Positions 1 to 64,000 of a DNA stretch of 64,000 nucleotides are shown piece by piece. Positions within the stretch are counted from its first letter, which is position 1. Each line of letters begins with the position of its first letter. The position numbers and the translations under genes are program-made. The stretch lies in the NCBI GenBank assembly GCA_964399075.1, contig CAYNPK010000002.1, positions 20,418 to 84,417 of the forward strand. The letters are read 5' to 3'. The notes under the pieces were generated by a model, which was not told the DNA's origin, did not search any database, and was given only the letters and a program-made list of their open reading frames with translations. This DNA is from an uncultured Candidatus Saccharibacteria bacterium (GTDB taxonomy: Bacteria; Patescibacteriota; Minisyncoccia; Phycocordibacterales; JACOZG01).

Positions 1-1233
1 CAGCTTGACCGCCAGACCCTTGCCCTCGGCTTGCGGTTTCCATTTCTCAAATTCCAGCTTGACCAATTCTTGCAGATTAAAATCTTTTTTATTGTAAATC
101 ATCGTGCCCTTGCGGAGGTCGGAAGCCTTCAAGATATCCTGGACCGTTGCCACCGCGCGAGTGTCAGAAGCGAAGCCCTCCTCAATGAGAGGCCTGGCGG
201 TCGCGGGCATCTCGCCGTAACTGCCATCGCGGAGCATGTCGAAGATGTTACGCGACTTGGTGAAGAAGCCCTTAACCTGGTGGGTGATGAAGTGGATTAA
301 TTCCGTCTGATTCTTATTCGCCACTTCCAACTCCTTGGCCAGTTTCTCGATTTTGATTTTGGATTCCAGTTCTCGTTTGGAGTTTTGCAGTAAGAGCAGG
401 CCGAAGACGATAGTGATTGTTAAGGTGATGACGTTGAGGGCCATATCAGCGGTGCTTTGCAGGAAGAGGAATTGCGAAGCGACCATGATAATGAGAACGT
501 ACACCAAGAGTTGAGTCCCAAGGAAGCGGATGTTGAAGACTTGGAGATTAGTAATCGCGTATACCATGGCGATTAAGAAGAGTGGCAAAACAAAGAGGCC
601 GTATAGGTTGACCTCGTAGATAAAGGTGGTTGCGGCAATGTATTCAGTAATGCTAAAGGTTGAAAGAAAGAGGATTAAAGATAGAAAAATGACTCCTGAT
701 TGTATTTTTTTAGTCCTATTAGATTTTTTCCACGCGATAATTAGAGATAGGAAAATTAAGGCGGTTGATACCCATTCAACAAAAACTTTATAGAGCACTG
801 CCTTGTCGTTGTTAAGAGCTTCACACCACGTTTGATCAAAGTTGGTAATTGCGTTGCCAGTTAATGTGAAAATGAATGCCGGTACACACAAAGCAAGCAG
901 GGTTATTTTTTCCGCCTTTGTAATTTCTCCCCTCGTTAGAGTTCCAAAGAAATAGACTGCTAAAACAAAAAATATTACATTAATATAATCAATCCATGAC
1001 CAGAAGAACACGACGTAAAAGTAATTTGGCACTGTCCAAATAATAACGTCATTTAAAAGCCATAATGAAACAGCTGAGACAAAGAACAGAAAGATGATCG
1101 CTATTGTTGCAAATTTAGTTTTTATAAGAGCATAAATTGCTAGAAAAAAGGCGATCGCTACAGGAATAAGATGAGAATAATACGCAATTGTGTGATAATA
1201 GCTAGTTGTTTCAAAACAAGTATTTATATCCAT
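1..1233 (-). CDS. membrane sensor histidine kinase-like protein, N-terminal part (gene runs off window start)
   Basis: Minus-strand ORF from ATG at 1233 (MDINTCFETTSYYHTIAYYSHLIPVAIAFF...) stays open to position 1. About 8 hydrophobic helices are followed by an H-box-like segment (ELIHFITHQVKGFF...DLRKGTMIYNKKDFNLQELV). It is absent from the ORF track because no stop falls inside the window. Confidence 0.45.
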   Translation of the reverse strand, partial: MDINTCFETTSYYHTIAYYSHLIPVAIAFFLAIYALIKTKFATIAIIFLFFVSAVSLWLLNDVIIWTVPNYFYVVFFWSWIDYINVIFFVLAVYFFGTLTRGEITKAEKITLLALCVPAFIFTLTGNAITNFDQTWCEALNNDKAVLYKVFVEWVSTALIFLSLIIAWKKSNRTKKIQSGVIFLSLILFLSTFSITEYIAATTFIYEVNLYGLFVLPLFLIAMVYAITNLQVFNIRFLGTQLLVYVLIIMVASQFLFLQSTADMALNVITLTITIVFGLLLLQNSKRELESKIKIEKLAKELEVANKNQTELIHFITHQVKGFFTKSRNIFDMLRDGSYGEMPATARPLIEEGFASDTRAVATVQDILKASDLRKGTMIYNKKDFNLQELVKLEFEKWKPQAEGKGLAVKL

Positions 1234-1275
1234 ATAAGTTATTGTACCACTATTTCATAAAAAATATACGCAAGA

Positions 1276-1848
1276 TTATTCCGCTTTTATTCCCTCAAGG
1301 CCCTCTAGAAGTAACAATTCGTATTTTGGCATTTCGTAATGGCCTGTTTCTTCGATCTTTTTTAATAATAATTTCATGTAACTTTGCATGGCGTTCGCTT
1401 TTTTATAGTAATTGAGTTGTTTTTTGGGAATACTTAAAACATCGCCCAGAACCCCTCGACAGTTCTCTGATCCGCATACGCATTTCATGTTCCATTTGGT
1501 TGGAGCAATGGTTAGAGAGTAGTCATAGGTGATTTCTTCTCCTTTGTTGATATCTCTAATTGCAAAGAGTTCACTTGCTTTTCTTAAAGATGAATTTGGA
1601 TTACAGCTGTGATTAAATGTTCGAGACAAACTATCCAAATCTAAATAGGTTCTTTTGCCAATCTGGAGAGGGTCATCAATGTATTCTTTGCCAGATTTAA
1701 TTTTTGCTACGAAATCTTTCGCGGTAAATCTCTCGCCACTAAGCAAATATATTACCTCACCCCTTTTTATAAATCTCCCAGCAAAAACTCCCTTACCATA
1801 CTTCTTGGTATTCTTAACAATTAATTTTTTGTCTGAAAATAAGGTCAT
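1276..1848 (-). CDS. SET-domain protein (putative protein-lysine methyltransferase) with post-SET Cys cluster
   Basis: NHSCNPNS motif, EITYDY, and C-x-C-x4-C post-SET (KCVCGSENC). True start is ATG at 1848 (MTLFSDKKLIVKNT), chosen by comparison with the paralog at 12205..12779. The upstream part of track ORF 1276..2133 is an over-extension. Confidence 0.7.
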   Translation of the reverse strand: MTLFSDKKLIVKNTKKYGKGVFAGRFIKRGEVIYLLSGERFTAKDFVAKIKSGKEYIDDPLQIGKRTYLDLDSLSRTFNHSCNPNSSLRKASELFAIRDINKGEEITYDYSLTIAPTKWNMKCVCGSENCRGVLGDVLSIPKKQLNYYKKANAMQSYMKLLLKKIEETGHYEMPKYELLLLEGLEGIKAE

Positions 1849-1986
1849 GGTGGGGGTTATTGAATTATATAATAATTGGGTGGTTGGGAAAAGCCAGTAT
1901 CGTGTGCTAGCTTGCCTTATTCTGTTATTTAGATTAGTATATGAATGGAGTTTGAGGTCTTTTGTTCGCGAAGGGAGGTGATATAC

Positions 1987-2130
1987 ATGAGTGAGTCGGA
2001 GATCCTTATTGTTCCCGATTCGAAGACGCACGCGAAGGTCGTCGAAAACATCGACTTGAAGGATGCCGTCGATGCACGACCATGCGATTGCGCCGCCTGC
2101 AGCTCCTGCAGGTGTACGCCGTGCAAGTAG
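1987..2130 (+). CDS. 47-aa Cys-rich peptide, candidate RiPP precursor (SCIFF/ranthipeptide-like: six Cys in C-terminal 14 residues)
   Basis: Internal ATG of track ORF 1945..2130, preceded by SD GGGAGGTG 6 nt upstream. Sequence MSESEILIVPDSKTHAKVVENIDLKDAVDARPCDCAACSSCRCTPCK. GC-rich relative to flanks. Sits immediately upstream of an HExxH gene and a radical SAM/SPASM gene. Confidence 0.5.
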   Translation: MSESEILIVPDSKTHAKVVENIDLKDAVDARPCDCAACSSCRCTPCK

Positions 2131-2216
2131 CATGGCTACACCAAAGAAAAGACCCGAGCATGTCTATAAACTGCTCTTTTTTATTTCTATTTTATTTAAA
2201 TTCAAGATTATTATCC

Positions 2217-2945
2217 ATGAACAAACTTCGTTTTTGCTTAAACAAAAAGCTTGATGAGTGCTTGGCCGGAGAATTTCTTAATGTGTCTGGAGGGGGGATA
2301 GATTTCGGCAAGGGGATTATTAAAATACATCCGCAACTGAAACCAGTTAAATCTCTACAAGATGCTATTCAGAAAGAAAAAGCTATTAGGATTTATTTTA
2401 ATCACTACTATCAAATTCATCGAGAAGAGATGGTTCGTAAGTTAAAGCTTGTGCGAAACTCTTGGAGTAAGAAAGAGCAGAAATATGTTGCGATAACTGA
2501 AGATTTTTTCGGCGGTTTTCGATTTTCAAAAGGAAAATATATTGCCTATGCCTCTATTATTGACTGCAATCCTCGGTTTTTAGACTCAAAAACATTTCAG
2601 TTTTTTTATAAAAAATCACTCGCTGACGCTATTCAGACTATTGCCCACGAACTTCTTCATTTTATTTTCTTTGATTTTGTTGAAAAGAGATTAAAAAAGG
2701 AAACGAAACATTTATCAGAGAATCAATTGTGGGACCTGTCAGAAATATTTAATGTGATCGTGCTTAAATCTCTGTCATACAAAAATATTATTAATCAACA
2801 ATTAGTAACTCCTTATCCTGATCACCAGCCTTATCTTCCTCAATTTGAAAAAGCGTATAAAAATTCTAAAAACGCCGAAGAATTTATTAGACGGGGTATA
2901 AGTATTATAAACACAAAAAATAGCGAGACGAGGCTGATAAACTAA
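2217..2945 (+). CDS. HExxH metallopeptidase-like protein, family A (ImmA/IrrE-like motif IAHELLHFIFFDF)
   Basis: Clear paralog of 5388..6038 (CNPRFLDSKTFQFFYKKS / IAHELLHF / LWDLSEIFNVI). Likely start is ATG 2217 (MNKLRF), not 2082. Confidence 0.6.
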   Translation: MNKLRFCLNKKLDECLAGEFLNVSGGGIDFGKGIIKIHPQLKPVKSLQDAIQKEKAIRIYFNHYYQIHREEMVRKLKLVRNSWSKKEQKYVAITEDFFGGFRFSKGKYIAYASIIDCNPRFLDSKTFQFFYKKSLADAIQTIAHELLHFIFFDFVEKRLKKETKHLSENQLWDLSEIFNVIVLKSLSYKNIINQQLVTPYPDHQPYLPQFEKAYKNSKNAEEFIRRGISIINTKNSETRLIN

Positions 2946-2969
2946 AAGAGGATTGTAATGGTATTTGAT

Positions 2970-2997
2970 TTGACAGGTGGGGTAAATTATTTATACT
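2970..2997 (+). promoter_or_regulatory. sigma70-like promoter TTGACA-16-TATACT upstream of rSAM gene
   Basis: TTGACA at 2970..2975 and TATACT at 2992..2997. Followed by SD GGGGTGA 5 nt before ATG 3061. Confidence 0.35.
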
Positions 2998-3060
2998 GTT
3001 TTTAGACTGCCGAAACTACGTTGTTTTGGCTTTGGTCTCTGACAACTAACGGGGTGACAT

Positions 3061-4122
3061 ATGGAAGATTCAATCAGTACGGCGATAGTGAAACCAACAG
3101 ATGGTTTTTGTAACTTGGCTTGTTCCTATTGCTACATGCAGAAGGTCTGTACTCGGGGAAAAATTCGGGTCATGAGTGCGCACGTTCTTGAAAACCTAAC
3201 TGATTTCTTCTGTTCCGAATTGGAAGAAATTGAGTTCATCTGGCATGGCGGTGAACCTCTTTTGGCCGGAGTGGATTTCTATCAAAAGGTAGTTCAGTGT
3301 CAGGAAAGCTGGATCGCCTCTGGTAAGAAAATCGCGAACTTCGTTCAAACCAATGGGGTTTTGTTAAATGGCAGGTGGGCGGATTTCTTTTCCCAGAACG
3401 GCTTTGTGGTTGGGGTGAGTCTCGATGGTCCGGCCCGCGTTCACGATGCGACCAGACGTTTCAAGAGTGGCGGTAGTTCCTTGGTGGCAACTATCAATGG
3501 AATAGAGGTGGCCCGAAAAGCGGGCATCTTTAATGGGGTGATTTGTTGCGTAAGTTCTCACAATTGCGAATTAGCGGAAGAGACCTTTGATTTTCTCTGT
3601 TCCCTGGGGATTAAGAGTATAAAATTTCTCAGGGTCAAGGGGGAATTTGAGGACAGCGTCAACCAAGGTCAATATGTTCGTTTTCTTACGGCCGTCTTAA
3701 GAAGGTGGCTGGAGGTCGATGATCCGGAGATTGAAATTAGAGACATCAAAAGTCTGATAGACATAGCCTTGGGGGGCAATTTCAGAGAATGTGTCTACAT
3801 GGGAAGGTGTGATAAATTCGTTACCGTTTACGGAGACGGATCTATTTACGCCTGTGATAATTTGCCCAAGGTTGATCGATTCTGCTTCGGCAATGTGGTC
3901 CAGACGAGAAAGGAGGTGTTGCTTGGACCAAAACTCCAAAACTTTCTTGCGATGATTGATGAACGTAAGAAGAGTTGCTCGTCTTGTTTTTGGTTTGAGA
4001 CCTGTCGCGGCGGTTGCGCCTATCGGTACCTACAAGAAGAAAAGGAGGAAAATCAATGTGAAGACTTGAAAGATTTGTTTGGCACTGTTCGTGATGTACT
4101 TAAAAGGCACCAGATGGTCTAG
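3061..4122 (+). CDS. radical SAM / SPASM-domain peptide maturase (rSAM no.1; AnSME/ranthipeptide-maturase-like)
   Basis: CNLACSYC (C-x3-C-x2-C) and GGEPLL. C-terminal auxiliary-cluster Cys motif CSSCFWFETCRGGCAYRY. Confidence 0.85.
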   Translation: MEDSISTAIVKPTDGFCNLACSYCYMQKVCTRGKIRVMSAHVLENLTDFFCSELEEIEFIWHGGEPLLAGVDFYQKVVQCQESWIASGKKIANFVQTNGVLLNGRWADFFSQNGFVVGVSLDGPARVHDATRRFKSGGSSLVATINGIEVARKAGIFNGVICCVSSHNCELAEETFDFLCSLGIKSIKFLRVKGEFEDSVNQGQYVRFLTAVLRRWLEVDDPEIEIRDIKSLIDIALGGNFRECVYMGRCDKFVTVYGDGSIYACDNLPKVDRFCFGNVVQTRKEVLLGPKLQNFLAMIDERKKSCSSCFWFETCRGGCAYRYLQEEKEENQCEDLKDLFGTVRDVLKRHQMV

Positions 4123-4157
4123 GTGCCAACTACTCTCTTTCGAGAAGGATTGGTGCT

Positions 4158-4298
4158 ATGAAAAAACGTGAATCTAAACTGAAAGTCCCCCGTGTCTTGC
4201 AGAAGGCTCGGCAAGTTGCCAAGTCTTTTGCGTCGAATTCGAGTTCGGGTTATACCAAGGGGCCTTGGGATCAGGGTCACTGGGCAAACCGAAAGTAA
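4158..4298 (+). CDS. 46-aa basic peptide (K/R-rich leader-like N-terminus, C-terminal GYTKGPWDQGHW); candidate rSAM substrate
   Basis: ATG 35 nt after the rSAM stop, with GAGAAGGA RBS 9 nt upstream. Sequence MKKRESKLKVPRVLQKARQVAKSFASNSSSGYTKGPWDQGHWANRK. An intrinsic terminator follows. Not in ORF track (<60 aa). Confidence 0.4.
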   Translation: MKKRESKLKVPRVLQKARQVAKSFASNSSSGYTKGPWDQGHWANRK

Positions 4299-4336
4299 GA
4301 GCGCGTATGATTATCGCGCAGGAAACTCAAACCAAA

Positions 4337-4370
4337 CGAGTAGTCTATCGGACTACTCGTTTTTATTTTT
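4337..4370 (+). terminator. rho-independent terminator (CGAGTAGTC-loop-GACTACTCG + T-run)
   Basis: Perfect 9-bp stem followed by TTTTTATTTTT. Closes the rSAM no.1 peptide operon and is convergent with the 4363..5247 gene. Confidence 0.5.
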
Positions 4371-5247
4371 GAATGTGTCCTTTTAGAACTTCGATTAGCG
4401 ATTCGAGGTAGGCATTATCAAGAGGAATTTTACCTTCCGTATACTTCTTAGACCAACCATACATGTGATAAGCACATATTTTTCTTGTTTGTGAAAAATC
4501 TAAAATGTTTTCAGTTTTTGCCAATCGTTCGTTTGTAATTTTTACCACCTCTATGCCAAGATATTTCTCTGCTAAATATCCTTCTGGTATAAATGAACTG
4601 ATTATTAGTTCTTCTAAAACAAGATAAGTGTTTTTTGTGCCATAGTTAACTAGATTAATTATCTCTGAATTTTTTTCTGTTACTTTTTTTATTTTTTCCC
4701 AAAGTTGATGATTTTTCTTCAATATCAAATGGAAAAATTCATGAGCCAATATCCCAATAGAAAATTTATCAGGAATAATGTTGTCAACTGGGCACTCCAA
4801 AACTATACTACTTCTATCCGGAGACCAAGAAAACCAAGCCGACAAATTATCATAAGGACTAATCACCAGATTAATTTGAATATCTTCGATCGAGAGATTA
4901 TCCATGCCCGCAAGCGAAAGAGCATCAGCAATCACCAGGTCCAATGTCTGTAAATTATCTTGATAGTATTTGGAAAGTAGTTCGAGTTTTTTTAGAGCAG
5001 TAAGCCAAAATTTATCAAACTCTTGCTCAAAAGGAGCGATGGCTTTTCTAAATTCGGATAACTTATCTTGCCCAACCATCTCTTCAAGGCTAGACCAAAA
5101 AGTCTCGTCATTTTCGGTAGCCAGAAAGAGTTCAATATTTTGAACATCCTCTGTTTTTAATAGATCTTTGATTGTTTGTTCCTTTTTAATATCAACCAAA
5201 AAGTGCAAAAAGTTGACATTTTTTGAAATACTAAAATTTAATGACAT
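4363..5247 (-). CDS. HExxH metallopeptidase-like protein, family B (ILAHEFFHLILKKNH)
   Basis: 294-aa ORF with a single HEXXH. The 5' UTR contains GGAGGA and derives from the N-terminal coding sequence of the 8545..9363-type gene. Confidence 0.55.
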   Translation of the reverse strand: MSLNFSISKNVNFLHFLVDIKKEQTIKDLLKTEDVQNIELFLATENDETFWSSLEEMVGQDKLSEFRKAIAPFEQEFDKFWLTALKKLELLSKYYQDNLQTLDLVIADALSLAGMDNLSIEDIQINLVISPYDNLSAWFSWSPDRSSIVLECPVDNIIPDKFSIGILAHEFFHLILKKNHQLWEKIKKVTEKNSEIINLVNYGTKNTYLVLEELIISSFIPEGYLAEKYLGIEVVKITNERLAKTENILDFSQTRKICAYHMYGWSKKYTEGKIPLDNAYLESLIEVLKGHIQK

Positions 5248-5266
5248 TTTTTATTCAGAATATCCT

Positions 5267-5340
5267 CCAGTCTGGGAACTGTCTTAGGATTTTACCATAG
5301 AATGGCTAAAATTAGAAGGGGTGGTTATTGAATTATATAA
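5267..5340 (-). promoter_or_regulatory. repeated promoter/5'-leader module (copy 2) with extended -10 TATGGTAAAAT
   Basis: Core ATGGCTAAAATTAGAAGGGGTGGTTATTGAATTATATAA at 5302..5340. On the minus strand it reads CCCCTTCTAATTTTAGCCATTCTATGGTAAAAT, then a 45-nt leader with GGAGGA before ATG 5247. Confidence 0.4.
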
Positions 5341-5387
5341 CACATGATAGTTTACACAACTTCTCACGCTTTTTTATTTTTGCCACA

Positions 5388-6038
5388 CTAGTTATTAATA
5401 TATCTAAGGTATTCCAAGCTTGTTTTTACAAAATTTACAACATTTGGTTCTTTTGTCCAAATCCTTTTTATTTCTTCCAACTTATTTTTCAGATCAGGGT
5501 AAAATAGAAGTTCTTCTGCTCCGATAGATTTTTTAATTGATGGAAGATTAAGAAAAATCACATTAAATATTTCGGATAATTCCCACAAATTATTGTCATT
5601 CTCAATTTTTAAATCACCACAAAAATCATAAAAGGCAAAGTGGGTCAGTTCGTGGGCGATAACTTCTTTTCTCATGTCATGCGAACGTTTGTAATAAACT
5701 TGGAAACTTTTATTCTCTAGATAGCGTGGATTGCAATTAAAGATAGACAAGTAACAAGTATAATTTTTTTTGCTGTAATCTTGGCCGAAATATTTCTGTA
5801 ATTCTAAAAATAAAGATTCTTTTATTTCTCTAAAACATAGCTCGGTATCCTCAAGAGTATTTTTCAAACTATCTTGATTCGCAGTATAAAAATTATCTAT
5901 ATATTCAATATAGTTTTCTTTAGTTATGTCCGGATGATCATCACGTATCTTCTTACCAAAATCAGCGCCACCAACAATAGCATCACAAAAAGCCAAATAT
6001 ACTTCTTTATCTAATTGTTTATTGAGCAGGGTGTTCAT
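5388..6038 (-). CDS. HExxH metallopeptidase-like protein, family A paralog (IAHELTHFAFYDF)
   Basis: Homologous to 2217..2945. Its 3' end (5388..5485) is duplicated at 12788..12950. Confidence 0.6.
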   Translation of the reverse strand: MNTLLNKQLDKEVYLAFCDAIVGGADFGKKIRDDHPDITKENYIEYIDNFYTANQDSLKNTLEDTELCFREIKESLFLELQKYFGQDYSKKNYTCYLSIFNCNPRYLENKSFQVYYKRSHDMRKEVIAHELTHFAFYDFCGDLKIENDNNLWELSEIFNVIFLNLPSIKKSIGAEELLFYPDLKNKLEEIKRIWTKEPNVVNFVKTSLEYLRYINN

Positions 6039-6792
6039 TGCTCAAGTATCTTTTCCATGCTTTTTCCGCTTCGGTCGGGCTTATGCCGTATATTTCTTGA
6101 AAAATATCACTATTCTCATTTTTTGTTTTGAATCTATTGGTATTCTGATAAAGAGTTTTAAATTTTTCTTTACCATATTGTTCAATCAAGAATTTTGTAA
6201 ACGACCCAACAAAACAGTAGTAATAAAGAGCGTGATCGTCATCCAGCTCTTTCCATTTTGCGTGATCCATCATTGAATCTACTGGGGGCAGGAGCCCTTT
6301 ATTTGAAGCCTCATAAGCGAGTTTGTCGTGGTCTTCTCCATGCCAGCCGTGGCCAACCATATATTCTGCCAATCCTTCTTGAAAAAAAGCAATTGAAAGT
6401 CCCCACGGTAAGGATAATAAATGTGTATCTTCATGTTCTCCAATTGGTTTAATGTCTTTTGTATACAAAACATGCACAATAAAATCTTTCCAAATGGCTT
6501 GAGCATACCAATCATCACCCATTAATTTTTTCTTTGTTTTCAGATCAGGATAAAAATAATAAGTGATTTTTCTTTCTGGAGATAGAATTTCTAAAAATTC
6601 AATGATTTTTTTGAAAGCTCTTCCCTGTGTTTCTGAAATTTTTGTAATTTCTTTTTCCGCGATTGTTTTAGGTAAATAGTAAAAAATATAGTGTTCAGTT
6701 TCATGTTTGAGCCAAGAGATGTCATTTTTGAAATCCTCTTTGTACGTTGGGAGATTTTGGGTAATTTCAGGTGTGCTCATAATATTAAACAT
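6019..6792 (-). CDS. HEDTH-motif metallopeptidase-like protein (family H)
   Basis: 257-aa ORF with GEHEDTHLLSL followed by EGLAEYMVGHGWHGEDHD. Overlaps 5388..6038 by 20 nt, so probably operonic. Confidence 0.5.
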   Translation of the reverse strand: MFNIMSTPEITQNLPTYKEDFKNDISWLKHETEHYIFYYLPKTIAEKEITKISETQGRAFKKIIEFLEILSPERKITYYFYPDLKTKKKLMGDDWYAQAIWKDFIVHVLYTKDIKPIGEHEDTHLLSLPWGLSIAFFQEGLAEYMVGHGWHGEDHDKLAYEASNKGLLPPVDSMMDHAKWKELDDDHALYYYCFVGSFTKFLIEQYGKEKFKTLYQNTNRFKTKNENSDIFQEIYGISPTEAEKAWKRYLSNEHPAQ

Positions 6793-6795
6793 TAT

Positions 6796-6829
6796 AACAA
6801 AAAATAGGCTGCTTTTCCAGGCAGCCTAT
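6796..6829 (-). terminator. rho-independent terminator after rSAM no.2
   Basis: ATAGGCTGC-loop-GCAGCCTAT hairpin followed by TTTTTTG on the minus strand. Confidence 0.45.
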
Positions 6830-6832
6830 TGG

Positions 6833-8143
6833 TTAGGAGTTGTACTCAAGAAACAACAAACCTTCGTTTAGAGTGGCGATTAGCTTGCGTTGACAGAACC
6901 TCTTTTCGAATCCTTTCTCTCCGTTTTCCACGATCGAGTCATGAATGCACCCACCGCCACATATTGGCAAATAGGGACATTTCTCTTCTACACACTTGTC
7001 TGTTCGAGAAAAATTCTCAAAACGAACATCTTGTGTATATGAGGTGGGAAAATCGGAAACGTGACCGAAATCGAAAGCGGGCCGTCCAACCGTACAGAAG
7101 CATTTTTGAAGTGCTCCATTCGGCTGAAGTACTGCCGAATGCTTTGCGATTGCCACGCACCATGGCCCCACAAGAAACTCGTCAGGTACAGCAAACCCAC
7201 ATTCTTTAGCGACACGCCAAGCAGCTACAGCTTTTTCGGCGGTCATTACTTCGGCCAAGGCTTTCGTGGTAGTGCCAAGAGATGGAACAACAAGACCTAG
7301 ACTTAAATGAATCTTGTTACCATAGCCAAGCTTTGCCAAGAAGCGTATAAGATCTGGCAACGATTCAGCGGTTTCTGTATCGAGAGAGAGTCTCAAGTTG
7401 ATCTTTGGCACGTATCCACCATCGAGCAACATTCTCACATTCGTGATAATCCTATCGAAAGTGGGTTGTTTGTCGTGGCCAACTCTACGGGTGTCATGCA
7501 ATTCTCTCGGACCGTCCAGGGTAATTTGCACTCGCCGTAAATCGTATCGTTTGAGTGCGATTGCCGTATTAGCGTCGAGAAGCAAGCCGTTAGTAGTGAT
7601 CTCGGTCCAATATTCTATTCCTTTCTTTTCAGTAAGCAACTTGATTCTTGTTAGGGCTTCTTTCGCCAAGTGTTTCACCAGAAGAGGTTCTCCTCCAAAT
7701 AAAACGCACTTCAGGGAAGCAACCTCTGGATTGGCTTCAAGGTATTGGTCAAGCCAGTGAACAGACTGACAAAGAACCGCCTCCGTCATCAATCCCAGTC
7801 GTCTTACTCCACGCTCGAAGCAATAGTGACAGTTAAGTTGACACTTCATGGTTGGCAGGAGATGCAATGTGAAGAGTTTTGCCTGTTCATTCCTTGTGTG
7901 GCGAAAGAAGTTACGATACTCGCGGAACTCGTCTTTGTCTTCTGGAACAACAAATCCATTATTGCCAGAAAGAGTTTCGATGGAATCATGGCTAGGCAAT
8001 GTTTGATCATGAAGCCACTTATCCAAAGATTCAATTGTTTTGCCATCAAGCATCGCGACTGCCCCAGTGAGATAATTCTTCACCAGAACATTCCCATCGG
8101 CAAAAGGGTAACGAACCGTAAATGCACTCCATTTGTACCTCAT
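6833..8143 (-). CDS. radical SAM / SPASM-domain peptide maturase (rSAM no.2)
   Basis: CQLNCHYC, FGGEPLL, and C-terminal CVEEKCPYLPICGGGCIHDS. Start is probably ATG 8143 (MRYKWSAF); the track uses GTG 8206. Confidence 0.85.
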   Translation of the reverse strand: MRYKWSAFTVRYPFADGNVLVKNYLTGAVAMLDGKTIESLDKWLHDQTLPSHDSIETLSGNNGFVVPEDKDEFREYRNFFRHTRNEQAKLFTLHLLPTMKCQLNCHYCFERGVRRLGLMTEAVLCQSVHWLDQYLEANPEVASLKCVLFGGEPLLVKHLAKEALTRIKLLTEKKGIEYWTEITTNGLLLDANTAIALKRYDLRRVQITLDGPRELHDTRRVGHDKQPTFDRIITNVRMLLDGGYVPKINLRLSLDTETAESLPDLIRFLAKLGYGNKIHLSLGLVVPSLGTTTKALAEVMTAEKAVAAWRVAKECGFAVPDEFLVGPWCVAIAKHSAVLQPNGALQKCFCTVGRPAFDFGHVSDFPTSYTQDVRFENFSRTDKCVEEKCPYLPICGGGCIHDSIVENGEKGFEKRFCQRKLIATLNEGLLFLEYNS

Positions 8144-8215
8144 GGTAGGACACATCCTTTCTAAAAAAATGTCCCGCAAGCTACACGCCTGCAGGACATC
8201 ATGCACTGCGACTCA

Positions 8216-8356
8216 CTAGTAGCCACAAGTGTCTTTGCCCAACCTGACCGGAGTGCGAAGGTCTTGGTTACCTGCTTTGAGCAGGATAACACCAGAGCTT
8301 TTCACACTAGCCGATCTTACAGGCCGAGTTGCCGGTTTGTCGTTCTTGGTAACCAT
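8216..8356 (-). CDS. 46-aa basic peptide upstream of rSAM no.2; candidate precursor
   Basis: ATG at 8356 with AGGAGG 8 nt upstream. Sequence MVTKNDKPATRPVRSASVKSSGVILLKAGNQDLRTPVRLGKDTCGY. Stop lies about 10 nt before the rSAM ORF. Same length and character as 4158..4298. Confidence 0.4.
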   Translation of the reverse strand: MVTKNDKPATRPVRSASVKSSGVILLKAGNQDLRTPVRLGKDTCGY

Positions 8357-8544
8357 ATGGCTTTCCTCCTTTCTTGCCTATTACCCTCGACTGCTCTTTG
8401 GGTTGAGAATCCAACACGGATTCTCATTTAACCTCATTGACCAAAAGAGTAATGTAAGGAAATAGGACTTGGGGTTTGATGTCGAAGATCTAAAATAGCC
8501 AACAACATCTTATCACTATTTTCCCTATTTTGTCAATAAAACAC

Positions 8545-9363
8545 TCACCCCATCTTTTCTTCCAGCAGCTTCTTTGTTTCATTGGGGTGACACATCCAGA
8601 AGTCTTCTCCCTCTATGTCGGTTGGCTCGAAGGCGATGATAAGCGGTTTGTGACCCAGTGTTTTATAGGCCTCAATAAAAGCTGGAAGAAACACTTCTCT
8701 GGTGAAGGAGATTTCTTTGTGATCAAGCATAAAGTTTTCAAACAAGACGCCGTTTCTAATGAATAATGATAGGAAGGGAGTATAGTATTCATTGGCGGTC
8801 ACGCCATGATTTTTAAACCACTTAGACGCATCGTAAAAAGAATCTCTGCGAAGTAATTTGTAAGTTTTTCTAAAAAGTCCGTGATGGAATCCTACCAGAG
8901 ATTGGTTCCATAAAGTTTTAACTTTTGAAATCTTTTTTCCTACAAATTCATTAAATTCAATGGCGTTTATTCTTTCTATTTTCATCCCCCCCTTCTTCCC
9001 TCTGCCTTGGAAAAAACTCAACTTGCCCAGGGAGTGTTTCCAGTCGTTGTTAGAAGTAAATTTATCATGCCGATATTCCCAAAACAGGAGCTTAGTATCT
9101 TCCAACGCATCAGCAATGCTGACAAATCTTCGGATTTCGTAATTGGGAGTAATCACCTGACGGAAAATTACCGCCCGCGGGTCTTTCTTGAAGGGCTCGG
9201 GGATGTCGTTCTTGAGAATTTTCAGCACTTTTTTCTCAAGTTCTTTGTCTTTTCTCCGCTCTTTTAACTCCCCAAGAGCCACCGACAGGGGAGTATAAAT
9301 AGTTTCTTCAAACAACTTCCTATTCGAGATGATTTTCGGAATATCCTCCAGTCTGGGAACCAT
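8545..9363 (-). CDS. hypothetical protein, family C (no recognisable motif)
   Basis: 272-aa ORF. Its 3'-terminal sequence recurs as truncated remnants at 15030..15112 and 16628..16660. Confidence 0.5.
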   Translation of the reverse strand: MVPRLEDIPKIISNRKLFEETIYTPLSVALGELKERRKDKELEKKVLKILKNDIPEPFKKDPRAVIFRQVITPNYEIRRFVSIADALEDTKLLFWEYRHDKFTSNNDWKHSLGKLSFFQGRGKKGGMKIERINAIEFNEFVGKKISKVKTLWNQSLVGFHHGLFRKTYKLLRRDSFYDASKWFKNHGVTANEYYTPFLSLFIRNGVLFENFMLDHKEISFTREVFLPAFIEAYKTLGHKPLIIAFEPTDIEGEDFWMCHPNETKKLLEEKMG

Positions 9364-9404
9364 CTCAAGATTCTACCACAGAATGGCTAAAATTAGAAGG
9401 GGTG
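9364..9404 (-). promoter_or_regulatory. repeated promoter module (copy 3), extended -10 TGGTAGAAT only 6 nt from ATG (leaderless arrangement)
   Basis: Minus strand reads CCCCTTCTAATTTTAGCCATTCTGTGGTAGAAT cttgag ATG(9363). Confidence 0.4.
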
Positions 9405-9441
9405 TTGCGTGCTCTGGTAGATTATTGCTATTCTTTGAATA

Positions 9442-10056
9442 ATGAATAAAAATATTGAAATAGAAGTACGTGGCCTGTTGACGAAAGAAAAATTCGATAA
9501 TTTAGTATGTTTATTTGAGGCGAAAGCAAAAAAGACGGCAGAGAAAAATAGAGTTTTGATTGATTACTCCACTTTTTTGGAAGGCGGAGTAAAAAATAGA
9601 AATAAGGATATACGATTGCGAGTAACTAATGGGACTCCAGAAATTATCGTCAAGATTGGTGAATGGGGAGGATCTGAACGACGGAAAGAGCTCTCAGCTT
9701 TTACTAGCCCTGGCGAGTTTGACACCTTAGTTGAGATTTTTGGTGAACTCGGATTTTGTAAAGGAATGTTGTGTGTAAGAAAAAGCAAAGTGTACGAATA
9801 CAGAGATATCGAGTTTGCATTAGTAGAAGTACCAGGACATAGTTATTATTATGAGGCAGAAAAAATGGTGCACGAAGAAGAAGACGCTGAAAAAATAATT
9901 GAAGAAATTAAAAATGTTTGCAAAGAGCTTAATCTTGAAGTTCTTGATAAAAAACATTTTTTTGAGTACATAGAAAAATTAAATAAAGAATCCAATGAGG
10001 TTTTTGAGTACAAAAACCATACTTCAAATTATTTTAAAAATAGATTTAATCTATAA
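9442..10056 (+). CDS. CYTH-domain protein (triphosphate tunnel metalloenzyme family)
   Basis: N-terminal IEIEVRGLL (ExExK-type motif). Paralog of 20073..20681. Confidence 0.6.
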   Translation: MNKNIEIEVRGLLTKEKFDNLVCLFEAKAKKTAEKNRVLIDYSTFLEGGVKNRNKDIRLRVTNGTPEIIVKIGEWGGSERRKELSAFTSPGEFDTLVEIFGELGFCKGMLCVRKSKVYEYRDIEFALVEVPGHSYYYEAEKMVHEEEDAEKIIEEIKNVCKELNLEVLDKKHFFEYIEKLNKESNEVFEYKNHTSNYFKNRFNL

Positions 10057-10126
10057 AGAAATACGAAAATAAAAACGAGCGACGGGTTTTGAACCTGCCG
10101 CTCGTTGGGAGTGAACCATTAGGATG

Positions 10127-10372
10127 TCATCCATGATGACCTCTCACAAAAATTTTCCCTCGGATAATTTTGTGTGCGGGTCTGTTATGGATAACGGCGT
10201 GACGGGCAAACTCTTGACCGCAAAAAGGGCACTTCAGATCGCCGTTGGTGTTATCCAGTATTATCATATCGGAATAACACTTAATGAGTGTTCCTCCACC
10301 CTCTTTTTTGTAGCGGTAAAGCAGAGTCATGCACTTAGCGCAATGTATTGCGATTGTGTATGTTTTTCTCAT
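10127..10372 (-). CDS. small zinc-ribbon protein
   Basis: 81-aa ORF with CAKC...CPFC pairs. Lies 10 nt downstream of the PreA-like gene. Confidence 0.4.
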   Translation of the reverse strand: MRKTYTIAIHCAKCMTLLYRYKKEGGGTLIKCYSDMIILDNTNGDLKCPFCGQEFARHAVIHNRPAHKIIRGKIFVRGHHG

Positions 10373-10381
10373 GTAAATCTC

Positions 10382-11530
10382 CTAGAATGACACCTTGATA
10401 GCGCCAAATTTTGGAGGGCATACTCCAACGCAGGCGTTGCACGAAATGCAATTGTCGGCGATAACCGCCAACGGATTTTCGTCTGCACGACGAACTATTG
10501 AGAGGGCATCAAAGGCGCAGGCACGGACGCAGATTCCGCAACCCGTACACTTCTCTTCGATCACAACAGGACGAGGTGACGAAAACTGGTGTTCACTCGT
10601 CTTGTTGAGTGTAAGTCCGACTAGCTCTTCGACCGAGGCATACTTTGGGTTCTCTGCGAGAAACCTCCGCAAGTCAGCCGTAACCCGCCTGAAGACCGTA
10701 GGACCCTTCAGTGCTGGTGCGGTGTAAAGTTGCACTGCATTTGCACCTGCCATGAGCATCTGAATCACATCGTCTGCGGTGAAGATTCCACCGCAACCGA
10801 CGACTGGGATCTCGAGTTTTTCTGAAAGTTGACGTACACACCATAGAGCAATGGGGAAAATTGCTTTTCCCGTTACTCCACCACCTCCGCCTTTGATTCC
10901 AAGTTTTGGTTTGGCGGTTTTGGTGTCAATCAACATTCCAGGGCCTATGCTGTTTGTGCAAACGATAGCATCAGCTCCCAGTTCTTCAGCTCGTTGCGCC
11001 ATCGGGATCAGCAGGTTCGAGTACGACAGCTTGATCCAGATCGGTGTCGTCGTAACATCACGCACTTTTTTCATCAGTTGTTCTAGATGTAGTGCGTCGA
11101 CATTCAGATTCCCGTGTAGTGCTCCGGAATGTGAACAGGAGATGTTGATCTCGTAAGCATCAACATCTATCTCGTCGAATGTCTGGATCAGATAGCAACA
11201 GCTATCCATGTCGCGCCCAGAAAGCGAGATGATGATCGGGCAACCAGTTTCCTTGACTTGGCGTACTCCATGTTCCTGCCAATCCGTCCACGGCTTTTCG
11301 TTTCCCCACTCGCAGTTAAGCATGTTGTCTTGACCGAAAACTGCGTAGCGTGGAGCTGTGATTCTTGAACGTTCCGCTGGAACATGTTGCTTGAGCGATC
11401 GGGTCACCACGCCAGCACATCCGTATGGTTGAGCCTTCAGGAAAAACTTCGATGTTTCGGTGATGTACCCTGAGGCCAGCAACAACGGAGTCCGTAATTT
11501 CACTTTGCCGACTTGTGCATTGAGAGACAT
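10382..11530 (-). CDS. PreA-like dihydroorotate/dihydropyrimidine dehydrogenase-family flavoprotein with C-terminal 2x[4Fe-4S] ferredoxin domain
   Basis: DHOD-like core (GGGGGVTGKAIFPIALWCV) plus CTGCGICVRACAF and CISCNACVGVCPP. Best start is ATG 11530, 6 nt after GGAGG. Confidence 0.7.
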   Translation of the reverse strand: MSLNAQVGKVKLRTPLLLASGYITETSKFFLKAQPYGCAGVVTRSLKQHVPAERSRITAPRYAVFGQDNMLNCEWGNEKPWTDWQEHGVRQVKETGCPIIISLSGRDMDSCCYLIQTFDEIDVDAYEINISCSHSGALHGNLNVDALHLEQLMKKVRDVTTTPIWIKLSYSNLLIPMAQRAEELGADAIVCTNSIGPGMLIDTKTAKPKLGIKGGGGGVTGKAIFPIALWCVRQLSEKLEIPVVGCGGIFTADDVIQMLMAGANAVQLYTAPALKGPTVFRRVTADLRRFLAENPKYASVEELVGLTLNKTSEHQFSSPRPVVIEEKCTGCGICVRACAFDALSIVRRADENPLAVIADNCISCNACVGVCPPKFGAIKVSF

Positions 11531-12102
11531 GGCCATCCTCCTTTCTTTGTTAAGTGTGATGCCAAAACTTCGAGCACCGCATCCAGAACTCGAGATTCTC
11601 CAGCTTCAGTAACTTCAATTACTGAAGTAAATAGCGAACTTCGCAGCAGGATTGTGTTGATTTCGCTTTCGGCTGTTGTAACTCTTTTTTCTATCTCTGC
11701 CAAACTTTCGGTCTTTCGTACGACAGAAAGTCTTTTGTGGAGCAGTGAGAGGTCAAAAGTCACAAGACCGATAGTGAAAATCTCGGGGTTAATTCTGAGC
11801 GCTTCCAACATGTTGTCTGGATGCACCTCAGTCAGTTTGATGTCTGAACTTGGGAGCAGGTCTTCTTTTCTCAGGCCATAACGATGGCCAAAGAGGTCTT
11901 GGACCAAGACAAGCTCGCTAGAGTCAGTCATGCGATTGAATTCAAGAACTGGAACATGGATTCTGTTTCCGCCCTGCTCGTTTGGACGCAGAGGACGGGT
12001 TGTAAACCATGCCAATTCCTGGATGTGCGGATGAAGTTGTAGCAGTCGTTCCTTAATGAAGCCCTTGCCAATTCCAGAGGGACCGCTAAGAGAGATAATC
12101 AT
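11500..12102 (-). CDS. guanylate kinase-like P-loop protein
   Basis: ISLSGPSGIGKG Walker A and WFTTRPLRPNE guanylate-kinase signature. 3' end overlaps the PreA-like gene start. Confidence 0.6.
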   Translation of the reverse strand: MIISLSGPSGIGKGFIKERLLQLHPHIQELAWFTTRPLRPNEQGGNRIHVPVLEFNRMTDSSELVLVQDLFGHRYGLRKEDLLPSSDIKLTEVHPDNMLEALRINPEIFTIGLVTFDLSLLHKRLSVVRKTESLAEIEKRVTTAESEINTILLRSSLFTSVIEVTEAGESRVLDAVLEVLASHLTKKGGWPCLSMHKSAK

Positions 12103-12204
12103 TACGCCTTCCTTTTCAGTTTGTGAATGTACTATGAAGAGGAAAACTTCCTCTTTCTATTAAAGAAGATAACATAAATAAGTTTTTAAGTAAATAGTAC
12201 GCGT

Positions 12205-12779
12205 CTAGAAATTACTAGCTTTTTCGCCCAGCCTCTCTAAGGCTAAGACTTCATATCTCGGAATTTTGTAACCGCCTCTCTTTTTAATTTCTGCTAGTAA
12301 CAGCTTCATGTAATGCTGAATCGCTCCGAATTTTTCGTATTTTTTATCTGTTTCTGAGGAACACTAAGAATATCTCCCAGAACCTTTCGGCAGTTCTCTG
12401 ATCCACATTCACATTTCATTTTCCATTCTGTTGGAGCCATTGTCATGGAGTAGTCGTAGGTTATTTCTTCTCCCGTATCTATATCCCTAAGCGCAAAAAG
12501 TTCACTCTTTTTTCTTATACCTCCGCTCGGGTCACAGCTGTGATTAAAAGTGCGAGACAGTTCATCAAGATCAATATAGGTTTGTCTGCCAATCTGAAAT
12601 GGGTCATCGATATTTTCTTTGCCGGAAATGACACTGTCTACAAGATTTTTTAGAGTCAATTTTTTCCCATCAAGAACGTGGATAATTTCACCCTTCTTTA
12701 TGTCCTGACCAGCAAAAACTCCCTTACCATACTTGTCGGTATTCTTAACAATTAATTTTTTGTCTGAAAATGAAGTCAT
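12205..12779 (-). pseudogene. SET-domain protein paralog carrying a -1/+1 frameshift in an A6 run (pseudogene or sequencing error)
   Basis: Residues 1-157 (MTSFSDKKLIVKNTDKYGKGVFAG...NHSCDPSG...KCECGSENC) are in one frame to 12306. The C-terminal MKLLLAEIKKRGGYKIPRYEVLALERLGEKASNF continues in another frame to stop at 12205. The switch is at the homopolymer near 12343..12349. Confidence 0.5.
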
Positions 12780-12787
12780 GGTGGGGG

Positions 12788-12950
12788 GGTTATTGAATTA
12801 TATAACACATGATAGTTTACACAACTTCTCACGCTTTTTTATTTTTGCCACACTAGTTATTAATAGATCTAAGGTACTCCAAGCTTGTTTTTACAAAATT
12901 TACAACATTTGGTTCTTTTGTCCAAATCTTTTTTATTTCTTCCACAAACT
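12788..12950. repeat. near-identical copy (~165 nt) of 5321..5485: promoter-module core plus the 3' coding end of a family-A HExxH gene (gene remnant)
   Basis: ggttattgaattatataacacatgatagtttacacaacttctcacgc...ttggttcttttgtccaaatc is shared with few mismatches. No intact ORF here. Confidence 0.6.
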
Positions 12951-12995
12951 TTTTTAAATACGGGTTCATGTTTCTATTATATGATATGTGTAGCC

Positions 12996-13622
12996 CTAGC
13001 TATTTCTTATTATCTTTTCTAAGTTAGGGTAATGATCCTCAAATGCCTTTTTGATTTTCTCTGTCTCATCTATCCCAATAGGTATCTTTTGCCACCTATG
13101 AAGTTCTGGAAAAGCTTTATCAAACAATAATTCAACTAAAGTCTCCTTCTGCCATTGTCCTACTTTGTATTTATCTATCAAAGGTTGGATGTGGAGATGG
13201 ATAGTTTCGTGCAAGAGGGTGTTGATAATGCCCCCCGTGTTTTTCTTAGAAATATTTATGATTACTCCATTCGGCGGTGAATAACTGCCACCGATGCCAT
13301 ATTTTGTTAAAACTATTTCTATTTCAGGGATCGGTTCTAATTTCAATTCTTCAATTAGTTTTAATAATCTGCTTTTTTGAGATTCTATCCCTGCTCTTGC
13401 TTCTTGCTCTATGTTTAAAAAAGTTCCCGCCGAATATTCATTATCTATCCTTTTTTCTAAAGCCTCTTCGGTATCGTTTTCTAAATTTTCCATATCCATT
13501 CCTGTCGGGAAAGTTAGATTATCCAATTTGTAGCCATTAGCTTTAAACCAGTCCAACCTCTTGATTGTCTGGAGGATTCTCGTTTTCTCTAATTTTGGTG
13601 AATATTTAAAGCTGAAGTTCAT
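12996..13622 (-). CDS. HExxH metallopeptidase-like protein, family D (LLHETIHLHIQP)
   Basis: 208-aa ORF with a single HEXXH. Confidence 0.55.
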   Translation of the reverse strand: MNFSFKYSPKLEKTRILQTIKRLDWFKANGYKLDNLTFPTGMDMENLENDTEEALEKRIDNEYSAGTFLNIEQEARAGIESQKSRLLKLIEELKLEPIPEIEIVLTKYGIGGSYSPPNGVIINISKKNTGGIINTLLHETIHLHIQPLIDKYKVGQWQKETLVELLFDKAFPELHRWQKIPIGIDETEKIKKAFEDHYPNLEKIIRNS

Positions 13623-13654
13623 GGTTATGTATTAATAATAGACAAAAAAATGGC

Positions 13655-13690
13655 TCCGGACAAATAATGTTCGGAGCCATCAGGTTATTA
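13655..13690 (-). terminator. rho-independent terminator closing rSAM no.3 - peptide operon
   Basis: ATGGCTCCG-loop-CGGAGCCAT perfect 9-bp stem with TTTTTTT on the minus strand. Confidence 0.5.
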
Positions 13691-13700
13691 CCGCTGTGCC

Positions 13701-13859
13701 TCATAGGCAATCAGGGCAATCGCAATCGGGAGGATTGGGACAATCGTCCGGGTCCGGTTGGCAGTACCCATCGCTCGACAAAGACCGAGCGCGTAGGTTT
13801 TGCACGGGTAAATCTCTTGAGATACCCGGCGTCGTCATCATTTCCGCTAGTGCTTCCAT
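13701..13859 (-). CDS. 52-aa Asp/Pro/Cys-rich peptide, candidate ranthipeptide-like RiPP precursor
   Basis: ATG 13859 preceded by GGAGAAAGGAGAG, 27 nt after the rSAM no.3 stop. Sequence MEALAEMMTTPGISRDLPVQNLRARSLSSDGYCQPDPDDCPNPPDCDCPDCL. GC-rich. Below the ORF-track size cutoff. Confidence 0.5.
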   Translation of the reverse strand: MEALAEMMTTPGISRDLPVQNLRARSLSSDGYCQPDPDDCPNPPDCDCPDCL

Positions 13860-13886
13860 GATGCCAACTCTCCTTTCTCCTGGAAC

Positions 13887-14915
13887 TTACCGTCCAGGTA
13901 CTAGGGTTTGAGCGTCGAAGACTGTCCACATCAGAGGACATCCTCCTCCGCAGTAATCCTTATGCTCACAATCGATGCACCTGTTGGATGGGTATGAGTT
14001 GATCCGGTCGTGATTGGTCGACACCTCCTCACTGTTCAATAGCCTTAGGAGTGAGTTTGCGTCATGAAAATCTTGATCGATTTCTCCTGTTGGAAATTCT
14101 GACATTCCATTACACGCAAGGAGGTTGCCAGCTGGGTCGAATATTACTCCCGTTCTGTTTTGGAATTGACATCCCGTGCAGAGTTGTCGCCTCTCCATGA
14201 GTAGACTAATAAAATCCCTTGGCCACACACAAAGTGGTGTTTTGAGAGAGAGGACCATCCTCCCATCCATCAGTTCGTGAAGCTTCTGGTATTGCGACAC
14301 GATATCTGTGACCAAATCAGCTATTGGGATCATTCCAGTTGTGCTAGGCCCCCGTTTGCCGACTGAAGGAGTGCAAGGACTAATGCTCACGCTATTTGCT
14401 CCACACTCTCGCGCAAAGGTCACAAGTTGGAGAAGTTTACCTCGAACGAAAGAGTTGTAGACCAGGCTAGCCCCGCATCCAAATTCTGAGGCTAATCGAG
14501 ATAGTCCAAGTCTCAATTGTTGCCAGTTGGATATGTGTGCCAGACTTTTACCTGACTCCTCATCGAAAGCTTTGATGGAGGGACTTACCCGATCATTTGG
14601 TGATTTTAGATATCCTGACCAGAAAAGATCGTCAGAAAATCTCTCTCCGTTTGTGACGATTGTGGTCTTGATTCCACAAGCTCTTGACTCCCTGTTGAAT
14701 CTTAAAAGAGGTTCCCAGAGCGTGGGTTCCCCCCCGATCAGGTCAATCTGCTTTATCTCCAAGTCTTTAATTATTGACAGAAGCCTTAGAGATAGTGGTA
14801 GGCTCATTGTTTTGCCACCGTCAAAACCTTGGTTTCTTGCATAACACCATTTACAACGGAAGTTGCACGACAAGTTTGTTGTAATCCAGGCAACCTTTGG
14901 TTTGGCTGTAAGCAT
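13887..14915 (-). CDS. radical SAM / SPASM-domain peptide maturase (rSAM no.3)
   Basis: CNFRCKWC, IGGEPTL, and C-terminal CIDCEHKDYCGGGCPLMW. RBS GGGAGGA 8 nt before ATG 14915. Confidence 0.85.
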   Translation of the reverse strand: MLTAKPKVAWITTNLSCNFRCKWCYARNQGFDGGKTMSLPLSLRLLSIIKDLEIKQIDLIGGEPTLWEPLLRFNRESRACGIKTTIVTNGERFSDDLFWSGYLKSPNDRVSPSIKAFDEESGKSLAHISNWQQLRLGLSRLASEFGCGASLVYNSFVRGKLLQLVTFARECGANSVSISPCTPSVGKRGPSTTGMIPIADLVTDIVSQYQKLHELMDGRMVLSLKTPLCVWPRDFISLLMERRQLCTGCQFQNRTGVIFDPAGNLLACNGMSEFPTGEIDQDFHDANSLLRLLNSEEVSTNHDRINSYPSNRCIDCEHKDYCGGGCPLMWTVFDAQTLVPGR

Positions 14916-15029
14916 TTGAGTTTCCTCCCAATATCAAAGAACAAAATGAGATCGGGACCATCCTGAATCTCGTCTAAGATTAAGACTACGTCTGCTATTT
15001 TATTTTGTCAAGATTATGTATCCGTCTAC

Positions 15030-15112
15030 CCCATCTTTTCTTCCAACAGCTTCTTAGTTTCATTGGGATGGAACATCCAGAAGCCCTCTCCCTCTATGTC
15101 GGTTGGGTAGAA
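15030..15112. repeat. truncated remnant of the 3' end of a family-C gene (cf. 8548..8640)
   Basis: ccccatcttttcttccaacagcttcttagtttcattggg...ccagaagccctctccctctatgtcggttgg is about 90% identical to the 8545..9363 C-terminal coding sequence. Confidence 0.5.
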
Positions 15113-15169
15113 TTAGTGTAATATAAAGATATAGACAACTGTATTTTTTGCAAAATCACTCGAAAAGAA

Positions 15170-15460
15170 TTGCCAAGTGAGATTGTCTTTGAGGACGATG
15201 ATTTTCTCGCTTTTTTGGATATTGAACCGAAAACTCTTGGTCATACTATTTTAATACCCAAACAACATTGTACCCAATTAGAGAGTCTTTCTCGGCCACT
15301 GCAAGAAAAATTGATCAATTTGATCAGTAGACGTTCGGCTGAATTGAAAGAGAAATACAAATACACTAGTACTGTAATTCTAATCAATAACGGCGAAGCG
15401 GTTGAAGACATTAAACATTTCCATGTTCATATCTACGGTTGGCCAGCTACAGAGCTTTAA
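15170..15460 (+). CDS. HIT-family (histidine triad) nucleotide hydrolase; N-terminus disrupted, non-ATG start
   Basis: HFHVHIYG HIT motif. The ORF is open back to 15122 (IKDIDNCIFCKITRKELPSEIVFEDDDFLAFLDIEP) with no ATG/GTG; the first start-like codon is TTG 15170. The upstream sequence is the family-C remnant. Confidence 0.55.
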   Translation: MPSEIVFEDDDFLAFLDIEPKTLGHTILIPKQHCTQLESLSRPLQEKLINLISRRSAELKEKYKYTSTVILINNGEAVEDIKHFHVHIYGWPATEL

Positions 15461-15591
15461 TTTGTCATTTTCCACCAAACAAATCAATTAGATTGACTAG
15501 TGAAAGCCAGATTGTATAAAAAACAAAGAAATGTTAGTCTGTAATTGGTCAGATTGGCTCATTGTGAAGTACCATTGAACCCAGAAAGGGG

Positions 15592-15975
15592 GTGATAAAA
15601 TGCTATAATTTATTTATGGATAACGATGTTGGTCAATTCAAAAAGGAATTGAAACTTGTCAACGATGCTTTGGGATCAGAAGTAATGGAAGAAAAAATAA
15701 TTAAATATCTTACTCCTCTTGTGAAGCGTGTCGCTCAAGAGTTCATCGATGATTACCAACGCCAGAAAAACCTTAAACTAACTGGACAAGAGAAAGCTTT
15801 GGCAACAAAAGCTGGATGGGCGCATCTCCATTTGGCTTTACGCAAATACGCCGAGACGGCAATAGACATGGCAGAGGGGAGGAAGAAGCCATACACTTTC
15901 AGTGCTTATTTTACTTGGTTTGTAAAACAAGGAGTATCTGAATATTTGCAGTTTCAATATTTATCAAAAACTTAA
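15592..15975 (+). CDS. hypothetical protein
   Basis: 127-aa ORF with no motif recognised. Confidence 0.35.
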   Translation: MIKCYNLFMDNDVGQFKKELKLVNDALGSEVMEEKIIKYLTPLVKRVAQEFIDDYQRQKNLKLTGQEKALATKAGWAHLHLALRKYAETAIDMAEGRKKPYTFSAYFTWFVKQGVSEYLQFQYLSKT

Positions 15976-15984
15976 GATCATTCT

Positions 15985-16254
15985 CTAGGCTTTTATTGTC
16001 TCAAAATGTAGAACGACTTCTTTTGGTATGGTCATTGCACCGCGAAGGTCGTCATTTTGATTAGTTACTATCTCTCTAGCCAAAACATAATTATCAGGAT
16101 TATCTTCAATCAAAAAACCGACTACGTGGAAAATATGCAATGGGAAATTCTTATTTGGCGTACTTGGTTTCTCCATCTGTTGATCCCAGAGTACGATATC
16201 TTTGTAAACCAAGAAAACTATTGGGTATTTAGCTGTGTGTTTGTTTGTGGGCAT
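15985..16254 (-). CDS. hypothetical small protein (no Cys; MPTNKHTAKYPIVFLVYKD...)
   Basis: ATG 16254 lies downstream of the intrinsic terminator at 16283..16320. The ORF is in frame with the GC-rich segment upstream but is probably a separate unit. Confidence 0.3.
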   Translation of the reverse strand: MPTNKHTAKYPIVFLVYKDIVLWDQQMEKPSTPNKNFPLHIFHVVGFLIEDNPDNYVLAREIVTNQNDDLRGAMTIPKEVVLHFETIKA

Positions 16255-16282
16255 AATATAACTTAAAATTAATAAAAAAAGG

Positions 16283-16320
16283 TGGCTCTGCATGGTGTAT
16301 GCTCGGCCACCTTTTTGTTG
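16283..16320. terminator. bidirectional intrinsic terminator (A-run, GGTGGC..GCAT-ACACC-ATGC..GCCACC, T-run)
   Basis: Two-tier hairpin flanked by AAAAAAA and TTTTTGTT. Confidence 0.55.
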
Positions 16321-16497
16321 AAAGGGGTCATTCATTTGCCCCTCGTCGAACCACGGCTTCCGCCGCCGGAACCGGCATTGCCGGTGCATGCCGCCTTTTC
16401 CACCCTTGGAATTGCGCACCACGGGGAACGGCGTAGCCTTGTCGCTACCTGGATAGCCCATGCTGTCCGGGCGCCGCGCACAATCGTAGTTGGCCAT
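16320..16497 (-). other. GC-rich (~60% vs ~38% background) segment with strong SD + ATG but no stop before an intrinsic terminator: candidate structured leader/ncRNA or horizontally acquired small ORF
   Basis: AGGAGGTGATAAGC ATG at 16497; putative translation MANYDCARRPDSMGYPGSDKATPFPVVRNSKGGKGGMHRQCRFRRRKPWFDEG... The terminator 16283..16320 lies inside the open frame. Confidence 0.3.
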
Positions 16498-16627
16498 GCT
16501 TATCACCTCCTTTCACTGACCTAAAAAAGTACTACCTTGCCTAGGCACTGTGTCTAGGCAACTGGAAGTTAGTATAGCATGAGGATTGTAATTGTAAAGA
16601 ACTTGTGTTTATAACCAAAACTAATCT

Positions 16628-16715
16628 CACCTCATCTTTTCTTCCACAAACTTCTTAGTTTCATTCTCAAGATTCTACCACAGAATAGCTAAAATTAGAA
16701 GGGGGAGTGCAAAGA
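16628..16715 (-). promoter_or_regulatory. promoter module copy 5 (TGTGGTAGAAT) fused directly to a 3'-terminal remnant of a family-C gene
   Basis: ctcaagattctaccacagaatagctaaaattagaaggggg next to catcttttcttccacaaacttcttagtttcatt. Confidence 0.4.
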
Positions 16716-16888
16716 TTTGGTGAGATGACAGCCTTGTTATTTTTTGAATCGGCGTGAGGGGCTGTTGAATAATCAAGAATAAAGTACTAAGTAAACTGCA
16801 AAGGATGTCCTTGATATTTTGCTACCCAGATGTTAATTTGTAAATAGTGTATGGTTGATTCAATTGGTCTTTAAAAAAGGAAGAAGTT

Positions 16889-18199
16889 ATGAAATTATCG
16901 CGTTTTAATGTTTGGTCGCTTTGTGACCATGGTCTCATTATCTTTAACACTCTTACTTGCGCCTTGTCAGTTTTCGAAGGGGATTACATTGAAAAGGTGT
17001 TCCGGGCTCTCAAGAATGAGGACATTGACAGTATTCCAGGAGAATTTTTGCTGGCAATGTCTGAGGATGGTTATTTAGTTGAGGACGAACTCGATGAACT
17101 TGGATTTATCAGAGATGCTTGCTGTGAAAGACGGTCTAAAACGGACGAGTACTCCCTGTGTGTGATTCTTACAATGGATTGCAACTTGGATTGCGCCTAT
17201 TGCTTCCAGAAGCATTCCAAAGAAAATCTATCACAGGTTGAAGTTGCCAAGGTTTTGAACATGTTTCGAGGGATAGCAACCAAGGCAAAGAGGATTGAAG
17301 TTGACTGGTTTGGTGGCGAGCCACTTCGCTCGTTCAGTGTTCTGAAATCCATGAATGATCAGCTTATGGCTATTGCTCAAGCTTCGGGTGTAGATTATCA
17401 GCATTCAATTACTACTAATGGTTACTACCTAAGCCATAAAGTAATCACCTATCTAGCCAAAACTCCTCTCTCGATTCTCACGATCACTCTGGATGGTCCC
17501 GCAGAAACTCACGATCGTAGTCGGCCAACAAAAAGTGGTCAGCCAACATTCCTTAAGATTCTCGAGAATGTTCAGATGGCGATTAAGGCTGGTCTGAATA
17601 TTTCTATTCGGGTTAACATTACTACTCTGAATGTTGATCGGGTTCATGAGTTGTATGATGTCTTGGAGTCGCGTGGTCTCAAGAACAAAGTTGAGGTTAA
17701 TCTCCAGGCAGTGGTTTCTTCTGACGTTAGATCGTGTGAGGAATACTGTCTTTCTGGACACGACTTCGCTTGTCGATCAATGAGGATATACAAGTGGGCA
17801 GCACAAAAAGGATGGGTGGTTTTTCCTCCCACGGAAAAATTGAGGGCTTTGGGATTTTGTGTTGGAGAGTACCCGAATCGCTTCATCACTGATCTCCATG
17901 GGAACTTGTATCGATGTAGTCAAATGACGGACGACGAGATGGTCGGCGCCCTAGATGACGATGGCTCAATCATTCTTCGGGAGACGGAGAATGAACTTTG
18001 GATTAACAAAGATCCTCTCAAGTTTCCTGAATGTCAAGGATGCTCAATCTTACCCATTTGCATGGGCGGTTGTAATCTTAAGCGGCGCGCCGGCAAAAAG
18101 TCAGTAGACTACTGTCTCGACTGGAAACATGATTTACCCGGCTTGCTTGAGGTCTTAGTGCTGAATGAGAGAAATATCGCCCTCTCCCAGCTGGATTGA
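16889..18199 (+). CDS. radical SAM / SPASM-domain peptide maturase (rSAM no.4)
   Basis: CNLDCAYC, FGGEPL, and C-terminal CQGCSILPICMGGCNLKR. RBS AAGGAAGAAG before ATG. Confidence 0.85.
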   Translation: MKLSRFNVWSLCDHGLIIFNTLTCALSVFEGDYIEKVFRALKNEDIDSIPGEFLLAMSEDGYLVEDELDELGFIRDACCERRSKTDEYSLCVILTMDCNLDCAYCFQKHSKENLSQVEVAKVLNMFRGIATKAKRIEVDWFGGEPLRSFSVLKSMNDQLMAIAQASGVDYQHSITTNGYYLSHKVITYLAKTPLSILTITLDGPAETHDRSRPTKSGQPTFLKILENVQMAIKAGLNISIRVNITTLNVDRVHELYDVLESRGLKNKVEVNLQAVVSSDVRSCEEYCLSGHDFACRSMRIYKWAAQKGWVVFPPTEKLRALGFCVGEYPNRFITDLHGNLYRCSQMTDDEMVGALDDDGSIILRETENELWINKDPLKFPECQGCSILPICMGGCNLKRRAGKKSVDYCLDWKHDLPGLLEVLVLNERNIALSQLD

Positions 18200-18250
18200 A
18201 GAATGGTTGCTTTGTTGGTACTCTTAAGTGTTGGAAAGGAGGTGATGAAC

Positions 18251-18331
18251 ATGAAGCGCGTTAAAAAAGCACGGGCGACAAAAGTAGTTACGCCACGTGC
18301 GACGTTCTCATCCTGCTGCAGAAACAAGTGA
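18251..18331 (+). CDS. 26-aa basic peptide with C-terminal SSCC; candidate precursor
   Basis: GGAAAGGAGGTG 8 nt before ATG 18251. Sequence MKRVKKARATKVVTPRATFSSCCRNK. A strong terminator follows. Confidence 0.4.
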   Translation: MKRVKKARATKVVTPRATFSSCCRNK

Positions 18332-18347
18332 TTTTGCAGCGCAGCCA

Positions 18348-18382
18348 AGAGGCACAAGCTAGAAAGCTTGTGCCTCTTTTTC
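18348..18382. terminator. rho-independent terminator (13-bp perfect stem AGAGGCACAAGCT/AGCTTGTGCCTCT, loop AGAA, TTTTTC)
   Basis: Closes rSAM no.4 and the peptide gene. Also sits at the 3' end of the convergent gene 18359..18808. Confidence 0.6.
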
Positions 18383-18808
18383 ATGTTTCTCGTCTCTTCT
18401 TCCCAAGAACGCCGCTACGACATTGTCGACAAATTCTTCAAGTTTGTTTAAGTAAAGTTCGTGATTTTGTCCGAATTTTTTATGATTTTCCAATATTAAA
18501 TCCTCACTGAATTTGTCGTAGTCATTTATTAAAACATGGACTAATTCGTGAACTAAGGTATGTTCTTCGTCACACCAAGGATTCCACGTTAATTGTATGG
18601 TGGCGATTTTCTTTTGAGAATTAGCTTCGAAGCCGCCACTTTGTCGCCATCCATTTTCACGCCAAAAATCCACAATCTTGAGATCTAATTTCCAATCGGC
18701 CATGCCCATTTTCTCCTGCCACTTCCTGAGCAATTTTTCCAGTTCGGGCACAGCTAAACCCCTTTTCTTGTTTTCAAATCCGTAAAATATTTTACGATCT
18801 CCTTCCAT
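18359..18808 (-). CDS. HExxH metallopeptidase-like protein, family E (HTLVHELVHVLIND; SprT/DUF45-like)
   Basis: 149-aa ORF. Confidence 0.55.
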   Translation of the reverse strand: MEGDRKIFYGFENKKRGLAVPELEKLLRKWQEKMGMADWKLDLKIVDFWRENGWRQSGGFEANSQKKIATIQLTWNPWCDEEHTLVHELVHVLINDYDKFSEDLILENHKKFGQNHELYLNKLEEFVDNVVAAFLGRRDEKHEKEAQAF

Positions 18809-18870
18809 AAATTTAAGTATAACAACTAAGCAAATAATTATGCAACAATTATTCTCGAACTATCTTCCAG

Positions 18871-18909
18871 ATGGCTAAAATTAGAAGAGGGGGTTATTGA
18901 ATTATATAA
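18871..18909 (-). promoter_or_regulatory. promoter module copy 6
   Basis: atggctaaaattagaagagggggttattgaattatataa lies upstream of minus-strand ATG 18808. Confidence 0.35.
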
Positions 18910-19471
18910 TATTTCCGTTTCGTTGATAAAAAAAGCGATGTAGGTGCCAATATTTTAAATTGCCAGATTTGGTTTGACCGTAACCCTCTTCAGTGGATTT
19001 AAAATACAACTTTAATTTTATTTGACTTAACAAATCCTGAATTTCTTGGTAGTCAAAATTTATTAGAGCTCGCTCATCCTTAGTCCATTCATCATTAGGA
19101 CCAAGGAGGGAGAAAGCGAAAATTCCTTTGTCGATTAGGCCATCTGTTGCTTTCTGAATAATCTCAAGAATCTGTTCTCGCGTGCTTAAAAAAAATAGGG
19201 AGTTGTTGGTGATAATTACTTGATAGGTCCTAGGGTTGATAATGAAGTTTGTCATATCGTCCTCTTGAATTCTAATTGTTGGATTTGTTTTCGTCGCTCT
19301 TAGATTTGCCAAGGTGGCTGGATTTTTATCCACGGCGTCAACTTGGTAACCCAATTGTGCCAGTTGAAGCGAGTCTTCTCCATTACCACAACCTAAGTCA
19401 AGTATCTTGCCAGGCTCTCGATGGGGAATAATTTTGTCACTTATTAATTTGTGCAAAATAAAGCTGGGCAT
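18902..19471 (-). CDS. class I SAM-dependent methyltransferase
   Basis: ILDLGCGNGEDS motif I and AVD motif II. Confidence 0.65.
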   Translation of the reverse strand: MPSFILHKLISDKIIPHREPGKILDLGCGNGEDSLQLAQLGYQVDAVDKNPATLANLRATKTNPTIRIQEDDMTNFIINPRTYQVIITNNSLFFLSTREQILEIIQKATDGLIDKGIFAFSLLGPNDEWTKDERALINFDYQEIQDLLSQIKLKLYFKSTEEGYGQTKSGNLKYWHLHRFFYQRNGNII

Positions 19472-19494
19472 TTAATAATTTATTTTAACATATT

Positions 19495-20076
19495 CTATAA
19501 ATCGCTGAACCATTTAGCAAACTGAATCTCGGCATCACCCCAAATATCCAGAAATTTTTGATAATCCTCGTTTCTGATTTCACCCATAGATTTACCCCCT
19601 GGGTTGTGTGGATGATCTGGAATGAACAATCTGTCAATAAAACTGCCCTCATCAAGAGAAAGTGTTTCTGTGATATGGCCACCGCACTCACTCTCAAAGA
19701 TTTTTGGTTCACCTCCGGGCTCACAATATGCTAAAGAATTTTTTATCTTCGCTTTACGGTTTTTCAGTTTTTTTAATACGTTAAAAAACAGATCGGCTCC
19801 TACTTGTTTATCTACATAAAATACAAAAGGTCCTGGAAAACCTCCTAGTTCTTCTATGAAAAAGCCGGAATCCATTTTTATAACTGGCTGGTTCAATAAG
19901 TTGGCGCCATATTTTGCGGAATACGCAGCAACCTCGCTATTGTCCTCAGATTGTATCTCGGGAATCCATGGTTTTTGTATTTCTACATCAATATCATAAC
20001 CAGTTATGGCTTGTTCGAAGCTCTTCTTTTTCTTCTCATTTCCCGTTAGTAGAATTATTTTTTTTGTCATAATCAA
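19495..20076 (-). CDS. Ham1/ITPase-family non-canonical purine NTP pyrophosphatase
   Basis: IILLTGNEKKKKSFE N-terminal motif and FIPDHPHNPGGKSMGEI. Confidence 0.55.
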   Translation of the reverse strand: MIMTKKIILLTGNEKKKKSFEQAITGYDIDVEIQKPWIPEIQSEDNSEVAAYSAKYGANLLNQPVIKMDSGFFIEELGGFPGPFVFYVDKQVGADLFFNVLKKLKNRKAKIKNSLAYCEPGGEPKIFESECGGHITETLSLDEGSFIDRLFIPDHPHNPGGKSMGEIRNEDYQKFLDIWGDAEIQFAKWFSDL

Positions 20077-20681
20077 TAGGCGTTTAACATCGAGCTTAAT
20101 TTTTTTAAATGACCCGCTGAGCCATTAAATATCCAATCCGAATGTTTTGTGAGTCGATTGCATAGCTGATTAAATTTCTTAGCGTCTCCTATTAGCTTTA
20201 AATTATAATTTTTAATTACATCCAACAATTCAGCTTTATTTTTTTCTAAATTTTTTGCGTTAGACATTTTTTCTACCTCTACATAAGCGATTGACCCAGC
20301 TTTGACTAGTGTCAATGTGATATTATTTCCCAAATCAAAATTAAAATTTTCACGTTCGGTAACTTTTGAAGCAAGTCCAAGTAGCGAAAACGTTTTCGCT
20401 AGATCAACGAATCGCTCCTTTGTAATTTTTCGAGAATCTTCGACCCGATCGTGAGTGTGGAAATCTCCTCTTTTTATAACAATTTCGGCTTCATTGTTTG
20501 AGTTTATGCGAACTCTAATATCAACATTTACTTTGTTTATTTCTCCCAAAAACATAACCGACAATCTTTTTGTCTTGGATATTTGTTTATTTGTTTTATT
20601 TAAACCACTAAGTAGTTTTCTAAATTGAGTAGGAGTGACTTCTGCCCTCAATTCAAGTTCTATGTTGTTATTATTTGACAT
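20073..20681 (-). CDS. CYTH-domain protein (paralog)
   Basis: MSNNNNIELELRAEV start. Homologous to 9442..10056. Confidence 0.6.
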   Translation of the reverse strand: MSNNNNIELELRAEVTPTQFRKLLSGLNKTNKQISKTKRLSVMFLGEINKVNVDIRVRINSNNEAEIVIKRGDFHTHDRVEDSRKITKERFVDLAKTFSLLGLASKVTERENFNFDLGNNITLTLVKAGSIAYVEVEKMSNAKNLEKNKAELLDVIKNYNLKLIGDAKKFNQLCNRLTKHSDWIFNGSAGHLKKLSSMLNAY

Positions 20682-20682
20682 G

Positions 20683-21618
20683 TTATAAATTTGAGAAAAA
20701 TAGATATTTGTTATACATATGCGAATAACTAATCGTTCTTTTTTGCTCCGGATTTTCTAATCGGTCGCAAAAGAAAGTGGCCGTATCCGATAGTGTAGCA
20801 AACTTGATCCATGAATATAAATTATCATCTTTGAAAATTTTATTTTTAGCAACAGAATTATAACCTTCAAGAAAGACATCAAACAGCTTAGTGTCTGGCT
20901 CTCTTGAGCCATCTGGGAATGACCACTCAACAACGCCAAGTGCCAAATCTTTAATGCTTGGACCGACGCAACTCCAATCAAAATCGATAACTCCACTTAT
21001 AATCAAGTCTGTTTGGAAAAAGACGTTACCAACTCGGTAATCATTATGAATCAGGCCACTGGGAACATTTTGACTTTTAGCAAAGGTTATACTTTCTTTA
21101 ACCTGATCGACAAACATTTTACCACCATTGAAATTCTCCACAAACAAATTCTCGTTCTTTAGCACGCGCTCCAACTCAACAAAAATATTTCTACTTCTAA
21201 CAGAAGAAGATTTAAATGCTTGTCCGATATTTGCAATATTTCCCAACGTAGCGCCCGCTGTATTTGCTTGTTCTATTGTTGGCAGATGATCTTTGTCTAT
21301 TTTGGCGTGATAACCATCTATATAATCAAACATAACCGCAACTTCGACATCTTCGCTAGATGCGTAAAAATTATCTTTTTTTGTTTTTATCCATTTTGGA
21401 ACAGGAAAACCGTTATCAGACAAATGTTGTATGGCCTCATATTCAAACCGAACATCTTGTATTTGCAACTTCTTGCTAAGACGCAAAATTTTCTTATCTT
21501 TAGCGCCGATAATATATACTTGGTTGTCTCCCGATTCGCGACCCAGTTCTCTTGGCTCGGTTTCCGCAATATCATACTGGGCTAGTATTTTTGTAAGCGT
21601 ATCCATTTTATTCAACAA
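20683..21618 (-). CDS. aminoglycoside/choline/homoserine-kinase-type phosphotransferase (APH fold)
   Basis: HNDYRVGN catalytic loop and IDFDW. Confidence 0.65.
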   Translation of the reverse strand: MLNKMDTLTKILAQYDIAETEPRELGRESGDNQVYIIGAKDKKILRLSKKLQIQDVRFEYEAIQHLSDNGFPVPKWIKTKKDNFYASSEDVEVAVMFDYIDGYHAKIDKDHLPTIEQANTAGATLGNIANIGQAFKSSSVRSRNIFVELERVLKNENLFVENFNGGKMFVDQVKESITFAKSQNVPSGLIHNDYRVGNVFFQTDLIISGVIDFDWSCVGPSIKDLALGVVEWSFPDGSREPDTKLFDVFLEGYNSVAKNKIFKDDNLYSWIKFATLSDTATFFCDRLENPEQKRTISYSHMYNKYLFFSNL

Positions 21619-21713
21619 AAGAGGCCTTGAGTTTTGATTCTTTTTTATTCATATATATTCTGTTGTTTGCCTCATTATAACCCATAAAAAGGGGATGGTG
21701 TATAATTAAAGAT

Positions 21714-22148
21714 ATGAATGATTCTGCTGAAAATAAAACTCATTTAGTCCTAGTTAACGGAATAGTTTTTAATGGAGATAAAGTTTTACTATCTCAACGT
21801 AGTTGGGATGAGCCACATGAGCCGGGAAAGTGGACTATCCCCGGAGGGAAAGTCGAGAGAACGAAAGATGAAGAGTTTGATATTATTGAAAAAACGCTGA
21901 AAAGTGAGATTTTGGAAGAAACTGGCATAGAGATAGATGGTGAGATAAAACTAATTGCTAATAATACTTTTCTTAGATCCACTGGTCAGCATGTAATCGC
22001 TCTCGTGTTCAAATGTAGATACAAAAATGGCGAAGCAACGCCTCTGGAGGATACCATTGATTGCAAGTGGGCAACTTTAGAAGAAGTTAAAGAGATGGAG
22101 TTTTCTCCCAATGTTAAAGAATATATTTTGAGAGCTTATTCGGATTAA
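21714..22148 (+). CDS. NUDIX hydrolase
   Basis: GGKVERTKDEEFDIIEKTLKSEILEETGI, Nudix-box-like. Confidence 0.6.
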   Translation: MNDSAENKTHLVLVNGIVFNGDKVLLSQRSWDEPHEPGKWTIPGGKVERTKDEEFDIIEKTLKSEILEETGIEIDGEIKLIANNTFLRSTGQHVIALVFKCRYKNGEATPLEDTIDCKWATLEEVKEMEFSPNVKEYILRAYSD

Positions 22149-22164
22149 CTTTTTAATTTTAGCA

Positions 22165-22782
22165 ATGAGACCCAAAGTAAACATCAAATATAATCGATTT
22201 TTAGATCCGATTTTTATTTTTTATTGCCAAAATTCACCAGAAACCAAGAATCGTGGTTGGCACGAATGGAGCCCACCGTCTAAAGAAGTGCTAGAAAAAA
22301 GAATTGAAAATTATAGGAGTGAGTGGCAAAAAAATGAGACAAAAATTCTAAATGCCATGTGTAAGTCTCTTGGTTTAAATTTCAAGCGAAACATTATTGA
22401 CGTTCACATCGTAAGCGGAAACCAAAGGCAATTTAGCCATCCTTTAGTAATAAAAAGTGGCTTTTCACCAAGTGACTTTGTTGATGTTTTAACCCACGAA
22501 TTGATCCACATCCTGCTAACAGATAATACTGATAATATACCAACCCTAAAAAATTTATTTCCCACTTACTTCGCCGAAAGTTATCTAACCCTCAATCATA
22601 TTCTTGTTCAGGCGGTGTTAAAATATATTTATTTAGATATCTTAAACGAACCCAAAAAACTTAAGGCAAATATTGCCTCGTCAAAAAAACATAGCACACC
22701 TGATTATTCTAGAGCTTGGGAAATTGTGGAAAAAGAGGGATACCTAAATATAATCCATCAATTCAAAATTTCCTTGAAATAA
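22165..22782 (+). CDS. HExxH metallopeptidase-like protein, family F (LTHELIHILLTD)
   Basis: 205-aa ORF. Confidence 0.5.
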   Translation: MRPKVNIKYNRFLDPIFIFYCQNSPETKNRGWHEWSPPSKEVLEKRIENYRSEWQKNETKILNAMCKSLGLNFKRNIIDVHIVSGNQRQFSHPLVIKSGFSPSDFVDVLTHELIHILLTDNTDNIPTLKNLFPTYFAESYLTLNHILVQAVLKYIYLDILNEPKKLKANIASSKKHSTPDYSRAWEIVEKEGYLNIIHQFKISLK

Positions 22783-23363
22783 TTTCTGTAGGGGAAATTG
22801 CCTTCACTATACTGTCCGAAATTATGCCCAGAATCTATCTTGCTTGTGTAGGACATTAATTCATCATCAGACATTAATTTTATATTTAAATCATTTGATA
22901 CCTCTAGGATCTTTTTTTCGGCCACGTTTTTATTTTTAATAGAATTTAACATGATTTCTAGCTCCACGTGGAATCCCCAGGATTCAGTATATTTTAGGGC
23001 AATTTCTACTTCGTGGTATAAATAATTAGTTCTAAACTGGTATACGCGATGGATATCATTTGGTTTAAGTCGCTTAAAAAAATCTATGACCTTAGTTGTT
23101 TCATTAGGTAAAATGGTAAACTCTATTTCCTCGAAATGGCTCTGTACTCCAATTCTGCCTGGTTTTAATGAAACCTTTGCTTTGTTTGTATTTTGATTAT
23201 GGACAACCTTGATTACTTTATCGCTCCAGATAAAAAGGAAGTGTCTTTGCTGTCATCTCCAAGCAATTTAGCCTCATTCGATAGATATTTCTTTAATTCC
23301 AGAAATTTGTCCTCGGATATGCATGCCCTAAATTCAAGTTCAATGTTGTTATTATTTGACATA
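22758..23363 (-). pseudogene. degraded CYTH-domain paralog (frameshifted)
   Basis: N-terminus MSNNNNIELEFRACISEDKFLELKKY... (ATG 23363) stops early. The C-terminal piece KNKNVAEKKILEVSNDLNIKL in ORF 22758..22967 matches the CYTH C-terminus of 20073..20681. Confidence 0.45.
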
Positions 23364-23368
23364 TTATT

Positions 23369-23983
23369 TTACCCCTGTTTTTCTTTAATCAAACTCAACA
23401 CATCTTTGAATTTACCACCTTTTTGATAAATATCCCAAATAATTTTTCTCCATTCTTGCTCTTTTTCGGAATCATGACCTTTGTCAAAGCTAAACATGCG
23501 AAAACTTTTATGATCGTTTAGAATCACGGGAATTGCTTCTTTGATGTCTCTGTCGAGTTCAACTGGTTGGAAATAGTGGCAAAGTTCGTGCATGATGACT
23601 CTCTGTCGTTCGACCGGATTTTTGAAAAACGGAGCTGTAAACCATTTCTCCGTTGTTCCTTCTGAAAAGTCATAAGGAAAAATATCAAGACGTGTTAGAA
23701 AGCAGGTTAAATCCGGTGTAGAGATTTCCATTTCATAAAATGATCCCAGATGTTGATAAAAGTTTTGTTCGGTCTTTTCCCAAGTCTTTTGAATGTGAGA
23801 AATGAGTTGTTTGGCCAAGCCATCTTGTTCTGGAAGAATTTGGATATTTCGAATTTCATCCGCAATCATTTTCACCACTTCAGGAGACTTCTTACCCTCG
23901 ACGTATTTATGAAAAATTGTTTCTTCAATTGTCTTGTCGTACTTGAATAGAATCATTGTGTTTGTTGTGGATATTATAGACAA
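23369..23983 (-). CDS. HExxH metallopeptidase-like protein, family G (IMHELCHYFQP)
   Basis: 204-aa ORF. Confidence 0.5.
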   Translation of the reverse strand: MSIISTTNTMILFKYDKTIEETIFHKYVEGKKSPEVVKMIADEIRNIQILPEQDGLAKQLISHIQKTWEKTEQNFYQHLGSFYEMEISTPDLTCFLTRLDIFPYDFSEGTTEKWFTAPFFKNPVERQRVIMHELCHYFQPVELDRDIKEAIPVILNDHKSFRMFSFDKGHDSEKEQEWRKIIWDIYQKGGKFKDVLSLIKEKQG

Positions 23984-24013
23984 AAATATTGATTAGATTA
24001 CGGTTTGATTCTG

Positions 24014-24529
24014 CTACCCTTCATTTTGGTGTATTTTTTTGATCGTTTCGAAACTATTCAAGCCGAGATCCCAAGCATCTCGACCCTTGCGCCAGAGTTG
24101 CCAATCTTTGTAGGGGGTTTCGTCAGTAATTTCTCCTTTTATTGGAGCGGTTGATTTGCCGGAAACATCAAAAACATACCAGCCGTCACTAAGTTTTATT
24201 TCTGCCACCGAATGGACCATTTCCCCCTTTTTGATTTTAACAAAGCGAGTTTCTAGTTCCAGCGCCTGGCAAAAGGCTAAAAACAAAACCACTTGATCAG
24301 TACAAGCTTTCCCTTCATAAACAAAGCCATCTTGGAGAATTTGGGATGCGGTTCGTCTCCAGCGAATGGCCTTTTCATGCTCGCGGGTCGATTCGTTGTA
24401 GGGGCGGAGTTCAATTTTAAGATCTAGCCGTTCTTTGATTTGTTTAAGTTTATCTGGAGTGATCGGCTTTTTTATGTCCGCGATCAACTCCCTTATTTTA
24501 GCTGATGGCTCAAGTTGACTTTTATCCAT
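24014..24529 (-). CDS. transglutaminase-like (Cys-His-Asp) domain protein
   Basis: GKACTDQVVLFLAFCQAL ... HSVAEI ... DVSGK spacing typical of the TGase-like fold. Confidence 0.4.
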   Translation of the reverse strand: MDKSQLEPSAKIRELIADIKKPITPDKLKQIKERLDLKIELRPYNESTREHEKAIRWRRTASQILQDGFVYEGKACTDQVVLFLAFCQALELETRFVKIKKGEMVHSVAEIKLSDGWYVFDVSGKSTAPIKGEITDETPYKDWQLWRKGRDAWDLGLNSFETIKKIHQNEG

Positions 24530-24583
24530 AAATTTATTACGGAGTTTATTAAAAATAAGAGAAGGGGGAAGTTTTTACCCAAA

Positions 24584-24925
24584 CTAATTCACCCCAGGAC
24601 CAACACAATCTTCTTCTGCTTCGTCGCAGATGATCTCCTCGCAAGAGATGACGCCGGTGGTGCACTCGGTTAGGCAGGAGTTATCTGAACATTGAGAGAA
24701 ATCTGATGCCGGCACTAAGAAGGTCTTGTAATGTTCCAATTCGTTGGGTGGACAGTCGCCACCGCTACAGTCTCGATAGAAGCAAGTTTCTGTTGCTGGA
24801 TTGCAAGGGGCTTCAACGAGGAAGTCGTAATCTTTGAGCCAGAGGAATTTATAAGCTGTCGCGATAATCACCAGAATGACTGATAGGGAAATAATCCACA
24901 GTAATATTTTGTCTATTTTATTCAC
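24584..24925 (-). CDS. small membrane-anchored Cys-rich protein
   Basis: N-terminal TM helix, 9 Cys in the ectodomain. Confidence 0.35.
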   Translation of the reverse strand: MNKIDKILLWIISLSVILVIIATAYKFLWLKDYDFLVEAPCNPATETCFYRDCSGGDCPPNELEHYKTFLVPASDFSQCSDNSCLTECTTGVISCEEIICDEAEEDCVGPGVN

Positions 24926-24962
24926 GTTTTAATTATACTATTTCTTGAGCTGAAGACAACCG

Positions 24963-25460
24963 TTAGCCGATAAGCCACTTGACGCCCTCAATCACTACCG
25001 CCCAGCCAGCAATCCAATACAGGTTGGAGACGACGGTGGCGGCAAAGAAGATGCGCCAATCTCGCCGGGACATGCCGTTATATTGATGAGCGCCATGCCG
25101 TAAGTATAGAGTGACGGTGATCGGGTCATCAATACAGAGGATAAAGAACGCTAAGATATCGCTCTTGCGGAGGACGTAGCCTAGGAGACGCTTCCACTTT
25201 CCCGCTTTTGGATCCTCGCGGAAACCTTTGAGAGTTTCGATTAGGAGCCAATCGGTCTTTGACCAGTCGTAGGCTCTGATAATTAAGACATTGAGGAATA
25301 CCGACAGGATAGTCATTGCCAGACCGCCCCAGATATTTCCTAGCCAAATCAGGACTGCTGGATAGAGCAAGAAGTCGAAGGGGTAGTTGATGAGATATCT
25401 CATGGCTAAACCGGTTCCGAAGATTACTCCGCCCTTAACTAATTTGTCAGCTTTATTCAC
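24963..25460 (-). CDS. integral membrane protein
   Basis: 165 aa with 4 predicted TM helices. Confidence 0.4.
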   Translation of the reverse strand: MNKADKLVKGGVIFGTGLAMRYLINYPFDFLLYPAVLIWLGNIWGGLAMTILSVFLNVLIIRAYDWSKTDWLLIETLKGFREDPKAGKWKRLLGYVLRKSDILAFFILCIDDPITVTLYLRHGAHQYNGMSRRDWRIFFAATVVSNLYWIAGWAVVIEGVKWLIG

Positions 25461-25584
25461 TTTAATATTTTACTATAGTTTCATTTATTTGACTAAATCA
25501 GTCTGATAGCGTATTGTCTTTAAGGCGTTACTGTAGTTCTTCGTCAGTTCTTAAGTTCTTACCACAGAAAGGAGGTAGGCGCTG

Positions 25585-26136
25585 ATGTCTACTAGTAGAT
25601 CACTTAAGCCTGGTCGGGCCTTCGAGGATGAGGTGCTTGGCCCTTGGTCGCGACCACCAGAGCCACCGGCTCGGAGAAAGCCAAGGGGGAGGCGTCAAAA
25701 AGGCGGACTCTTTCGTTCCGATAACACCTCGCGATTGCCAGTTGGTTACTTGTCTTATGAAAAAGCTCTGATAGACGCAATGTCTCACGGTCAACTCTTG
25801 GGCACCAAGAAAGAGTGGCCCAAGGCTCCGATTGCTAAACAGATGTTCTGGTACGTTATTCGTTGTCTTCCTAGAGAAGATCAGGAGAAACTCCAGCTTT
25901 ATCGAACCATCGGAACTCCTCTTGATTTCTTTCACCGAACTGATGCCTTGTTCAGTCTCGAGGGTGCCGTGGCTAGGATAGACTTGTCTTTATGCCCGGA
26001 ACGCAAGACTGATCCAGAAGTCATTGTCATCTCTCCAGAGACAATTGCCGATCCTCGAGAACTGGCGCGCGCCATGGAGCGTGTAGCCAAGATCTTGAAG
26101 CCTCGGTTGCGAATCGTCAGGCGTCAGCGAAAGTGA
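25585..26136 (+). CDS. hypothetical protein (Arg/Pro-rich N-terminus, GC-elevated)
   Basis: 183-aa ORF. Confidence 0.35.
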   Translation: MSTSRSLKPGRAFEDEVLGPWSRPPEPPARRKPRGRRQKGGLFRSDNTSRLPVGYLSYEKALIDAMSHGQLLGTKKEWPKAPIAKQMFWYVIRCLPREDQEKLQLYRTIGTPLDFFHRTDALFSLEGAVARIDLSLCPERKTDPEVIVISPETIADPRELARAMERVAKILKPRLRIVRRQRK

Positions 26137-26218
26137 ATAGGAGAGTGAAGAGTGGATGTGATAGAAAGCCCCATCAAGACGGATCTGATGGGGCTTTAAT
26201 TTATTTTAGTATTTGCCT

Positions 26219-26425
26219 TTATTTAGTTTTAGAAAAATCCAAATGCTTATTGGCCTTAAGACACTTGGCGCAGATCTTAATTCGTCCACCGGTTGGCAGT
26301 GTCGCCCATTGGAGATTAGGACGCTTGGTGGTTTTGCCAATCGGGTTAAATTTGGTCGCGCGGATGCGATTGGAGTAACCGCCACCGACGCTGGATTTCT
26401 TTTCGCAAATTAGACAAGCTTTCAT
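26219..26425 (-). CDS. rpmB: 50S ribosomal protein L28
   Basis: MKACLICEKK...YSNRIRATKFNPIGKTTKRPNLQWATL...ICAKCLK matches the L28 pattern. Confidence 0.8.
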   Translation of the reverse strand: MKACLICEKKSSVGGGYSNRIRATKFNPIGKTTKRPNLQWATLPTGGRIKICAKCLKANKHLDFSKTK

Positions 26426-26434
26426 GTTTGATGG

Positions 26435-27079
26435 TTGAGATGGTATCATATTCTGGTAAATATGCAACCGGATTTATTATTTTTAATCCCGATTCTAATT
26501 ATGTCCGTGGTGATCCACGAGGTCTCTCATGGTTACGCGGCTAACTTCTTGGGTGATCCAACGGCCAAGTTGGCTGGTCGTCTAACTCTTAATCCACTCA
26601 AACATCTTGATCTGGTTGGCTCATTTCTGGTGCCTGTTTTCTTGGCGATTGTTGGCGGATTTATTATTGGTTGGGCTAAGCCGGTCCCGTTCAATCCTTA
26701 CAATCTCCGATCTGGTCGCTGGGGGCCAGCCTTGGTGGCCGGCGCTGGACCCTTATCAAATATTATTCTGGCTGTCTTTTTCGGTTTATTGTTGCGATTT
26801 GGTTTGGTGGGTAGTTTATTTTCTCCAGCTACTGCTAATTTGGTTCTGACTATTGTTACTATTAATATTATTTTGGCTTTATTTAACCTCCTGCCAGTTC
26901 CGCCACTTGATGGTTCTAAAATTTTATTTGCCCTCTTACCTCTTAAATTTAGAGAGGTTGAAGAGTGGATGAATCGTTATCAGCTTTTTCTGATTATTAT
27001 TGTCTTGTTTGTTGTACTCAACACTTCTATCTTGCTTCAGCTTGTCTCCGGGTTGACTCGCTTGTTGATTGGAATCTAG
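26435..27079 (+). CDS. M50-family site-2 metalloprotease-like membrane protein
   Basis: VIHEVSHGYAA HEXXH inside a TM helix and FNLLPVPPLDGSKI LDG motif. Confidence 0.7.
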   Translation: MRWYHILVNMQPDLLFLIPILIMSVVIHEVSHGYAANFLGDPTAKLAGRLTLNPLKHLDLVGSFLVPVFLAIVGGFIIGWAKPVPFNPYNLRSGRWGPALVAGAGPLSNIILAVFFGLLLRFGLVGSLFSPATANLVLTIVTINIILALFNLLPVPPLDGSKILFALLPLKFREVEEWMNRYQLFLIIIVLFVVLNTSILLQLVSGLTRLLIGI

Positions 27080-27137
27080 GTTGATCTTGCATTATTTCTC
27101 TACTCATAGTAAAGTAACGCTACTATAAATTTATTTT

Positions 27138-27548
27138 ATGGCGACTATCAATCAATTGGTAAAACGAGGGCGAAAACGAATTTATCGCAAACCCGAGGCG
27201 GTGGCTTTGGCCATGGGCTTTAACTCTATCCAAAATCGCCCTATCCATTATTCTTCGCCATTTAAGCGCGGTGTTTGTGTTCAAGTTAAGACCACAACGC
27301 CCAAGAAACCAAACTCAGCAGTGCGAAAAATTGCTCGAGTTCGATTAACTAACGGCCAAGAGGTGACAGCGTATATCCCGGGTATTGGCCATAAGTTGCA
27401 GGAACACTCGGTGGTGATGATCCGTGGCGGTCGGGTTAAGGACTTGCCTGGTGTCCGTTATCACATTGTGCGAGGTCGGTTAGATGCTGAAGGGGTCGAG
27501 AATCGTAAGCAAGCTCGTTCTAAGTATGGCGCCAAGAGGCCTAAATAA
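27138..27548 (+). CDS. rpsL: 30S ribosomal protein S12
   Basis: Conserved S12 sequence ([19 protein letters not shown]). Confidence 0.95.
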
Positions 27549-27581
27549 AAAGTAAGTAAAAAGTAAAATATAATATAAAAA

Positions 27582-28067
27582 ATGAGACGAAAATTAAAAA
27601 ATAAACGAGCGCTCTTGCCTGATGATGTTTATCAGTCGGTTAAGGTGTCAAAGTTAATTAATTACGTGATGGAAAAAGGGCATAAAAATATTGCTCGCTC
27701 TATTGTTTATGGCGCTTTTGAAGATATTAAAAAAGAAGCAAAGAAGGAGCCCTTAGAAGTTTTTGAACAAGCGCTTCAGAATGTTGGTCCCCAGATGGAA
27801 ATTAAAACGAAACGAGTTGGTGGCGCTAACTATCAAATTCCTCACGAAGTTAGTCCCGAGCGACGCTTAACGCTATCTTTGCGTTGGTTAATTGAATTTA
27901 CTCGCGCGAAAAAGGGCAAACAAGCTAGCCAGCGTCTAGCTGATGAAATTTTGGCCGCTAGCAAGAACGAAGGCGAGGCGGTTAAGCGTCGCGAGAACGT
28001 TCATAAGATGGCGGAGGCTAACCGCGCTTTTGCTCACTTCGCTCGGACGGCCTCTCGGTCTAAATAA
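27582..28067 (+). CDS. rpsG: 30S ribosomal protein S7
   Basis: S7 pattern. Confidence 0.9.
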   Translation: MRRKLKNKRALLPDDVYQSVKVSKLINYVMEKGHKNIARSIVYGAFEDIKKEAKKEPLEVFEQALQNVGPQMEIKTKRVGGANYQIPHEVSPERRLTLSLRWLIEFTRAKKGKQASQRLADEILAASKNEGEAVKRRENVHKMAEANRAFAHFARTASRSK

Positions 28068-28073
28068 ATTTCT

Positions 28074-30212
28074 ATGGCTGATTATCCCCTGGAAAAAATC
28101 CGCAACTTTGGCGTTATCGCGCATATTGATGCTGGTAAAACAACCACTTCGGAGCGAATTCTTTTTTATACCGGTTTAAGTCACAAAATTAGCGAGGTTC
28201 ACGAGGGCGCGGCGGTAATGGACTGGATGGAGCAGGAGCGAGAGCGGGGAATTACTATCACCGCCGCTGCTACGACTGCTTTCTGGGTACCACTTGATGC
28301 TAAAGATAGAGAAGCGGAAAAAGTTAAATTAAATATTATTGATACGCCGGGGCACATCGATTTTACGATTGAAGTTAAGAGAAGTCTGCGTGTCCTTGAC
28401 GGAGCCGTTGTTGTCTTTGATGGCGTAGCTGGCGTGGAACCCCAATCAGAAACTAATTGGCGTTACGCTGATGATTATAAGGTGCCGAGAGTTTGCTTTA
28501 TCAATAAACTTGATCGCATTGGCGCCTCATTTGATAAATCCTATCAATCTATTATTGATCGACTATCGCCGAAGGCAGTTAAATTGCAAATTCCCGATGG
28601 TCACGAGGGTCAATTTAAGGGAATTGTTGATTTGTTGACGATGGAGTATGTCACTTTTGAAGGCGGCAAGGGAGAGAAAATAGTTAAGAATATTATTCCC
28701 GAAGGGCTTAAAGAAGTTGCCGAGAAGGCGCGCGCCGAGATGGTTGAGAAGATTGTTGAGCATGACGATGAGGCCATGGCTGATTATTTGGATGGCAAGG
28801 AGATTGGGATTCCTAAACTTCGTCAGATTATCCGTCAGGCAACGATTGCTAATAAAATTTTCCCGGTCTTGTGTGGCTCGGCCTTGAAGAATAAGGGCGC
28901 GCAATTGATGTTAGACGCTGTCGCTTATTATTTGCCCTCACCAGTTGATGTGCCAGCGCCTCTGGCAACTATCCAGAAAACTGGCGAACAAGTGGCGGTT
29001 GAGTCTAAAGATGAGGCTCCATTTGTGGCTCTGGCTTTTAAGACGGCCACTGATCCCTTTGTTGGCTCTCTGACCTTCTTCCGAGTGTATTCTGGCAAAT
29101 TAACTTCCGGATCTTACGTTCTTAATACTCGCAGTGGCAACCAAGAGAGAATCAGTCGGATTGTCCGTCTACACGCTAACGAGCGTCAGGAAATTAAAGA
29201 AATTTTTGCCGGCAACATTGCGGCTACCGTGGGTTTAAAGGACACTAAAACCGGTGACACTCTCTGTGACCCTGATCATCCAATGTTTCTGGAGGGGATT
29301 GATATTCCTGAACCGGTTATTTCTCTAAGAATTGAACCTAAGACTAAGGCTGATCAGGAGAAAATGGGTATGGCTCTTAAGAAGCTTTCTGACGAAGATC
29401 CAACCTTTTGTATCAAGAGTGACAATGAGACTGGAGAAACTATTATTTCCGGTATGGGAGAATTGCATCTGGAAGTCTTAGTTGATCGCATGAAGCGCGA
29501 ATTTAATGTTGAGGCTAATGTGGGTACTCCGCAAGTTGCCTATCGCGAGACCATTACTAAAGAAACTGAAATTGAAGGCAAGTATATTAAGCAATCTGGC
29601 GGTCGTGGTCAGTACGGTCATGTTCGTTTGCGCCTCAAGCCTTTAGAAGCTGTTGATCCGGAGGCCAAAGTACCAAAGAATGTGGTTCGAGAGTCTCATT
29701 TTGAATTTATCAATTCAATTAAGGGTGGAGTCGTTCCGCAAGAATATATTACGCCAATAGAGAAGGGGGTTAGAGAGGGAATGGAGCGCGGTGTCGTTGC
29801 CGGTTATCCGCTCGTTGATGTCTCTTGTGAACTCTATGATGGTTCTTATCACGAGGTTGACTCATCTGAGATGGCCTTTAAGATCGCTGGCTCTATGGCC
29901 TTGCAAGATGGCGCTAAGCGCGCTGGCCCGGTCATATTGGAGCCGATCATGAATGTGGAAGTGGTCGTGCCGGAGCAGTTTATGGGCGACGTTACTGGAT
30001 CTCTGTCTGGTAAGCGTGGTCAGATTGAGGCAATGGAAGATAGAGGTTTAGCTAAGGCGGTTCGCGCGCGAGTTCCCTTGTCTGAAATGTTTGGTTACAT
30101 GACCGCTTTGCGATCGATGACCGAGGGTCGAGGTACTTTCACCATGGAGTTTGATAAATACGAAATTGTGCCTCAAAATATCGCCCAAAAGATTGTTGAA
30201 GCTCGCAAGTAG
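28074..30212 (+). CDS. fusA: elongation factor G
   Basis: AHIDAGKTTTSERIL, DTPGHIDF. Confidence 0.95.
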   Translation: MADYPLEKIRNFGVIAHIDAGKTTTSERILFYTGLSHKISEVHEGAAVMDWMEQERERGITITAAATTAFWVPLDAKDREAEKVKLNIIDTPGHIDFTIEVKRSLRVLDGAVVVFDGVAGVEPQSETNWRYADDYKVPRVCFINKLDRIGASFDKSYQSIIDRLSPKAVKLQIPDGHEGQFKGIVDLLTMEYVTFEGGKGEKIVKNIIPEGLKEVAEKARAEMVEKIVEHDDEAMADYLDGKEIGIPKLRQIIRQATIANKIFPVLCGSALKNKGAQLMLDAVAYYLPSPVDVPAPLATIQKTGEQVAVESKDEAPFVALAFKTATDPFVGSLTFFRVYSGKLTSGSYVLNTRSGNQERISRIVRLHANERQEIKEIFAGNIAATVGLKDTKTGDTLCDPDHPMFLEGIDIPEPVISLRIEPKTKADQEKMGMALKKLSDEDPTFCIKSDNETGETIISGMGELHLEVLVDRMKREFNVEANVGTPQVAYRETITKETEIEGKYIKQSGGRGQYGHVRLRLKPLEAVDPEAKVPKNVVRESHFEFINSIKGGVVPQEYITPIEKGVREGMERGVVAGYPLVDVSCELYDGSYHEVDSSEMAFKIAGSMALQDGAKRAGPVILEPIMNVEVVVPEQFMGDVTGSLSGKRGQIEAMEDRGLAKAVRARVPLSEMFGYMTALRSMTEGRGTFTMEFDKYEIVPQNIAQKIVEARK

Positions 30213-30338
30213 TCTGACTGTCCGGCCAACTTGACTTCTTGTTAGCCTCTGCTAGGATAAGGTGACGCCAGAAAGCGCTGTTTTATTATTGCGAATGGTT
30301 TATTATAAAAAGTAGTTATTAATAATTAAATAATTATC

Positions 30339-31541
30339 ATGGCAGATAAATTTGATCGTACCAAGCCACACGTTAACGTTGGAACTATTGGCCACGTTGA
30401 CCACGGCAAAACCACTTTGACCGCCGCTATTCTTCATGTTCTTGATTTGAACAAGGACAAGGGTTATGGCGCCCGGGTGGAAAGTTTAGATAACATTGAC
30501 AATGCTCCAGAAGAGAGAGCTCGTGGTGTTACTATTGCCTTACACCACTCTGAATATTGGACTCCTAGTCGTCACTATGCCCACATCGACGCTCCGGGTC
30601 ACGCTGACTACATTAAGAACATGATTACTGGTGCGGCTCAAATGGACGGAGCGGTAATCGTAGTAGCCGCCACCGATGGGGTGATGCCCCAGACTCGTGA
30701 GCACATCCTCTTGGCTCGTCAAGTTGGTGTACCTAAGATTGTGGTGTTTATCAACAAGGTTGACATGGTTGACGAACCGGAGTTGGTGGAATTGGTTGAA
30801 GCCGAGGTTCGTGAGCTCTTAACTGCTCAGAAGTACGATGGTGAGAACGCTCCGGTTATTCGTGGCTCCGGCCTGAAGGCCTTGGAGGCTAAGAGTGCTG
30901 ATGATGAATGGGCGATGAAGGTGCTGGAATTAATTACCGCCCTGGATAATTATATTACCGAACCATCTCGTGAAGTTGATAAGCCATTTCTCATGCCAGT
31001 AGAAGATATTTTCACTATTGAAGGTCGTGGCACAGTGGTAACTGGTAGAATTGAACGTGGAAAGGTTAAGGTTGGTGAAGAAGTGGAGATCGTGGGGATT
31101 AATCCAACTACTAAGACAACAGTCACCGGAATTGAGATGTTCAACAAATCTCTTGATGAGGGTTTGGCTGGTGATAACGCCGGTATTCTCTTGCGAGGAA
31201 CCAAAAAGGAAGACATTACTCGTGGTCAAGTGATTGCTAAAACAACTTCGGTTACTCCTCACACAGACTTTGAGTCAGAGGTTTATATCTTGAAGAAGGA
31301 GGAGGGCGGTCGACATACTCCTTTCCTCTCCGGTTACAAACCACAGTTCTATATTCGCACTACTGATGTTACCGGTGAAGTTACTTTGCCAGATGCTTCG
31401 AAAATGGTAATGCCTGGCGATACGGTTACCTTCAAGGTTAAGTTAGTGGCACCGGTAGCCTTGGAAGAAAAACAGCGTTTCGCCATTCGTGAAGGTGGCA
31501 AAACTGTTGGCGCCGGTGTGGTCACTAAGATTATTGCTTAA
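30339..31541 (+). CDS. tuf: elongation factor Tu
   Basis: [22 protein letters not shown]. Confidence 0.95.
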
Positions 31542-31559
31542 AAATTTCCCTGTTGTTTT

Positions 31560-31940
31560 ATGGCCACTACTGAAGCTAAAACCAAAAAGACTAGCGCCAA
31601 ATCGATGAAAGATTCTACGGTTGTTAGTGGCGATATTCAGAAGGTGCGTATCCATGTCTCGGCTTACGAGAACAAAATTTTAGACGCTAGCGTCAAACAA
31701 ATTGTGGATACGGCGCTTCGATACGAAGCCAAGGTTCAGGGGCCGGTGCCACTGCCAACGGAGATAAAAAAATATACTGTCAATCGTGGCGCCTTCGTGC
31801 ATAAGAATGCCCGGGAGCAGTTCGAGATGCGAGTACACAAGCGCTTGGTCGATATTCTAAATCCTAGCCCTAAGCTAATTGAAAATTTAACTAACTTAAC
31901 TTTGCCTTCTGGCGTCAACGTTGACGTCAAAATGCTCTAA
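31560..31940 (+). CDS. rpsJ: 30S ribosomal protein S10 (N-terminal extension, or start at 31605)
   Basis: QKVRIHVSAYENKILDAS S10 core. Confidence 0.85.
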   Translation: MATTEAKTKKTSAKSMKDSTVVSGDIQKVRIHVSAYENKILDASVKQIVDTALRYEAKVQGPVPLPTEIKKYTVNRGAFVHKNAREQFEMRVHKRLVDILNPSPKLIENLTNLTLPSGVNVDVKML

Positions 31941-31973
31941 GTTTTAAGTTTAGTTTGTTGTCAGTCTTATATT

Positions 31974-32522
31974 ATGAAATTCTTACTTGGCACTAAAGAA
32001 GCCATGACTCAAGTTTTTGATGATCGCGGAACCGTTCAAGCGGTGACGGTTATTAAGGCTGGCCCGATTAATGTAACTCAACAAAAAACTATTGAGCGTG
32101 ATGGCTATCAAGCGACCCAAGTTGGCTACGGCCGAATTCATAAGGAATTCCCGATGGCTGAACATCAAATTAGTGATGAGATAAAAGTTGGAGTCTTCAG
32201 TGAGGGCGAAGTGGTAACAGTTAGCGGGATATCCAAGGGTAAGGGTTTTCAGGGTGTGGTTAAGCGTCACCGTTTTGCTGGTGGTCCTAGGACTCACGGA
32301 CAAAAGCATTCTGAACGTGAGCCCGGTTCGATCGGTGGCGGTTTACGCAATCGCGTTCCTAAAGGTATGCGCATGGCCGGGCGGATGGGCAATGATAGAG
32401 TTACTGTCAAAAATTTACGCGTGGTTAAAATTGATGAGGAGAATAATCGCTTGTATATCCAAGGCGCCGTGCCGGGGAGACGAGGAACTCTTCTGGAGAT
32501 AAAAAGTCAAGATGAAAGCTAA
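31974..32522 (+). CDS. rplC: 50S ribosomal protein L3
   Basis: L3 pattern. Confidence 0.9.
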   Translation: MKFLLGTKEAMTQVFDDRGTVQAVTVIKAGPINVTQQKTIERDGYQATQVGYGRIHKEFPMAEHQISDEIKVGVFSEGEVVTVSGISKGKGFQGVVKRHRFAGGPRTHGQKHSEREPGSIGGGLRNRVPKGMRMAGRMGNDRVTVKNLRVVKIDEENNRLYIQGAVPGRRGTLLEIKSQDES

Positions 32523-33174
32523 AACTTACAATCAAGAAGGGAAAGAGGTTGGGACTATTAATTTGCCTAAAGAAATTTTTGGCCTGCCTTGGAATGCCGA
32601 TTTGGTTCATCAGGTTATTGTCTCCATGCGCTCCAACCAACGTCACAACACCGCTCACGCTAAGGGTCGTGGCGTCGTTAGTGGTGGTGGCCGGAAGCCG
32701 TGGAAGCAGAAAGGTACCGGACGATCTCGTCATGGTTCCTCCCGGTCGCCAATCTGGTCGGGTGGTGGTGTAACTCATGGTCCGACTGTTGAACGCGTGT
32801 ATGATAAGAAGATTAATAAGAAAATGAAGACTAAAGCCCTCTTGACTATTTTGTCGCAGAAATATCGTGATAATGAATTAGTTTTACTTGATGGTCTTAA
32901 GTTTCCGGCGATTAAGACTAAAGAAGCTCAAGCAATGATTAAGCATCTGTCTAAGGTTGAAGGTTTGAGTAAAATTAATTATAAAAAGGGCCGACGAGCA
33001 CTCATTGCTTTCCCGACTCGCGACGACAATGCTCTAAAGAGTTTCCGCAATTTATCAAGTGTGTCTTTGATTGATACCCAAGATTTAGATCCGGTAAGCG
33101 CTCTAACTTATCAGTATTTGTTAATTACTAATCCGGAAAAAAGTCTCGCGCTTTTGACGAGTCGGTTAAAATAA
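32512..33174 (+). CDS. rplD: 50S ribosomal protein L4
   Basis: L4 pattern. Confidence 0.9.
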   Translation: MKAKTYNQEGKEVGTINLPKEIFGLPWNADLVHQVIVSMRSNQRHNTAHAKGRGVVSGGGRKPWKQKGTGRSRHGSSRSPIWSGGGVTHGPTVERVYDKKINKKMKTKALLTILSQKYRDNELVLLDGLKFPAIKTKEAQAMIKHLSKVEGLSKINYKKGRRALIAFPTRDDNALKSFRNLSSVSLIDTQDLDPVSALTYQYLLITNPEKSLALLTSRLK

Positions 33175-33189
33175 TATAACAATACAACA

Positions 33190-33489
33190 ATGGCTACAAC
33201 TACTGCCCAAACTACTAATAGCGTTATCAAACAACCTCACGTTACTGAGCGAACCACGGCGTTTTCTATGGACAATGATCATCCAGTTTACACTTTCGTG
33301 ATTGATAAACGAGTCAACCGACTAGCAGTTAAATCTGCAGTCAAAGAGCTTTATGGGGTTACACCGATTCGCGTTAACATCGTTAATAGCCCAATTAAAC
33401 CAATGTTTCGCAAGGGTATTCTCGGTCATAAGGCCGGTTTTAAAAAAGCGATGGTTTATTTAAAGAAGGGCGACAAAATTAATTTATGA
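33190..33489 (+). CDS. rplW: 50S ribosomal protein L23
   Basis: L23 pattern. Confidence 0.85.
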   Translation: MATTTAQTTNSVIKQPHVTERTTAFSMDNDHPVYTFVIDKRVNRLAVKSAVKELYGVTPIRVNIVNSPIKPMFRKGILGHKAGFKKAMVYLKKGDKINL

Positions 33490-34331
33490 AAAGTCATCGA
33501 CCAACTAGTCCGGGCCGTCGTCAAACCGTTACGATTAATTATCGGAAAGTGTTAACAGCGACTAAGCCGGCCAAAGCTTTAACTCAAGGTTTCCGACGCG
33601 CTGTCGGCCACAATAATGTTGGTCGGATAACTGTTCGCCATAAGGGTGGTGGTCATAAGCGTCTCTATCGTGAGATTGATTTTCTTTATGATAAAAAAGA
33701 TATTTCCGCGCGCGTGGAAACGATTGAATACGATCCTAATCGAAGCGGTTTTATCGGTTTGGTTTGTTATCAGGATGGAGATCGTCGCTACACTCTTTTG
33801 CCGGCCGGCTTGAAGGTTGGCGACTCTCTTATTGTTTCCGCTCAAGCTGAATTAAAAACCGGTAATCGCTTGCCTCTTAATAAGATTCCCGTTGGTACTT
33901 TTGTTTATAATATTGAAAATCAGCCAAATGGTGGCGCCAAGCTTGTCCGTTCGGCTGGCAGTTTCGCTCAAGTTTTGTCCCACGATGCCGGTTACGCTAA
34001 TTTGAAATTGCCCTCAACGGAAGTTCGTCGAATTAGTGATCAAGCTTGGGCCTCTATTGGCGCCGTTTCTAACGATGAACGTAAGTTGGTAAGTTTAGGC
34101 AAGGCCGGCCGATCGCGTTGGTTGGGCACTCGGCCGACTGTTCGTGGTACTGCTAAAAATCCAGTTGACCACCCTCATGGCGGTGGCGAGGGTTGTCAGG
34201 GCATAGGTTTGCGCCGTGGTCCTAAGACCTCTTGGGGTAAATTAGCTTACGGAGTTAAAACCAGGCGCAAAAAGAAATATTCGCGTAATTTAATTGTTAG
34301 TCGTCGACAGAAACGCTTAAGAAAGAAATAA
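33486..34331 (+). CDS. rplB: 50S ribosomal protein L2
   Basis: GGGHKRLYR and HPHGGGEG. Confidence 0.95.
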   Translation: MKSHRPTSPGRRQTVTINYRKVLTATKPAKALTQGFRRAVGHNNVGRITVRHKGGGHKRLYREIDFLYDKKDISARVETIEYDPNRSGFIGLVCYQDGDRRYTLLPAGLKVGDSLIVSAQAELKTGNRLPLNKIPVGTFVYNIENQPNGGAKLVRSAGSFAQVLSHDAGYANLKLPSTEVRRISDQAWASIGAVSNDERKLVSLGKAGRSRWLGTRPTVRGTAKNPVDHPHGGGEGCQGIGLRRGPKTSWGKLAYGVKTRRKKKYSRNLIVSRRQKRLRKK

Positions 34332-34336
34332 ATTTT

Positions 34337-35014
34337 ATGAAATCAGGTCTACTTTTGAGTTTAATTTGTGGATTGTTGTTTGCTCAAATGGCAATAGCGA
34401 CAGTTGTTCCATTGCCTATTGAAATCGAAATCAATGAGACTAATGAAGAGATCGTCAGTAGTGATAATTACCAATTACCTAGAAGTTGGTTCTTGCTTAA
34501 AAAACATCAGGGGGTTGGTGATTTGGCAATTATTTCAGACGGTTCTGATTCTATTGTTGAACCACGTGCTGGTGGTTTAGCTAGAATCATTACTACCCCT
34601 TTTGATGAATCTTGGGTTGCTGAAGGAGCGTCTATTGTGGCGGTTTCTTCCCTAGATGCCGGAGTTACCACAGCCGTTGTTACTCCCGATCCCAAAGACA
34701 ATAGTTTGGAACTCAATTTTGAACCACCGCTCGCTAGTGGGGCTTGTTACAGTCTTAATTTAGTGATTAATAATCCCGATAATACTATTGACTCAGTTTC
34801 TACTCCCTTGGCGCCAATTAAAGTCTTGTCTGGTGATGTGGATAGTAACGGAGTTGTTGATAATCAAGACATTCGATTGATCAGAGAACACCTCGATCAA
34901 TTTGTTGATTCGGCTACCGCCAAATATGATCTCACTGGTAATGGCAAAATTAATTTTGCTGACCGCTGGTTTGCCCTTTTCCGAGTAGGGGATAAAGTTA
35001 GTGCTTGCAATTGA
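34337..35014 (+). CDS. secreted protein with C-terminal dockerin-type Ca-binding repeats, inserted between rplB and rpsS
   Basis: Signal peptide MKSGLLLSLICGLLFAQMAIA. Dockerin-like repeats GDVDSNGVVDNQDIRLIREHL and YDLTGNGKINFAD. Starts 5 nt after the rplB stop. Confidence 0.55.
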   Translation: MKSGLLLSLICGLLFAQMAIATVVPLPIEIEINETNEEIVSSDNYQLPRSWFLLKKHQGVGDLAIISDGSDSIVEPRAGGLARIITTPFDESWVAEGASIVAVSSLDAGVTTAVVTPDPKDNSLELNFEPPLASGACYSLNLVINNPDNTIDSVSTPLAPIKVLSGDVDSNGVVDNQDIRLIREHLDQFVDSATAKYDLTGNGKINFADRWFALFRVGDKVSACN

Positions 35015-35079
35015 CATCTTTGTTGGTTTTGTTAATATGAGTAACAATCTGCTTAGGTTGGGTAGATTGGGTTTTATTT

Positions 35080-35442
35080 ATGTCTCGCTCACTTACTAAG
35101 GGGCTTTACGTTGACCCCAAATTATTGAAGAAGATCGCTGGGAAGAAACCCGGCGGTGTTGAGGTGATTAAAACTTGGTCTAGGGCTTCAACTATCAGTC
35201 CAGAAATGGTTGGTTTTCGTTTCGGTGTTCACAATGGTCGTAGTCATGTCGAAGTTTTAGCCACAGAAGACATGGTCGGTCATAAGTTGGGAGAATTCTC
35301 TCCAACTCGTAAATTTATCAGACACGGAGGCAAGGTTCAGAAAGAACTTGAACAAAAGCGCAAAGAGGCCGAAATTACCGCCGCCAAGGCCGCTTCTTCT
35401 CAGGGAACTACCGCCGGAGCCAAGACTGTTGGTAAAAAATAA
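35080..35442 (+). CDS. rpsS: 30S ribosomal protein S19 with Lys/Ala-rich C-terminal extension
   Basis: S19 core plus a ~30-aa tail [22 protein letters not shown]... Confidence 0.9.
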
Positions 35443-35450
35443 ATAAAACC

Positions 35451-35810
35451 ATGCAAGCCTCTCTTTCTAATCTTCGAATTTCACCTCGCAAAGTGCGTCT
35501 GGTTGCCAATTTAGTCAAAGGCCGAACAGTTAAAGAAGCCTTGTCTAATCTTAATTGTTTAGTCAAACGATCTAGTCAGCCAATTGCTAAGTTGATTAAT
35601 TCAGCTGTGGCTAATGCTCTTACTAATGCTAATAGCAATAATAGTCGAACTAAAATCGATAAAGACAGTTTGGTTATTAAGGAATTGCGCGTTGATAAGG
35701 GCCAGGTTCTTAAGCGTCAAATGCCTCGAGCCTTCGGTCGAGCTTCGCGAATTAATAAGCGTGGTAGTCGGGTAGAAGTTGTGTTAGAAAACAAAACCCA
35801 TGAGTCATAA
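35451..35810 (+). CDS. rplV: 50S ribosomal protein L22
   Basis: L22 pattern. Confidence 0.85.
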   Translation: MQASLSNLRISPRKVRLVANLVKGRTVKEALSNLNCLVKRSSQPIAKLINSAVANALTNANSNNSRTKIDKDSLVIKELRVDKGQVLKRQMPRAFGRASRINKRGSRVEVVLENKTHES

Positions 35811-36450
35811 AGTCCACCCCTATTCTCATCGTCTCGGCATTATTCGCGATTGGCAATCGCGCTGGTTTGGTCGTCGAGGGCATTATCAGAAATTTTTGAA
35901 GGCGGATGTTCTGGTTCGTGAATATTTAGAGAAACGCTTGCGAGGCTTTTATGTTGACGCTATTGACATCGAGCGTGGAGAGAATAGTTTGAGAGTAATT
36001 ATTAAATCTTCTCGTCCCGGGATGGTCATTGGTCGAAGTGGCGAGGGTTCTAATCGTCTAAAGCAAGATATCCTTAAGCTTTTGTCTAAAATTGATGCCG
36101 ATGTCCCCAAGGAATTCCGGCTTGATATTGAGGAGGTTAAGAATCCGGAGTCTCATGCCAAAATTGTTGCCCAGATGATTGCGGAGAGTTTAGAGCGACG
36201 TCTAGCTTTTAAGCGAGTGGTGAAGCAGGCCATGGATAAAGTTATGGCAGTGCGCGGTGTCTTGGGAGTTAAGGTGGCTTTGGGTGGACGCTTAGGTGGC
36301 GCTGATATGGGTCGAGCGGAGAGTTACAAACGTGGTCGTTTGCCACTTCAGACACTACGCGCTGACGTTGACTTTGCTAGAGAGAAAGCCTATCTTTCTT
36401 ACGGAGTCATTGGTATTAAGGTCTGGATTTATCGAGGCGATATTTTTTAA
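35800..36450 (+). CDS. rpsC: 30S ribosomal protein S3
   Basis: KVHPYSHRLGIIRDW. Confidence 0.9.
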   Translation: MSHKVHPYSHRLGIIRDWQSRWFGRRGHYQKFLKADVLVREYLEKRLRGFYVDAIDIERGENSLRVIIKSSRPGMVIGRSGEGSNRLKQDILKLLSKIDADVPKEFRLDIEEVKNPESHAKIVAQMIAESLERRLAFKRVVKQAMDKVMAVRGVLGVKVALGGRLGGADMGRAESYKRGRLPLQTLRADVDFAREKAYLSYGVIGIKVWIYRGDIF

Positions 36451-36462
36451 ATTTATTTCACC

Positions 36463-36882
36463 ATGCTTTTCCCTAAAAAAGTTAAATATCGCAAATGGCA
36501 CACTTTTCGCCATAATCCTAATCGGCCCAAGGTGGCGACTCGGGGAATAACCGTGGCCTTTGGTTCTCATGGTTTAAAGGCGGTAACCGCTGGTCGAATT
36601 CGTTCAAATCAAATTGAGGCGGCGCGTAAGACGATCATGCATGAGATTAAGAAGACTGGTAAAATGTGGATTAGAGTTTTTCCCGATAAGCCTTACACGG
36701 CTAAGCCGGCGGAAGTCGGAATGGGTAAGGGCAAGGGAGATCCCCAGGGTTATGAGGTTATTATCTGGCCCGGACGAGTTTTGTTTGAGCTTGATGGCGT
36801 TGATGAATTAATTGCCAGAAACGCTTTGCGTAAAGCCGGCGCCAAGTTACCGCTTAAAACTAAGGTGATTGCTCGAGTATAA
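36463..36882 (+). CDS. rplP: 50S ribosomal protein L16
   Basis: L16 pattern. Confidence 0.9.
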   Translation: MLFPKKVKYRKWHTFRHNPNRPKVATRGITVAFGSHGLKAVTAGRIRSNQIEAARKTIMHEIKKTGKMWIRVFPDKPYTAKPAEVGMGKGKGDPQGYEVIIWPGRVLFELDGVDELIARNALRKAGAKLPLKTKVIARV

Positions 36883-36887
36883 TAATT

Positions 36888-37133
36888 ATGATTACTTCTT
36901 CTAATAAAACTAAAAAGCGAATCCTAAGTGGCCTGGTGGTTTCTAATAAAACACCCAAAACTATTGTCGTGGAAGTTCAGCGTTTTGTTAAACACCCTAA
37001 GTATGGTAAATATATTAAGCGCTCCAAGCGTTACCAGGCGCATGACGAGTCTAACCGACATCAAGTTGGTGATCAGGTTCAAATTCAGGAATCTCGGCCA
37101 ATGTCTCGTTGTAAACATTTTATAGTCTTATGA
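36888..37133 (+). CDS. rpsQ: 30S ribosomal protein S17 (no L29 gene between L16 and S17)
   Basis: GLVVSNKTPKTIVVEVQRFVKHPKYGK. Confidence 0.85.
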   Translation: MITSSNKTKKRILSGLVVSNKTPKTIVVEVQRFVKHPKYGKYIKRSKRYQAHDESNRHQVGDQVQIQESRPMSRCKHFIVL

Positions 37134-37501
37134 TTCAACCACAATCCATTGTTAAAATAGCTGATAATACCGGAGCCAAAATAGGCCGAGTGTTCAAAGT
37201 TATCGGCGGATCCAAACGACGTTATGCCGAAATCGGCGATGTGGTCATTTTGTCTGTGCAAGTTGCCGAACCTAAGAAGGCTCTTAAAAAGAAAGATGTC
37301 TCTCGCGCCGTGGTTGTCCGACAGAAGAAGCCTTATCGTCGCTTGGATGGTTCGTATATTCGTTTTGACGAGAATGCTGTAGTGATTTTAGAATCAGACA
37401 AGAGTGAACCGCGCGGTGGTCGTATTTTCGGTCCCATTCCTCGAGAATTGGCCGAACGAGGTTATCAGAAAATTGCTTCTTTAGCTCCAGAAATAGTATG
37501 A
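37130..37501 (+). CDS. rplN: 50S ribosomal protein L14
   Basis: L14 pattern. Confidence 0.9.
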   Translation: MIQPQSIVKIADNTGAKIGRVFKVIGGSKRRYAEIGDVVILSVQVAEPKKALKKKDVSRAVVVRQKKPYRRLDGSYIRFDENAVVILESDKSEPRGGRIFGPIPRELAERGYQKIASLAPEIV

Positions 37502-37803
37502 AAATCAAGAAGAATGATAATGTCATAGTGATTGCCGGCAAAGATCGGGGTAAAAAGGGAAAGGTCTCTCGATCTTTGCCGTCTTTGGAACGAGTGGTGG
37601 TGGAGGGGGTAAATATTGTTAAGCGACGCCAACGATCCAAACAGGCGAACAAAAAAGGCCAAGTTCTTGAGTCGGCATCTCCTGTTCATGTTTCTAATGT
37701 TCAGATCTGGTGTGCGAAATGCCAAAAGGGTGTTCGTTCGGGTAATCAGAAGTCTGGAACTAAAAAAGTGAGAATTTGTAAGAGTTGTGGTGAGGTCTTG
37801 TAA
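37498..37803 (+). CDS. rplX: 50S ribosomal protein L24 with C-terminal C4 zinc-ribbon extension
   Basis: KOW core plus CAKCQKG...CKSCGEV. Confidence 0.85.
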   Translation: MKIKKNDNVIVIAGKDRGKKGKVSRSLPSLERVVVEGVNIVKRRQRSKQANKKGQVLESASPVHVSNVQIWCAKCQKGVRSGNQKSGTKKVRICKSCGEVL

Positions 37804-37810
37804 TTTTTTT

Positions 37811-38335
37811 ATGACTAAAGTAATTAAACAAATTAAACAATCGACCAAGAGCAAGAGCGCTGTCAATCCGATGTCTTTGCCCCGATTGCAAAAGATTATT
37901 ATTTCTACCGGTGTTGGCAAGATTAATAAAGATAAAAAGCGCTTAGAGCTAATTGCCGATCGTTTGGCAAAAATCACTGGTCAGAAGCCAGCTCCCCGTG
38001 GCGCTAAGAAGTCGATTGCTGCTTTCAAATCTCGCCAGGGTGATGTTGTTGGCATGGTCGTAACTCTTCGCGGTAAGCAAATGCGAGGATTCTTGGCTAA
38101 ATTATTAAACGTGGCAATTCCCCGAACCCGAGACTTTAGAGGTTTTGATCCCAAACAAATTGACGAAATGGGCAATCTAACTTTTGCTATTAAAGAGCAC
38201 ACTATCTTTCCCGAGACTTCTGATGAAGATATCAAAGATGTTTTCAGTTTGGCGATTACCATGACAACCACGGCGAAGAATTATGAACAGGCTCTAAAGT
38301 TCTTTAATTCTATTAATTTTCCGTTTAAGAAATGA
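37811..38335 (+). CDS. rplE: 50S ribosomal protein L5
   Basis: L5 pattern. Start MTKVIKQ. Confidence 0.9.
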   Translation: MTKVIKQIKQSTKSKSAVNPMSLPRLQKIIISTGVGKINKDKKRLELIADRLAKITGQKPAPRGAKKSIAAFKSRQGDVVGMVVTLRGKQMRGFLAKLLNVAIPRTRDFRGFDPKQIDEMGNLTFAIKEHTIFPETSDEDIKDVFSLAITMTTTAKNYEQALKFFNSINFPFKK

Positions 38336-38390
38336 AGTTGACTTTAGAGAGTTAGCTTGTTAGGATAAGCATTGCCCTAAGGGGCGTTTT

Positions 38391-38576
38391 ATGGCTAAAA
38401 CATCAGTTATTGCCCGAGCTCAAAAAAAGCCGAAATGGAGCACCAGAGTAGTGCGACGGTGTTTTCGTTGTGGTCGTCGGCGGGGTTACATGCGAGACTT
38501 CGATCTTTGTCGAATTTGTTTTCGCGAGCTTGCTAATGAGGGGAAAATTCCCGGAATCAAAAAATCTTCATGGTAA
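38391..38576 (+). CDS. rpsZ: 30S ribosomal protein S14, type Z (zinc-binding)
   Basis: 61 aa with [10 protein letters not shown]...CRIC. Confidence 0.9.
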
Positions 38577-38962
38577 CTGATCCTGTCGCTGATATGATTA
38601 CTCGTTTGAAGAATGCCCAAATGGCAGGTTTGCCGAAGGTGCAAATGCCTTTGTCGTCTCTAAAATATCAAATTGCTGAAGTCTTGAAGCAAGATGGTTA
38701 TGTTAAATCGGTTACCAAACGAGGAAAAAAGATTAAGAAAACTTTGGAGATCGAGTTAATTTACACTGACGGTCGTCCTCGAATCAACGAAGTTTATCGA
38801 ATTTCCAAGCCGTCCCGTCGAGTTTATTCTCGAGCTAAGGAGGTTAGATCAGTTAGGCAAGGAAGTGGTCGCGCTATTTATTCCACAACCAAGGGTATCT
38901 TAACTGACAAGGCGACTCGCGAGGCTAAGCTTGGCGGTGAGTTATTATTTAAAATTTGGTAA
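38570..38962 (+). CDS. rpsH: 30S ribosomal protein S8
   Basis: S8 pattern. Confidence 0.9.
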
Positions 38963-38964
38963 TT

Positions 38965-39504
38965 ATGTCAAGAATTGGTAAACAAATAATCAAACTGCCC
39001 GAAAAAGTTTCCGCCGAAATCACCGACGGCTTGATTGTGATCAATGGACCATTGGGAATTCTTAAGCGACCATTTAATCCAATCATTGAGATTATTTGTT
39101 CTGATAATCAGGAAATCACCTTCAAACCTCGTCGTGAGACGGTTGAATCTCGTGCCCTGTGGGGAACTTACGCCGCTCATGTTAAGAATATGGTTTCTGG
39201 CGTTGTTACTGGTTATCAGAAGAAACTGATCATCGAAGGTGTTGGCTATCGCGCCAATCTCTCTGGTGATAAATTAACCCTTAGTCTTGGCTTGTCACAC
39301 CCCATTGAGCTGATTGTCCCATCTGGTCTCAAAGTCTTAGTGGAGAAAAATATAATCACTATTTCTGGAGTTGATAAAGAATTGGTCGGTCAATTTTCCG
39401 CAGACATTAGAGCTTTGAAGAAGCCGGAGCCTTACAAAGGCAAGGGAATTCGTTATGAGACAGAGATTGTTCGTCGCAAGGAGGGTAAGCGAGCCACAAC
39501 TTAA
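38965..39504 (+). CDS. rplF: 50S ribosomal protein L6
   Basis: L6 pattern. Start MSRIGKQ. Confidence 0.9.
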   Translation: MSRIGKQIIKLPEKVSAEITDGLIVINGPLGILKRPFNPIIEIICSDNQEITFKPRRETVESRALWGTYAAHVKNMVSGVVTGYQKKLIIEGVGYRANLSGDKLTLSLGLSHPIELIVPSGLKVLVEKNIITISGVDKELVGQFSADIRALKKPEPYKGKGIRYETEIVRRKEGKRATT

Positions 39505-39525
39505 AATTAGTAATTTATTCTGTTT

Positions 39526-39912
39526 ATGATTAATACCAAAATAGACAAACAAAAACGTCGTCACGCTCGAGTCAGGGCCAAAGTTAGTGGCACCGCTTCT
39601 CGACCGCGTTTAACCGTCTTTCGTTCCAACAAATTTATTTACGCTCAATTGATTGACGATGTTTCTGGACGAACTCTAGTTTCTATTACTGACAAGGCTT
39701 TGCTTAACGACAAGGGTATTGCGACGGGGAAACGACCAGTTGATGCCGGTTTTACCAAGGTGCCAAAGGCTTATCGCGCTGGTCAAGAATTAGCCAAGCT
39801 GGCTCTAGCTACTAAAATTGATCAAGTCGTTTTTGATCGAGGTGGTTATCGTTATGCTGGTAGAGTTAAGGCGATTGCCGAAGGCGCTCGCACTGGTGGT
39901 TTAAAATTTTAA
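39526..39912 (+). CDS. rplR: 50S ribosomal protein L18
   Basis: L18 pattern. Confidence 0.85.
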
Positions 39913-39917
39913 TAATC

Positions 39918-40421
39918 ATGGAATCAACTCAACAAAAATCAAGACCAAGCAATCGCCGTTCCGGCCAGAGACCCGAGCGAGCCAAGCCGGAATTTGAACA
40001 AAAGATTTTGGATATTCGGCGAGTCACTCGAGTCGTTAGAGGCGGTCGTCGCTTTAGCTTCTCTTTAGTCGTCGCTATCGGCGATCGTCGCGGTCAGATT
40101 GGCTTGGGGGTTGGCAAGGGTAGTGACATCGCTGCGGCGATGGGCAAAGCCTACCGCGAGGCTAAGAAGGAAATGTTCCGTCTTCCTCTGACCAAGAATT
40201 CGTCTTTACCCCACGAGGTTGAGGCCAAGTCTTGCGGTTCGCGAGTAATAATTCGCCCCGCTAAAGGTCGAGGCTTAGTTGCTGGTAGTTCGGTGAGAAC
40301 CATTTTGGCTCTTGGCGGAGTCCGTGATGTGAGTGCCAAGATTAATTCAAAGAGTAAAAATAAACTCAATAACGCTAGAGTTACTATTAAAGCCCTTCGT
40401 CAACTGCAGTCAGTAATATAA
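39918..40421 (+). CDS. rpsE: 30S ribosomal protein S5
   Basis: S5 pattern. Followed after 10 nt by L15 with no L30 gene. Confidence 0.9.
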   Translation: MESTQQKSRPSNRRSGQRPERAKPEFEQKILDIRRVTRVVRGGRRFSFSLVVAIGDRRGQIGLGVGKGSDIAAAMGKAYREAKKEMFRLPLTKNSSLPHEVEAKSCGSRVIIRPAKGRGLVAGSSVRTILALGGVRDVSAKINSKSKNKLNNARVTIKALRQLQSVI

Positions 40422-40430
40422 AATCTAAAC

Positions 40431-40871
40431 ATGCAAATACATCAACTTATTCCTAATACTCCTAATAAAAAGTCCAAATCCATCGGTCGTGGTGGTAAAC
40501 GTGGCAAGACTTCTGGTCGAGGGACTAAGGGGCAACGCGCTCGCGCTGGACACCGTATTCGTCCAGAATTACGAGATTTAATTAAAAAGATCCCCAAACA
40601 ACGCGGTTATCGTTTCCATTCCATTGAACAAAAAATGGTTGTAATCAACTTAAGCTCATTAGAGAAAAACTTTGAGGCCAATGCCAAAATTACCCCAACT
40701 CTCTTGGTTGAGAAGAAATTAATTTCCGCTAGACTGTCTCCCTCACTCTCTTTGTTGATTAAAGTCTTGGGTACCGGTAATCTTAGCAAGCCTTTGATCA
40801 TTTCCGGTTGCGCCGTTTCCGCCCCGGCGCGTGTTAAAATAGAGGCTGTCGGTGGCCAGGTGTTGAAATAA
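40431..40871 (+). CDS. rplO: 50S ribosomal protein L15
   Basis: L15 pattern. Confidence 0.9.
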   Translation: MQIHQLIPNTPNKKSKSIGRGGKRGKTSGRGTKGQRARAGHRIRPELRDLIKKIPKQRGYRFHSIEQKMVVINLSSLEKNFEANAKITPTLLVEKKLISARLSPSLSLLIKVLGTGNLSKPLIISGCAVSAPARVKIEAVGGQVLK

Positions 40872-40874
40872 AAC

Positions 40875-42149
40875 ATGTTGTCTAACCTTATTCATAAATT
40901 TCGCTTGATTCTTCAAGATGTATCCTTGCGCAATCGCATTTTATTTGTCTTGTTGGTGCTAGTTTTGTTCCGCTTAGGAGCGGCAATACCTATTCCGGGT
41001 GTTGATCTTCTAGCCTTACAGAACTTCTTTTCTGATAATCAATTTTTTGGCTTACTAAACGTTTTTTCTGGTGGCGGTTTAGCTAACTTGTCCATCTTCA
41101 TGTTAGGTGTTGGTCCTTACATTACTGCTTCAATCATTATGCAATTATTAACGATCATGGTTCCAGCTATCAAGGAGATGTATCACGAGGCCGGTGAGGC
41201 TGGTAAACGTAAATTTATCCAGTATTCTCGTTTATTGACTGTTCCTCTCGCCGCGCTCCAAGGTTGGGGTCTCTTGGCTCTATTAGAGCGACAAGGAGTA
41301 ATTGCTCACGCTGGTGTGCTTGAATTAGCCCTCAATATTATTACTATCGTGGCCGGTTCACTGCTTCTCATGTGGTTGGGCGAGCTTGTCGGTGAGTATG
41401 GCATTGGCAATGGCATCTCTCTCTTAATCTTTGCCGGTATTGTGGCGAGTATCCCTCAATCCTTGGGGCAAATTTTCGTCAATTACGAAGTAGCGCAAGT
41501 TCCTCTTTACTTAGTCTTTATTGTCGCTTCTGTAGCAATTATCGCTGGTGTGGTGATGGTTACCGAGGCGGAGAGACCTATTCCAATTACTTATGCCAAG
41601 CGGATTAGGGGAACGCGAGTGTATGGTGGTGTTTCAACTTATTTGCCAATTAGACTTAATCAAGCCGGAGTGATGCCAATTATCTTTGCTCTCTCTATTT
41701 TGCTATTTCCTCAAATGGTTGTTAATTTTTTGAGTCGAGTGAGTAATCCTTTGATTCAGAATGTTTCCGAAACTTTATTAACTCTCATTAATAATCCTTG
41801 GCTTTATTCTATTGCTTACTTTGTTTTAGTCTTCGTTTTCACTTATTTTTACTCGGCTATCACTTTTGATCCAGATTCTGTTGCTACTAATTTACAAAAG
41901 AGTGGCGCCTTCGTTCCTGGTATTCGCCCTGGTGCGCCCACAGCGGAATACGTTGGCTCGGTCTTGTATCGCTTAACGCTCATTGGCGCCCTTTTCTTGG
42001 GTATCGTCGCCATGTTGCCACTATTGATGAGGGCTATTACCGGTATTTCCGCTCTGGCTATTGGTGGCACGGCACTCTTGATTGTGGTGTCTGTGGCCCT
42101 AGAATTTATGAAGCAGATCAACGCTCAACTCTCTATGCGGGAGTACTAA
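40875..42149 (+). CDS. secY: preprotein translocase SecY
   Basis: 10-TM SecY pattern. Confidence 0.95.
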   Translation: MLSNLIHKFRLILQDVSLRNRILFVLLVLVLFRLGAAIPIPGVDLLALQNFFSDNQFFGLLNVFSGGGLANLSIFMLGVGPYITASIIMQLLTIMVPAIKEMYHEAGEAGKRKFIQYSRLLTVPLAALQGWGLLALLERQGVIAHAGVLELALNIITIVAGSLLLMWLGELVGEYGIGNGISLLIFAGIVASIPQSLGQIFVNYEVAQVPLYLVFIVASVAIIAGVVMVTEAERPIPITYAKRIRGTRVYGGVSTYLPIRLNQAGVMPIIFALSILLFPQMVVNFLSRVSNPLIQNVSETLLTLINNPWLYSIAYFVLVFVFTYFYSAITFDPDSVATNLQKSGAFVPGIRPGAPTAEYVGSVLYRLTLIGALFLGIVAMLPLLMRAITGISALAIGGTALLIVVSVALEFMKQINAQLSMREY

Positions 42150-42210
42150 GATCTAGTCTGAGTTTGGTGACGAGGTTCTCTTTTATTGTGATCATTGGTA
42201 TAATTAACTT

Positions 42211-42405
42211 ATGTCTGAAATTATTTTTAACCCCGACGAGGCCGATTTGTCGCGTGATAATTATCGTTCCACTCGGGGTGGATTGCTAGGTTTGTTTATG
42301 CGCTTAACCGGCATTGAAGATGAGCTGGCGGCTAATAAAATCATGTTGGCTATCGCCATTATTTTCTTCGTTGCCTCGGTGATAATCCTGTGGACCTACC
42401 TGTAG
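42211..42405 (+). CDS. small hypothetical membrane protein (C-terminal TM)
   Basis: 64-aa ORF with no RBS; overlaps the adk start. Confidence 0.25.
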   Translation: MSEIIFNPDEADLSRDNYRSTRGGLLGLFMRLTGIEDELAANKIMLAIAIIFFVASVIILWTYL

Positions 42406-42971
42406 TCATTTTTATTGGATATTCGGGTTGTGGCAAGGGGACACAGTCGGCTTTGTTGATGGATCATTCAACCCTCTATCTCCAGACTGGTAAACTCTTT
42501 AGAGATTTATCAGAGCAAAACAGTTTAACTGGCAACTTGGTTAAACAGTATTTATCTACTGGTCGTCGATTGCCGGACTTTCTGGCGGTTTGGAATTGGG
42601 GGCGAGTGTTGGTAGAACAAATCGCCAATTATCAGCGGATTTTGCTTGATGGTGCTCCTAGATCTTTAACTGAAGCGCAAGCGCTTGATTCAGCTTTTGA
42701 TTTTTATCAACTTCAGCCTCGGACCATCTTTTTCCTCAAGGTTAGTCGTGAGTGGGCCACTGACCGTTTACGGGAGCGCGGACGTGATGACGATCTTAAT
42801 CTCGCTGACATCGCTAGACGCCTTGATTGGTTTGAAGAATCAGTGGCTCCGGCGCTCGATTTCTTCCGTGACCATCCTGCTTATCGGTTTGTGGAATTAG
42901 ACGGGGAGCGGCCTATTGAAGTTATTCATGAGGAGATCCTCCAATTTTTAAATGATCACCATCAAAACTGA
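42390..42971 (+). CDS. adk: adenylate kinase (short form, no Zn lid)
   Basis: GYSGCGKGTQ P-loop. GTG start. Confidence 0.8.
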   Translation: MDLPVVIFIGYSGCGKGTQSALLMDHSTLYLQTGKLFRDLSEQNSLTGNLVKQYLSTGRRLPDFLAVWNWGRVLVEQIANYQRILLDGAPRSLTEAQALDSAFDFYQLQPRTIFFLKVSREWATDRLRERGRDDDLNLADIARRLDWFEESVAPALDFFRDHPAYRFVELDGERPIEVIHEEILQFLNDHHQN

Positions 42972-43716
42972 AGCAGATATCGCAATCTTACGCCAAGGGG
43001 GGAAACGCTTAGCTAGACTCCTTCAAGCTTTGAGTAAAAAAGTGGCGCCTGGGGTTACCCCTAAAGATTTAGATCTCTTGGCGAGGCAAATAATTAAAGA
43101 GGGTGGTGATTTGCCCGCCTTCCTAAACTATCAACCGGCGGGAGCCTCACAACCCTTTCCAGCCGCTTTGTGTGTGTCCGTAAATGACGAGGTTGTTCAC
43201 GGAATTCCTTCTGATAAGCCTCTGCAAGATGGTGATATTGTTAGTTTAGACTGTGGTTTGAACCATCGTGATCGTTTTACTGATATGGCTATCACCGTGC
43301 CGGTTAACCAGGTCTCTCCTCAATTGCAGACTCTAATTAAAATAACCGAAGAAGCTTTACTGGCGGGAATTAAAGTTGCTCGCGCTGGACATACCACTGG
43401 CGATATTGGTGTGGCTATTGCCACTATCGCTCGTCGGCATAATTATGGTTTGGTAAGAGAATTAGGTGGTCATGGGGTTGGCTTTGAGGTTCACGAAGAT
43501 CCAGAAATTCCTAATTATGGTCGACGCGGTCGAGGCGTGGTTCTCAAGTCGGGTATGGTCATTGCGATTGAGCCGATGTTTAACTTGGGTCAAGGGGCGG
43601 TCAAATTTCTGGACGATGGTTATACTGTTAAGACTATTGATGGCTTACCGTCGGCTCATTTTGAACACACAGTCTTGATTACTGACGCCGAGCCGGAGAT
43701 CCTGACTTCTCTATGA
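42952..43716 (+). CDS. map: methionine aminopeptidase type I
   Basis: MetAP pita-bread pattern (HGIPSDKPLQDGDIVSLD, FEVHEDPEIPNYG). Confidence 0.9.
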   Translation: MITIKTEADIAILRQGGKRLARLLQALSKKVAPGVTPKDLDLLARQIIKEGGDLPAFLNYQPAGASQPFPAALCVSVNDEVVHGIPSDKPLQDGDIVSLDCGLNHRDRFTDMAITVPVNQVSPQLQTLIKITEEALLAGIKVARAGHTTGDIGVAIATIARRHNYGLVRELGGHGVGFEVHEDPEIPNYGRRGRGVVLKSGMVIAIEPMFNLGQGAVKFLDDGYTVKTIDGLPSAHFEHTVLITDAEPEILTSL

Positions 43717-43744
43717 TGCATCATTTAGGTTATAATCTGTAGTA

Positions 43745-46513
43745 ATGGAATTATCTAAACTTTCGCCTGAAACTAAAGTTTTTACCAATCCGGAAGAGGA
43801 ATTGAAATATTTACGTGCAGAAATTAGCAAACGAGAGCGCGAATTAGAAGAGCGTGGTCAACTAACACCTAAAGCTGAAGTAGCGAAGTCAGTTCTTGAT
43901 GATTATCAAGAACAGCCAAGTTCGGAAGTGTTGCATCCCCATTTTACTTTGCCAGCGCAAGAAGTTGAAGAAATCGTTCTTAATTTAAAACCAGAACTTC
44001 ACGATGACAAAATGTCAGAATTGTTGGGCTTGATTCAAACTAAAGGGGTTAAAAATACTCTAGTCATGGTGGATAAATTAGCTAATCCTCATCTGACTGA
44101 TGATTTCCATCGATTTCTAGTTGCTTATTTGGTTAGCGGTTATCCAGTCTTGGGACTTAAGCAAAAGTCAGCCCTCTGGAAGACTTTCCAGATGACTCTT
44201 TATGAGATTACTTTACCTTTGGCCGATAAACAAGAACCGGCTAAGCCCTTGAGAGAATTACTTTCTAGCATGGAGCAATTTTACGCCGGCATGCTGTCGA
44301 TTAAAGATCTTGATGATCTTGGACCTAATCATTTTACTCTGGAAATTGCCGTTGCTAATCAGAGTGATGAGTTTATTTTTTATGCCGCTGTGCCAACAGC
44401 ACGAAAGAATTTATTCGAGAAGCAGTTGTTGGCGATTTTTCCCTTAGCTCAGCTTGTTCCGGCGCCAGACGATTATAATATTTTTAATGCCGATGGTGTT
44501 TCTGTTGGTGCTTATGCCAAGCTTGATCGTTCGGCTATTTATCCGCTCAAGACTTATGATAATTTCGACTACGATCCGCTTAATATTCTGTTAAATAGTT
44601 TTTCTAAAACCAATAGACAGGGCGAGGGGGCGGCAATTCAATTAGTGTTTAAGCCTACTGGTGATCATTATGCCAAGCAGTATCGCCACACTCTTGATCA
44701 ATTGAATCGCGGTGTTGGTCTTAAAGAAGCTTTACCGGCCGAGACTTTGTGGTCAGAGTTTTCCCGATCGGGACTGGTTAAAGATGTTCAGGAGTTCTTT
44801 TTTCCTGAAAAATCGAGTAAGACATCAGAGCCAAAAGAGTCGAAATCTAAACCAGTTGATCAATCGGTAGTTAAGCTGTTTGAGGAGAAAGTTGCCTCGC
44901 CGATAGCGACAGTCAATTTGCGTTTAATCGCTTCTGGTCCAAGTCGCGGTAGTACTGAAGCGATCTTAGCTGATATGGAAGCATCTTTTAATCAATTTAG
45001 TAATTCTGGTGGTAACAAGTTAGCTTTTGTTCGTCCGACTGGTTCAAAATTAGATGCTTTGCTAAAAAGTTATTCTTTTCGAGATTTTGATTTTCACCAC
45101 TCTCTGCCTTTAAATCTTAAAGAGGTCGTTAGTGTGGCTCATTTGCCGACTACTGGTCGTGTGCCGACTTCTCAACTTAAGCAAAGTAAAGCTGGTCAAT
45201 CGGCTCCACCAACTGGCTTGCTTGATAGCGGTTTGTTGTTGGGAGTTAATCGTTATCAGCAGAAAGAGACAAAGATTTTCATGTCAGCTGAAGATCGCCT
45301 TCGTCACTTCTATGTCATTGGTCAGACTGGTACTGGTAAAACAACCTTGTTAAAAAATATGATCGCCCAAGATATTGCGACTGGTGAAGGGGTTTGCTTC
45401 ATTGATCCTCACGGTAACGATGTGGAAGAAATTCTTAGTTATATTCCCCAGAATCGTTATGAAGATTTAACTTATTTTGACCCAAGTCACACGGCTCGCC
45501 CCATTGGTCTTAACATGCTGGAATTTGATCCGGATTATCCTGAACAAAAAACCTTTGTGGTTAACGAGATGATTTCTATTTTTAATAAACTTTTTGACAT
45601 GAAGACGGTTGGTGGACCGATGTTCGAACAGTATTTCCGAAACGCGGTTTTGTTGATCATGGAAGATCCAGCTTCCGGCAACACTTTATTGGATGTCTCG
45701 CGAGTCTTAGCTGACAAGCGTTTTCGTGAACTTAAATTAAGTCGTTGTCGTAACCCAATTGTTTTGCAATTTTGGCGCGAGGTGGCCGAGAAGGCTGGCG
45801 GCGAAGCCGCCTTGTCCAATATCGTTCCTTACATCACCAGTAAGTTTGATATTTTCTTAAGTAATGACATTATGCGACCGATTGTCGTGCAGGAGAAATC
45901 AAGTCTCAATTTCCGTCAGATTATGGATGAAAAAAAGATTCTTCTCGTTAATTTATCTAAGGGTCGCTTGGGAGATATTAATGCCCATCTCATCGGCTTG
46001 ATTATTGTTGGTAAAATATTGATGGCGGCCCTCTCGCGAATTGGCAGTCAGTCCAGCGCTGTTCCGGCCTTCTACCTCTATATTGATGAATTCCAGAATG
46101 TAACCACTGACTCGATTGCTACCATTTTGTCCGAGGCGCGAAAATATAAATTAGGCTTAACGGTTGCCCATCAATTTATCGCCCAATTGGAGGAAAATAT
46201 TCGTGACGCTGTTTTTGGCAACGTCGGGTCTATGGCGGCCTTTAGAGTTGGGGCTACTGACGCGGAACATTTGGTTAAACAATTTGAGCCGATATTCTCC
46301 ACGACAGATTTAATGAACTTAGACAATAGGCATGCTTATCTTAGGTTACTGGTGAATGGCCGTCCGGTAAAGCCTTTCGACATTGAGACTTTAGCGCCAC
46401 CGCCTGGTATCTCTGTCGAAGCTCTAGCTAGCCTAAAGCAATTATCTTATGCTAAACATGGTAGTGATAGAGCTGTTGTGGAAGAGGCGATTATGCTAAA
46501 ATACAAAAATTAA
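43745..46513 (+). CDS. 922-aa P-loop ATPase of the VirD4/TraG/TraD (HerA-FtsK-like) family with ~480-aa N-terminal domain of unknown function
   Basis: Walker A GQTGTGKTT, ...FIDPHG..., and Walker B LYIDEFQNV. Confidence 0.6.
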   Translation: MELSKLSPETKVFTNPEEELKYLRAEISKRERELEERGQLTPKAEVAKSVLDDYQEQPSSEVLHPHFTLPAQEVEEIVLNLKPELHDDKMSELLGLIQTKGVKNTLVMVDKLANPHLTDDFHRFLVAYLVSGYPVLGLKQKSALWKTFQMTLYEITLPLADKQEPAKPLRELLSSMEQFYAGMLSIKDLDDLGPNHFTLEIAVANQSDEFIFYAAVPTARKNLFEKQLLAIFPLAQLVPAPDDYNIFNADGVSVGAYAKLDRSAIYPLKTYDNFDYDPLNILLNSFSKTNRQGEGAAIQLVFKPTGDHYAKQYRHTLDQLNRGVGLKEALPAETLWSEFSRSGLVKDVQEFFFPEKSSKTSEPKESKSKPVDQSVVKLFEEKVASPIATVNLRLIASGPSRGSTEAILADMEASFNQFSNSGGNKLAFVRPTGSKLDALLKSYSFRDFDFHHSLPLNLKEVVSVAHLPTTGRVPTSQLKQSKAGQSAPPTGLLDSGLLLGVNRYQQKETKIFMSAEDRLRHFYVIGQTGTGKTTLLKNMIAQDIATGEGVCFIDPHGNDVEEILSYIPQNRYEDLTYFDPSHTARPIGLNMLEFDPDYPEQKTFVVNEMISIFNKLFDMKTVGGPMFEQYFRNAVLLIMEDPASGNTLLDVSRVLADKRFRELKLSRCRNPIVLQFWREVAEKAGGEAALSNIVPYITSKFDIFLSNDIMRPIVVQEKSSLNFRQIMDEKKILLVNLSKGRLGDINAHLIGLIIVGKILMAALSRIGSQSSAVPAFYLYIDEFQNVTTDSIATILSEARKYKLGLTVAHQFIAQLEENIRDAVFGNVGSMAAFRVGATDAEHLVKQFEPIFSTTDLMNLDNRHAYLRLLVNGRPVKPFDIETLAPPPGISVEALASLKQLSYAKHGSDRAVVEEAIMLKYKN

Positions 46514-46514
46514 G

Positions 46515-47132
46515 ATGACTAATAAATTACCCCATCCACGGTTAGAGCGTACTTTGGTTTTACTCAAGCCGGACGCTATCCAAAGAGCTTTAATGGGGGA
46601 AATTATCAGTCGTTATGAGCGGATTGGCCTTAAATTGGCTGGCTTAAAGATGCTTGTCCCGACTGCGAAGCAGATTGAGAAACATTACGTTCTTGACCCA
46701 AATTGGCGACGGATAACTGGCGAAAAAGTCATTCAGGCTTATATCGATAAAGGTCTTAAGCCACCAGTTGAGGATCCTTATCAAGCTACAGAGATAATTC
46801 TTAGAAATTTAAAGAAATATATGACTAGTGGACCTCTAGTGGCAATGGTTTGGCAGGGGGCTAATGCGGTGGCGATTGTTAGAAAGATCACTGGAGGCAC
46901 AGAACCCTTAACTTCTAGTGTGGGAACTATCCGCGGTGATTTTGTTTTAGATTCTTACGCCATGTCTGACACGGATGGTCGATCTATTCGTAATTTGGTT
47001 CATGCTTCCGGCTCGGTTAAAGAAGCGATTAATGAAATTCGCCTCTGGTTTACTCCCAAAGAATTGATTGATTATCGCTTAGTTCAGGAGCAAATTCTCT
47101 ATGATGTTAATCTAGATGGAATTCTAGAGTAG
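46515..47132 (+). CDS. ndk: nucleoside diphosphate kinase (with insertions)
   Basis: ERTLVLLKPDAIQR, SGPLVAMVWQGANAV, GTIRGDF. Confidence 0.8.
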   Translation: MTNKLPHPRLERTLVLLKPDAIQRALMGEIISRYERIGLKLAGLKMLVPTAKQIEKHYVLDPNWRRITGEKVIQAYIDKGLKPPVEDPYQATEIILRNLKKYMTSGPLVAMVWQGANAVAIVRKITGGTEPLTSSVGTIRGDFVLDSYAMSDTDGRSIRNLVHASGSVKEAINEIRLWFTPKELIDYRLVQEQILYDVNLDGILE

Positions 47133-47353
47133 CAGTGGATAATTTAGGCGATCCGAGGCTAATTAAGGTGCTTGCTGTTTAGGTTTGCGTTTCTTTAGTT
47201 TAGCTTTATACTAAGTGAGAGGTTGCTTGGGGTATTATCTAGATCAAAATATTTTAAGGGATTCCCAAACAGTCGGTGCCTTGGTACCAACTTGCGGAAA
47301 CCCACCTAGAACCTAGATTCTAGGGTAATAGTTTCCAAGTGACCTCGCTAAAG

Positions 47354-47395
47354 CCCACCAATTTTACAAAAATGTGGTGGGTTTCAGCGTTTTTA
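47354..47395 (+). terminator. candidate intrinsic terminator downstream of ndk
   Basis: CCCACCA-14 nt loop-TGGTGGG followed by TTTCAGCGTTTTT. Confidence 0.3.
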
Positions 47396-47412
47396 GGTTA
47401 TACTTAAGCAAG

Positions 47413-48801
47413 ATGACTAATAACAGTAATTTGAGAGTTACTTTCTGTGGCGGTGCCGGTATGGTAACGGGCGCTAATTTCTTATTGACTGACGGTGGCT
47501 TGTCTGGCAATAAGGTCTTAGTTGATTGCGGATTAATTCAAGGGTCAAGAATTGCTGAAGAACAGAATTATGCTCCTTTTTCTTACCGTCCAGAAGAAAT
47601 TTCAGTTCTGCTTGTTACTCACGCTCATCTTGATCACATTGGTCGAATTCCTAAATTAATTAAAGACGGTTTTCGGGGGAAAATTTATTCGACAGCGCCA
47701 ACCAAAGAAATTTCGGAGTTAAGTTTGATTGATAGTCTTGGAGTTTTGAGTAAAGAAATTAGGGGTAGTGGTAAGCCTTTACTCTATGAACAAAAAGACG
47801 TCGCTCTAGCGATGGATTTATGGCAGACTCTAGATTATGGAGAATCAATAGAGCTGGGGGAATTTCTGGTTACTCCCAGAAACGCCGGGCACATTCTCGG
47901 CTCGGCGATGTTTGAGTTCAAGCACCAACCTAGTAATACAAACATTGTCTTTACTGGTGACTTGGGAAATTCTCCGGCTCCTTTACTGCCAGACACGGAA
48001 TTAATTAAACAGGCTCATTATTTAATCATGGAAAGCGTCTATGGTGATCGCAATCATGAAGACAGGTCTAATCGTCGAGATTTATTGGAAGACGCGATAG
48101 AAAACACCATGCACCGTGGTGGCACTCTGGTTATTCCGGCCTTTTCTATCGAGCGAACGCAGGAGATGCTCTATGAGATTGAGCACATGATGGAGTCCTC
48201 ACGGATACCTCTAGTGCCGGTTTTCATTGACTCACCCCTAGCGATTAATGTCACAAAAATTTACAAAAAGTATGATCATTATCTCAGTCATCGCGTTGAG
48301 CCAATCATCCAGGGTCATGATGGCATTTTCAGTTTTCCCCAGTTGCGTCCAACTCTAAGTACAGAAGCTTCTCGAGATATCGCCTCTTTACCCCAACGCA
48401 AAATAATTATTGCCGGCTCGGGAATGTCCAATGGTGGACGAGTTATTCACCATGAGAAGCAATATTTACCTGATCCAAAGAACGCCTTATTGCTGGTGGG
48501 CTATCAAGTTGCTGGTAGTTTAGGTCGCCAAATTCTCGACGGAGCTAAGTTTGTTAAAATTTTGGGCGAACAGGTTCCGGTTAGAGCCGAGATTATTAAT
48601 ATTAGTGGTTATTCGGCCCACAAAGATTATCAGGGTCTGATGGAATTTGTCCGTCAAACCGGTGATTCTCTCGAGAAAGTTTTCGTCGTGATTGGTGAGC
48701 CAAAATCTTCTTTATATTTAGCCCAAAGTTTGCGAGATTATCTTGGTGTTGATGCTGTTGTGCCTAAGGCTGGTGATGTGGTGGAAATTCCATTAAACTA
48801 A
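47413..48801 (+). CDS. metallo-beta-lactamase fold beta-CASP ribonuclease (RNase J/CPSF-like)
   Basis: HAHLDHIG motif. ATG 47413 preferred over GTG 47374. Confidence 0.7.
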   Translation: MTNNSNLRVTFCGGAGMVTGANFLLTDGGLSGNKVLVDCGLIQGSRIAEEQNYAPFSYRPEEISVLLVTHAHLDHIGRIPKLIKDGFRGKIYSTAPTKEISELSLIDSLGVLSKEIRGSGKPLLYEQKDVALAMDLWQTLDYGESIELGEFLVTPRNAGHILGSAMFEFKHQPSNTNIVFTGDLGNSPAPLLPDTELIKQAHYLIMESVYGDRNHEDRSNRRDLLEDAIENTMHRGGTLVIPAFSIERTQEMLYEIEHMMESSRIPLVPVFIDSPLAINVTKIYKKYDHYLSHRVEPIIQGHDGIFSFPQLRPTLSTEASRDIASLPQRKIIIAGSGMSNGGRVIHHEKQYLPDPKNALLLVGYQVAGSLGRQILDGAKFVKILGEQVPVRAEIINISGYSAHKDYQGLMEFVRQTGDSLEKVFVVIGEPKSSLYLAQSLRDYLGVDAVVPKAGDVVEIPLN

Positions 48802-48832
48802 TAAATGTTAATATTGATATCAAATTAAAATC

Positions 48833-49498
48833 ATGACTTCGCTAATTTTTAAAAACAAAAACAAGCACAAACATCAGCACATGCAGTTTAAGTTCTGTGT
48901 TTCTGGAGCGGCGCAAACTGGTCATTGTGGTCCTGGTGCTCTAGAACAAGCCAAGCAACTTGGCCGATCAATTGTGGAAATTGGCGGGGTTCTAGTTACT
49001 GGCGCCACGACTGGTTTTCCACTTTGGTCGGCTGTTGGCGCCAAGGAGGCTGGTGGAGTTTCTATCGGCCTCTCACCAGCTTCTACTGAACGCGAACATG
49101 TTGAGGTTTACGGCTTGCCACTTGATTATATGGATTTGATTATTTATACCGGTTTTGGCTATTCGGGTCGTAATTTGCTCCTGACACGCTCTTCTGACGC
49201 GGTTATTGTCGGTTGTGGTCGGGTGGGGACAATTAATGAATTTACCGTCGCCTTTGAGGACGGGCGTTTGCTGGGTGTCTTGGAAGGACCTTGGCTGACG
49301 GATGAAGTAATTAAAGATATTATGATTAAGGGTCACAGACATAGCGATAGGGTCATCTTTGATGACGACCCGGCGCGCTTGGTTAAGCGTCTCGCTGAGA
49401 TTTTAGAAAAAGAAAAGGCGATGGAGAAAAAGTTTTATCGAAATCCGGATCACTCTGTCATTAATCCAGGCAGTGATCACAAGGGCGCTATTTTATAA
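48833..49498 (+). CDS. LOG/TIGR00725-family Rossmann-fold protein
   Basis: GGVLVTGATTG...GFGYSGRN...VIVGCGRVGTINEF pattern. Confidence 0.45.
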   Translation: MTSLIFKNKNKHKHQHMQFKFCVSGAAQTGHCGPGALEQAKQLGRSIVEIGGVLVTGATTGFPLWSAVGAKEAGGVSIGLSPASTEREHVEVYGLPLDYMDLIIYTGFGYSGRNLLLTRSSDAVIVGCGRVGTINEFTVAFEDGRLLGVLEGPWLTDEVIKDIMIKGHRHSDRVIFDDDPARLVKRLAEILEKEKAMEKKFYRNPDHSVINPGSDHKGAIL

Positions 49499-49832
49499 AC
49501 TCAATTAAGCGTTCGAAAGTTTTTGGTTCGTTTTCCGCCAAGTCAGCTAGGATTTTGCGATCAACAATAACTTCTTTTTTCTTAAGTAGATTGATAAAAC
49601 GACTATAAGACAACTCAAAAGGTTTAAGCGCCGCGCCAATTTTAATATTCCACAAGCGACGAAAGTCGTTCTTCTTTGCGCGTCGATGAGCCCAGGCGTG
49701 TTTGCCAGCATGCAGGATGGCAACTTTCGCTTCGCGCTCCTTAGTCGAGCGGCCAAAGCGGTAGCCCTTAACTTGCTTTAAGACTTTACGGCGATGCTTT
49801 AATGAAATGGTTCCTCGTTTGACTCTTGGCAT
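49488..49832 (-). CDS. rplT: 50S ribosomal protein L20
   Basis: MPRVKRGTISLKHRRKVLK. Confidence 0.9.
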   Translation of the reverse strand: MPRVKRGTISLKHRRKVLKQVKGYRFGRSTKEREAKVAILHAGKHAWAHRRAKKNDFRRLWNIKIGAALKPFELSYSRFINLLKKKEVIVDRKILADLAENEPKTFERLIEFIK

Positions 49833-49843
49833 GGTTGTGATTA

Positions 49844-50032
49844 TTAATTTGTACCTGGTAAGTATCTGGCCAAATCCTTATTTTTAAACTTCAGAGATAC
49901 TGGTTTCTTCCCATTCAATTGAGAAGATCGACTGGCTTTGGCATTAAAGTGGTTTTGCCCACTCTTACGCGCCAAAACTTTGCCCTTGCGGGTAATTCTA
50001 ACTCTCTTTGCTAATGATTTATTTGTTTTCAT
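49844..50032 (-). CDS. rpmI: 50S ribosomal protein L35
   Basis: MKTNKSLAKRVRITRKGKV. Confidence 0.85.
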   Translation of the reverse strand: MKTNKSLAKRVRITRKGKVLARKSGQNHFNAKASRSSQLNGKKPVSLKFKNKDLARYLPGTN

Positions 50033-50047
50033 GTAATGTTTTATAAA

Positions 50048-50560
50048 CTATTTGGCGCGTTCGATGATTACGCTGATACCCTTATGGCTTTTCTTAACAC
50101 TCTCGGCGATGCGATATTCCTCGGCGATAAATTTAAGTAGACGTTCTAATCTTTCAGTTAAGAATTTCTGATCGAAATATTTCGCTCTACCTCGGAGGAA
50201 TAGCTCAATTTTTACTCGATGCCCGTCGTGTAAAAAGTCAGAAGCTTTACCGGCTTTGATTTGCAAATCATGATCACCGGTACCGATCTTTACCTGAATA
50301 TTTTTTGTTTCGGTTACTTGGGCTTTGGTTCTTGTTGCCTTCAGTTTCTTGTTTTCCAGGTACTGATATTTGCCAAAATCCATTATTTTTGCCACTGGCG
50401 GTTGAGCTGTCGGTGAGATCTCGATTAGATCTAAACCCTCCATTTGAGCCCTCTTTAGGGCTTCGCTCAAGCTAATTACCCCCAGATTTTCTCCCGTTGA
50501 GCCAATAACCCGAAGTTCGGGCGCTTTTATTTGATGATTAAATCTGGTTGCTCGTGACAA
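50048..50560 (-). CDS. infC: translation initiation factor IF-3
   Basis: NHQIKAPELRVIGSTGENLGV... IF3 pattern. Start codon uncertain. Confidence 0.85.
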   Translation of the reverse strand: MSRATRFNHQIKAPELRVIGSTGENLGVISLSEALKRAQMEGLDLIEISPTAQPPVAKIMDFGKYQYLENKKLKATRTKAQVTETKNIQVKIGTGDHDLQIKAGKASDFLHDGHRVKIELFLRGRAKYFDQKFLTERLERLLKFIAEEYRIAESVKKSHKGISVIIERAK

Positions 50561-50721
50561 TGATGTTTTGGTTAAACATTAATGAACTCTAAAATCCTAA
50601 TCTATTTCAATCTCTAAGTCAACACAAACCCCCGAGGCGATAATTTGCCACCGGGGGATTGAACTTACTTAACTTACTTAAATAGTAATAAGTAGTATAA
50701 GTAATAGAAGTATCAATTAAT

Positions 50722-50970
50722 TTAGCTAGCGGTTTCAGGAACAGGAAGTTCGTCGCTGATTGATTCATCTTCCATTTCTGGTACCTCTGGCAGTTCAGGA
50801 AGTTCAGTCGTCTCTTCTGGTGGTAACACCTCTTCTGGCAATGGCGGATAGACATCCTCTGGATTCTCGTTGTCTCGATTGCCGTAGTACATATAGCCAC
50901 CAATAATTAGGATCAGGGCAATAATGACAATAATTACTCCGGTGCCGAAACCTTGTTTTGTGTTTGTCAT
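50722..50970 (-). CDS. small membrane protein with acidic Pro/Glu-rich tail
   Basis: One TM followed by PPLPEEVLPPEETTELPELPEVPEMEDE. Confidence 0.4.
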   Translation of the reverse strand: MTNTKQGFGTGVIIVIIALILIIGGYMYYGNRDNENPEDVYPPLPEEVLPPEETTELPELPEVPEMEDESISDELPVPETAS

Positions 50971-51093
50971 AATGACGAAAATAAATAAACTAAAACTGTT
51001 AATAATTCGACCCTAACTACTCCAGTGCCATTATAACTTATTAGTTTCAAAATACCAAGAAAATTATCCACCATGCTATAATAGGCCAAAATC

Positions 51094-51537
51094 ATGATAG
51101 AAAATAAGCGGGCGTACTTTGATTATGAGATTATAGAAAAACTCGAAGCGGGGCTAGAACTCCGCGGTTTTGAGGTTAAGGCTATCAGGGCCGGCAAGGC
51201 TTCTATTGTCGGCTCGCGGGTGATTATTCGTGGTGGCGAGGCTTTCTTGGTTGGAACGATAATTCAGCCTTATCAAGCTAATAATCTGCCCAATAACGCT
51301 GATTCTTCTGATAAACCTCATCGTTTATTATTAAATACTAGAGAGATTAATCACTTAGATGAAAAGAGTCGGCAGGGTCGCTTGACAATCGTACCTCTTA
51401 AGGTTTATAATAGTCATGGTCGTCTAAAAATAGAAATTGCCCTAGTGCGAGGCAAGAAGCGCTTCGACAAGCGCGAGAGCATCAAGAAGCGTGACACCAA
51501 GCGACAAATAGACCGGACCTTGAAAAATAGGGACTAG
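51094..51537 (+). CDS. smpB: SsrA-binding protein SmpB
   Basis: KRAYFDYEIIEKLEAGLELRGFEVKAIRAGKASI. Confidence 0.9.
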   Translation: MIENKRAYFDYEIIEKLEAGLELRGFEVKAIRAGKASIVGSRVIIRGGEAFLVGTIIQPYQANNLPNNADSSDKPHRLLLNTREINHLDEKSRQGRLTIVPLKVYNSHGRLKIEIALVRGKKRFDKRESIKKRDTKRQIDRTLKNRD

Positions 51538-51618
51538 TAATCAGGGATTAGGTGATAAGGGTCAGGTGTTAGTGGGATACTAATCCCTAAAACCTAATTT
51601 CTAATCCCTAATCCAATT

Positions 51619-52008
51619 GGGGATGATCGGCTTCGACGTGTGAAGGGATCTCTCGAAGCAAGCCGAGGTAACTCCAACCTCGTTAAACTCGGAGTATTCA
51701 GGTAAGTGCAAACTCATCTGACGACAGCGTTGTATCACCATACTTCGCTCCTTCTTACGCTTTAGCCTAAGGAGGCATTTATTCATCAGGAGGCTGGCTA
51801 GTGATGAATAGGTGAAATATTTTGCCAGCTAGAGTTGCCAATTGTCTCATTGGCAACTTGAATTCCGTCAATGGCGGAACATCGAGGCTCGACCACGCGA
51901 TCTTTTGTTGGCTTATTGTTGCGCTGGTTTAACATCTTAAACCGACTAAGCTTGTAGAGTTCTTTAGATTTTTTTACTCGGACGCGGGTTCGATTCCCGC
52001 CATCTCCA
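51619..52008 (+). ncRNA. ssrA: tmRNA (ssrA); tag reading frame 51708..51770 encodes ANSSDDSVVSPYFAPSYALA
   Basis: 5' GGGGATGATCGGCTTCGACG and 3' GGACGCGGGTTCGATTCCCGCCATCTCCA with a G3:U70 acceptor pair. Resume codon GCA, tag ends YALA-stop. Immediately downstream of smpB. Confidence 0.8.
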
Positions 52009-52021
52009 CTAGACCAAAAAT

Positions 52022-52047
52022 GGCCACCTTTACGGTGGCTGTTTTTG
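52022..52047 (+). terminator. intrinsic terminator after ssrA
   Basis: GGCCACC-TTTAC-GGTGGC + GTTTTTG. Confidence 0.5.
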
Positions 52048-52146
52048 TGTCTTGCTGGAGCGGGTTGGGGGAATCGAAAGCCGGAACCGCCGAAGAGGCG
52101 GTGAGGCGGGGTCGCGCAAATTTTCAGCAGAAAATTATGTGTGACC

Positions 52147-52164
52147 GATTCCCGCCATCTCCAC
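52147..52164 (+). repeat. 18-bp direct repeat of the tmRNA 3' end (GATTCCCGCCATCTCCAC; first copy 51992..52009) - att-site-like scar
   Basis: Exact 18-nt duplication 155 nt downstream of the intact copy, followed by ACCA. Confidence 0.55.
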
Positions 52165-52287
52165 CACTTCGCTCCTCGGATACTCGGAGCTACGCGGTGC
52201 AAGCACCACAAGAATACCTGCCACAAGCGGGTGTTTTTGACTTTCTGTTTTTGGATGTTTACGTTGGTAAATTAATAAGTTAAAATA

Positions 52288-52917
52288 ATGACCATGGACG
52301 ACCTATTTTTAATTTTATTTTTTGTTTCGTTTGTTTCCTTGGTTGTCGGTTTGATAAGGCCAACCGCTTTTTCTCGTTTTATTAAAGGTGAAATAACGCG
52401 AAAAAAAATAATTACAATTTTTGGAATTGCAATAGTCGCTTCTTTTGTTTTGTTTGGTATTGCTAATGATAACTCAAAAAATAACAACGAAGTCTCCACG
52501 CAACCTGTTATAGAAAAGACCAGCATCCCACCTGCATCAGTAAAAACAGAAACAACCCCCACAACAACACAAGCACCAACCCCAATTACCGTTAAAATCG
52601 AGGATAAACCTGAACCAATATCAAGCGAGACAACTAGTCAAAAAAACGCTGTTAAAAAAGCAAAATCTTACTTGGGTTACTCAGCTTTTTCTCACAATGG
52701 GCTGGTCGCTCAATTGGAGTACGAACAATTTTCACACGCTGACGCGATTTATGGTGCAGATAATTCTGGTGCTAATTGGAATGAACAAGCAGTCAAAAAG
52801 GCCAAATCGTACATGGAATATTCAGCTTTTTCACGCGGTAGTTTAATTGAACAGCTAAAATATGAGGGATTCACGCAAGCACAAGCAGAGCATGGGGCTA
52901 ACGCGGTTGGTTTATAG
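52288..52917 (+). CDS. Ltp-family lipoprotein-like protein (two Ltp repeats; prophage superinfection-exclusion type) with N-terminal TM
   Basis: Tandem KAKSYLGYSAFSHNGLVAQLEYEQFSHADAIYGA and KAKSYMEYSAFSRGSLIEQLKYEGFTQAQAEHGA. Confidence 0.55.
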   Translation: MTMDDLFLILFFVSFVSLVVGLIRPTAFSRFIKGEITRKKIITIFGIAIVASFVLFGIANDNSKNNNEVSTQPVIEKTSIPPASVKTETTPTTTQAPTPITVKIEDKPEPISSETTSQKNAVKKAKSYLGYSAFSHNGLVAQLEYEQFSHADAIYGADNSGANWNEQAVKKAKSYMEYSAFSRGSLIEQLKYEGFTQAQAEHGANAVGL

Positions 52918-53179
52918 TGATACAAATAAGGACAAGGTAAAAAGTGTAAATCCTAGATCTTTTTCGCTCATAATCCAAAATTACAAATCGACAACACGAG
53001 CAAAAAGACGAACGAAAGGCCGAGATAGCTAATTTTATGCACACAATCCATAACGTCAAATATGTAACCGAGGAATCATTTGAAGTAGTGAAAAACATAC
53101 TAGGATTCAAGAAAATTAATGATTATTACAAACTTGGTTGGAAAGCTTTTCTCAATAGTCAGAAAATAAAATCGCAAGA

Positions 53180-53824
53180 ATGAAAACATTTTTTATTGAT
53201 GAATCAGGAAATTTGGGAAGCAAGGGTAGGTATTTTGTTATTACTTTGCTTGCTCCACAAAAAAGTAAACGCATAAATAATTTTATGCGTAAATTTTGTG
53301 CCAAGAATTTTCTCAAAGAAGTAAAAGCAAGTCAGCTTTCTTTTTCGCAAAAGCAGTTTATTTTTAATAAGCTATGCAGTGCTAATGACTATAATATTTT
53401 CTATATTGTTGCCGATAAATTAAACATTGATAACAAAAAAATACTTGAGGATAAAAACTTGTGCTATAACTACCTTTTTTCTTTTTTAGTGAAGAAAACC
53501 ATCAAAAGCACTCAAGAGGACATCACTCTGTTACTTGATAATCACTCCACAAAAGTAAAATCCATAAACTCATTGGCTGATTACATCAAAATCAAAGCTT
53601 TTACACAATGGGGTTTTACACACGATCTGAATATTTTCTATGTCGATTCAAAAAATTCAAAAATTGTACAAGCCGCTGACATTGTTTCAAATGCAATTTA
53701 TGCGAAATACACTTACGGAAAGGATCATTTTTATAGAAAACTTACCATTAGCGAATCTATTAAGTTTCCATATAGTAAATTTGCCCCAAAACCACCTGTG
53801 GATAACAGCTTATTGACTCCGTAA
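53180..53824 (+). CDS. DUF3800-family protein
   Basis: N-terminal FFIDESGNLG. Very AT-rich. Confidence 0.5.
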   Translation: MKTFFIDESGNLGSKGRYFVITLLAPQKSKRINNFMRKFCAKNFLKEVKASQLSFSQKQFIFNKLCSANDYNIFYIVADKLNIDNKKILEDKNLCYNYLFSFLVKKTIKSTQEDITLLLDNHSTKVKSINSLADYIKIKAFTQWGFTHDLNIFYVDSKNSKIVQAADIVSNAIYAKYTYGKDHFYRKLTISESIKFPYSKFAPKPPVDNSLLTP

Positions 53825-53918
53825 TACACTTCGCATATACTTAAATTGATGTAAATCTTGTGCGGAGCTTAATGTAAGTAAGTGACGTATTCCGTCACCG
53901 AAGCACAAGTTGTCTTGA

Positions 53919-53948
53919 GAAGCCCTGCGGGGCTTTTCTTTTTTTTAT
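53919..53948 (+). terminator. intrinsic terminator closing the AT-rich islet
   Basis: AAGCCC-TGCG-GGGCTT + TTCTTTTTTTT. Confidence 0.5.
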
Positions 53949-54018
53949 TAAATTTAATTTGCTAATATGCTTATGCTATACTTATCTATTATTGGTTTAG
54001 TATAAAATTATAATTATT

Positions 54019-54375
54019 ATGAATCCAGACGAAGTTAATCAAAATGTTCCTAGTACTCCCGTGGTTGAGCCGAGTGTTGATAATCACACCCTGCTTGGTA
54101 TCTTGTCGTACATTGGTCCTTTGGTGATTGTTTCTTTCATGATGGGGAAAGAGATTCCGTTTGTGAAGTTCCACGTCAAGCAGGGCGCGGTGTTGTTTGC
54201 CATTGAGGTTGTGTTGTGGTTGATTGGCTCTTTCTTGTGGCAATTCTGGATGTTGATGAACATTCTTAATTTAGCAGTCATCATTCTCGCTATTATTGGT
54301 ATCGTTAATGTTGTCCAGCGTCAAGAGAAACCGCTTCCGATCATCGGTCACTTGTCTAAGTATTTCAAGTTCTAG
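54019..54375 (+). CDS. small integral membrane protein (DUF4870-like)
   Basis: 118 aa, 3 TM. Confidence 0.45.
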   Translation: MNPDEVNQNVPSTPVVEPSVDNHTLLGILSYIGPLVIVSFMMGKEIPFVKFHVKQGAVLFAIEVVLWLIGSFLWQFWMLMNILNLAVIILAIIGIVNVVQRQEKPLPIIGHLSKYFKF

Positions 54376-54393
54376 TTTTTTAATTCTAAAATC

Positions 54394-55377
54394 CTAAGTT
54401 GTTTTGTTTTGCCTGACGCGGATGACTAGCGCGGTGATGTCGTCTTCTAATTTGCCTTTGCTGGCTTGTTGTTCGGCAATAGCGAATAGTTCTGTTTGGA
54501 AATCCTCGGAAGATAGATTGCGATGTTGTTCGCAAAATTCTGGAAATAAGTCTTGGAAAAATTCTCCGTCAACCAGCGATTCGAATAAGCCATCAGACAT
54601 TAAATAAATATCAGCATTAGGTGGCAAGTTAACAATTGGCACTGCGAAGGGTTGATTCTCTAATAATCCATAACCAAGAACAGGTCGGCGTTCTATGGCG
54701 AGCGGTGAGAGAATTTCATTTTTATCTTGATATCTTTCCGCTGTTTCTGGCACGACGCCATATTCTACGCGTCCCGAACCATCTTGGTGGCGGATGAAGA
54801 ATTCCAAATTGCCAGACATCTCAATTTTTAATTTGGGTTCTTCTCCCTTTTCGGTTAAGACTTCGGCTCTCATTAAATCAAGTTGCGAGGCCAGAGGCAG
54901 GCCGTTTAAGAAATTATCCAACTCGACAAACAAATTATCTGTTGAGAGGGGGGTCTCGCGACGCAATTCCAACCAGCGAGTAATTAGTTCTTTGTGATAG
55001 AGCGCGGTGGCACCGTGTCCCATGGCATCAACTATTTCTACCTCACCGACCTCGCCACTAATTTCTGACTTGGTCCAGAAGTCACCCCCGCCGACTTGAT
55101 CAAGAGGTAAGTACAAGCCTTCTGTTGCTGATAGGTTGCGTAATTCGTCTTCTTTCTTTTCGGTATATTCGTCGCCCACAATTTCTCGGATTAATCGTGG
55201 CGAGAGGTCACGTTTGTATTTCTCCGCCAGAGCTAACAAGGCCGGTTTAAGCTCTAGAAATTTAGTAAAAGTTTCGGCTCCGAAACACCTTTGAGCTTGG
55301 TTTATTAATTCTTGATTTGCTTCAATAAATTGACGAGTGGGATCTGGCTCGTTCTCATTAATTGGCGGCTTTTCCAT
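54394..55377 (-). CDS. PP2C-type (SpoIIE/RsbU-like) serine phosphatase
   Basis: DAMGHGATALYH and YLMSDGLFE. Confidence 0.65.
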   Translation of the reverse strand: MEKPPINENEPDPTRQFIEANQELINQAQRCFGAETFTKFLELKPALLALAEKYKRDLSPRLIREIVGDEYTEKKEDELRNLSATEGLYLPLDQVGGGDFWTKSEISGEVGEVEIVDAMGHGATALYHKELITRWLELRRETPLSTDNLFVELDNFLNGLPLASQLDLMRAEVLTEKGEEPKLKIEMSGNLEFFIRHQDGSGRVEYGVVPETAERYQDKNEILSPLAIERRPVLGYGLLENQPFAVPIVNLPPNADIYLMSDGLFESLVDGEFFQDLFPEFCEQHRNLSSEDFQTELFAIAEQQASKGKLEDDITALVIRVRQNKTT

Positions 55378-55427
55378 TAGTTTATCTTAGCATTGAAGCG
55401 GAAAAATTTAAATGATAAAATATCGAC

Positions 55428-56615
55428 ATGAAAAAAAATAAAGCACTTCTTGGTGTTGCCATTTTTATACTTAGTTGTTTTATTATTGTCTTGATTTTCA
55501 TACTTGGATTTAATTTTAAAAAAGTTGAAGAAAATCAGGTTAATTCCGTTGACAGTAGAGATGGGCAAATTGAGTCAAGTGTTTTTTCTCATGAAGCAAT
55601 GGTTATTGAGGCGATAGATGAGGCCAATCAGGCGGTAGTTTCTATTGTGGTGACTAAGGATGTACCGACTATTGAGCGATATCTTGATCCTTTTGGTGGT
55701 GGCGGTTTTAACTTTCTGATTCCGCGGGTGCGTGAAGGGGAGACCGAACGAAGAGAGATTGGTGGCGGTTCTGGCTTCTTTGTTTCTGACGATGGTCTGG
55801 TAGTAACCAATAAGCATGTTGTCGCTGATTCGGAGGCGGAATATACAGTTTTCACTAACGACGGTAAGAAGTACGAGGCGGAAGTCTTGGCTGTTGATCC
55901 GCTTCTTGACATTGCTGTTCTTAAGACTAAAGCTCGTAACACTTCCTTTTTACAATTTAGCGACTCGGATAAAATTAAATTAGGCCAAACGGTAATTGCC
56001 ATCGGTAACGCTCTTGGGGAATTTAGAAACTCGGTTTCGGTCGGTGTAATTTCCGGCCTTTCTCGTTCTATTGTAGCTGGTGATCAGCTAGGCCGGTCGG
56101 AAGTTCTGGAAGAGGTGATTCAGACTGACGCGGCTATTAACCCCGGTAATTCTGGAGGTCCGCTTCTTGATCTGCGTGGACAGGTGGTTGGCGTTAATGT
56201 TGCCACCTCGCGCGGTGCGGAAAATATCGGCTTCGCCCTACCGGCAAATATTGTTAGCGGCGTTGTTTCTTCTGTTGTTGAATATGGAGAAATTGTTCGT
56301 CCTTATCTTGGTATTCGTTATGTTCAAATTACCGAATCTCTTAAAGAAAAAAATAATTTAACAGTTGATTATGGGGTCTTAGTCGCTCGTGGAGAAACTC
56401 GCGAAGATTTAGCCGTCATTCCCGGCTCGCCGGCAGACAAGGCGGGGATTGTGGAGAATGATATTATTTTAGAGGTAGACGGTGTTAAGTTGGAAGAGGG
56501 CAAATCACTTGGTTTATTGATTCGCCAGAAGAGAATTGGCGATATTGTTAATCTTAAGATCTTGAGTAAGGGTCGGGAAAAAAATATTGTTATCAAATTA
56601 GAGCGCGCTTCTTAA
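55428..56615 (+). CDS. htrA: HtrA/DegP-family serine protease with PDZ domain
   Basis: Trypsin-like catalytic triad (TNKHV, D-I-A-V-L, GNSGGPLLD) plus PDZ. Confidence 0.85.
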   Translation: MKKNKALLGVAIFILSCFIIVLIFILGFNFKKVEENQVNSVDSRDGQIESSVFSHEAMVIEAIDEANQAVVSIVVTKDVPTIERYLDPFGGGGFNFLIPRVREGETERREIGGGSGFFVSDDGLVVTNKHVVADSEAEYTVFTNDGKKYEAEVLAVDPLLDIAVLKTKARNTSFLQFSDSDKIKLGQTVIAIGNALGEFRNSVSVGVISGLSRSIVAGDQLGRSEVLEEVIQTDAAINPGNSGGPLLDLRGQVVGVNVATSRGAENIGFALPANIVSGVVSSVVEYGEIVRPYLGIRYVQITESLKEKNNLTVDYGVLVARGETREDLAVIPGSPADKAGIVENDIILEVDGVKLEEGKSLGLLIRQKRIGDIVNLKILSKGREKNIVIKLERAS

Positions 56616-56649
56616 GATGTCAGTAGTTGATTTCTTGGCCTCTTAATGC

Positions 56650-57108
56650 TTGAATACCTATTGGCGTCGTTCATTTTTTCTTGACCTTTGTTACGGAGGA
56701 AGACTAGTGAGAGCAAGCAAGACTGAAAGGTTGCTCTGCGGTTGTCAGGATCCCGATTGTTTTGATCCAGTATTTGTCCCTAAAGGATTGAGACTCCGAC
56801 TCTCGCGGGTTACCGAGGCCTGTGTCTGTGTTCGTGGCCACAAGCCACCACCCGACATGGTGCGGGTGACTGACGAAGATGAGGAATTTCCTGTGGGTCC
56901 CTACGACATCTATTGTCTCCCGGGCCAGCACTTACCACCCTCACGCAGACTACAGCCAAAGTCTCAGTCTTATTTACCACCTAAGTCTCCACCCAAGCCT
57001 AACCACGCTCGCGGTTTTTGTCATCCGGTCGAGGTTGTTGATCCCAGGCCTGACGAGCCACCGAATAATGATAGGCGAGTACCTCGACATCCAGAGAAAA
57101 GAGATTAG
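56650..57108 (+). CDS. Cys/Pro/Asp-rich GC-rich protein of unknown function (start TTG 56650 or GTG 56707 after GGAGGA)
   Basis: LLCGCQDPDCFDP...CVCVRGH...PPKSPPKPNHARGFCHP. Composition atypical for this genome. Confidence 0.35.
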   Translation: MNTYWRRSFFLDLCYGGRLVRASKTERLLCGCQDPDCFDPVFVPKGLRLRLSRVTEACVCVRGHKPPPDMVRVTDEDEEFPVGPYDIYCLPGQHLPPSRRLQPKSQSYLPPKSPPKPNHARGFCHPVEVVDPRPDEPPNNDRRVPRHPEKRD

Positions 57109-57137
57109 TCCTGGGTGGACTAGAGGAGGATTCACCA

Positions 57138-57173
57138 AACACCGTCGGCTTTACTGTTGGCGGTGTTTTCTTT
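57138..57173 (+). terminator. intrinsic terminator before ftsH
   Basis: AACACCGTC-loop-GGCGGTGTT + TTTTCTTT. Confidence 0.5.
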
Positions 57174-57185
57174 ATAATAGCGAGA

Positions 57186-59141
57186 ATGCCTATTACTAAA
57201 TCAAACAAGAATAAACACAATAATAACCGCAAGCGTCAGCAAATTATTAATCAATTTGGCGGTCGGATATTATCTACTATTTTGATTTTATTGATCATTG
57301 TTAGTTTGTATTCGCTCTTCACTTCTGACGACAAGTCTAAGACAGAAGAGATTCCATTGTCAGAAGTTTCTAGTTTAATTACTTCGGGGGAAATCGAGCG
57401 CATTGAGGTCCGTGGTGATAATCTGGAGTTGACTTTAATTGACGGTGAAAAACGTTTTTCTAAAAAAGAAGTTGAATCTTCACTTTCTCAATCTCTCGCT
57501 AACTACGGTGTCAGTCCGGAAGTTCTGGCGCTGATTGTGATTGATATCAAAAGTCCGACTGGTGTTAGTTTCTGGTTATTAAATTTGTTGCCTTTCCTAT
57601 TGCCGGTGGCTTTTATTTTATTTTTGTTTTGGCTAATTTCCAAACAAGTCAAAGGGGCGACCATGCAGGCTTTCACCTTCGGTCAATCAAAGGCTAAAAT
57701 TATTGACCCCAATGACACTAATCAGAAAATTACTTTCAAAGATGTTGCTGGAGTGAAAGAGGCTAAAGAAGAATTATTAGAAATTGTGGATTTTCTTAAA
57801 AGTCCCAAGAAGTTTCTTGATATCGGCGCGCGTATTCCTAAGGGAGTGATTCTGATGGGCGCTCCTGGTACAGGGAAAACTTTATTGGCTAGAGCCGTGG
57901 CAGGTGAGGCGCATGTGCCCTTTATGTATCTCTCTGGTTCGGATTTCGTGGAGATGTTCGTCGGAGTTGGCGCTAGTCGAGTGCGTGATCTCTTCCGCCT
58001 GGCTAAGAAGTTAGCGCCGTCGATTATTTTTATTGACGAGATTGACGCTATTGGTCGTCATCGTGGTTCCGGTCTTGGTGGCGGTAATGACGAACGCGAG
58101 CAGACTCTCAATCAGATTTTAGTCGAAATGGATGGTTTTGAGCCGAACGAAAAATTGATTGTGATGGCGGCGACTAATAGACCTGATGTTCTTGATCCGG
58201 CGCTTTTGCGTCCAGGCCGTTTCGATAGGCGAGTGATCTTGGAGAATCCTGATGTTAAAGATCGAGAAGAAATTTTGCAAATCTACGCCAGACAGAAGCC
58301 TCTTGGTGAGGATATTGATCTGAAGGTTATTGCCCAACGCACTCCTGGTTTCTCCGGCGCGGATTTGGCCAACTTGATGAACGAGGGGGCAATTCTAGCG
58401 GCGCGAGAAAATCGTAAAACTATCACTCAATATGATTTGATTCGTTCAGTCGAGAAGGTGATGCTTGGTCCAGAGCGCAAGAGTCATATTTTGTCAGAAA
58501 AAGAAAAGCGCATTACTGCCTATCACGAGATCGGGCATGCTCTCTTGGCTAGTGTGCTGGAGTACGCTGATCCGGTGCACAAAGTTTCTATTATTTCTCG
58601 CGGTCACGCTGTCGGTTATACTCTTAAATTGCCGGACGAGGAGCGCAAATTACAAGCCAAGCGCGAATTTCTTGATGATATTGTGGTGTCGCTTGGTGGC
58701 TATGCGGCCGAGAAAATGATTTTCAATGATATTACCACCGGCGCTTCTAATGACATTGCTGTCTCGACTGCTCTGGCGCGAGATATGGTTACAAAATATG
58801 GCATGAGTGAGAAGCTCGGCCCCATCGCTTTTGAAGGCGGTTCGGCGAAATTATATTTTGGCCAAAGTCTTGGCCAAGAGCGCTACTCTTCTGAGGCAAT
58901 CGCGGCAATGATCGATGAGGAAGTCTCGCAAATAATGGGTGGGGCTCTGAAGCGGGCTGAAGCGCTACTTTCCGAACATCGTCCAGCGCTTGATGATCTA
59001 TCTCTAGAATTAATTAAACGAGAAACCATTGATCGCGATGAATTTGAGCAACTTCTAATTGTTAACGGCATTAAACCCAAAACTCCAGAGCGAATTAGTG
59101 TTGAAGCAATTACTTCGACGTTACCTAAAATAGAGAATTAA
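57186..59141 (+). CDS. ftsH: ATP-dependent zinc metalloprotease FtsH
   Basis: [15 protein letters not shown], and HEIGHAL. Confidence 0.95.
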
Positions 59142-59159
59142 AAAATATAAATTTCTCAA

Positions 59160-59233
59160 TGCGCGTGCTTGGATTCGAACCAAGGGCCGCCGAGGTATAA
59201 GCTCGGTGCTCTAACCAGCTGAGCTACACGCGC
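59160..59233 (-). tRNA. tRNA-Ile, anticodon UAU (74 nt, no encoded CCA)
   Basis: GCGCGTG acceptor, GTAGCTCAGCTGGTTAGAGC D-arm, anticodon loop CTTATAC, TTCGAAT T-loop. All stems pair. Confidence 0.7.
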
Positions 59234-59259
59234 GCTGTATCTCAACTATAGCTCAATCG

Positions 59260-59784
59260 GTGGGGGAATTCCACTGGTCAGTTGTTTACTGGTTTGTTAC
59301 ACTTAGACTTATGGATAGAACAAAAAAAGTTTGGTTTTGGTTGCGAGTCTTGATGGGCTGGTTATTCCTCTGGGGCTTTCTTGATAAATTATTTGGTTTA
59401 GGCTTCGCCACTTGTCGTGATCGGGCGACGGGCGTAGTTAATTACCTGTGTGATAATGCTTGGCTTAATGGTGGTTCGCCAACCTCTGGCTTTTTGACCA
59501 ATTCTACTAAAGGCCCTTTTGTTGATTTTTTCCAAAACTTAGCTGGTAATCCTATTACTGATTGGTTGTTTATGATTGGTTTAGCAGCCGTTGGTCTCTC
59601 ACTAATCTTTGGCGTGTTGGTTAAACTTGGCGGTTATGCCGGAGCGCTGATGATGATCCTGATGTACTTGGCAGGTTCTATCTGGCCGGCCAACAATCCT
59701 TTTCTTGATCAACATTTGATCTACGCCCTGCTTCTAGTTGGCTTTGCCCAAAAGTATCCCGGCTGGCTAAGGTGGCGGAATTGA
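59260..59784 (+). CDS. DoxX-like membrane protein
   Basis: 4 TM, DoxX-like topology. Confidence 0.4.
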   Translation: MGEFHWSVVYWFVTLRLMDRTKKVWFWLRVLMGWLFLWGFLDKLFGLGFATCRDRATGVVNYLCDNAWLNGGSPTSGFLTNSTKGPFVDFFQNLAGNPITDWLFMIGLAAVGLSLIFGVLVKLGGYAGALMMILMYLAGSIWPANNPFLDQHLIYALLLVGFAQKYPGWLRWRN

Positions 59785-59788
59785 TTAT

Positions 59789-61939
59789 TTACTCAAAGTG
59801 AATATCTTTTTTTGAGCGACTTAGTTTGTCGTGGAGGAGGGGATGAGATTGTAATTCCGGATCAGCTTTAATAATTGCTTGGGCCTCCAGTCTAGCTGCT
59901 TCCACCATTTTAATATTTTTTATTGCCTCCATGCCAATGTCAGAGATTCCCCACTGCGCTTGACCGGAGAGAGTTCCGGCGCCTCGCAGATTAAGATCTA
60001 GCTCGGCTAGTTCGAAGCCATTCTTTGCAGTTTTCAGAGCCTTGAGTCTGTCGCGAGTCTTGGCTCCTCGACTGCCACTGAAGAGGTAGCAGTACGCTTG
60101 ATGATTAGAACGCAAAACTCTTCCACGGAGTTGATGTAGTTGAGCCAAGCCAAACCGTTCGGCGCCTTCGATAATAATAATAGTAGCGTTAGGTACGTTG
60201 ACGCCGACTTCCACTACCGAGGTGGCAACCAAAATATTTATTTCCCCACTGCTGAAGTCGGCCATCACTTGTTCTTTGGTTGCCGGTTTTAATTTGCTGT
60301 GGACTAGGCCAACGTTAAATTCAGGAAAGACTTTTTCTTGCAATCTCTTCTGTTCAGTCTTGGCCGACTTGGCCTGGAGAGCTAGCTCTTTCGTCGGGTC
60401 GGGCTCCTCGATCCGCGGACAAATCACATAGGCTTGCCGGCCGGCGAGTAGCTCTTGGCGGATTTTCTCGTAAGCCGCTTCGCGGTTGGCCTCGTCAATT
60501 ATTTGCGTAATTATTTGTCGCCGGCCGGCCGGCATCTCATCAAGCAAGGTGAGATCGAGATCGCCGTACAGAGTCAGAGCCAGAGTTCTGGGGATAGGCG
60601 TGGCCGTCATGCTCAAGAGGTGGGGGGCGCGCTCGGTTTTTCGTGCCAAAGTAGCTCGTTGTTGGACGCCGAAGCGGTGTTGTTCGTCGATAATGATGTA
60701 AGCTAAATTTTTGAAGATCACGGTTTTTTGAATGAGGGCGTGAGTACCGATCAGAATGGGAATTTCGCCATTGGCTACCCACTTGAGAAGTTGCGAACGA
60801 GAAATTTTGGTGTGATTGTCTCGATCTAATTTAGAAGGAAACTTACGACATTCTTTGCCAGTGATTAGTCCGATTTGAATTGTTGGCAGATATTTGAAGT
60901 AGTTAATAAAAGATTCAAAGTGTTGGCGGGCTAGAATCTCGGTTGGCGCCATGTAGGCCACTTCCAGTCCAGCTTGGACCGTGGCCAGAGCCGTAACGGC
61001 GGCGACAGCAGTTTTGCCGGAGCCGACGTCGCCTTCCAATAATCTGGTCATTGGTTTGCCGGTGCCAAAATCCTTCAGAATTTGCTTAATTGCCGTATCT
61101 TGAGCGTTTGTTAATTTGAAAGGGAAGCGATTGATGAAGGTCTCTACTTCTTGAGTTGAGTTGGCGATCTTGAATGAATTAAGTTGTTCGTACTTAGCTT
61201 TAGTTTGTAATCGCGCCAATTGAATGAGGAAAATTTCTTGGAAGGCGAAGCGCTTACGAGCGGCGAGAGCGTCTTCTGGACTCTTGGGCGCGTGGATCCA
61301 AATCAAGGCCGTGGCCAGAGACGGTAGGTGATATTTCTTGAGAATTTCTGGAGGGATCGGATCAAGGAGATTTTTTTCTAAATCTGGTTTGAGAAGCTTT
61401 TGGATATTGTGTTGGAACCAGCTCGAAGATAGCCCCCTAGTCTCTGGATAAATTGGCAGAAGAGTGTCGAGTTCTCCACTGCTGTTATCAGGGTCGCTAG
61501 TATTAAATAGAGGACCACTAGCGCTAATAGTATTTTCCGCTCGGTCTATTTCCGGATTGGCCAGATACAGAGTGCCTTGTCGCACGGCCACCTTGCCGGA
61601 CAGACAAGCTGACATACCTTTAGGCACTTTCTTGGCCAAGAAGGCTTGGTGGAACCAAATCGCCTTCAAGCGTCCAGTGTGATCTTCGATGGTTATTTCA
61701 CCTAAGGGAATTTTCTTTTTCCAAGCTTTGCTGATTTTACTGGCGATCACTTGGCCGTAGATTTTTACTTGATCACCGGCTTGTAACTCGGCGATAGTTT
61801 TGGTCGCTAATTGTTGTCCGTGACGGGTGGGGAAATAAAAAATTAAATCAGCGACTGTTTCTAGCCCCAATCTTTCCAGCGCTCGTTTCTGGATTAAGTT
61901 GGGACGGAGATACTTGGTGATAGGGTCGGCAGGGTTCAT
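59789..61939 (-). CDS. recG: ATP-dependent DNA helicase RecG
   Basis: DVGSGKTAVAA, DEQHRFGV, and N-terminal wedge domain. Confidence 0.85.
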   Translation of the reverse strand: MNPADPITKYLRPNLIQKRALERLGLETVADLIFYFPTRHGQQLATKTIAELQAGDQVKIYGQVIASKISKAWKKKIPLGEITIEDHTGRLKAIWFHQAFLAKKVPKGMSACLSGKVAVRQGTLYLANPEIDRAENTISASGPLFNTSDPDNSSGELDTLLPIYPETRGLSSSWFQHNIQKLLKPDLEKNLLDPIPPEILKKYHLPSLATALIWIHAPKSPEDALAARKRFAFQEIFLIQLARLQTKAKYEQLNSFKIANSTQEVETFINRFPFKLTNAQDTAIKQILKDFGTGKPMTRLLEGDVGSGKTAVAAVTALATVQAGLEVAYMAPTEILARQHFESFINYFKYLPTIQIGLITGKECRKFPSKLDRDNHTKISRSQLLKWVANGEIPILIGTHALIQKTVIFKNLAYIIIDEQHRFGVQQRATLARKTERAPHLLSMTATPIPRTLALTLYGDLDLTLLDEMPAGRRQIITQIIDEANREAAYEKIRQELLAGRQAYVICPRIEEPDPTKELALQAKSAKTEQKRLQEKVFPEFNVGLVHSKLKPATKEQVMADFSSGEINILVATSVVEVGVNVPNATIIIIEGAERFGLAQLHQLRGRVLRSNHQAYCYLFSGSRGAKTRDRLKALKTAKNGFELAELDLNLRGAGTLSGQAQWGISDIGMEAIKNIKMVEAARLEAQAIIKADPELQSHPLLHDKLSRSKKDIHFE

Positions 61940-61944
61940 GCCGT

Positions 61945-62655
61945 TTATTGATGTTGCGAGAGTTCGTGTTCGGCGGCCAGAATTTTGGTTTCCGTTGTCA
62001 CGGCATCTTTAACAATCTGTCGTTTGGCGGCGATGTCCATCAGGGAGAACACCAGCATGCTGGCCAACACTACGCCAACGGCGTTGATGATGAAGAGCAT
62101 TAGAGCGCCGGAGGCGATAGTCCAACTGAAGCTAGCTAAACCAATCCCCACCACAGCAAGTGGTGGCACTAAAGCAACAGAGATAGCAATGCCGGAGAAA
62201 CTAGCGCTCAAGTTTGGTTTAAGGGCGGCGAAGGAGGCGGCGAGTCCGGAGATGATGGCGATCACTGCATAAGTTAGAGAGGGTTCGATCCGGCCGAGAA
62301 TTTCTGGATTAAGATGTAAATTTTCTGGCAGATAAAATAAAGTTAATACTGTTGAGCCGATAATTCCAATGATGATCGTTTTCAGAATCGTGTTCCCGGC
62401 TTGCTTCATTAAGGAGTAATTATCGCTGGTAATCCCTAGGGCTAAACTCAAGAAGGGATACAAGACTGGCGCGATTAACATACTGCCGATAATCACCGCG
62501 CTACTGGAAATAAGGAGGCCGAGGGTGGCCATTAGTAAGGCTAATACTGTCATCAGGAAGAAGTCTAAACGCGGACTGCCTTGGCTGATCAATTTCTCAA
62601 TCGCTTGATTCTTATCCGTTTCTGATAAATTATGAAAAATGGCGTATAGCATCAT
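61945..62655 (-). CDS. integral membrane protein (DUF389/TIGR00341-like)
   Basis: 236 aa, about 6 TM. Confidence 0.4.
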   Translation of the reverse strand: MMLYAIFHNLSETDKNQAIEKLISQGSPRLDFFLMTVLALLMATLGLLISSSAVIIGSMLIAPVLYPFLSLALGITSDNYSLMKQAGNTILKTIIIGIIGSTVLTLFYLPENLHLNPEILGRIEPSLTYAVIAIISGLAASFAALKPNLSASFSGIAISVALVPPLAVVGIGLASFSWTIASGALMLFIINAVGVVLASMLVFSLMDIAAKRQIVKDAVTTETKILAAEHELSQHQ

Positions 62656-62680
62656 TATATTATAGCGGTATACTTAAAAG

Positions 62681-63811
62681 ATGGAACCCCTAGCGGCGCG
62701 AATTAGGCCCAAAAATCTGCAGGAGTTTATTGGCCAGAGCCATTTAGTTGGCCCTGGCAAGCCTCTGCGGGTGGCGATAGAGACTAAACATCTCTTCTCT
62801 TTCGTCTTGTGGGGACCGCCCGGGGTGGGGAAGACGACCTTGGCTAGAATCTACGCGCGATCTCTGGATGTTGATCTATTTGAGCTTTCTGCTGTCTCGG
62901 CCGGCAAGGACGATATTAGGCGGATTGTGGAATCCGGAGCTTTGCTTAAACCCAAGATGCTCTTCTTGGACGAGATTCATCGCTTCAATAAAAGTCAGCA
63001 AGACTTCCTCTTGCCTTATGTGGAGTCCGGCGTTCTCACTCTAATCGGCGCCACGACGGAGAATCCCAGTTTCGAAGTGATTGCACCTCTGCTTTCTCGC
63101 TGTCGCGTTTTTGTTCTCAACGAACTATCTGAAGAAGAAATGGTCAAAATAATTTCTAGGACGAAAATTAAACTAGACAAGAAATCTCGCGACTGGCTGA
63201 TTGCCATGGCTCAAGGTGACGCGCGCCAGGCGCTCTCGATGCTCCAGGCGACTCAAGAACTTTACGGAAAAGTTAATCTGGAAAATTTGCGAGAGACTCT
63301 CCAGTCTAAGACTTTGCGTTACGACAAGAAGGGCGATGAGCATTACAATACTATCTCGGCTTTTATTAAAAGTTTGCGCGCTGGTCAGCCGGATGCCGCC
63401 ATCTATTATCTCGCGCGAATGATTAAGGCTGGTGAGGATCCCAAATTTATCGCTCGACGGATGGTCATTTTCGCCAGTGAAGATATTGGCCTGGCGCAAC
63501 CGACGGCTCTAGTGGTGGCCAACGCCGTCTTCCGCGCCGTGGAGACTATTGGTTTGCCGGAGGCGGGGATTAATTTGGCTCATGGCGTTGCCTACTTGGC
63601 GGGGTGCAAGAAAGATCGGCGAGCTTATGAGGCTTTGCAGTTAGCTCTTGCTGATGTGGAGAAGTTTGGTAATCTGCCAGTACCGCTTAAGATTAGGAAT
63701 CCGGTGACTAAATTGATGAAAGAATTAAATTATGGTAAAGGTTATGAGCAGTATACTAGAGAGGATCTCCTGCCTGATAAATTGAAGAAAAAGAAGTATC
63801 TCAAGAATTGA
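62681..63811 (+). CDS. rarA: replication-associated recombination protein A (RarA/MgsA) AAA+ ATPase
   Basis: [13 protein letters not shown] and [12 protein letters not shown]. Confidence 0.8.
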
Positions 63812-63857
63812 GAGAATTGATGGCAAGATAAGAGGAAATGTGTTAATTTGTAGCAAT

Positions 63858-63947
63858 GGAGAGTTGGCTGAGTGGTCGAAAGCGCCTCACTGCTAACGAG
63901 GTAGGGTGTTAAAACCCTCGTGGGTTCGAATCCCACACTCTCCGCCA
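63858..63947 (+). tRNA. tRNA-Ser, anticodon GCU (long variable arm, CCA encoded)
   Basis: GGAGAGT acceptor, anticodon loop CTGCTAA, 19-nt variable arm, GTGGG/TTCGAAT/CCCAC T-arm, ends GCCA. Confidence 0.75.
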
Positions 63948-64000
63948 ATTTACAATTTCAGAGTTTTCGGAAGATTTACGCACCTGCGGTGCGGTCGCCT

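Follow-up and report, generated by a model that had tools for sequence, protein, structure and literature searches.

The closest solved analogue of the protein described here is the X-module-dockerin dyad (XDoc) of cellulosomal scaffoldins, represented by Clostridium thermocellum CipA (PDB 2b59, 3kcp and 4fl4), in which the dyad plugs scaffoldins into surface cohesins. Type I dockerins (PF00404; for example Xyn10B, PDB 2ccl and 1ohz) consist of a duplicated F-hand with a helix after each loop and are appended to glycoside hydrolases. Dockerins are also found in non-cellulosomal proteins (Peer et al. 2009, as cited in PMC10066038), which are secreted by organisms without cellulose degradation and for which roles in surface assembly or adhesion have been proposed. 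These include the non-cellulosomal cohesin-dockerin systems proposed in Planctomycetes (the 'planctosome'; PMC6461901) and the dockerin-rich giant proteins proposed as adhesins in Omnitrophota (PMC10066038), and a dockerin-domain envelope protein, SEML1_0315, is essential in the cultured epibiotic Saccharibacterium Southlakia (PMC10633639). Non-cellulosomal dockerin proteins are mostly large and multi-domain and none is reported at a ribosomal-protein locus; the open-access texts that we searched likewise describe no dockerin gene in such a place. The genomic counterpart is the canonical S10-spc cluster, which runs rpsJ-rplCDWB-rpsS-rplV-rpsC-rplP-rpmC-rpsQ and onward.

Here we describe ORFX, a gene for a small secreted dockerin protein that lies between rplB and rpsS in a tiny-genome CPR bacterium. 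In the window (the whole 64,000-nucleotide stretch analyzed), ORFX follows the same-strand genes fusA-tuf-rpsJ-rplC-rplD-rplW-rplB, and the gene order is canonical on either side of it. Unlike the canonical cluster, that of the window is interrupted by promoter and hairpin modules at two points, after rplB and before rpsN, has no rpmC between rplP and rpsQ, and lacks rpmD. The elements of the locus are as follows.

30231-30258, + strand: promoter-like site TTGACT-16-TGc-TAGGAT between fusA and tuf, the candidate start of the unit that ends with ORFX
33486-34331, + strand: rplB (ribosomal protein L2, 281 aa; Pfam Ribosomal_L2_N/C)
34337-35014, + strand: ORFX, secreted Ig-like and dockerin protein, 225 aa
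35011-35038, + strand: promoter-like site of rpsS, with -35 TTGACA, a 16-nt spacer and a TG-extended -10 TAATAT
35045-35079, + strand: hairpin (35045-35069, -11.4 kcal/mol) and U-rich tract before the rpsS ATG
35080-35442, + strand: rpsS (ribosomal protein S19, 120 aa), opening gene of the next unit
38338-38390, + strand: second promoter, hairpin and U-run, before rpsN

The rplB stop, which ends at 34331, is separated from the ORFX ATG by a 5-nt spacer, and 65 nt lie between the end of ORFX and the rpsS ATG at 35080. The final 30 nt of contig L002 depart from the window after position 35047. Because ORFX is read in a different frame from rplB, the two genes are not fused. The GC content of ORFX (0.407), its GC3 (0.296) and its codon-usage score (-1.05) all fall within the range of the neighboring ribosomal genes; a Shine-Dalgarno motif is absent from every gene of its operon, and the sequence context upstream of ORFX resembles theirs. 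The order rplB-ORFX-rpsS recurs at 100% identity in SRR11845627 and SRR11845628, two independent per-run assemblies (5683 nt and 1263 nt), and their identity across the junctions makes misassembly very unlikely. Together, these observations confirm ORFX as a genuine gene and set aside a chance ORF or a misassembly. Nor does the locus look like a recent arrival: its composition is operon-like, the only repeats found flanking the gene are chance ones of 12-13 nt, and the insert contains no transposase, so that the marks of a mobile-element insertion (repeats, an integrase or transposase, deviant composition) are missing. The first-pass annotation had reported a 225-aa ORF with a classical signal peptide and two dockerin repeats, 5 nt after the L2 stop and 65 nt before S19; its coordinates and both protein features hold. 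Neither of the two outcomes that it named as counting against it applies, since the dockerin HMM scores and relatives carry the insertion.

ORFX is modeled as a signal peptide and an acidic linker followed by a stand-alone Ig-like-dockerin dyad that is predicted to behave as one rigid unit, with its parts arranged in this way.

34337-34399, + strand: signal peptide, residues 1-21, with signal peptidase I cleavage predicted after AIA and before T (read from the sequence)
34400-34480, + strand: acidic low-confidence linker, residues 22-48 (27 residues; pLDDT 45-64)
34481-34825, + strand: Ig-like beta-sandwich, residues 49-163 (from conservation and the model; the homologue region matches Pfam Big_5)
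34826-34981, + strand: dockerin module, residues 164-215, with helices at 176-183 and 207-214
34835-34870, + strand: dockerin Ca2+ loop 1, D167-D178
34928-34963, + strand: dockerin Ca2+ loop 2, D198-D209
35006-35008, + strand: codon of Cys224, the penultimate residue (from cysteine co-occurrence)

The N-terminus, MKSGLLLSLICGLLFAQMAIA followed after the cleavage point by TVV, combines a single basic residue with a hydrophobic core and an A-x-A cleavage motif, which in the absence of a lipobox points to a Sec signal peptide. Signal peptides likewise open the short homologues P0005, P0024 and P0052 discussed below. The acidic linker has no counterpart in the homologues, and we saw no cell-anchor feature in ORFX (transmembrane segment, lipobox, sortase motif or SLH domain).

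The C-terminal part of ORFX places it in the dockerin family: Pfam Dockerin_1 (PF00404) matches residues 166-209 (E=4.7e-07), its 30.4 bits exceeding the gathering cut-off of 22.9, and the F-hand occurs twice in tandem, with a helix after each 12-residue loop. Loop 1 reads D167-V-D-S-N-G-V-V-D-N-Q-D178 and loop 2 reads D198-L-T-G-N-G-K-I-N-F-A-D209, so that, as in type I dockerins, D or N ligands occupy loop positions 1, 3, 5, 9 and 12, except for the Thr at position 3 of the second loop; ORFX also differs from type I dockerins in not being appended to a glycoside hydrolase. At the cohesin-recognition positions, ORFX carries N-Q and F-A, compared with the Ser-Thr pairs of C. thermocellum dockerins. 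Among 35 aligned homologues, G166, D167, D178 and D198 are invariant and L164, G203 and D209 nearly so (D209 in at least 90%), a set that takes in the first and twelfth residue of each Ca2+ loop. The best matches of ORFX in a PDB sequence search are solved dockerins, and the family profile matches PDB dockerins with E values down to 2.4e-11; no NCBIfam model matches the protein.

The dockerin is preceded by an Ig-like domain with conserved motifs at W51, H57-G, G61, E75-P-R77, G79-G80, F89 and Cys137 (35-member alignment). An AlphaFold2 model built from the 35-homologue alignment (mean pLDDT 81.7, pTM 0.73) contains a beta-sandwich at about residues 50-163 and a dockerin at 166-225 with a pLDDT of about 98, whereas residues 1-48 are of low confidence. 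Equivalents of Cys137 (codon at 34745-34747, in the Ig-like domain) and Cys224 are both present in 22 homologues and both missing from 11, with the C-terminal cysteine alone in 2 and the Ig-like cysteine alone in none; from this co-occurrence we infer a disulfide that would clasp the C-terminus onto the Ig-like domain.

Structure comparison points in the direction of the scaffoldin dyad. The best Foldseek match of the model in the PDB is 4fl4_C, the CipA cohesin-X-dockerin chain, although no match reached E <= 0.001, and lower matches are generic Ig-like folds such as CopC, PD-1 and Sap S-layer domains. The family profile matches the XDoc 2b59_B with E=1e-7 over profile positions 97-218, an alignment carried mainly by the dockerin, and gives longer-span matches to the X-module-dockerin dyads 3kcp/4fl4, 5g5d, 4wi0 and 4u3s; it spans both parts of 2b59_B and 3kcp_A. 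ORFX resembles XDoc in that a two-loop Ca2+ dockerin directly follows its Ig-like sandwich, and the two together are predicted to be rigid. Unlike XDoc, ORFX has an additional co-varying cysteine pair, and the similarity of the Ig-like parts is weak, for which reason homology to the X module is not established. Homology to Big_5 is not established either: Pfam Big_5 (PF13205) does not match ORFX even at E<=10, yet it matches above its cut-off in the aligned region of the homologues P0008, P0015 and P0021, which makes ORFX at best a divergent Big_5 relative.

An exhaustive HMMER scan of 1.84 billion representative proteins returned 122 relatives of ORFX. In 80 of them the Ig-like domain and the dockerin align as a single stretch, corresponding to about ORFX residues 50-220; the module ends at most 15 residues from the C-terminus in 66 of these 80, and 47 proteins of this set of 80 have a length of 400 aa or more. 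The larger relatives carry further domains, among them polysaccharide deacetylase, beta-helix, PKD and Big_5. Residues 49-225 of ORFX are thus one conserved unit, an Ig-like beta-sandwich and a dockerin with a co-varying cysteine pair, which in other bacteria is the C-terminal tail of many large secreted proteins, both enzymes and adhesin-like proteins. The members P0047, P0003 and P0033 stand in ordinary, non-ribosomal contexts in non-CPR bacteria. Word-indexed protein searches were less productive than the profile scan, ORFX itself returning only its self-match and a 4-member alignment just 3 members already known, the latter because dockerin words saturate the prefilter. Taken as a whole, ORFX is a minimal non-cellulosomal XDoc-like dockerin module with a putative disulfide clasp, and it involves no new mechanism.

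To place the rplB-rpsS junction of the window among its relatives, we surveyed the surroundings of rplB at 160 loci, drawn from GTDB species representatives and JGI metagenomes. The loci nearest to the window come from Nomurabacteria, Kaiserbacteria, Taylorbacteria, Sungbacteria and Paceibacterota. We defined a near group by an L2 at least 57% identical to that of the window (89 informative loci) and an outgroup of more distant lineages (Moranbacteria, Peregrinibacteria and others; 38 informative loci). The distances from rplB to rpsS are distributed as follows.

Near group (n=89), at most 60 nt: 4 loci
Near group, 61-300 nt: 23 loci
Near group, 301-1500 nt: 29 loci
Near group, more than 1500 nt: 15 loci
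Near group, no rpsS within at least 2 kb: 18 loci
Outgroup (n=38), at most 60 nt: 29 loci
Outgroup, 61-300 nt: 9 loci
Outgroup, all longer classes: 0 loci

Most junctions of the near group either hold variable cargo, from 0.1 kb to more than 4 kb of it, or are split altogether. The cargo of the relatives comprises IS200-like and IS1595-like transposases, MazEF-like and nucleotidyltransferase/HEPN toxin-antitoxin pairs, a GIY-YIG nuclease, a retron-type reverse transcriptase, MacAB-type transporters, ComEC, a pilin-like protein, secreted Ig-repeat proteins and, at three loci, rplJ-rplL. The cut between rplB and rpsS, unlike the canonical S10-spc arrangement, is therefore common to a large Parcubacteria clade, in which the junction is a break point and an accessory-gene site rather than a conserved adjacency violated once. 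Our search of open-access papers found no report of an S10-cluster break in CPR bacteria or of this ribosomal-cluster architecture.

The gaps themselves are punctuated. All-against-all comparison of the rplB-rpsS gaps revealed a block of about 60 nt adjoining rpsS, with the design TTGAC(A/T), 16-17 nt, TG-n-TAnnAT, a hairpin of 5-7 bp beginning 6-8 nt past the -10 element, a U-run, and the ATG 10-20 nt later. The promoter, hairpin and U-run precede rpsS in 36 of the 48 related loci examined, and strong intrinsic terminators often lie upstream of the -35 element in relatives (for example, L007, L008, L009, L016 and L030). Counted on a hand-specified 6-bp helix, the hairpin shows pairing in 90% of alignment cells (22-61% with slid partner columns) and has 7 compensatory cells, a result reached by 0 of 500 shuffles; RNAalifold on a MAFFT alignment recovers 3 pairs only, which are the core of this hairpin. 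No Rfam family matches the gaps or the hairpin. A structured non-coding RNA was considered for these ORF-poor, relatively GC-rich gaps and rejected, the shared block being a promoter and a short hairpin and not riboswitch-like.

In the window, the -35 element of rpsS (35011-35016) overlaps the ORFX stop codon, the TG-extended -10 element lies at 35033-35038, and the hairpin is followed by GGTTTTATTT and then the ATG. The window and the locus L090 share the design with stems that are longer and unrelated. The hairpin may serve as a terminator of the upstream unit, as a protective 5'-terminal stem of the rpsS mRNA, or as both. The same punctuation stands before tuf and rpsN, which makes it a feature that the genome uses generally rather than a regulator specific to rpsS. 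A generic promoter scan gave 23 sites against 18.8 expected, without enrichment over shuffles, and all promoter and terminator calls are consensus matches. On these calls we infer three transcription units, namely tuf to rplB and ORFX, rpsS to rplE, and rpsN onward. No promoter-like site was found between 33183 and 34746, a stretch that includes the 3' part of rplB, and this, together with the 5-nt spacer, makes termination-reinitiation on the rplB transcript the most likely way in which ORFX is translated. The tuf-to-rplB unit probably ends with ORFX, and as rpsS has a near-consensus promoter of its own, ORFX would stand at the end of one unit and not inside an operon.

Three short signal-peptide homologues, P0005, P0024 and P0052, are 24-31% identical to ORFX and are each encoded directly after rplB in two related lineages. 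At L083, the order is rpsJ-rplC-rplD-rplW-rplB-dockerin (P0005), followed by another secreted protein. At L090 (GCA_964651115.1), tuf-rpsJ-...-rplB is followed by the tandem dockerin paralogues P0024 and P0052, an opposite-strand membrane protein of 263-267 aa, an 803-aa secreted protein with Kre9_KNH Ig-like repeats, and rpsS-rplV-rpsC-rplP. The L2 of the window is 72-74% identical to those of the L083 and L090 lineages; among the three dockerin-bearing lineages L2 is 72-85% identical, compared with at most about 71% to the other sampled loci. Searching six-frame translations of the roughly 160 rplB-flanking loci (GTDB and JGI) with the family HMM gave no further positional homologue, and the family was found at this position in three lineages only. 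Homologues directly after rplB in two related lineages indicate that the insertion is old and was retained, and its simplest reading is a single ancestral insertion that was kept while the protein diverged fast. The dockerin genes of L083 and L090 begin 83 nt after rplB, have promoter-like sites of their own and are followed by GC-rich terminators, an arrangement consistent with separate transcription. The 5-nt spacer of the window leaves space for neither element. Coupling to the ribosomal genes would then have arisen in the window lineage rather than being shared by the family as a whole.

These comparisons revise the genomic half of the first-pass annotation. It had taken the rplB-rpsS adjacency to be among the most conserved in bacteria, but the two genes lie within 60 nt of each other at only 4 of 89 loci of the clade (29 of 38 in the outgroup); it had placed ORFX inside the S10 operon, but the promoter-like site at 35011-35038 would leave it at the end of the upstream unit. 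Its proposal of co-transcription survives for rplB, given the 5-nt spacing and the lack of an upstream promoter-like site, and does not extend to L083 and L090. The insertion that it called unusual is a real gene with counterparts at the same place in related lineages, but at a junction that is routinely broken in the clade it is only moderately unusual.

With moderate confidence, we favor reading ORFX as an exported anchoring-only module, probably a docking adaptor, that descends from an old insertion at the clade-wide break between rplB and rpsS. On this account, the S10 cluster would have been cut after rplB in a large Parcubacteria (Paceibacteria) group and rpsS would have gained a strong promoter, creating an inter-operon gap where accessory genes could accumulate. 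A common ancestor of the window and its two sister lineages would have acquired the dockerin gene there, and all three would have retained it. In the window genome, ORFX would have been compacted against rplB without a promoter of its own, becoming the last cistron of a tuf-rpsJ-rplC-rplD-rplW-rplB-ORFX transcript, and its coupling to rplB would make the protein abundant.

Once exported, the protein would present an Ig-like beta-sandwich packed on a two-loop dockerin, with the putative Cys137-Cys224 disulfide clasping the two parts. By analogy with XDoc, the nearest solved analogue, whose task is to plug scaffoldins into surface cohesins, docking is the most likely action of ORFX, which would attach in a Ca2+-dependent manner to a cohesin-like surface protein. 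Pfam and NCBIfam identified no catalytic or carbohydrate-binding domain in ORFX; as it carries no enzyme, it could act as an adaptor or a cap, with the face of the Ig-like domain or the acidic N-terminal tail as the only 'cargo' displayed. ORFX also differs from XDoc in having no scaffoldin, cohesin repeat, carbohydrate-binding module or enzyme, and in belonging to an organism with no sign of a cellulosome. We saw no glycoside hydrolase or scaffoldin in the 64-kb window, and at that scope ORFX, with neither enzyme nor scaffoldin attached, does not qualify as a cellulosome component. Cohesin (PF00963) was found neither among 10 non-housekeeping proteins of the window, which include an HtrA-like protease, an Ltp-like lipoprotein, radical-SAM enzymes and a HerA/TraG-like ATPase, nor among 6 island proteins of relatives; with no cohesin partner in these sets, the function of ORFX is a putative one and its docking partner hypothetical.

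An unlikely alternative, in line with the episymbiotic lifestyle suggested by the first-pass annotation, is that ORFX is an adhesin for a host or partner cell, acting through its Ig-like domain or its dockerin, and that its place after rplB couples supply to growth. The combination of secretion with Ig-like and dockerin domains would suit such a role, as would the large secreted Kre9_KNH Ig-like-repeat proteins encoded by islands at the same site in related lineages, and the proposed dockerin adhesins of Omnitrophota and the essential dockerin protein of an epibiotic Saccharibacterium offer precedents. ORFX, however, has no anchor to the producing cell and would still need a docking partner there, the coupling to rplB is not conserved in L083 or L090, and none of the data identify a host.

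A broader and more speculative idea, which we consider doubtful, is that the clade has re-wired this most conserved of bacterial gene clusters, so that a punctuated island between rplB and rpsS recruits surface, defense and mobile genes into the neighborhood of very highly expressed genes, and that in one sub-lineage the site has long been occupied by a cargo-less XDoc-like protein that would organize or cap a cohesin-type scaffold on the cell surface, possibly the apparatus for attachment to host cells.

It is improbable that ORFX is instead a passenger, a horizontally acquired piece of the tail of a larger dockerin-bearing protein that came to rest in a permissive hot spot and persists while doing little or nothing. 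Non-CPR bacteria normally carry the module at the C-terminus of large proteins encoded in ordinary genomic contexts, and the site gathers mobile and selfish DNA in relatives (transposases, toxin-antitoxin pairs and the GIY-YIG nuclease), but three lineages whose L23 and L2 are now 50-74% identical have all kept the gene at this position. Across an overall identity of 24-31%, the signal peptide, the Ca2+ ligands, the Ig motifs and both cysteines are intact; the tandem duplication in L090, the operon-like composition and the lack of flanking repeats also argue against a passenger.

A ribosome- or translation-related role like that of the operon neighbors is very improbable, being suggested only by the position, the 5-nt spacing from rplB and the absence of rpmC from its usual place, whereas the signal peptide and dockerin fold indicate an extracellular location, homologues are tails of secreted enzymes, and in the sister lineages promoter-like sites and terminator-like hairpins of their own are consistent with separate transcription of the homologues. 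An artefact, either a chimeric assembly or a chance ORF in the spacer, is effectively refuted: the metagenomic origin of the sequence and the divergent end of contig L002 after 35047 are outweighed by the two identical assemblies, the Pfam score above its cut-off, the confident structure prediction and the positional homologues in other genomes.

Marker-gene concatenation, contig binning and synteny checks widely treat the adjacency of rplB and rpsS as fixed. Within this Parcubacteria clade, an insertion between the two genes should not be taken for a misassembly, and the junction is a natural place to seek lineage-specific accessory genes. The module of promoter, hairpin and U-run provides a testable model of how transcription is punctuated in very short spacers. 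To our knowledge, the ways in which Parcubacteria build their surface or attach to partners are almost wholly undescribed. ORFX, which is small, probably abundant and easily expressed, would be a bait for finding its receptor, be it a cohesin-like scaffold or a host ligand.

Three genes of the window, tuf, rpsS and rpsN, carry the same punctuation module directly 5′ of their ATG:

30231–30290, module 5′ of the tuf ATG
35011–35079, module 5′ of the rpsS ATG
38338–38390, module 5′ of the rpsN ATG

Each copy consists of a near-consensus promoter (TTGACa/t-16/17-TGnTAnnAT), followed by a short hairpin that begins ~6–8 nt 3′ of the −10 element and then by a U-run. Of 48 related loci, 36 conserve the copy upstream of rpsS (loci L007–L137, in the sequence immediately 5′ of rpsS), and some of the changes are compensatory. 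The module could be a terminator set just downstream of a promoter or a 5′-terminal stabilizing stem. The final 30 nt (1264–1293) of L002, the contig from SRR11845628 that otherwise matches the window here, differ from the window after position 35047, a point that falls within the rpsS leader hairpin; this divergence may reflect either an artefact at the end of the contig or strain variation.

The S19 protein encoded by rpsS (35080–35442) is 120 aa long and has a Lys/Ala-rich C-terminal extension of ~25–30 residues, and the S19 proteins of relatives can be aligned to it over residues 1–100 only. The gene for L29, rpmC, is absent from its canonical site, with rplP ending at 36882 and rpsQ starting at 36888, and tblastn found no L29-like sequence elsewhere in the window. 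A few relatives (L008, L029, L112 and L124) likewise leave no room for rpmC between rplP and rpsQ; in most relatives this interval spans 200–320 nt, which is consistent with a divergent rpmC. Also absent is rpmD (L30), between rpsE and rplO (40421–40431), an absence that is generally reported for CPR bacteria. The ribosomal/secY/adk/map cluster is closed by a gene for a 922-aa HerA/TraG/TrwB-like ATPase (43745–46513), directly 3′ of map. Farther along lies a tRNA-Ile with a TAT anticodon (59160–59233, minus strand), which is uncommon in bacteria, where AUA is usually decoded by a lysidine-modified CAT tRNA.

Elsewhere in the window, positions 3061–18199 hold a radical-SAM gene cluster with small uncharacterized ORFs interspersed:

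3061–4122, protein with radical-SAM-like Cys motif, read from the N-terminus
6833–8206, radical-SAM protein, Pfam-confirmed
13887–14915, protein with radical-SAM-like Cys motif, read from the N-terminus
16889–18199, radical-SAM protein, Pfam-confirmed

The region looks like a peptide-modification (RiPP-like) locus.

In relatives, the rplB–rpsS gap carries varied cargo. Three loci (L152, L153 and L161) hold an rplJ–rplL pair (L10 and L7/L12) there, ~655–1140 nt 3′ of rplB in L152, alongside a gene for a mechanosensitive-channel-like membrane protein; L153 has a MazE/MazF-like pair as well. Selfish or defence-type genes occupy the gap in L093 (6835–9508), L096 (2811–3482), L050, L109 and L017; they encode IS200-like (Y1_Tnp) and IS1595-like transposases, a retron-type reverse transcriptase, a GIY-YIG nuclease, a nucleotidyltransferase/HEPN pair and a STAS-like plus ATPase-like pair.

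Large secreted proteins are encoded in the islands at the same site:

L090, 6495–8906
L096, 4413–6698
L083, 4113–4619

They have a common layout: an N-terminal signal peptide, then a glutamine-/leucine-rich helix (for example, LIAQLQAMI and LLAQIAALQAQI), Kre9_KNH-type Ig repeats and, at the C-terminus, an amphipathic helix. A further secreted protein of L096, 205 aa long, contains an EF-hand-like loop. The large proteins may represent a surface-protein family of these lineages.

Follow-up and report, generated by a model that had tools for sequence, protein, structure and literature searches.

The reading that we favor, and to which we give about an even chance, is that a 19-bp repeat at the tmRNA gene (ssrA) of the window (the whole 64-kb stretch of DNA analysed here) marks the two junctions of a 155-bp insertion in the T-loop region of this gene, and that the inserted DNA belongs to an undescribed, ORF-less and probably mobile element family. 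This small and gene-less family probably targets the 3' ends of tmRNA, tRNA-Ile(UAU) and tRNA-Ser(GCU) genes in Patescibacteria. It is previously undescribed: no Rfam family was matched to it at relaxed thresholds on the window, L007 or L027 (L numbers denote the loci compared), and full-text literature searches aimed at the element returned no description.

The tmRNA gene and its duplicated 3' end

The tmRNA gene lies 81 nt downstream of smpB and has the features of its class, namely a tRNA-like domain with G3:U70, a tag reading frame and smpB nearby (Table 1). An earlier note on this DNA had described a bona fide tmRNA with a G3:U70 acceptor arm, which was borne out by the ARAGORN call and by the acceptor stem read from the sequence (GGGGATG/CATCTCC, G3:U70 included), and its ends were checked with RF00023, which matched over its full length (model positions 1-374, 51619-52011; gathering threshold 47). 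The model of the two-piece (permuted) form, RF04321, reached 25.4 bits against 47, and an intron-containing tmRNA was also rejected, the gene being already complete before the insertion and 136 nt being too short for a group I intron (PMC11915505). Permuted tmRNA, group I intron, hammerhead, HDV-like, K-turn and box C/D structures were weighed from the sequence and gave no fit. The tag ends in YALA as had been stated, although this is not unusual, since the tags of relatives likewise end in YALA, YAFA, FAFA or YAIA; judging from these sequences, a YALA-ending tag is the norm in the clade of the window. A neighboring SpoIIE-like protein has no homologue besides itself, and therefore the lineage of the window appears to be unsampled.

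The exact repeat (CGATTCCCGCCATCTCCAC) measures 19 nt, not the 18 nt reported before, and its two copies, X1 (51991-52009) and X2 (from 52146 to 52164), have a start-to-start spacing of 155. The first copy is followed by TA and the second by CA, so that only the second encodes the terminal ACCA. What follows X2 (CCA-CTTCGC...GCTACGCGGTGC) is the trailer found directly 3' of intact tmRNA genes in L020, L024 and L049. Because X2 carries both the CCA and the native trailer of relatives, it is best read as the displaced native end of the gene. The duplicated segment spans the T-loop to the 3' end, as is classically seen where an insertion has reconstituted ssrA and moved the native 3' end away from it. 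A third copy, which might have served as the other att half-site sought in the earlier note, was not found within the 64 kb with up to 3 mismatches allowed, and a search of the far end of the downstream AT-rich islet (8-10-mers and local alignment) yielded no further tmRNA-end fragment. Chance or faulty assembly is an extremely improbable source of the repeat. Such an artefact does occur in L039, where the tmRNA end is duplicated across a run of N by scaffolding; however, the window has no Ns, the chance expectation is 0.01 matches, an independent Logan assembly (L281) covers the core, X2, trailer and Ltp gene in the same order, and the same architecture is present in dozens of independent assemblies.

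The repeats enclose 136 nt (52010-52145) that are non-coding and highly structured, with no ORF of note, and that comprise a terminator (T1), an antisense copy of the tmRNA 3' end (X') and a conserved two-hairpin core. According to predicted folds, T1 has an extended stem that reaches into X1 at one flank and into X' at the other, so that the whole makes up a single long palindrome; the terminator scan gives the T1 hairpin on the minus strand only (52039-52023). The inverted repeat that defines X' (I9) spans 21 nt with 71% complementarity, and its anti-T part is intact, while its anti-acceptor part is shortened and the hairpin A of relatives is missing, by which features the window copy appears to be partly decayed. 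The core retains the conserved junctions AGCCGGA..., GAGGCGGGGTCGCG and ...GTGAC, its region folds with z = -6.0, and a covariance model of the family (CM R1, see below) matches 52045-52166 with 83.3 bits. Elsewhere in the window, a GC-rich gap (56616-57185) was considered as a candidate RNA and dropped, with no Rfam match and z values of -1.65 and +0.17.

Table 1 Features of the ssrA region, in window coordinates
Feature	Position	Strand	Evidence
smpB, tmRNA partner protein	51094..51537	+	PF01668, E=3e-47
ssrA (tmRNA), standard one-piece form, tag ANSSDDSVVSPYFAPSYALA	51619..52009	+	ARAGORN; Rfam RF00023, 137.9 bits
X1, first repeat copy: T-loop to discriminator+1 of the live tmRNA gene, then TA rather than CCA	51991..52009	+	
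T1, intrinsic terminator hairpin (GGCCACC/GGTGGCT, then T run)	52011..52052	+	Predicted folds
X', internal antisense copy of the tmRNA 3' end (TGGAGCGGGTTGGGGGAATCG)	52056..52076	+	Inverted repeat, folds, alignment A3
Conserved core: hairpin B domain (52080-52107), hairpin C (52110-52146)	52077..52145	+	Fold, covariation in A3, CM R1
X2, second repeat copy plus CA, encoding ACCA; read as displaced native ssrA 3' end	52146..52166	+	
Native ssrA trailer (CTTCGC, hairpin 52171-52190, GCTACGCGGTGCAAGCAC) and second terminator T2 (52209-52239 plus T run)	52167..52245	+	
Ltp-domain membrane protein, outside the repeat pair	52288..52917	+	PF07553 Ltp, E=3.1e-24, two stretches
DUF3800 protein	53180..53824	+	PF12686, E=9e-16
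Small RNA linked to the DUF3800 gene, promoter included	53813..53948	+	Promoter, Rfam similarity, conservation

The AT-rich islet beyond the insertion

The islet described in the earlier note lies beyond X2 and is without a second boundary. It is indeed very AT-rich (GC 0.29-0.41 compared with 0.42-0.50 in the flanks), and the Ltp-repeat domain, the DUF3800 gene and a terminator of its own (terminator-like site 53917-53938 plus a T run) were all recovered, the Ltp-like protein additionally matching PHROG 'superinfection exclusion' families. This protein (209 aa) consists of two hydrophobic N-terminal segments, a Pro/Thr-rich linker and two Ltp repeats, and it is not the lipoprotein that had been proposed because it contains no cysteine at all. 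Ltp of Streptococcus phage TP-J34 is a superinfection-exclusion lipoprotein (PF07553), which the window protein resembles in its two Ltp repeat domains and its PHROG matches; unlike the phage protein, it lacks the lipobox cysteine, is anchored by hydrophobic segments and has no prophage context, no phage genes having been found around it in the window. DUF3800 proteins adopt an RNase H-like fold (PMC10910872, PMC7736814). Homologues of the window DUF3800 protein that are 66-90% identical occur in other candidate phyla in varied contexts, compared with at most 63% identity for the nearest SmpB relative. The Ltp family is widespread in Patescibacteria chromosomes, with one homologue near a large serine recombinase and three beside XRE-type HTH genes. 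On these sequence comparisons, the islet genes look accessory and horizontally moving. PADLOC matched none of its defence-system models to four window proteins. A link between the element and the Ltp or DUF3800 gene was rejected, as phmmer searches of four window proteins against the six-frame ORFs of 80 genome loci gave no match. Repeats flanking the islet were likewise discarded: CACTTCGC recurs behind X2 and behind the DUF3800 gene, but the two sites align poorly, and no other convincing repeat was found.

The earlier proposal was a decayed phage or genomic island, once integrated at ssrA, with the Ltp and DUF3800 genes as its remnant and the repeat as its att scar. We consider this unlikely. 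The att-site form of the repeat at the T-loop sublocation, the AT-rich islet, the superinfection-exclusion matches, the recombinase and HTH neighbors of Ltp homologues, the spread of similar DUF3800 proteins across candidate phyla, and a 2-kb region with three ORFs between two elements downstream of ssrA in L027 would all fit such an island. However, the islet lies outside the repeat pair with no third or partial tmRNA end downstream of it, the native ssrA trailer and T2 sit between X2 and the islet, and no integrase was recognised in the 64-kb window when ORF translations were read by eye. Moreover, the 136-nt interval is a conserved, covarying family member rather than random leftover DNA, and an Ltp or DUF3800 gene was found within 10 kb in none of 160 other smpB-ssrA loci. 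Of the hallmarks of islands at ssrA, a displaced 3' fragment is present as a direct repeat, while kilobases of DNA between the repeats and att repeats bounding the Ltp/DUF3800 cargo are absent, and no integrase was recognised by eye in the window. What stands of the integration scar is that the repeat marks an insertion; the bracketed DNA is 136 nt of structured non-coding sequence and not the islet. Of two observations that the earlier note had named as speaking against a scar, one was made, in that the repeat belongs to a conserved structure beside ssrA in many related genomes.

The Ltp-like gene and the DUF3800 gene with its small RNA are separate accessory modules outside the insertion. 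The small RNA starts at the DUF3800 stop codon and has a promoter (TTGACT-17-TATACT, 53813-53841), an RNA of ~95 nt and a terminator (53917-53948). It is almost invariant in four genomes, with two compensatory pairs, and is conserved together with the gene in L282, L290 and L291. Like the DUF3800-I motif (RF02969; Weinberg et al. 2017, PMC5737381), the RNA (53826-53948) adjoins a DUF3800 gene, has a conserved structure with a 3' intrinsic terminator and aligns to the model from end to end; it differs in scoring 28.4 bits, below the gathering score of 44.2, and is thus a divergent Patescibacteria variant. This pair takes a long-standing unexplained protein-RNA association into Patescibacteria, in a unit whose promoter, RNA and terminator are unusually well conserved.

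A structured family beside tmRNA and tRNA genes

At many further smpB-ssrA loci of Patescibacteria, the 3' end of the resident tmRNA gene reappears 130-190 nt downstream, and an inverted copy lies in the interval. CM R1 was built from 11 such elements (alignment A3), in which 89% of cells are paired compared with 38-48% when partners are slid, and 34 of the 42 base pairs show compensatory (double) changes, the observed values being reached in none of 500 shuffles. The X':X2 helices P1 and P2 are 83-89% paired, with compensatory changes. A strand test counted 18 G-U against 11 A-C mismatches, a difference too small to set the strand.

Searches with CM R1 gave 27 hits at E<0.01 (at least 27 copies), including 15 just downstream of tmRNA genes, two further tmRNA-linked hits at 118 nt (L053) and ~2.2 kb (L027) downstream, seven beside tRNA-Ile(UAU) genes, two beside tRNA-Ser(GCU) genes and one orphan (L133). 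All gene-linked hits are on the same strand as the neighboring RNA gene. The elements measure ~110-165 nt and contain no ORFs; X' is split by the conserved hairpin A in most relatives, a terminator stands between gene and element at most loci, and most copies have a terminator of their own after X2. The 3' ends of tmRNAs vary between genomes and the arms of the elements vary with them; similarly, the arms of long-form tRNA-linked copies match the tRNA in question (GAATCCAAGAGGGCGGA three times in L027; tRNA-Ser in L048 and L018), and short tRNA-Ile copies are without X2. Core subtypes are common to tmRNA-linked and tRNA-Ile-linked copies, and the core of the window is 82% identical to that of a tRNA-Ile copy in L006, compared with 57% for the two tmRNAs. 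A second core type (AAGGTT...AACCTGNAC) also exists.

A pair of related loci may show one insertion: outside the T-arm and the sequence after it, the tmRNAs of L011 and L012 share 98% identity, their flanks being different, and in L012, which has the element, X2 equals the L011-type 3' end and X' matches the new X1; the 5' strand of the T-stem also differs between them. Tandem arrays are present in L019, L027, L110 and L294, their units being both diverged and near-identical and, in L294, nested and truncated. X2 is decayed in L081, L092, L051, L018 and L027, the core is truncated in L038, and the element is absent from L087, L089, L045 and L068. The X' complement extends to the CCA in L081 and L012.

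Mobile element or host RNA

How might such a module have arisen? We suppose that the element is, or formerly was, mobile and non-autonomous, and that it would enter by site-specific recombination at the T-loop with an enzyme supplied in trans. It would thereby supply the gene with a replacement 3' end (X1) and terminator (T1), push the native 3' end (X2 with CCA, trailer and T2) downstream, and carry the antisense copy of the last ~20 nt of the host RNA gene followed by the two-hairpin core. In a folded single strand, X' may pair with X, capped by T1 on one side and by the core on the other, and by analogy with integron attC and CTX-phage attP hairpins this fold could present a double-stranded mimic of the target. 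Mobility is suggested by the recurrence of the element with gene-matched arms, the polarity given by the X2 trailer, the L011/L012 contrast, the dynamics of arrays, decay and patchiness, and the sharing of core subtypes across target genes. Against it, no partner enzyme was recognised in the ORF translations of the 64-kb window, and no recombinase, transposase or reverse transcriptase was found beside any copy (translations read, plus Pfam scans of six ORFs). No clean empty site was seen either, the lineage of the window having no close relatives sampled. Neither circular or other free copies nor element junction sequences were found on viral contigs, where two of five pattern scans gave 14-16-mer matches that CM screening showed to be almost all chance, the sole true hit being the chromosomal-looking array of L294 at a contig end. 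There is also no sign of a recent burst, all copies within the L027 genome being diverged; target-matched arms interleaved with conserved parts (X'1-A-X'2-core) are not expected from simple insertion, and the T-stem change in L012 is not predicted by a simple T-loop crossover. Across deep lineages, the strong conservation of the junction nucleotides and of the hairpin C base could stem from an RNA that benefits the host.

Such a structured RNA, made as part of the tRNA or tmRNA transcript or by readthrough from that gene, is the main alternative, which we regard as less probable than mobility though by no means remote. It might be a tRNA-like mini-helix, with X':X2 forming an acceptor-plus-T-like helix of 12-19 bp that ends in NCCA and could be processed by RNase P, 3' trimming enzymes and the CCA-adding enzyme, or else it might act on the 3' end of the upstream RNA, as an antisense regulator in cis or trans or as an aid to processing; the duplication would then be old, and selection or gene conversion would keep the arms in step with the gene. 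Strong covariation in all helices, the constant position and strand relative to the gene, the terminator after X2 and a core more conserved than the tmRNA itself are consistent with this, as is the complementarity of X' to the live gene 3' end where X2 has decayed (duplex energies with X1 versus X2 of -34.4 versus -25.3 in L081, -28.6 versus -17.2 in L051 and -30.0 versus -18.3 in L018). However, the element is present at only ~12-30% of sampled tmRNA, tRNA-Ile(UAU) and tRNA-Ser(GCU) genes, it is frequently decayed or truncated (X' of the window, L038, L051, L081) and it forms arrays of nested, truncated units (L294). In addition, the terminator that separates gene from element, the lack of a promoter-like site before X' in a promoter scan of the window, and the identity of the arms to the neighboring gene, which an RNA function does not require, argue against it.

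As a mobile element, the module has partial counterparts. It is small, gene-less, repeat-flanked, patchy and often decayed like CIMEs and MITEs, which are non-autonomous elements; unlike theirs, its ends match the neighboring gene rather than being constant, and its copies occur only 3' of tRNA and tmRNA genes. Recombination substrates that act as folded single strands are known from integrons (attC sites) and from CTX phage (the attP hairpin); in these, an imperfect inverted repeat rebuilds a double-stranded site, structure is kept over sequence and a branched tip is tolerated, and integron units, some without ORFs, form arrays beside a fixed site. The inverted repeat of the element likewise folds so as to contain the presumed crossover site and is conserved by covariation, and structure over sequence, a branched tip, arrays at a fixed site and ORF-less units recur here. 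The differences are an RNA gene as target, a conserved core sequence and the lack of GTTRRRY R/L boxes in the element, and no link to IntI or Xer was seen beside the copies scanned. As an 18-21-nt complement of a tRNA or tmRNA 3' end, X' resembles the primer-binding sites of retroviruses and LTR retrotransposons, and it is sometimes bipartite like those of Ty1 and Ty3; we take this as a resemblance only, as the element is without reverse transcriptase or LTRs and X' is palindromic with the adjacent gene. Integrase-bearing islands are the textbook case of elements that insert at tRNA and tmRNA gene 3' ends. As in islands and prophages at the T-loop sublocation of these genes (Williams; Islander/TIGER; PMC4383910, PMC11915505), the gene is restored with element-borne sequence plus a terminator, the native 3' fragment ends up displaced, as a direct repeat that spans T-loop to 3' end, and tandem arrays form at the same gene; in contrast, the insert is 136 nt instead of kilobases, has neither integrase nor ORF, and possesses a covarying structure, an internal antisense target copy and the same core at three RNA genes.

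More tentatively, these elements may constitute a new class of ORF-less mobile element or guide-like RNA, in which a conserved scaffold (hairpin A plus the two-hairpin core) bears interchangeable arms, complementary and identical to the last ~20 nt of the neighboring gene, and would thereby be a targeting system programmable for the 3' ends of tRNAs and tmRNAs. Its mode of action could be that of a folded single strand offered to a recombinase in imitation of the target; alternatively, an RNA form could bind the mature 3' end as an antisense or primer-binding molecule.

Elements of this kind make false att scars, which may be misread by island-finding software and human readers alike. The inserted unit is a gene-less structured module of ~150 nt with an antisense copy of its target and the same core at three RNA genes. 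If it is a host RNA, it would represent a new class of conserved non-coding RNAs, linked to how the 3' ends of tRNAs and tmRNAs are matured or controlled in hosts that have reduced RNase sets. If it is mobile, it would be a minimal element targeting tRNA and tmRNA genes, with its specificity apparently held in exchangeable arms, and would suggest that Patescibacteria, whose mobile elements are, to our knowledge, barely known, possess a recombinase or reverse transcriptase of a new kind.

The tmRNA gene and the duplication of its 3' end

The host of the window is a member of the Patescibacteria (CPR), and its closest SmpB relatives are found in Wolfebacteria and Paceibacteria-type genomes (identity reaches 57% in the genome collection; metagenomes raise this to 63%). 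The tmRNA gene (ssrA), which smpB adjoins on the upstream side, proved to be real by both ARAGORN and Rfam. Its tag does end in YALA, which the earlier note had considered uncommon, but this is ordinary in the clade, as 62 related loci have YALA, YAFA, FAFA, or YAIA endings as a rule. Toward the 3' end of the smpB coding sequence, a perfect sigma-70 consensus (TTGACA-18-TATAAT, window 51382-51411) is situated 208 nt before the start of the tmRNA and may be the ssrA promoter, which would give the gene a long leader. In the smpB-ssrA spacer (51528-51615), TAATCCCTAA-like units recur, and positions 51528-51551 and 51580-51603 form an imperfect inverted repeat of 24 nt.

The tmRNA 3' end is duplicated as an exact direct repeat, CGATTCCCGCCATCTCCAC, which is 19 nt long rather than the 18 previously claimed and begins at T-loop position 3 and ends one base beyond the discriminator. 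No third copy was detected in the window (chance expectation 0.01). The upstream copy (X1) is followed by TA and then a canonical terminator (T1), and the downstream copy (X2) by CA, so that ACCA is encoded. The sequence 3' of X2 (CCA-CTTCGC-hairpin-GCTACGCGGTGCAAGCAC) recurs as the trailer immediately behind the intact tmRNA genes of L020, L024, and L049 (CCACCACTTCGC ... GCTTCGCGGTGC). Because of this match, sequence comparison identifies X2, its trailer, and the terminator behind it (T2) as the original ssrA 3' end, and the insertion would comprise 155 bp, from within X1 to the end of the conserved two-hairpin core. An independent example of a displaced native 3' end is probably provided by loci L011 and L012, whose tmRNAs are 98% identical over 375 nt and differ throughout the T-arm. 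In L012, which carries the element, X2 is the L011-type end CGATTCTCCCCACCTCCACCA, and the antisense copy between the repeats (X') matches its own new X1.

A different conserved tmRNA 3' flank was observed in L020 (4104-4230), L024 (10935-11065), and L046 (3235-3400). It comprises, in this order, CCA-CTTCGC, a terminator, GCTTCGC(G/A)GTGC..., GAAGTGGTGGA (antisense to the tmRNA end and trailer), another hairpin, and a small GIY-YIG gene. This flank may represent another type of element associated with tmRNA 3' ends, and only its first part is kept in the window, after X2.

Features at and downstream of ssrA (window positions)
Feature	Position	Remarks
ssrA (tmRNA)	51619-52009	ARAGORN; Rfam 137.9 bits, full model
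X1	51991-52009	upstream repeat copy
T1 terminator	52011-52052	
X'	52056-52076	21 nt, complementary to repeat
Hairpins B and C	52080-52146	folds
X2	52146-52164	downstream repeat copy
Ltp-domain protein	52288-52917	
DUF3800 protein	53180-53824	
DUF3800-linked sRNA unit	53813-53948	promoter 53813-53841, terminator 53917-53948

Accessory genes beside ssrA

The earlier note regarded the AT-rich islet of an Ltp-domain gene and a DUF3800 gene as the remnant of a phage or island integrated at ssrA. Insertion at ssrA is upheld, but the inserted DNA is not the islet, which lies outside the repeat pair, beyond the native ssrA trailer and T2. Searches for flanking repeats and for tmRNA fragments downstream found no second islet boundary, and the Ltp and DUF3800 genes are present in none of the other smpB-ssrA loci compared. 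The islet is accessory DNA adjoining ssrA, and nothing connects it to the repeat.

The Ltp-domain protein does have two Ltp repeats, but it contains no cysteine, which rules out a lipoprotein; it would be membrane-anchored, apparently by two N-terminal hydrophobic segments, rather than lipidated. Homologues with 60-75% identity are common in Patescibacteria, often 3' of an XRE-type HTH gene, and one is near a large serine recombinase. DUF3800 homologues (66-90% identity, more than 120 clusters) occur in several candidate phyla in unrelated contexts, and their conservation, far above that of housekeeping SmpB, suggests horizontal spread. The DUF3800 domain adopts an RNase H-like fold (PMC7736814, PMC10910872), and DUF3800 genes pair with non-coding RNAs (PMC5737381). 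An almost invariant RNA of ~95 nt is always found 3' of DUF3800, with two compensatory pairs among four genomes, and is near-invariant in L282, L290, and L291. Its promoter is conserved (TTGAC(T/C)-17-TATACT), with the -35 box overlapping the end of the DUF3800 ORF. The terminator ascribed to the islet exists but belongs to this small RNA, which probably represents a DUF3800-I-like variant (end-to-end alignment with Rfam DUF3800-I, 28.4 bits, below the threshold of 44.2). A 2-kb segment (HTH, short-chain dehydrogenase, and DUF3800 with its small RNA) that lies just 3' of tRNA-Leu in a Sungbacteria genome is bounded by ~200-bp inverted repeats (L286 3685-3900 and L282 1975-2190), each carrying GC-rich hairpins and a terminator-like palindrome.

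Elsewhere in the window, a 570-nt gap between an htrA-like gene and ftsH (56616-57185; GC 0.52-0.55 versus about 0.42) contains only ORFs of odd composition, matches nothing in Rfam, and does not fold significantly (z = -1.65 and +0.17). Positions 1-24000 hold a cluster of several radical-SAM/SPASM-type, SET-domain, and repeated paralogous uncharacterised proteins, reminiscent of loci for peptide maturation or other accessory functions.

Structured elements at tmRNA and tRNA 3' ends

The 136-nt interval between the repeat copies is not junk, as its folding is far above that of shuffled sequence (z = -6.0). Many other Patescibacteria have the same layout 3' of ssrA, each with its own tmRNA 3'-end sequence: X1, a palindromic spacer with a terminator, an anti-acceptor segment, a conserved hairpin (A), an anti-T segment, the two-hairpin core with conserved junctions (GAAYCGAA-AGCCGGAGCGATG ... 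CGCGAGGCGGGGTCGCG ... YGTGAC), the directly repeated X2, and another terminator. Aligning 11 elements gave support for seven helices, with 89% of cells paired versus 38-48% when partners were slid and changes on both sides in 34 of 42 pairs; none of 500 shuffles reached these values.

The covariance model built from these elements gives 83 bits for the window copy (52045-52166) and detects 27 copies at E<0.01 among the loci compared, always on the strand of the adjoining gene. Fifteen closely adjoin the 3' side of a tmRNA gene, and another two are farther downstream of one (118 nt in L053 and about 2.2 kb in L027), four of the tmRNAs beside copies having been missed by ARAGORN and confirmed by Rfam. 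Seven lie just 3' of tRNA-Ile(UAU) and two just 3' of tRNA-Ser(GCU), these being tRNA genes near smpB in these genomes, the only such genes that the sample covers; one copy (L133) is an orphan. Long-form tRNA-linked copies have arms matching the adjoining tRNA, and GAATCCAAGAGGGCGGA occurs three times in L027, with TCCGCCCT...GGATTCGAAC as antisense. There is also a shorter form in which the arms are mostly missing, and another core type with an AAGGTT...AACCTGNAC-hairpin. One candidate (L039, 6229-6370, a GTDB genome) was rejected as a scaffolding artefact because the duplicated tmRNA end spans a run of N. Rfam has no family for the element, even at relaxed thresholds (window, L007, and L027), and full-text literature searches found no description. 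The repeat is part of a family of structured elements at tRNA/tmRNA 3' ends that has not been described before.

A tRNA-Ile(UAU) gene is also present in the window a few kb from ssrA (59160-59233, minus strand) and is syntenic in 48 related loci. A UAU anticodon is unusual in bacteria, where AUA is normally read by a lysidine-modified CAU anticodon.

Possible mobility or host RNA function

Our preferred reading, held at about even odds, is that this is a small, non-autonomous element which inserts and reconstitutes the 3' end of its gene. Elements are present in only about 12-30% of sampled tmRNA, tRNA-Ile(UAU), and tRNA-Ser(GCU) genes, and they are often decayed: L081, L092, L051, L018, and L027 have a degenerate X2, L038 has a truncated core, and the window copy has a shortened X' and has lost hairpin A. 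Tandem arrays with diverged units (L027 and L019), near-identical and nested truncated units in one array at an IMG/VR contig end (L294), and core subtypes common to tmRNA-linked and tRNA-Ile-linked copies of distant genomes also favour mobility. The window core shares 85% identity with the core of L081 and 82% with the tRNA-Ile copy of L006, whereas the respective tmRNAs share 66% and 57%. Insertion might proceed from a folded single strand in which X' paired with X would offer a target mimic to a recombinase supplied in trans, for which integron attC sites and CTX-phage attP may serve as models by analogy only.

The L294 contig, with the chromosomal-looking genes cysE, galE, and cdd, ends in an array (2830-3319, minus strand) of at least three elements, two near-identical and one older, truncated and nested, with copies of a tRNA-like 3' end, CAAATCCCTCCCTCTCCG, between them and the tRNA itself beyond the contig end. 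In L027 (11050-13250, 3' of ssrA), the first element is followed by 2 kb with three ORFs (one DUF3592 and two without a family), a fragment of the tmRNA end (GGCATCTCCA), a terminator, and another element; therefore, gene-bearing DNA can lie between elements in such arrays.

Alternatively, the element may serve the host as an RNA, as a tRNA-like mini-helix or in an antisense role in 3'-end handling, which we consider possible but the less probable reading. The strong covariation, invariant junction nucleotides, fixed position and strand, and complementarity of X' to the 3' end of the live gene, kept despite decayed X2, all point to a selected RNA or single-strand function. Two observations count against both readings. 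No recombinase, transposase, or reverse transcriptase gene was found near any copy (translations and Pfam scans of six ORFs) or recognised by eye among ORF translations of the window, and no clean empty site was available for comparison because the lineage of the window is unsampled. There is also an appreciable, though smaller, chance that the family is a categorically new programmable element.
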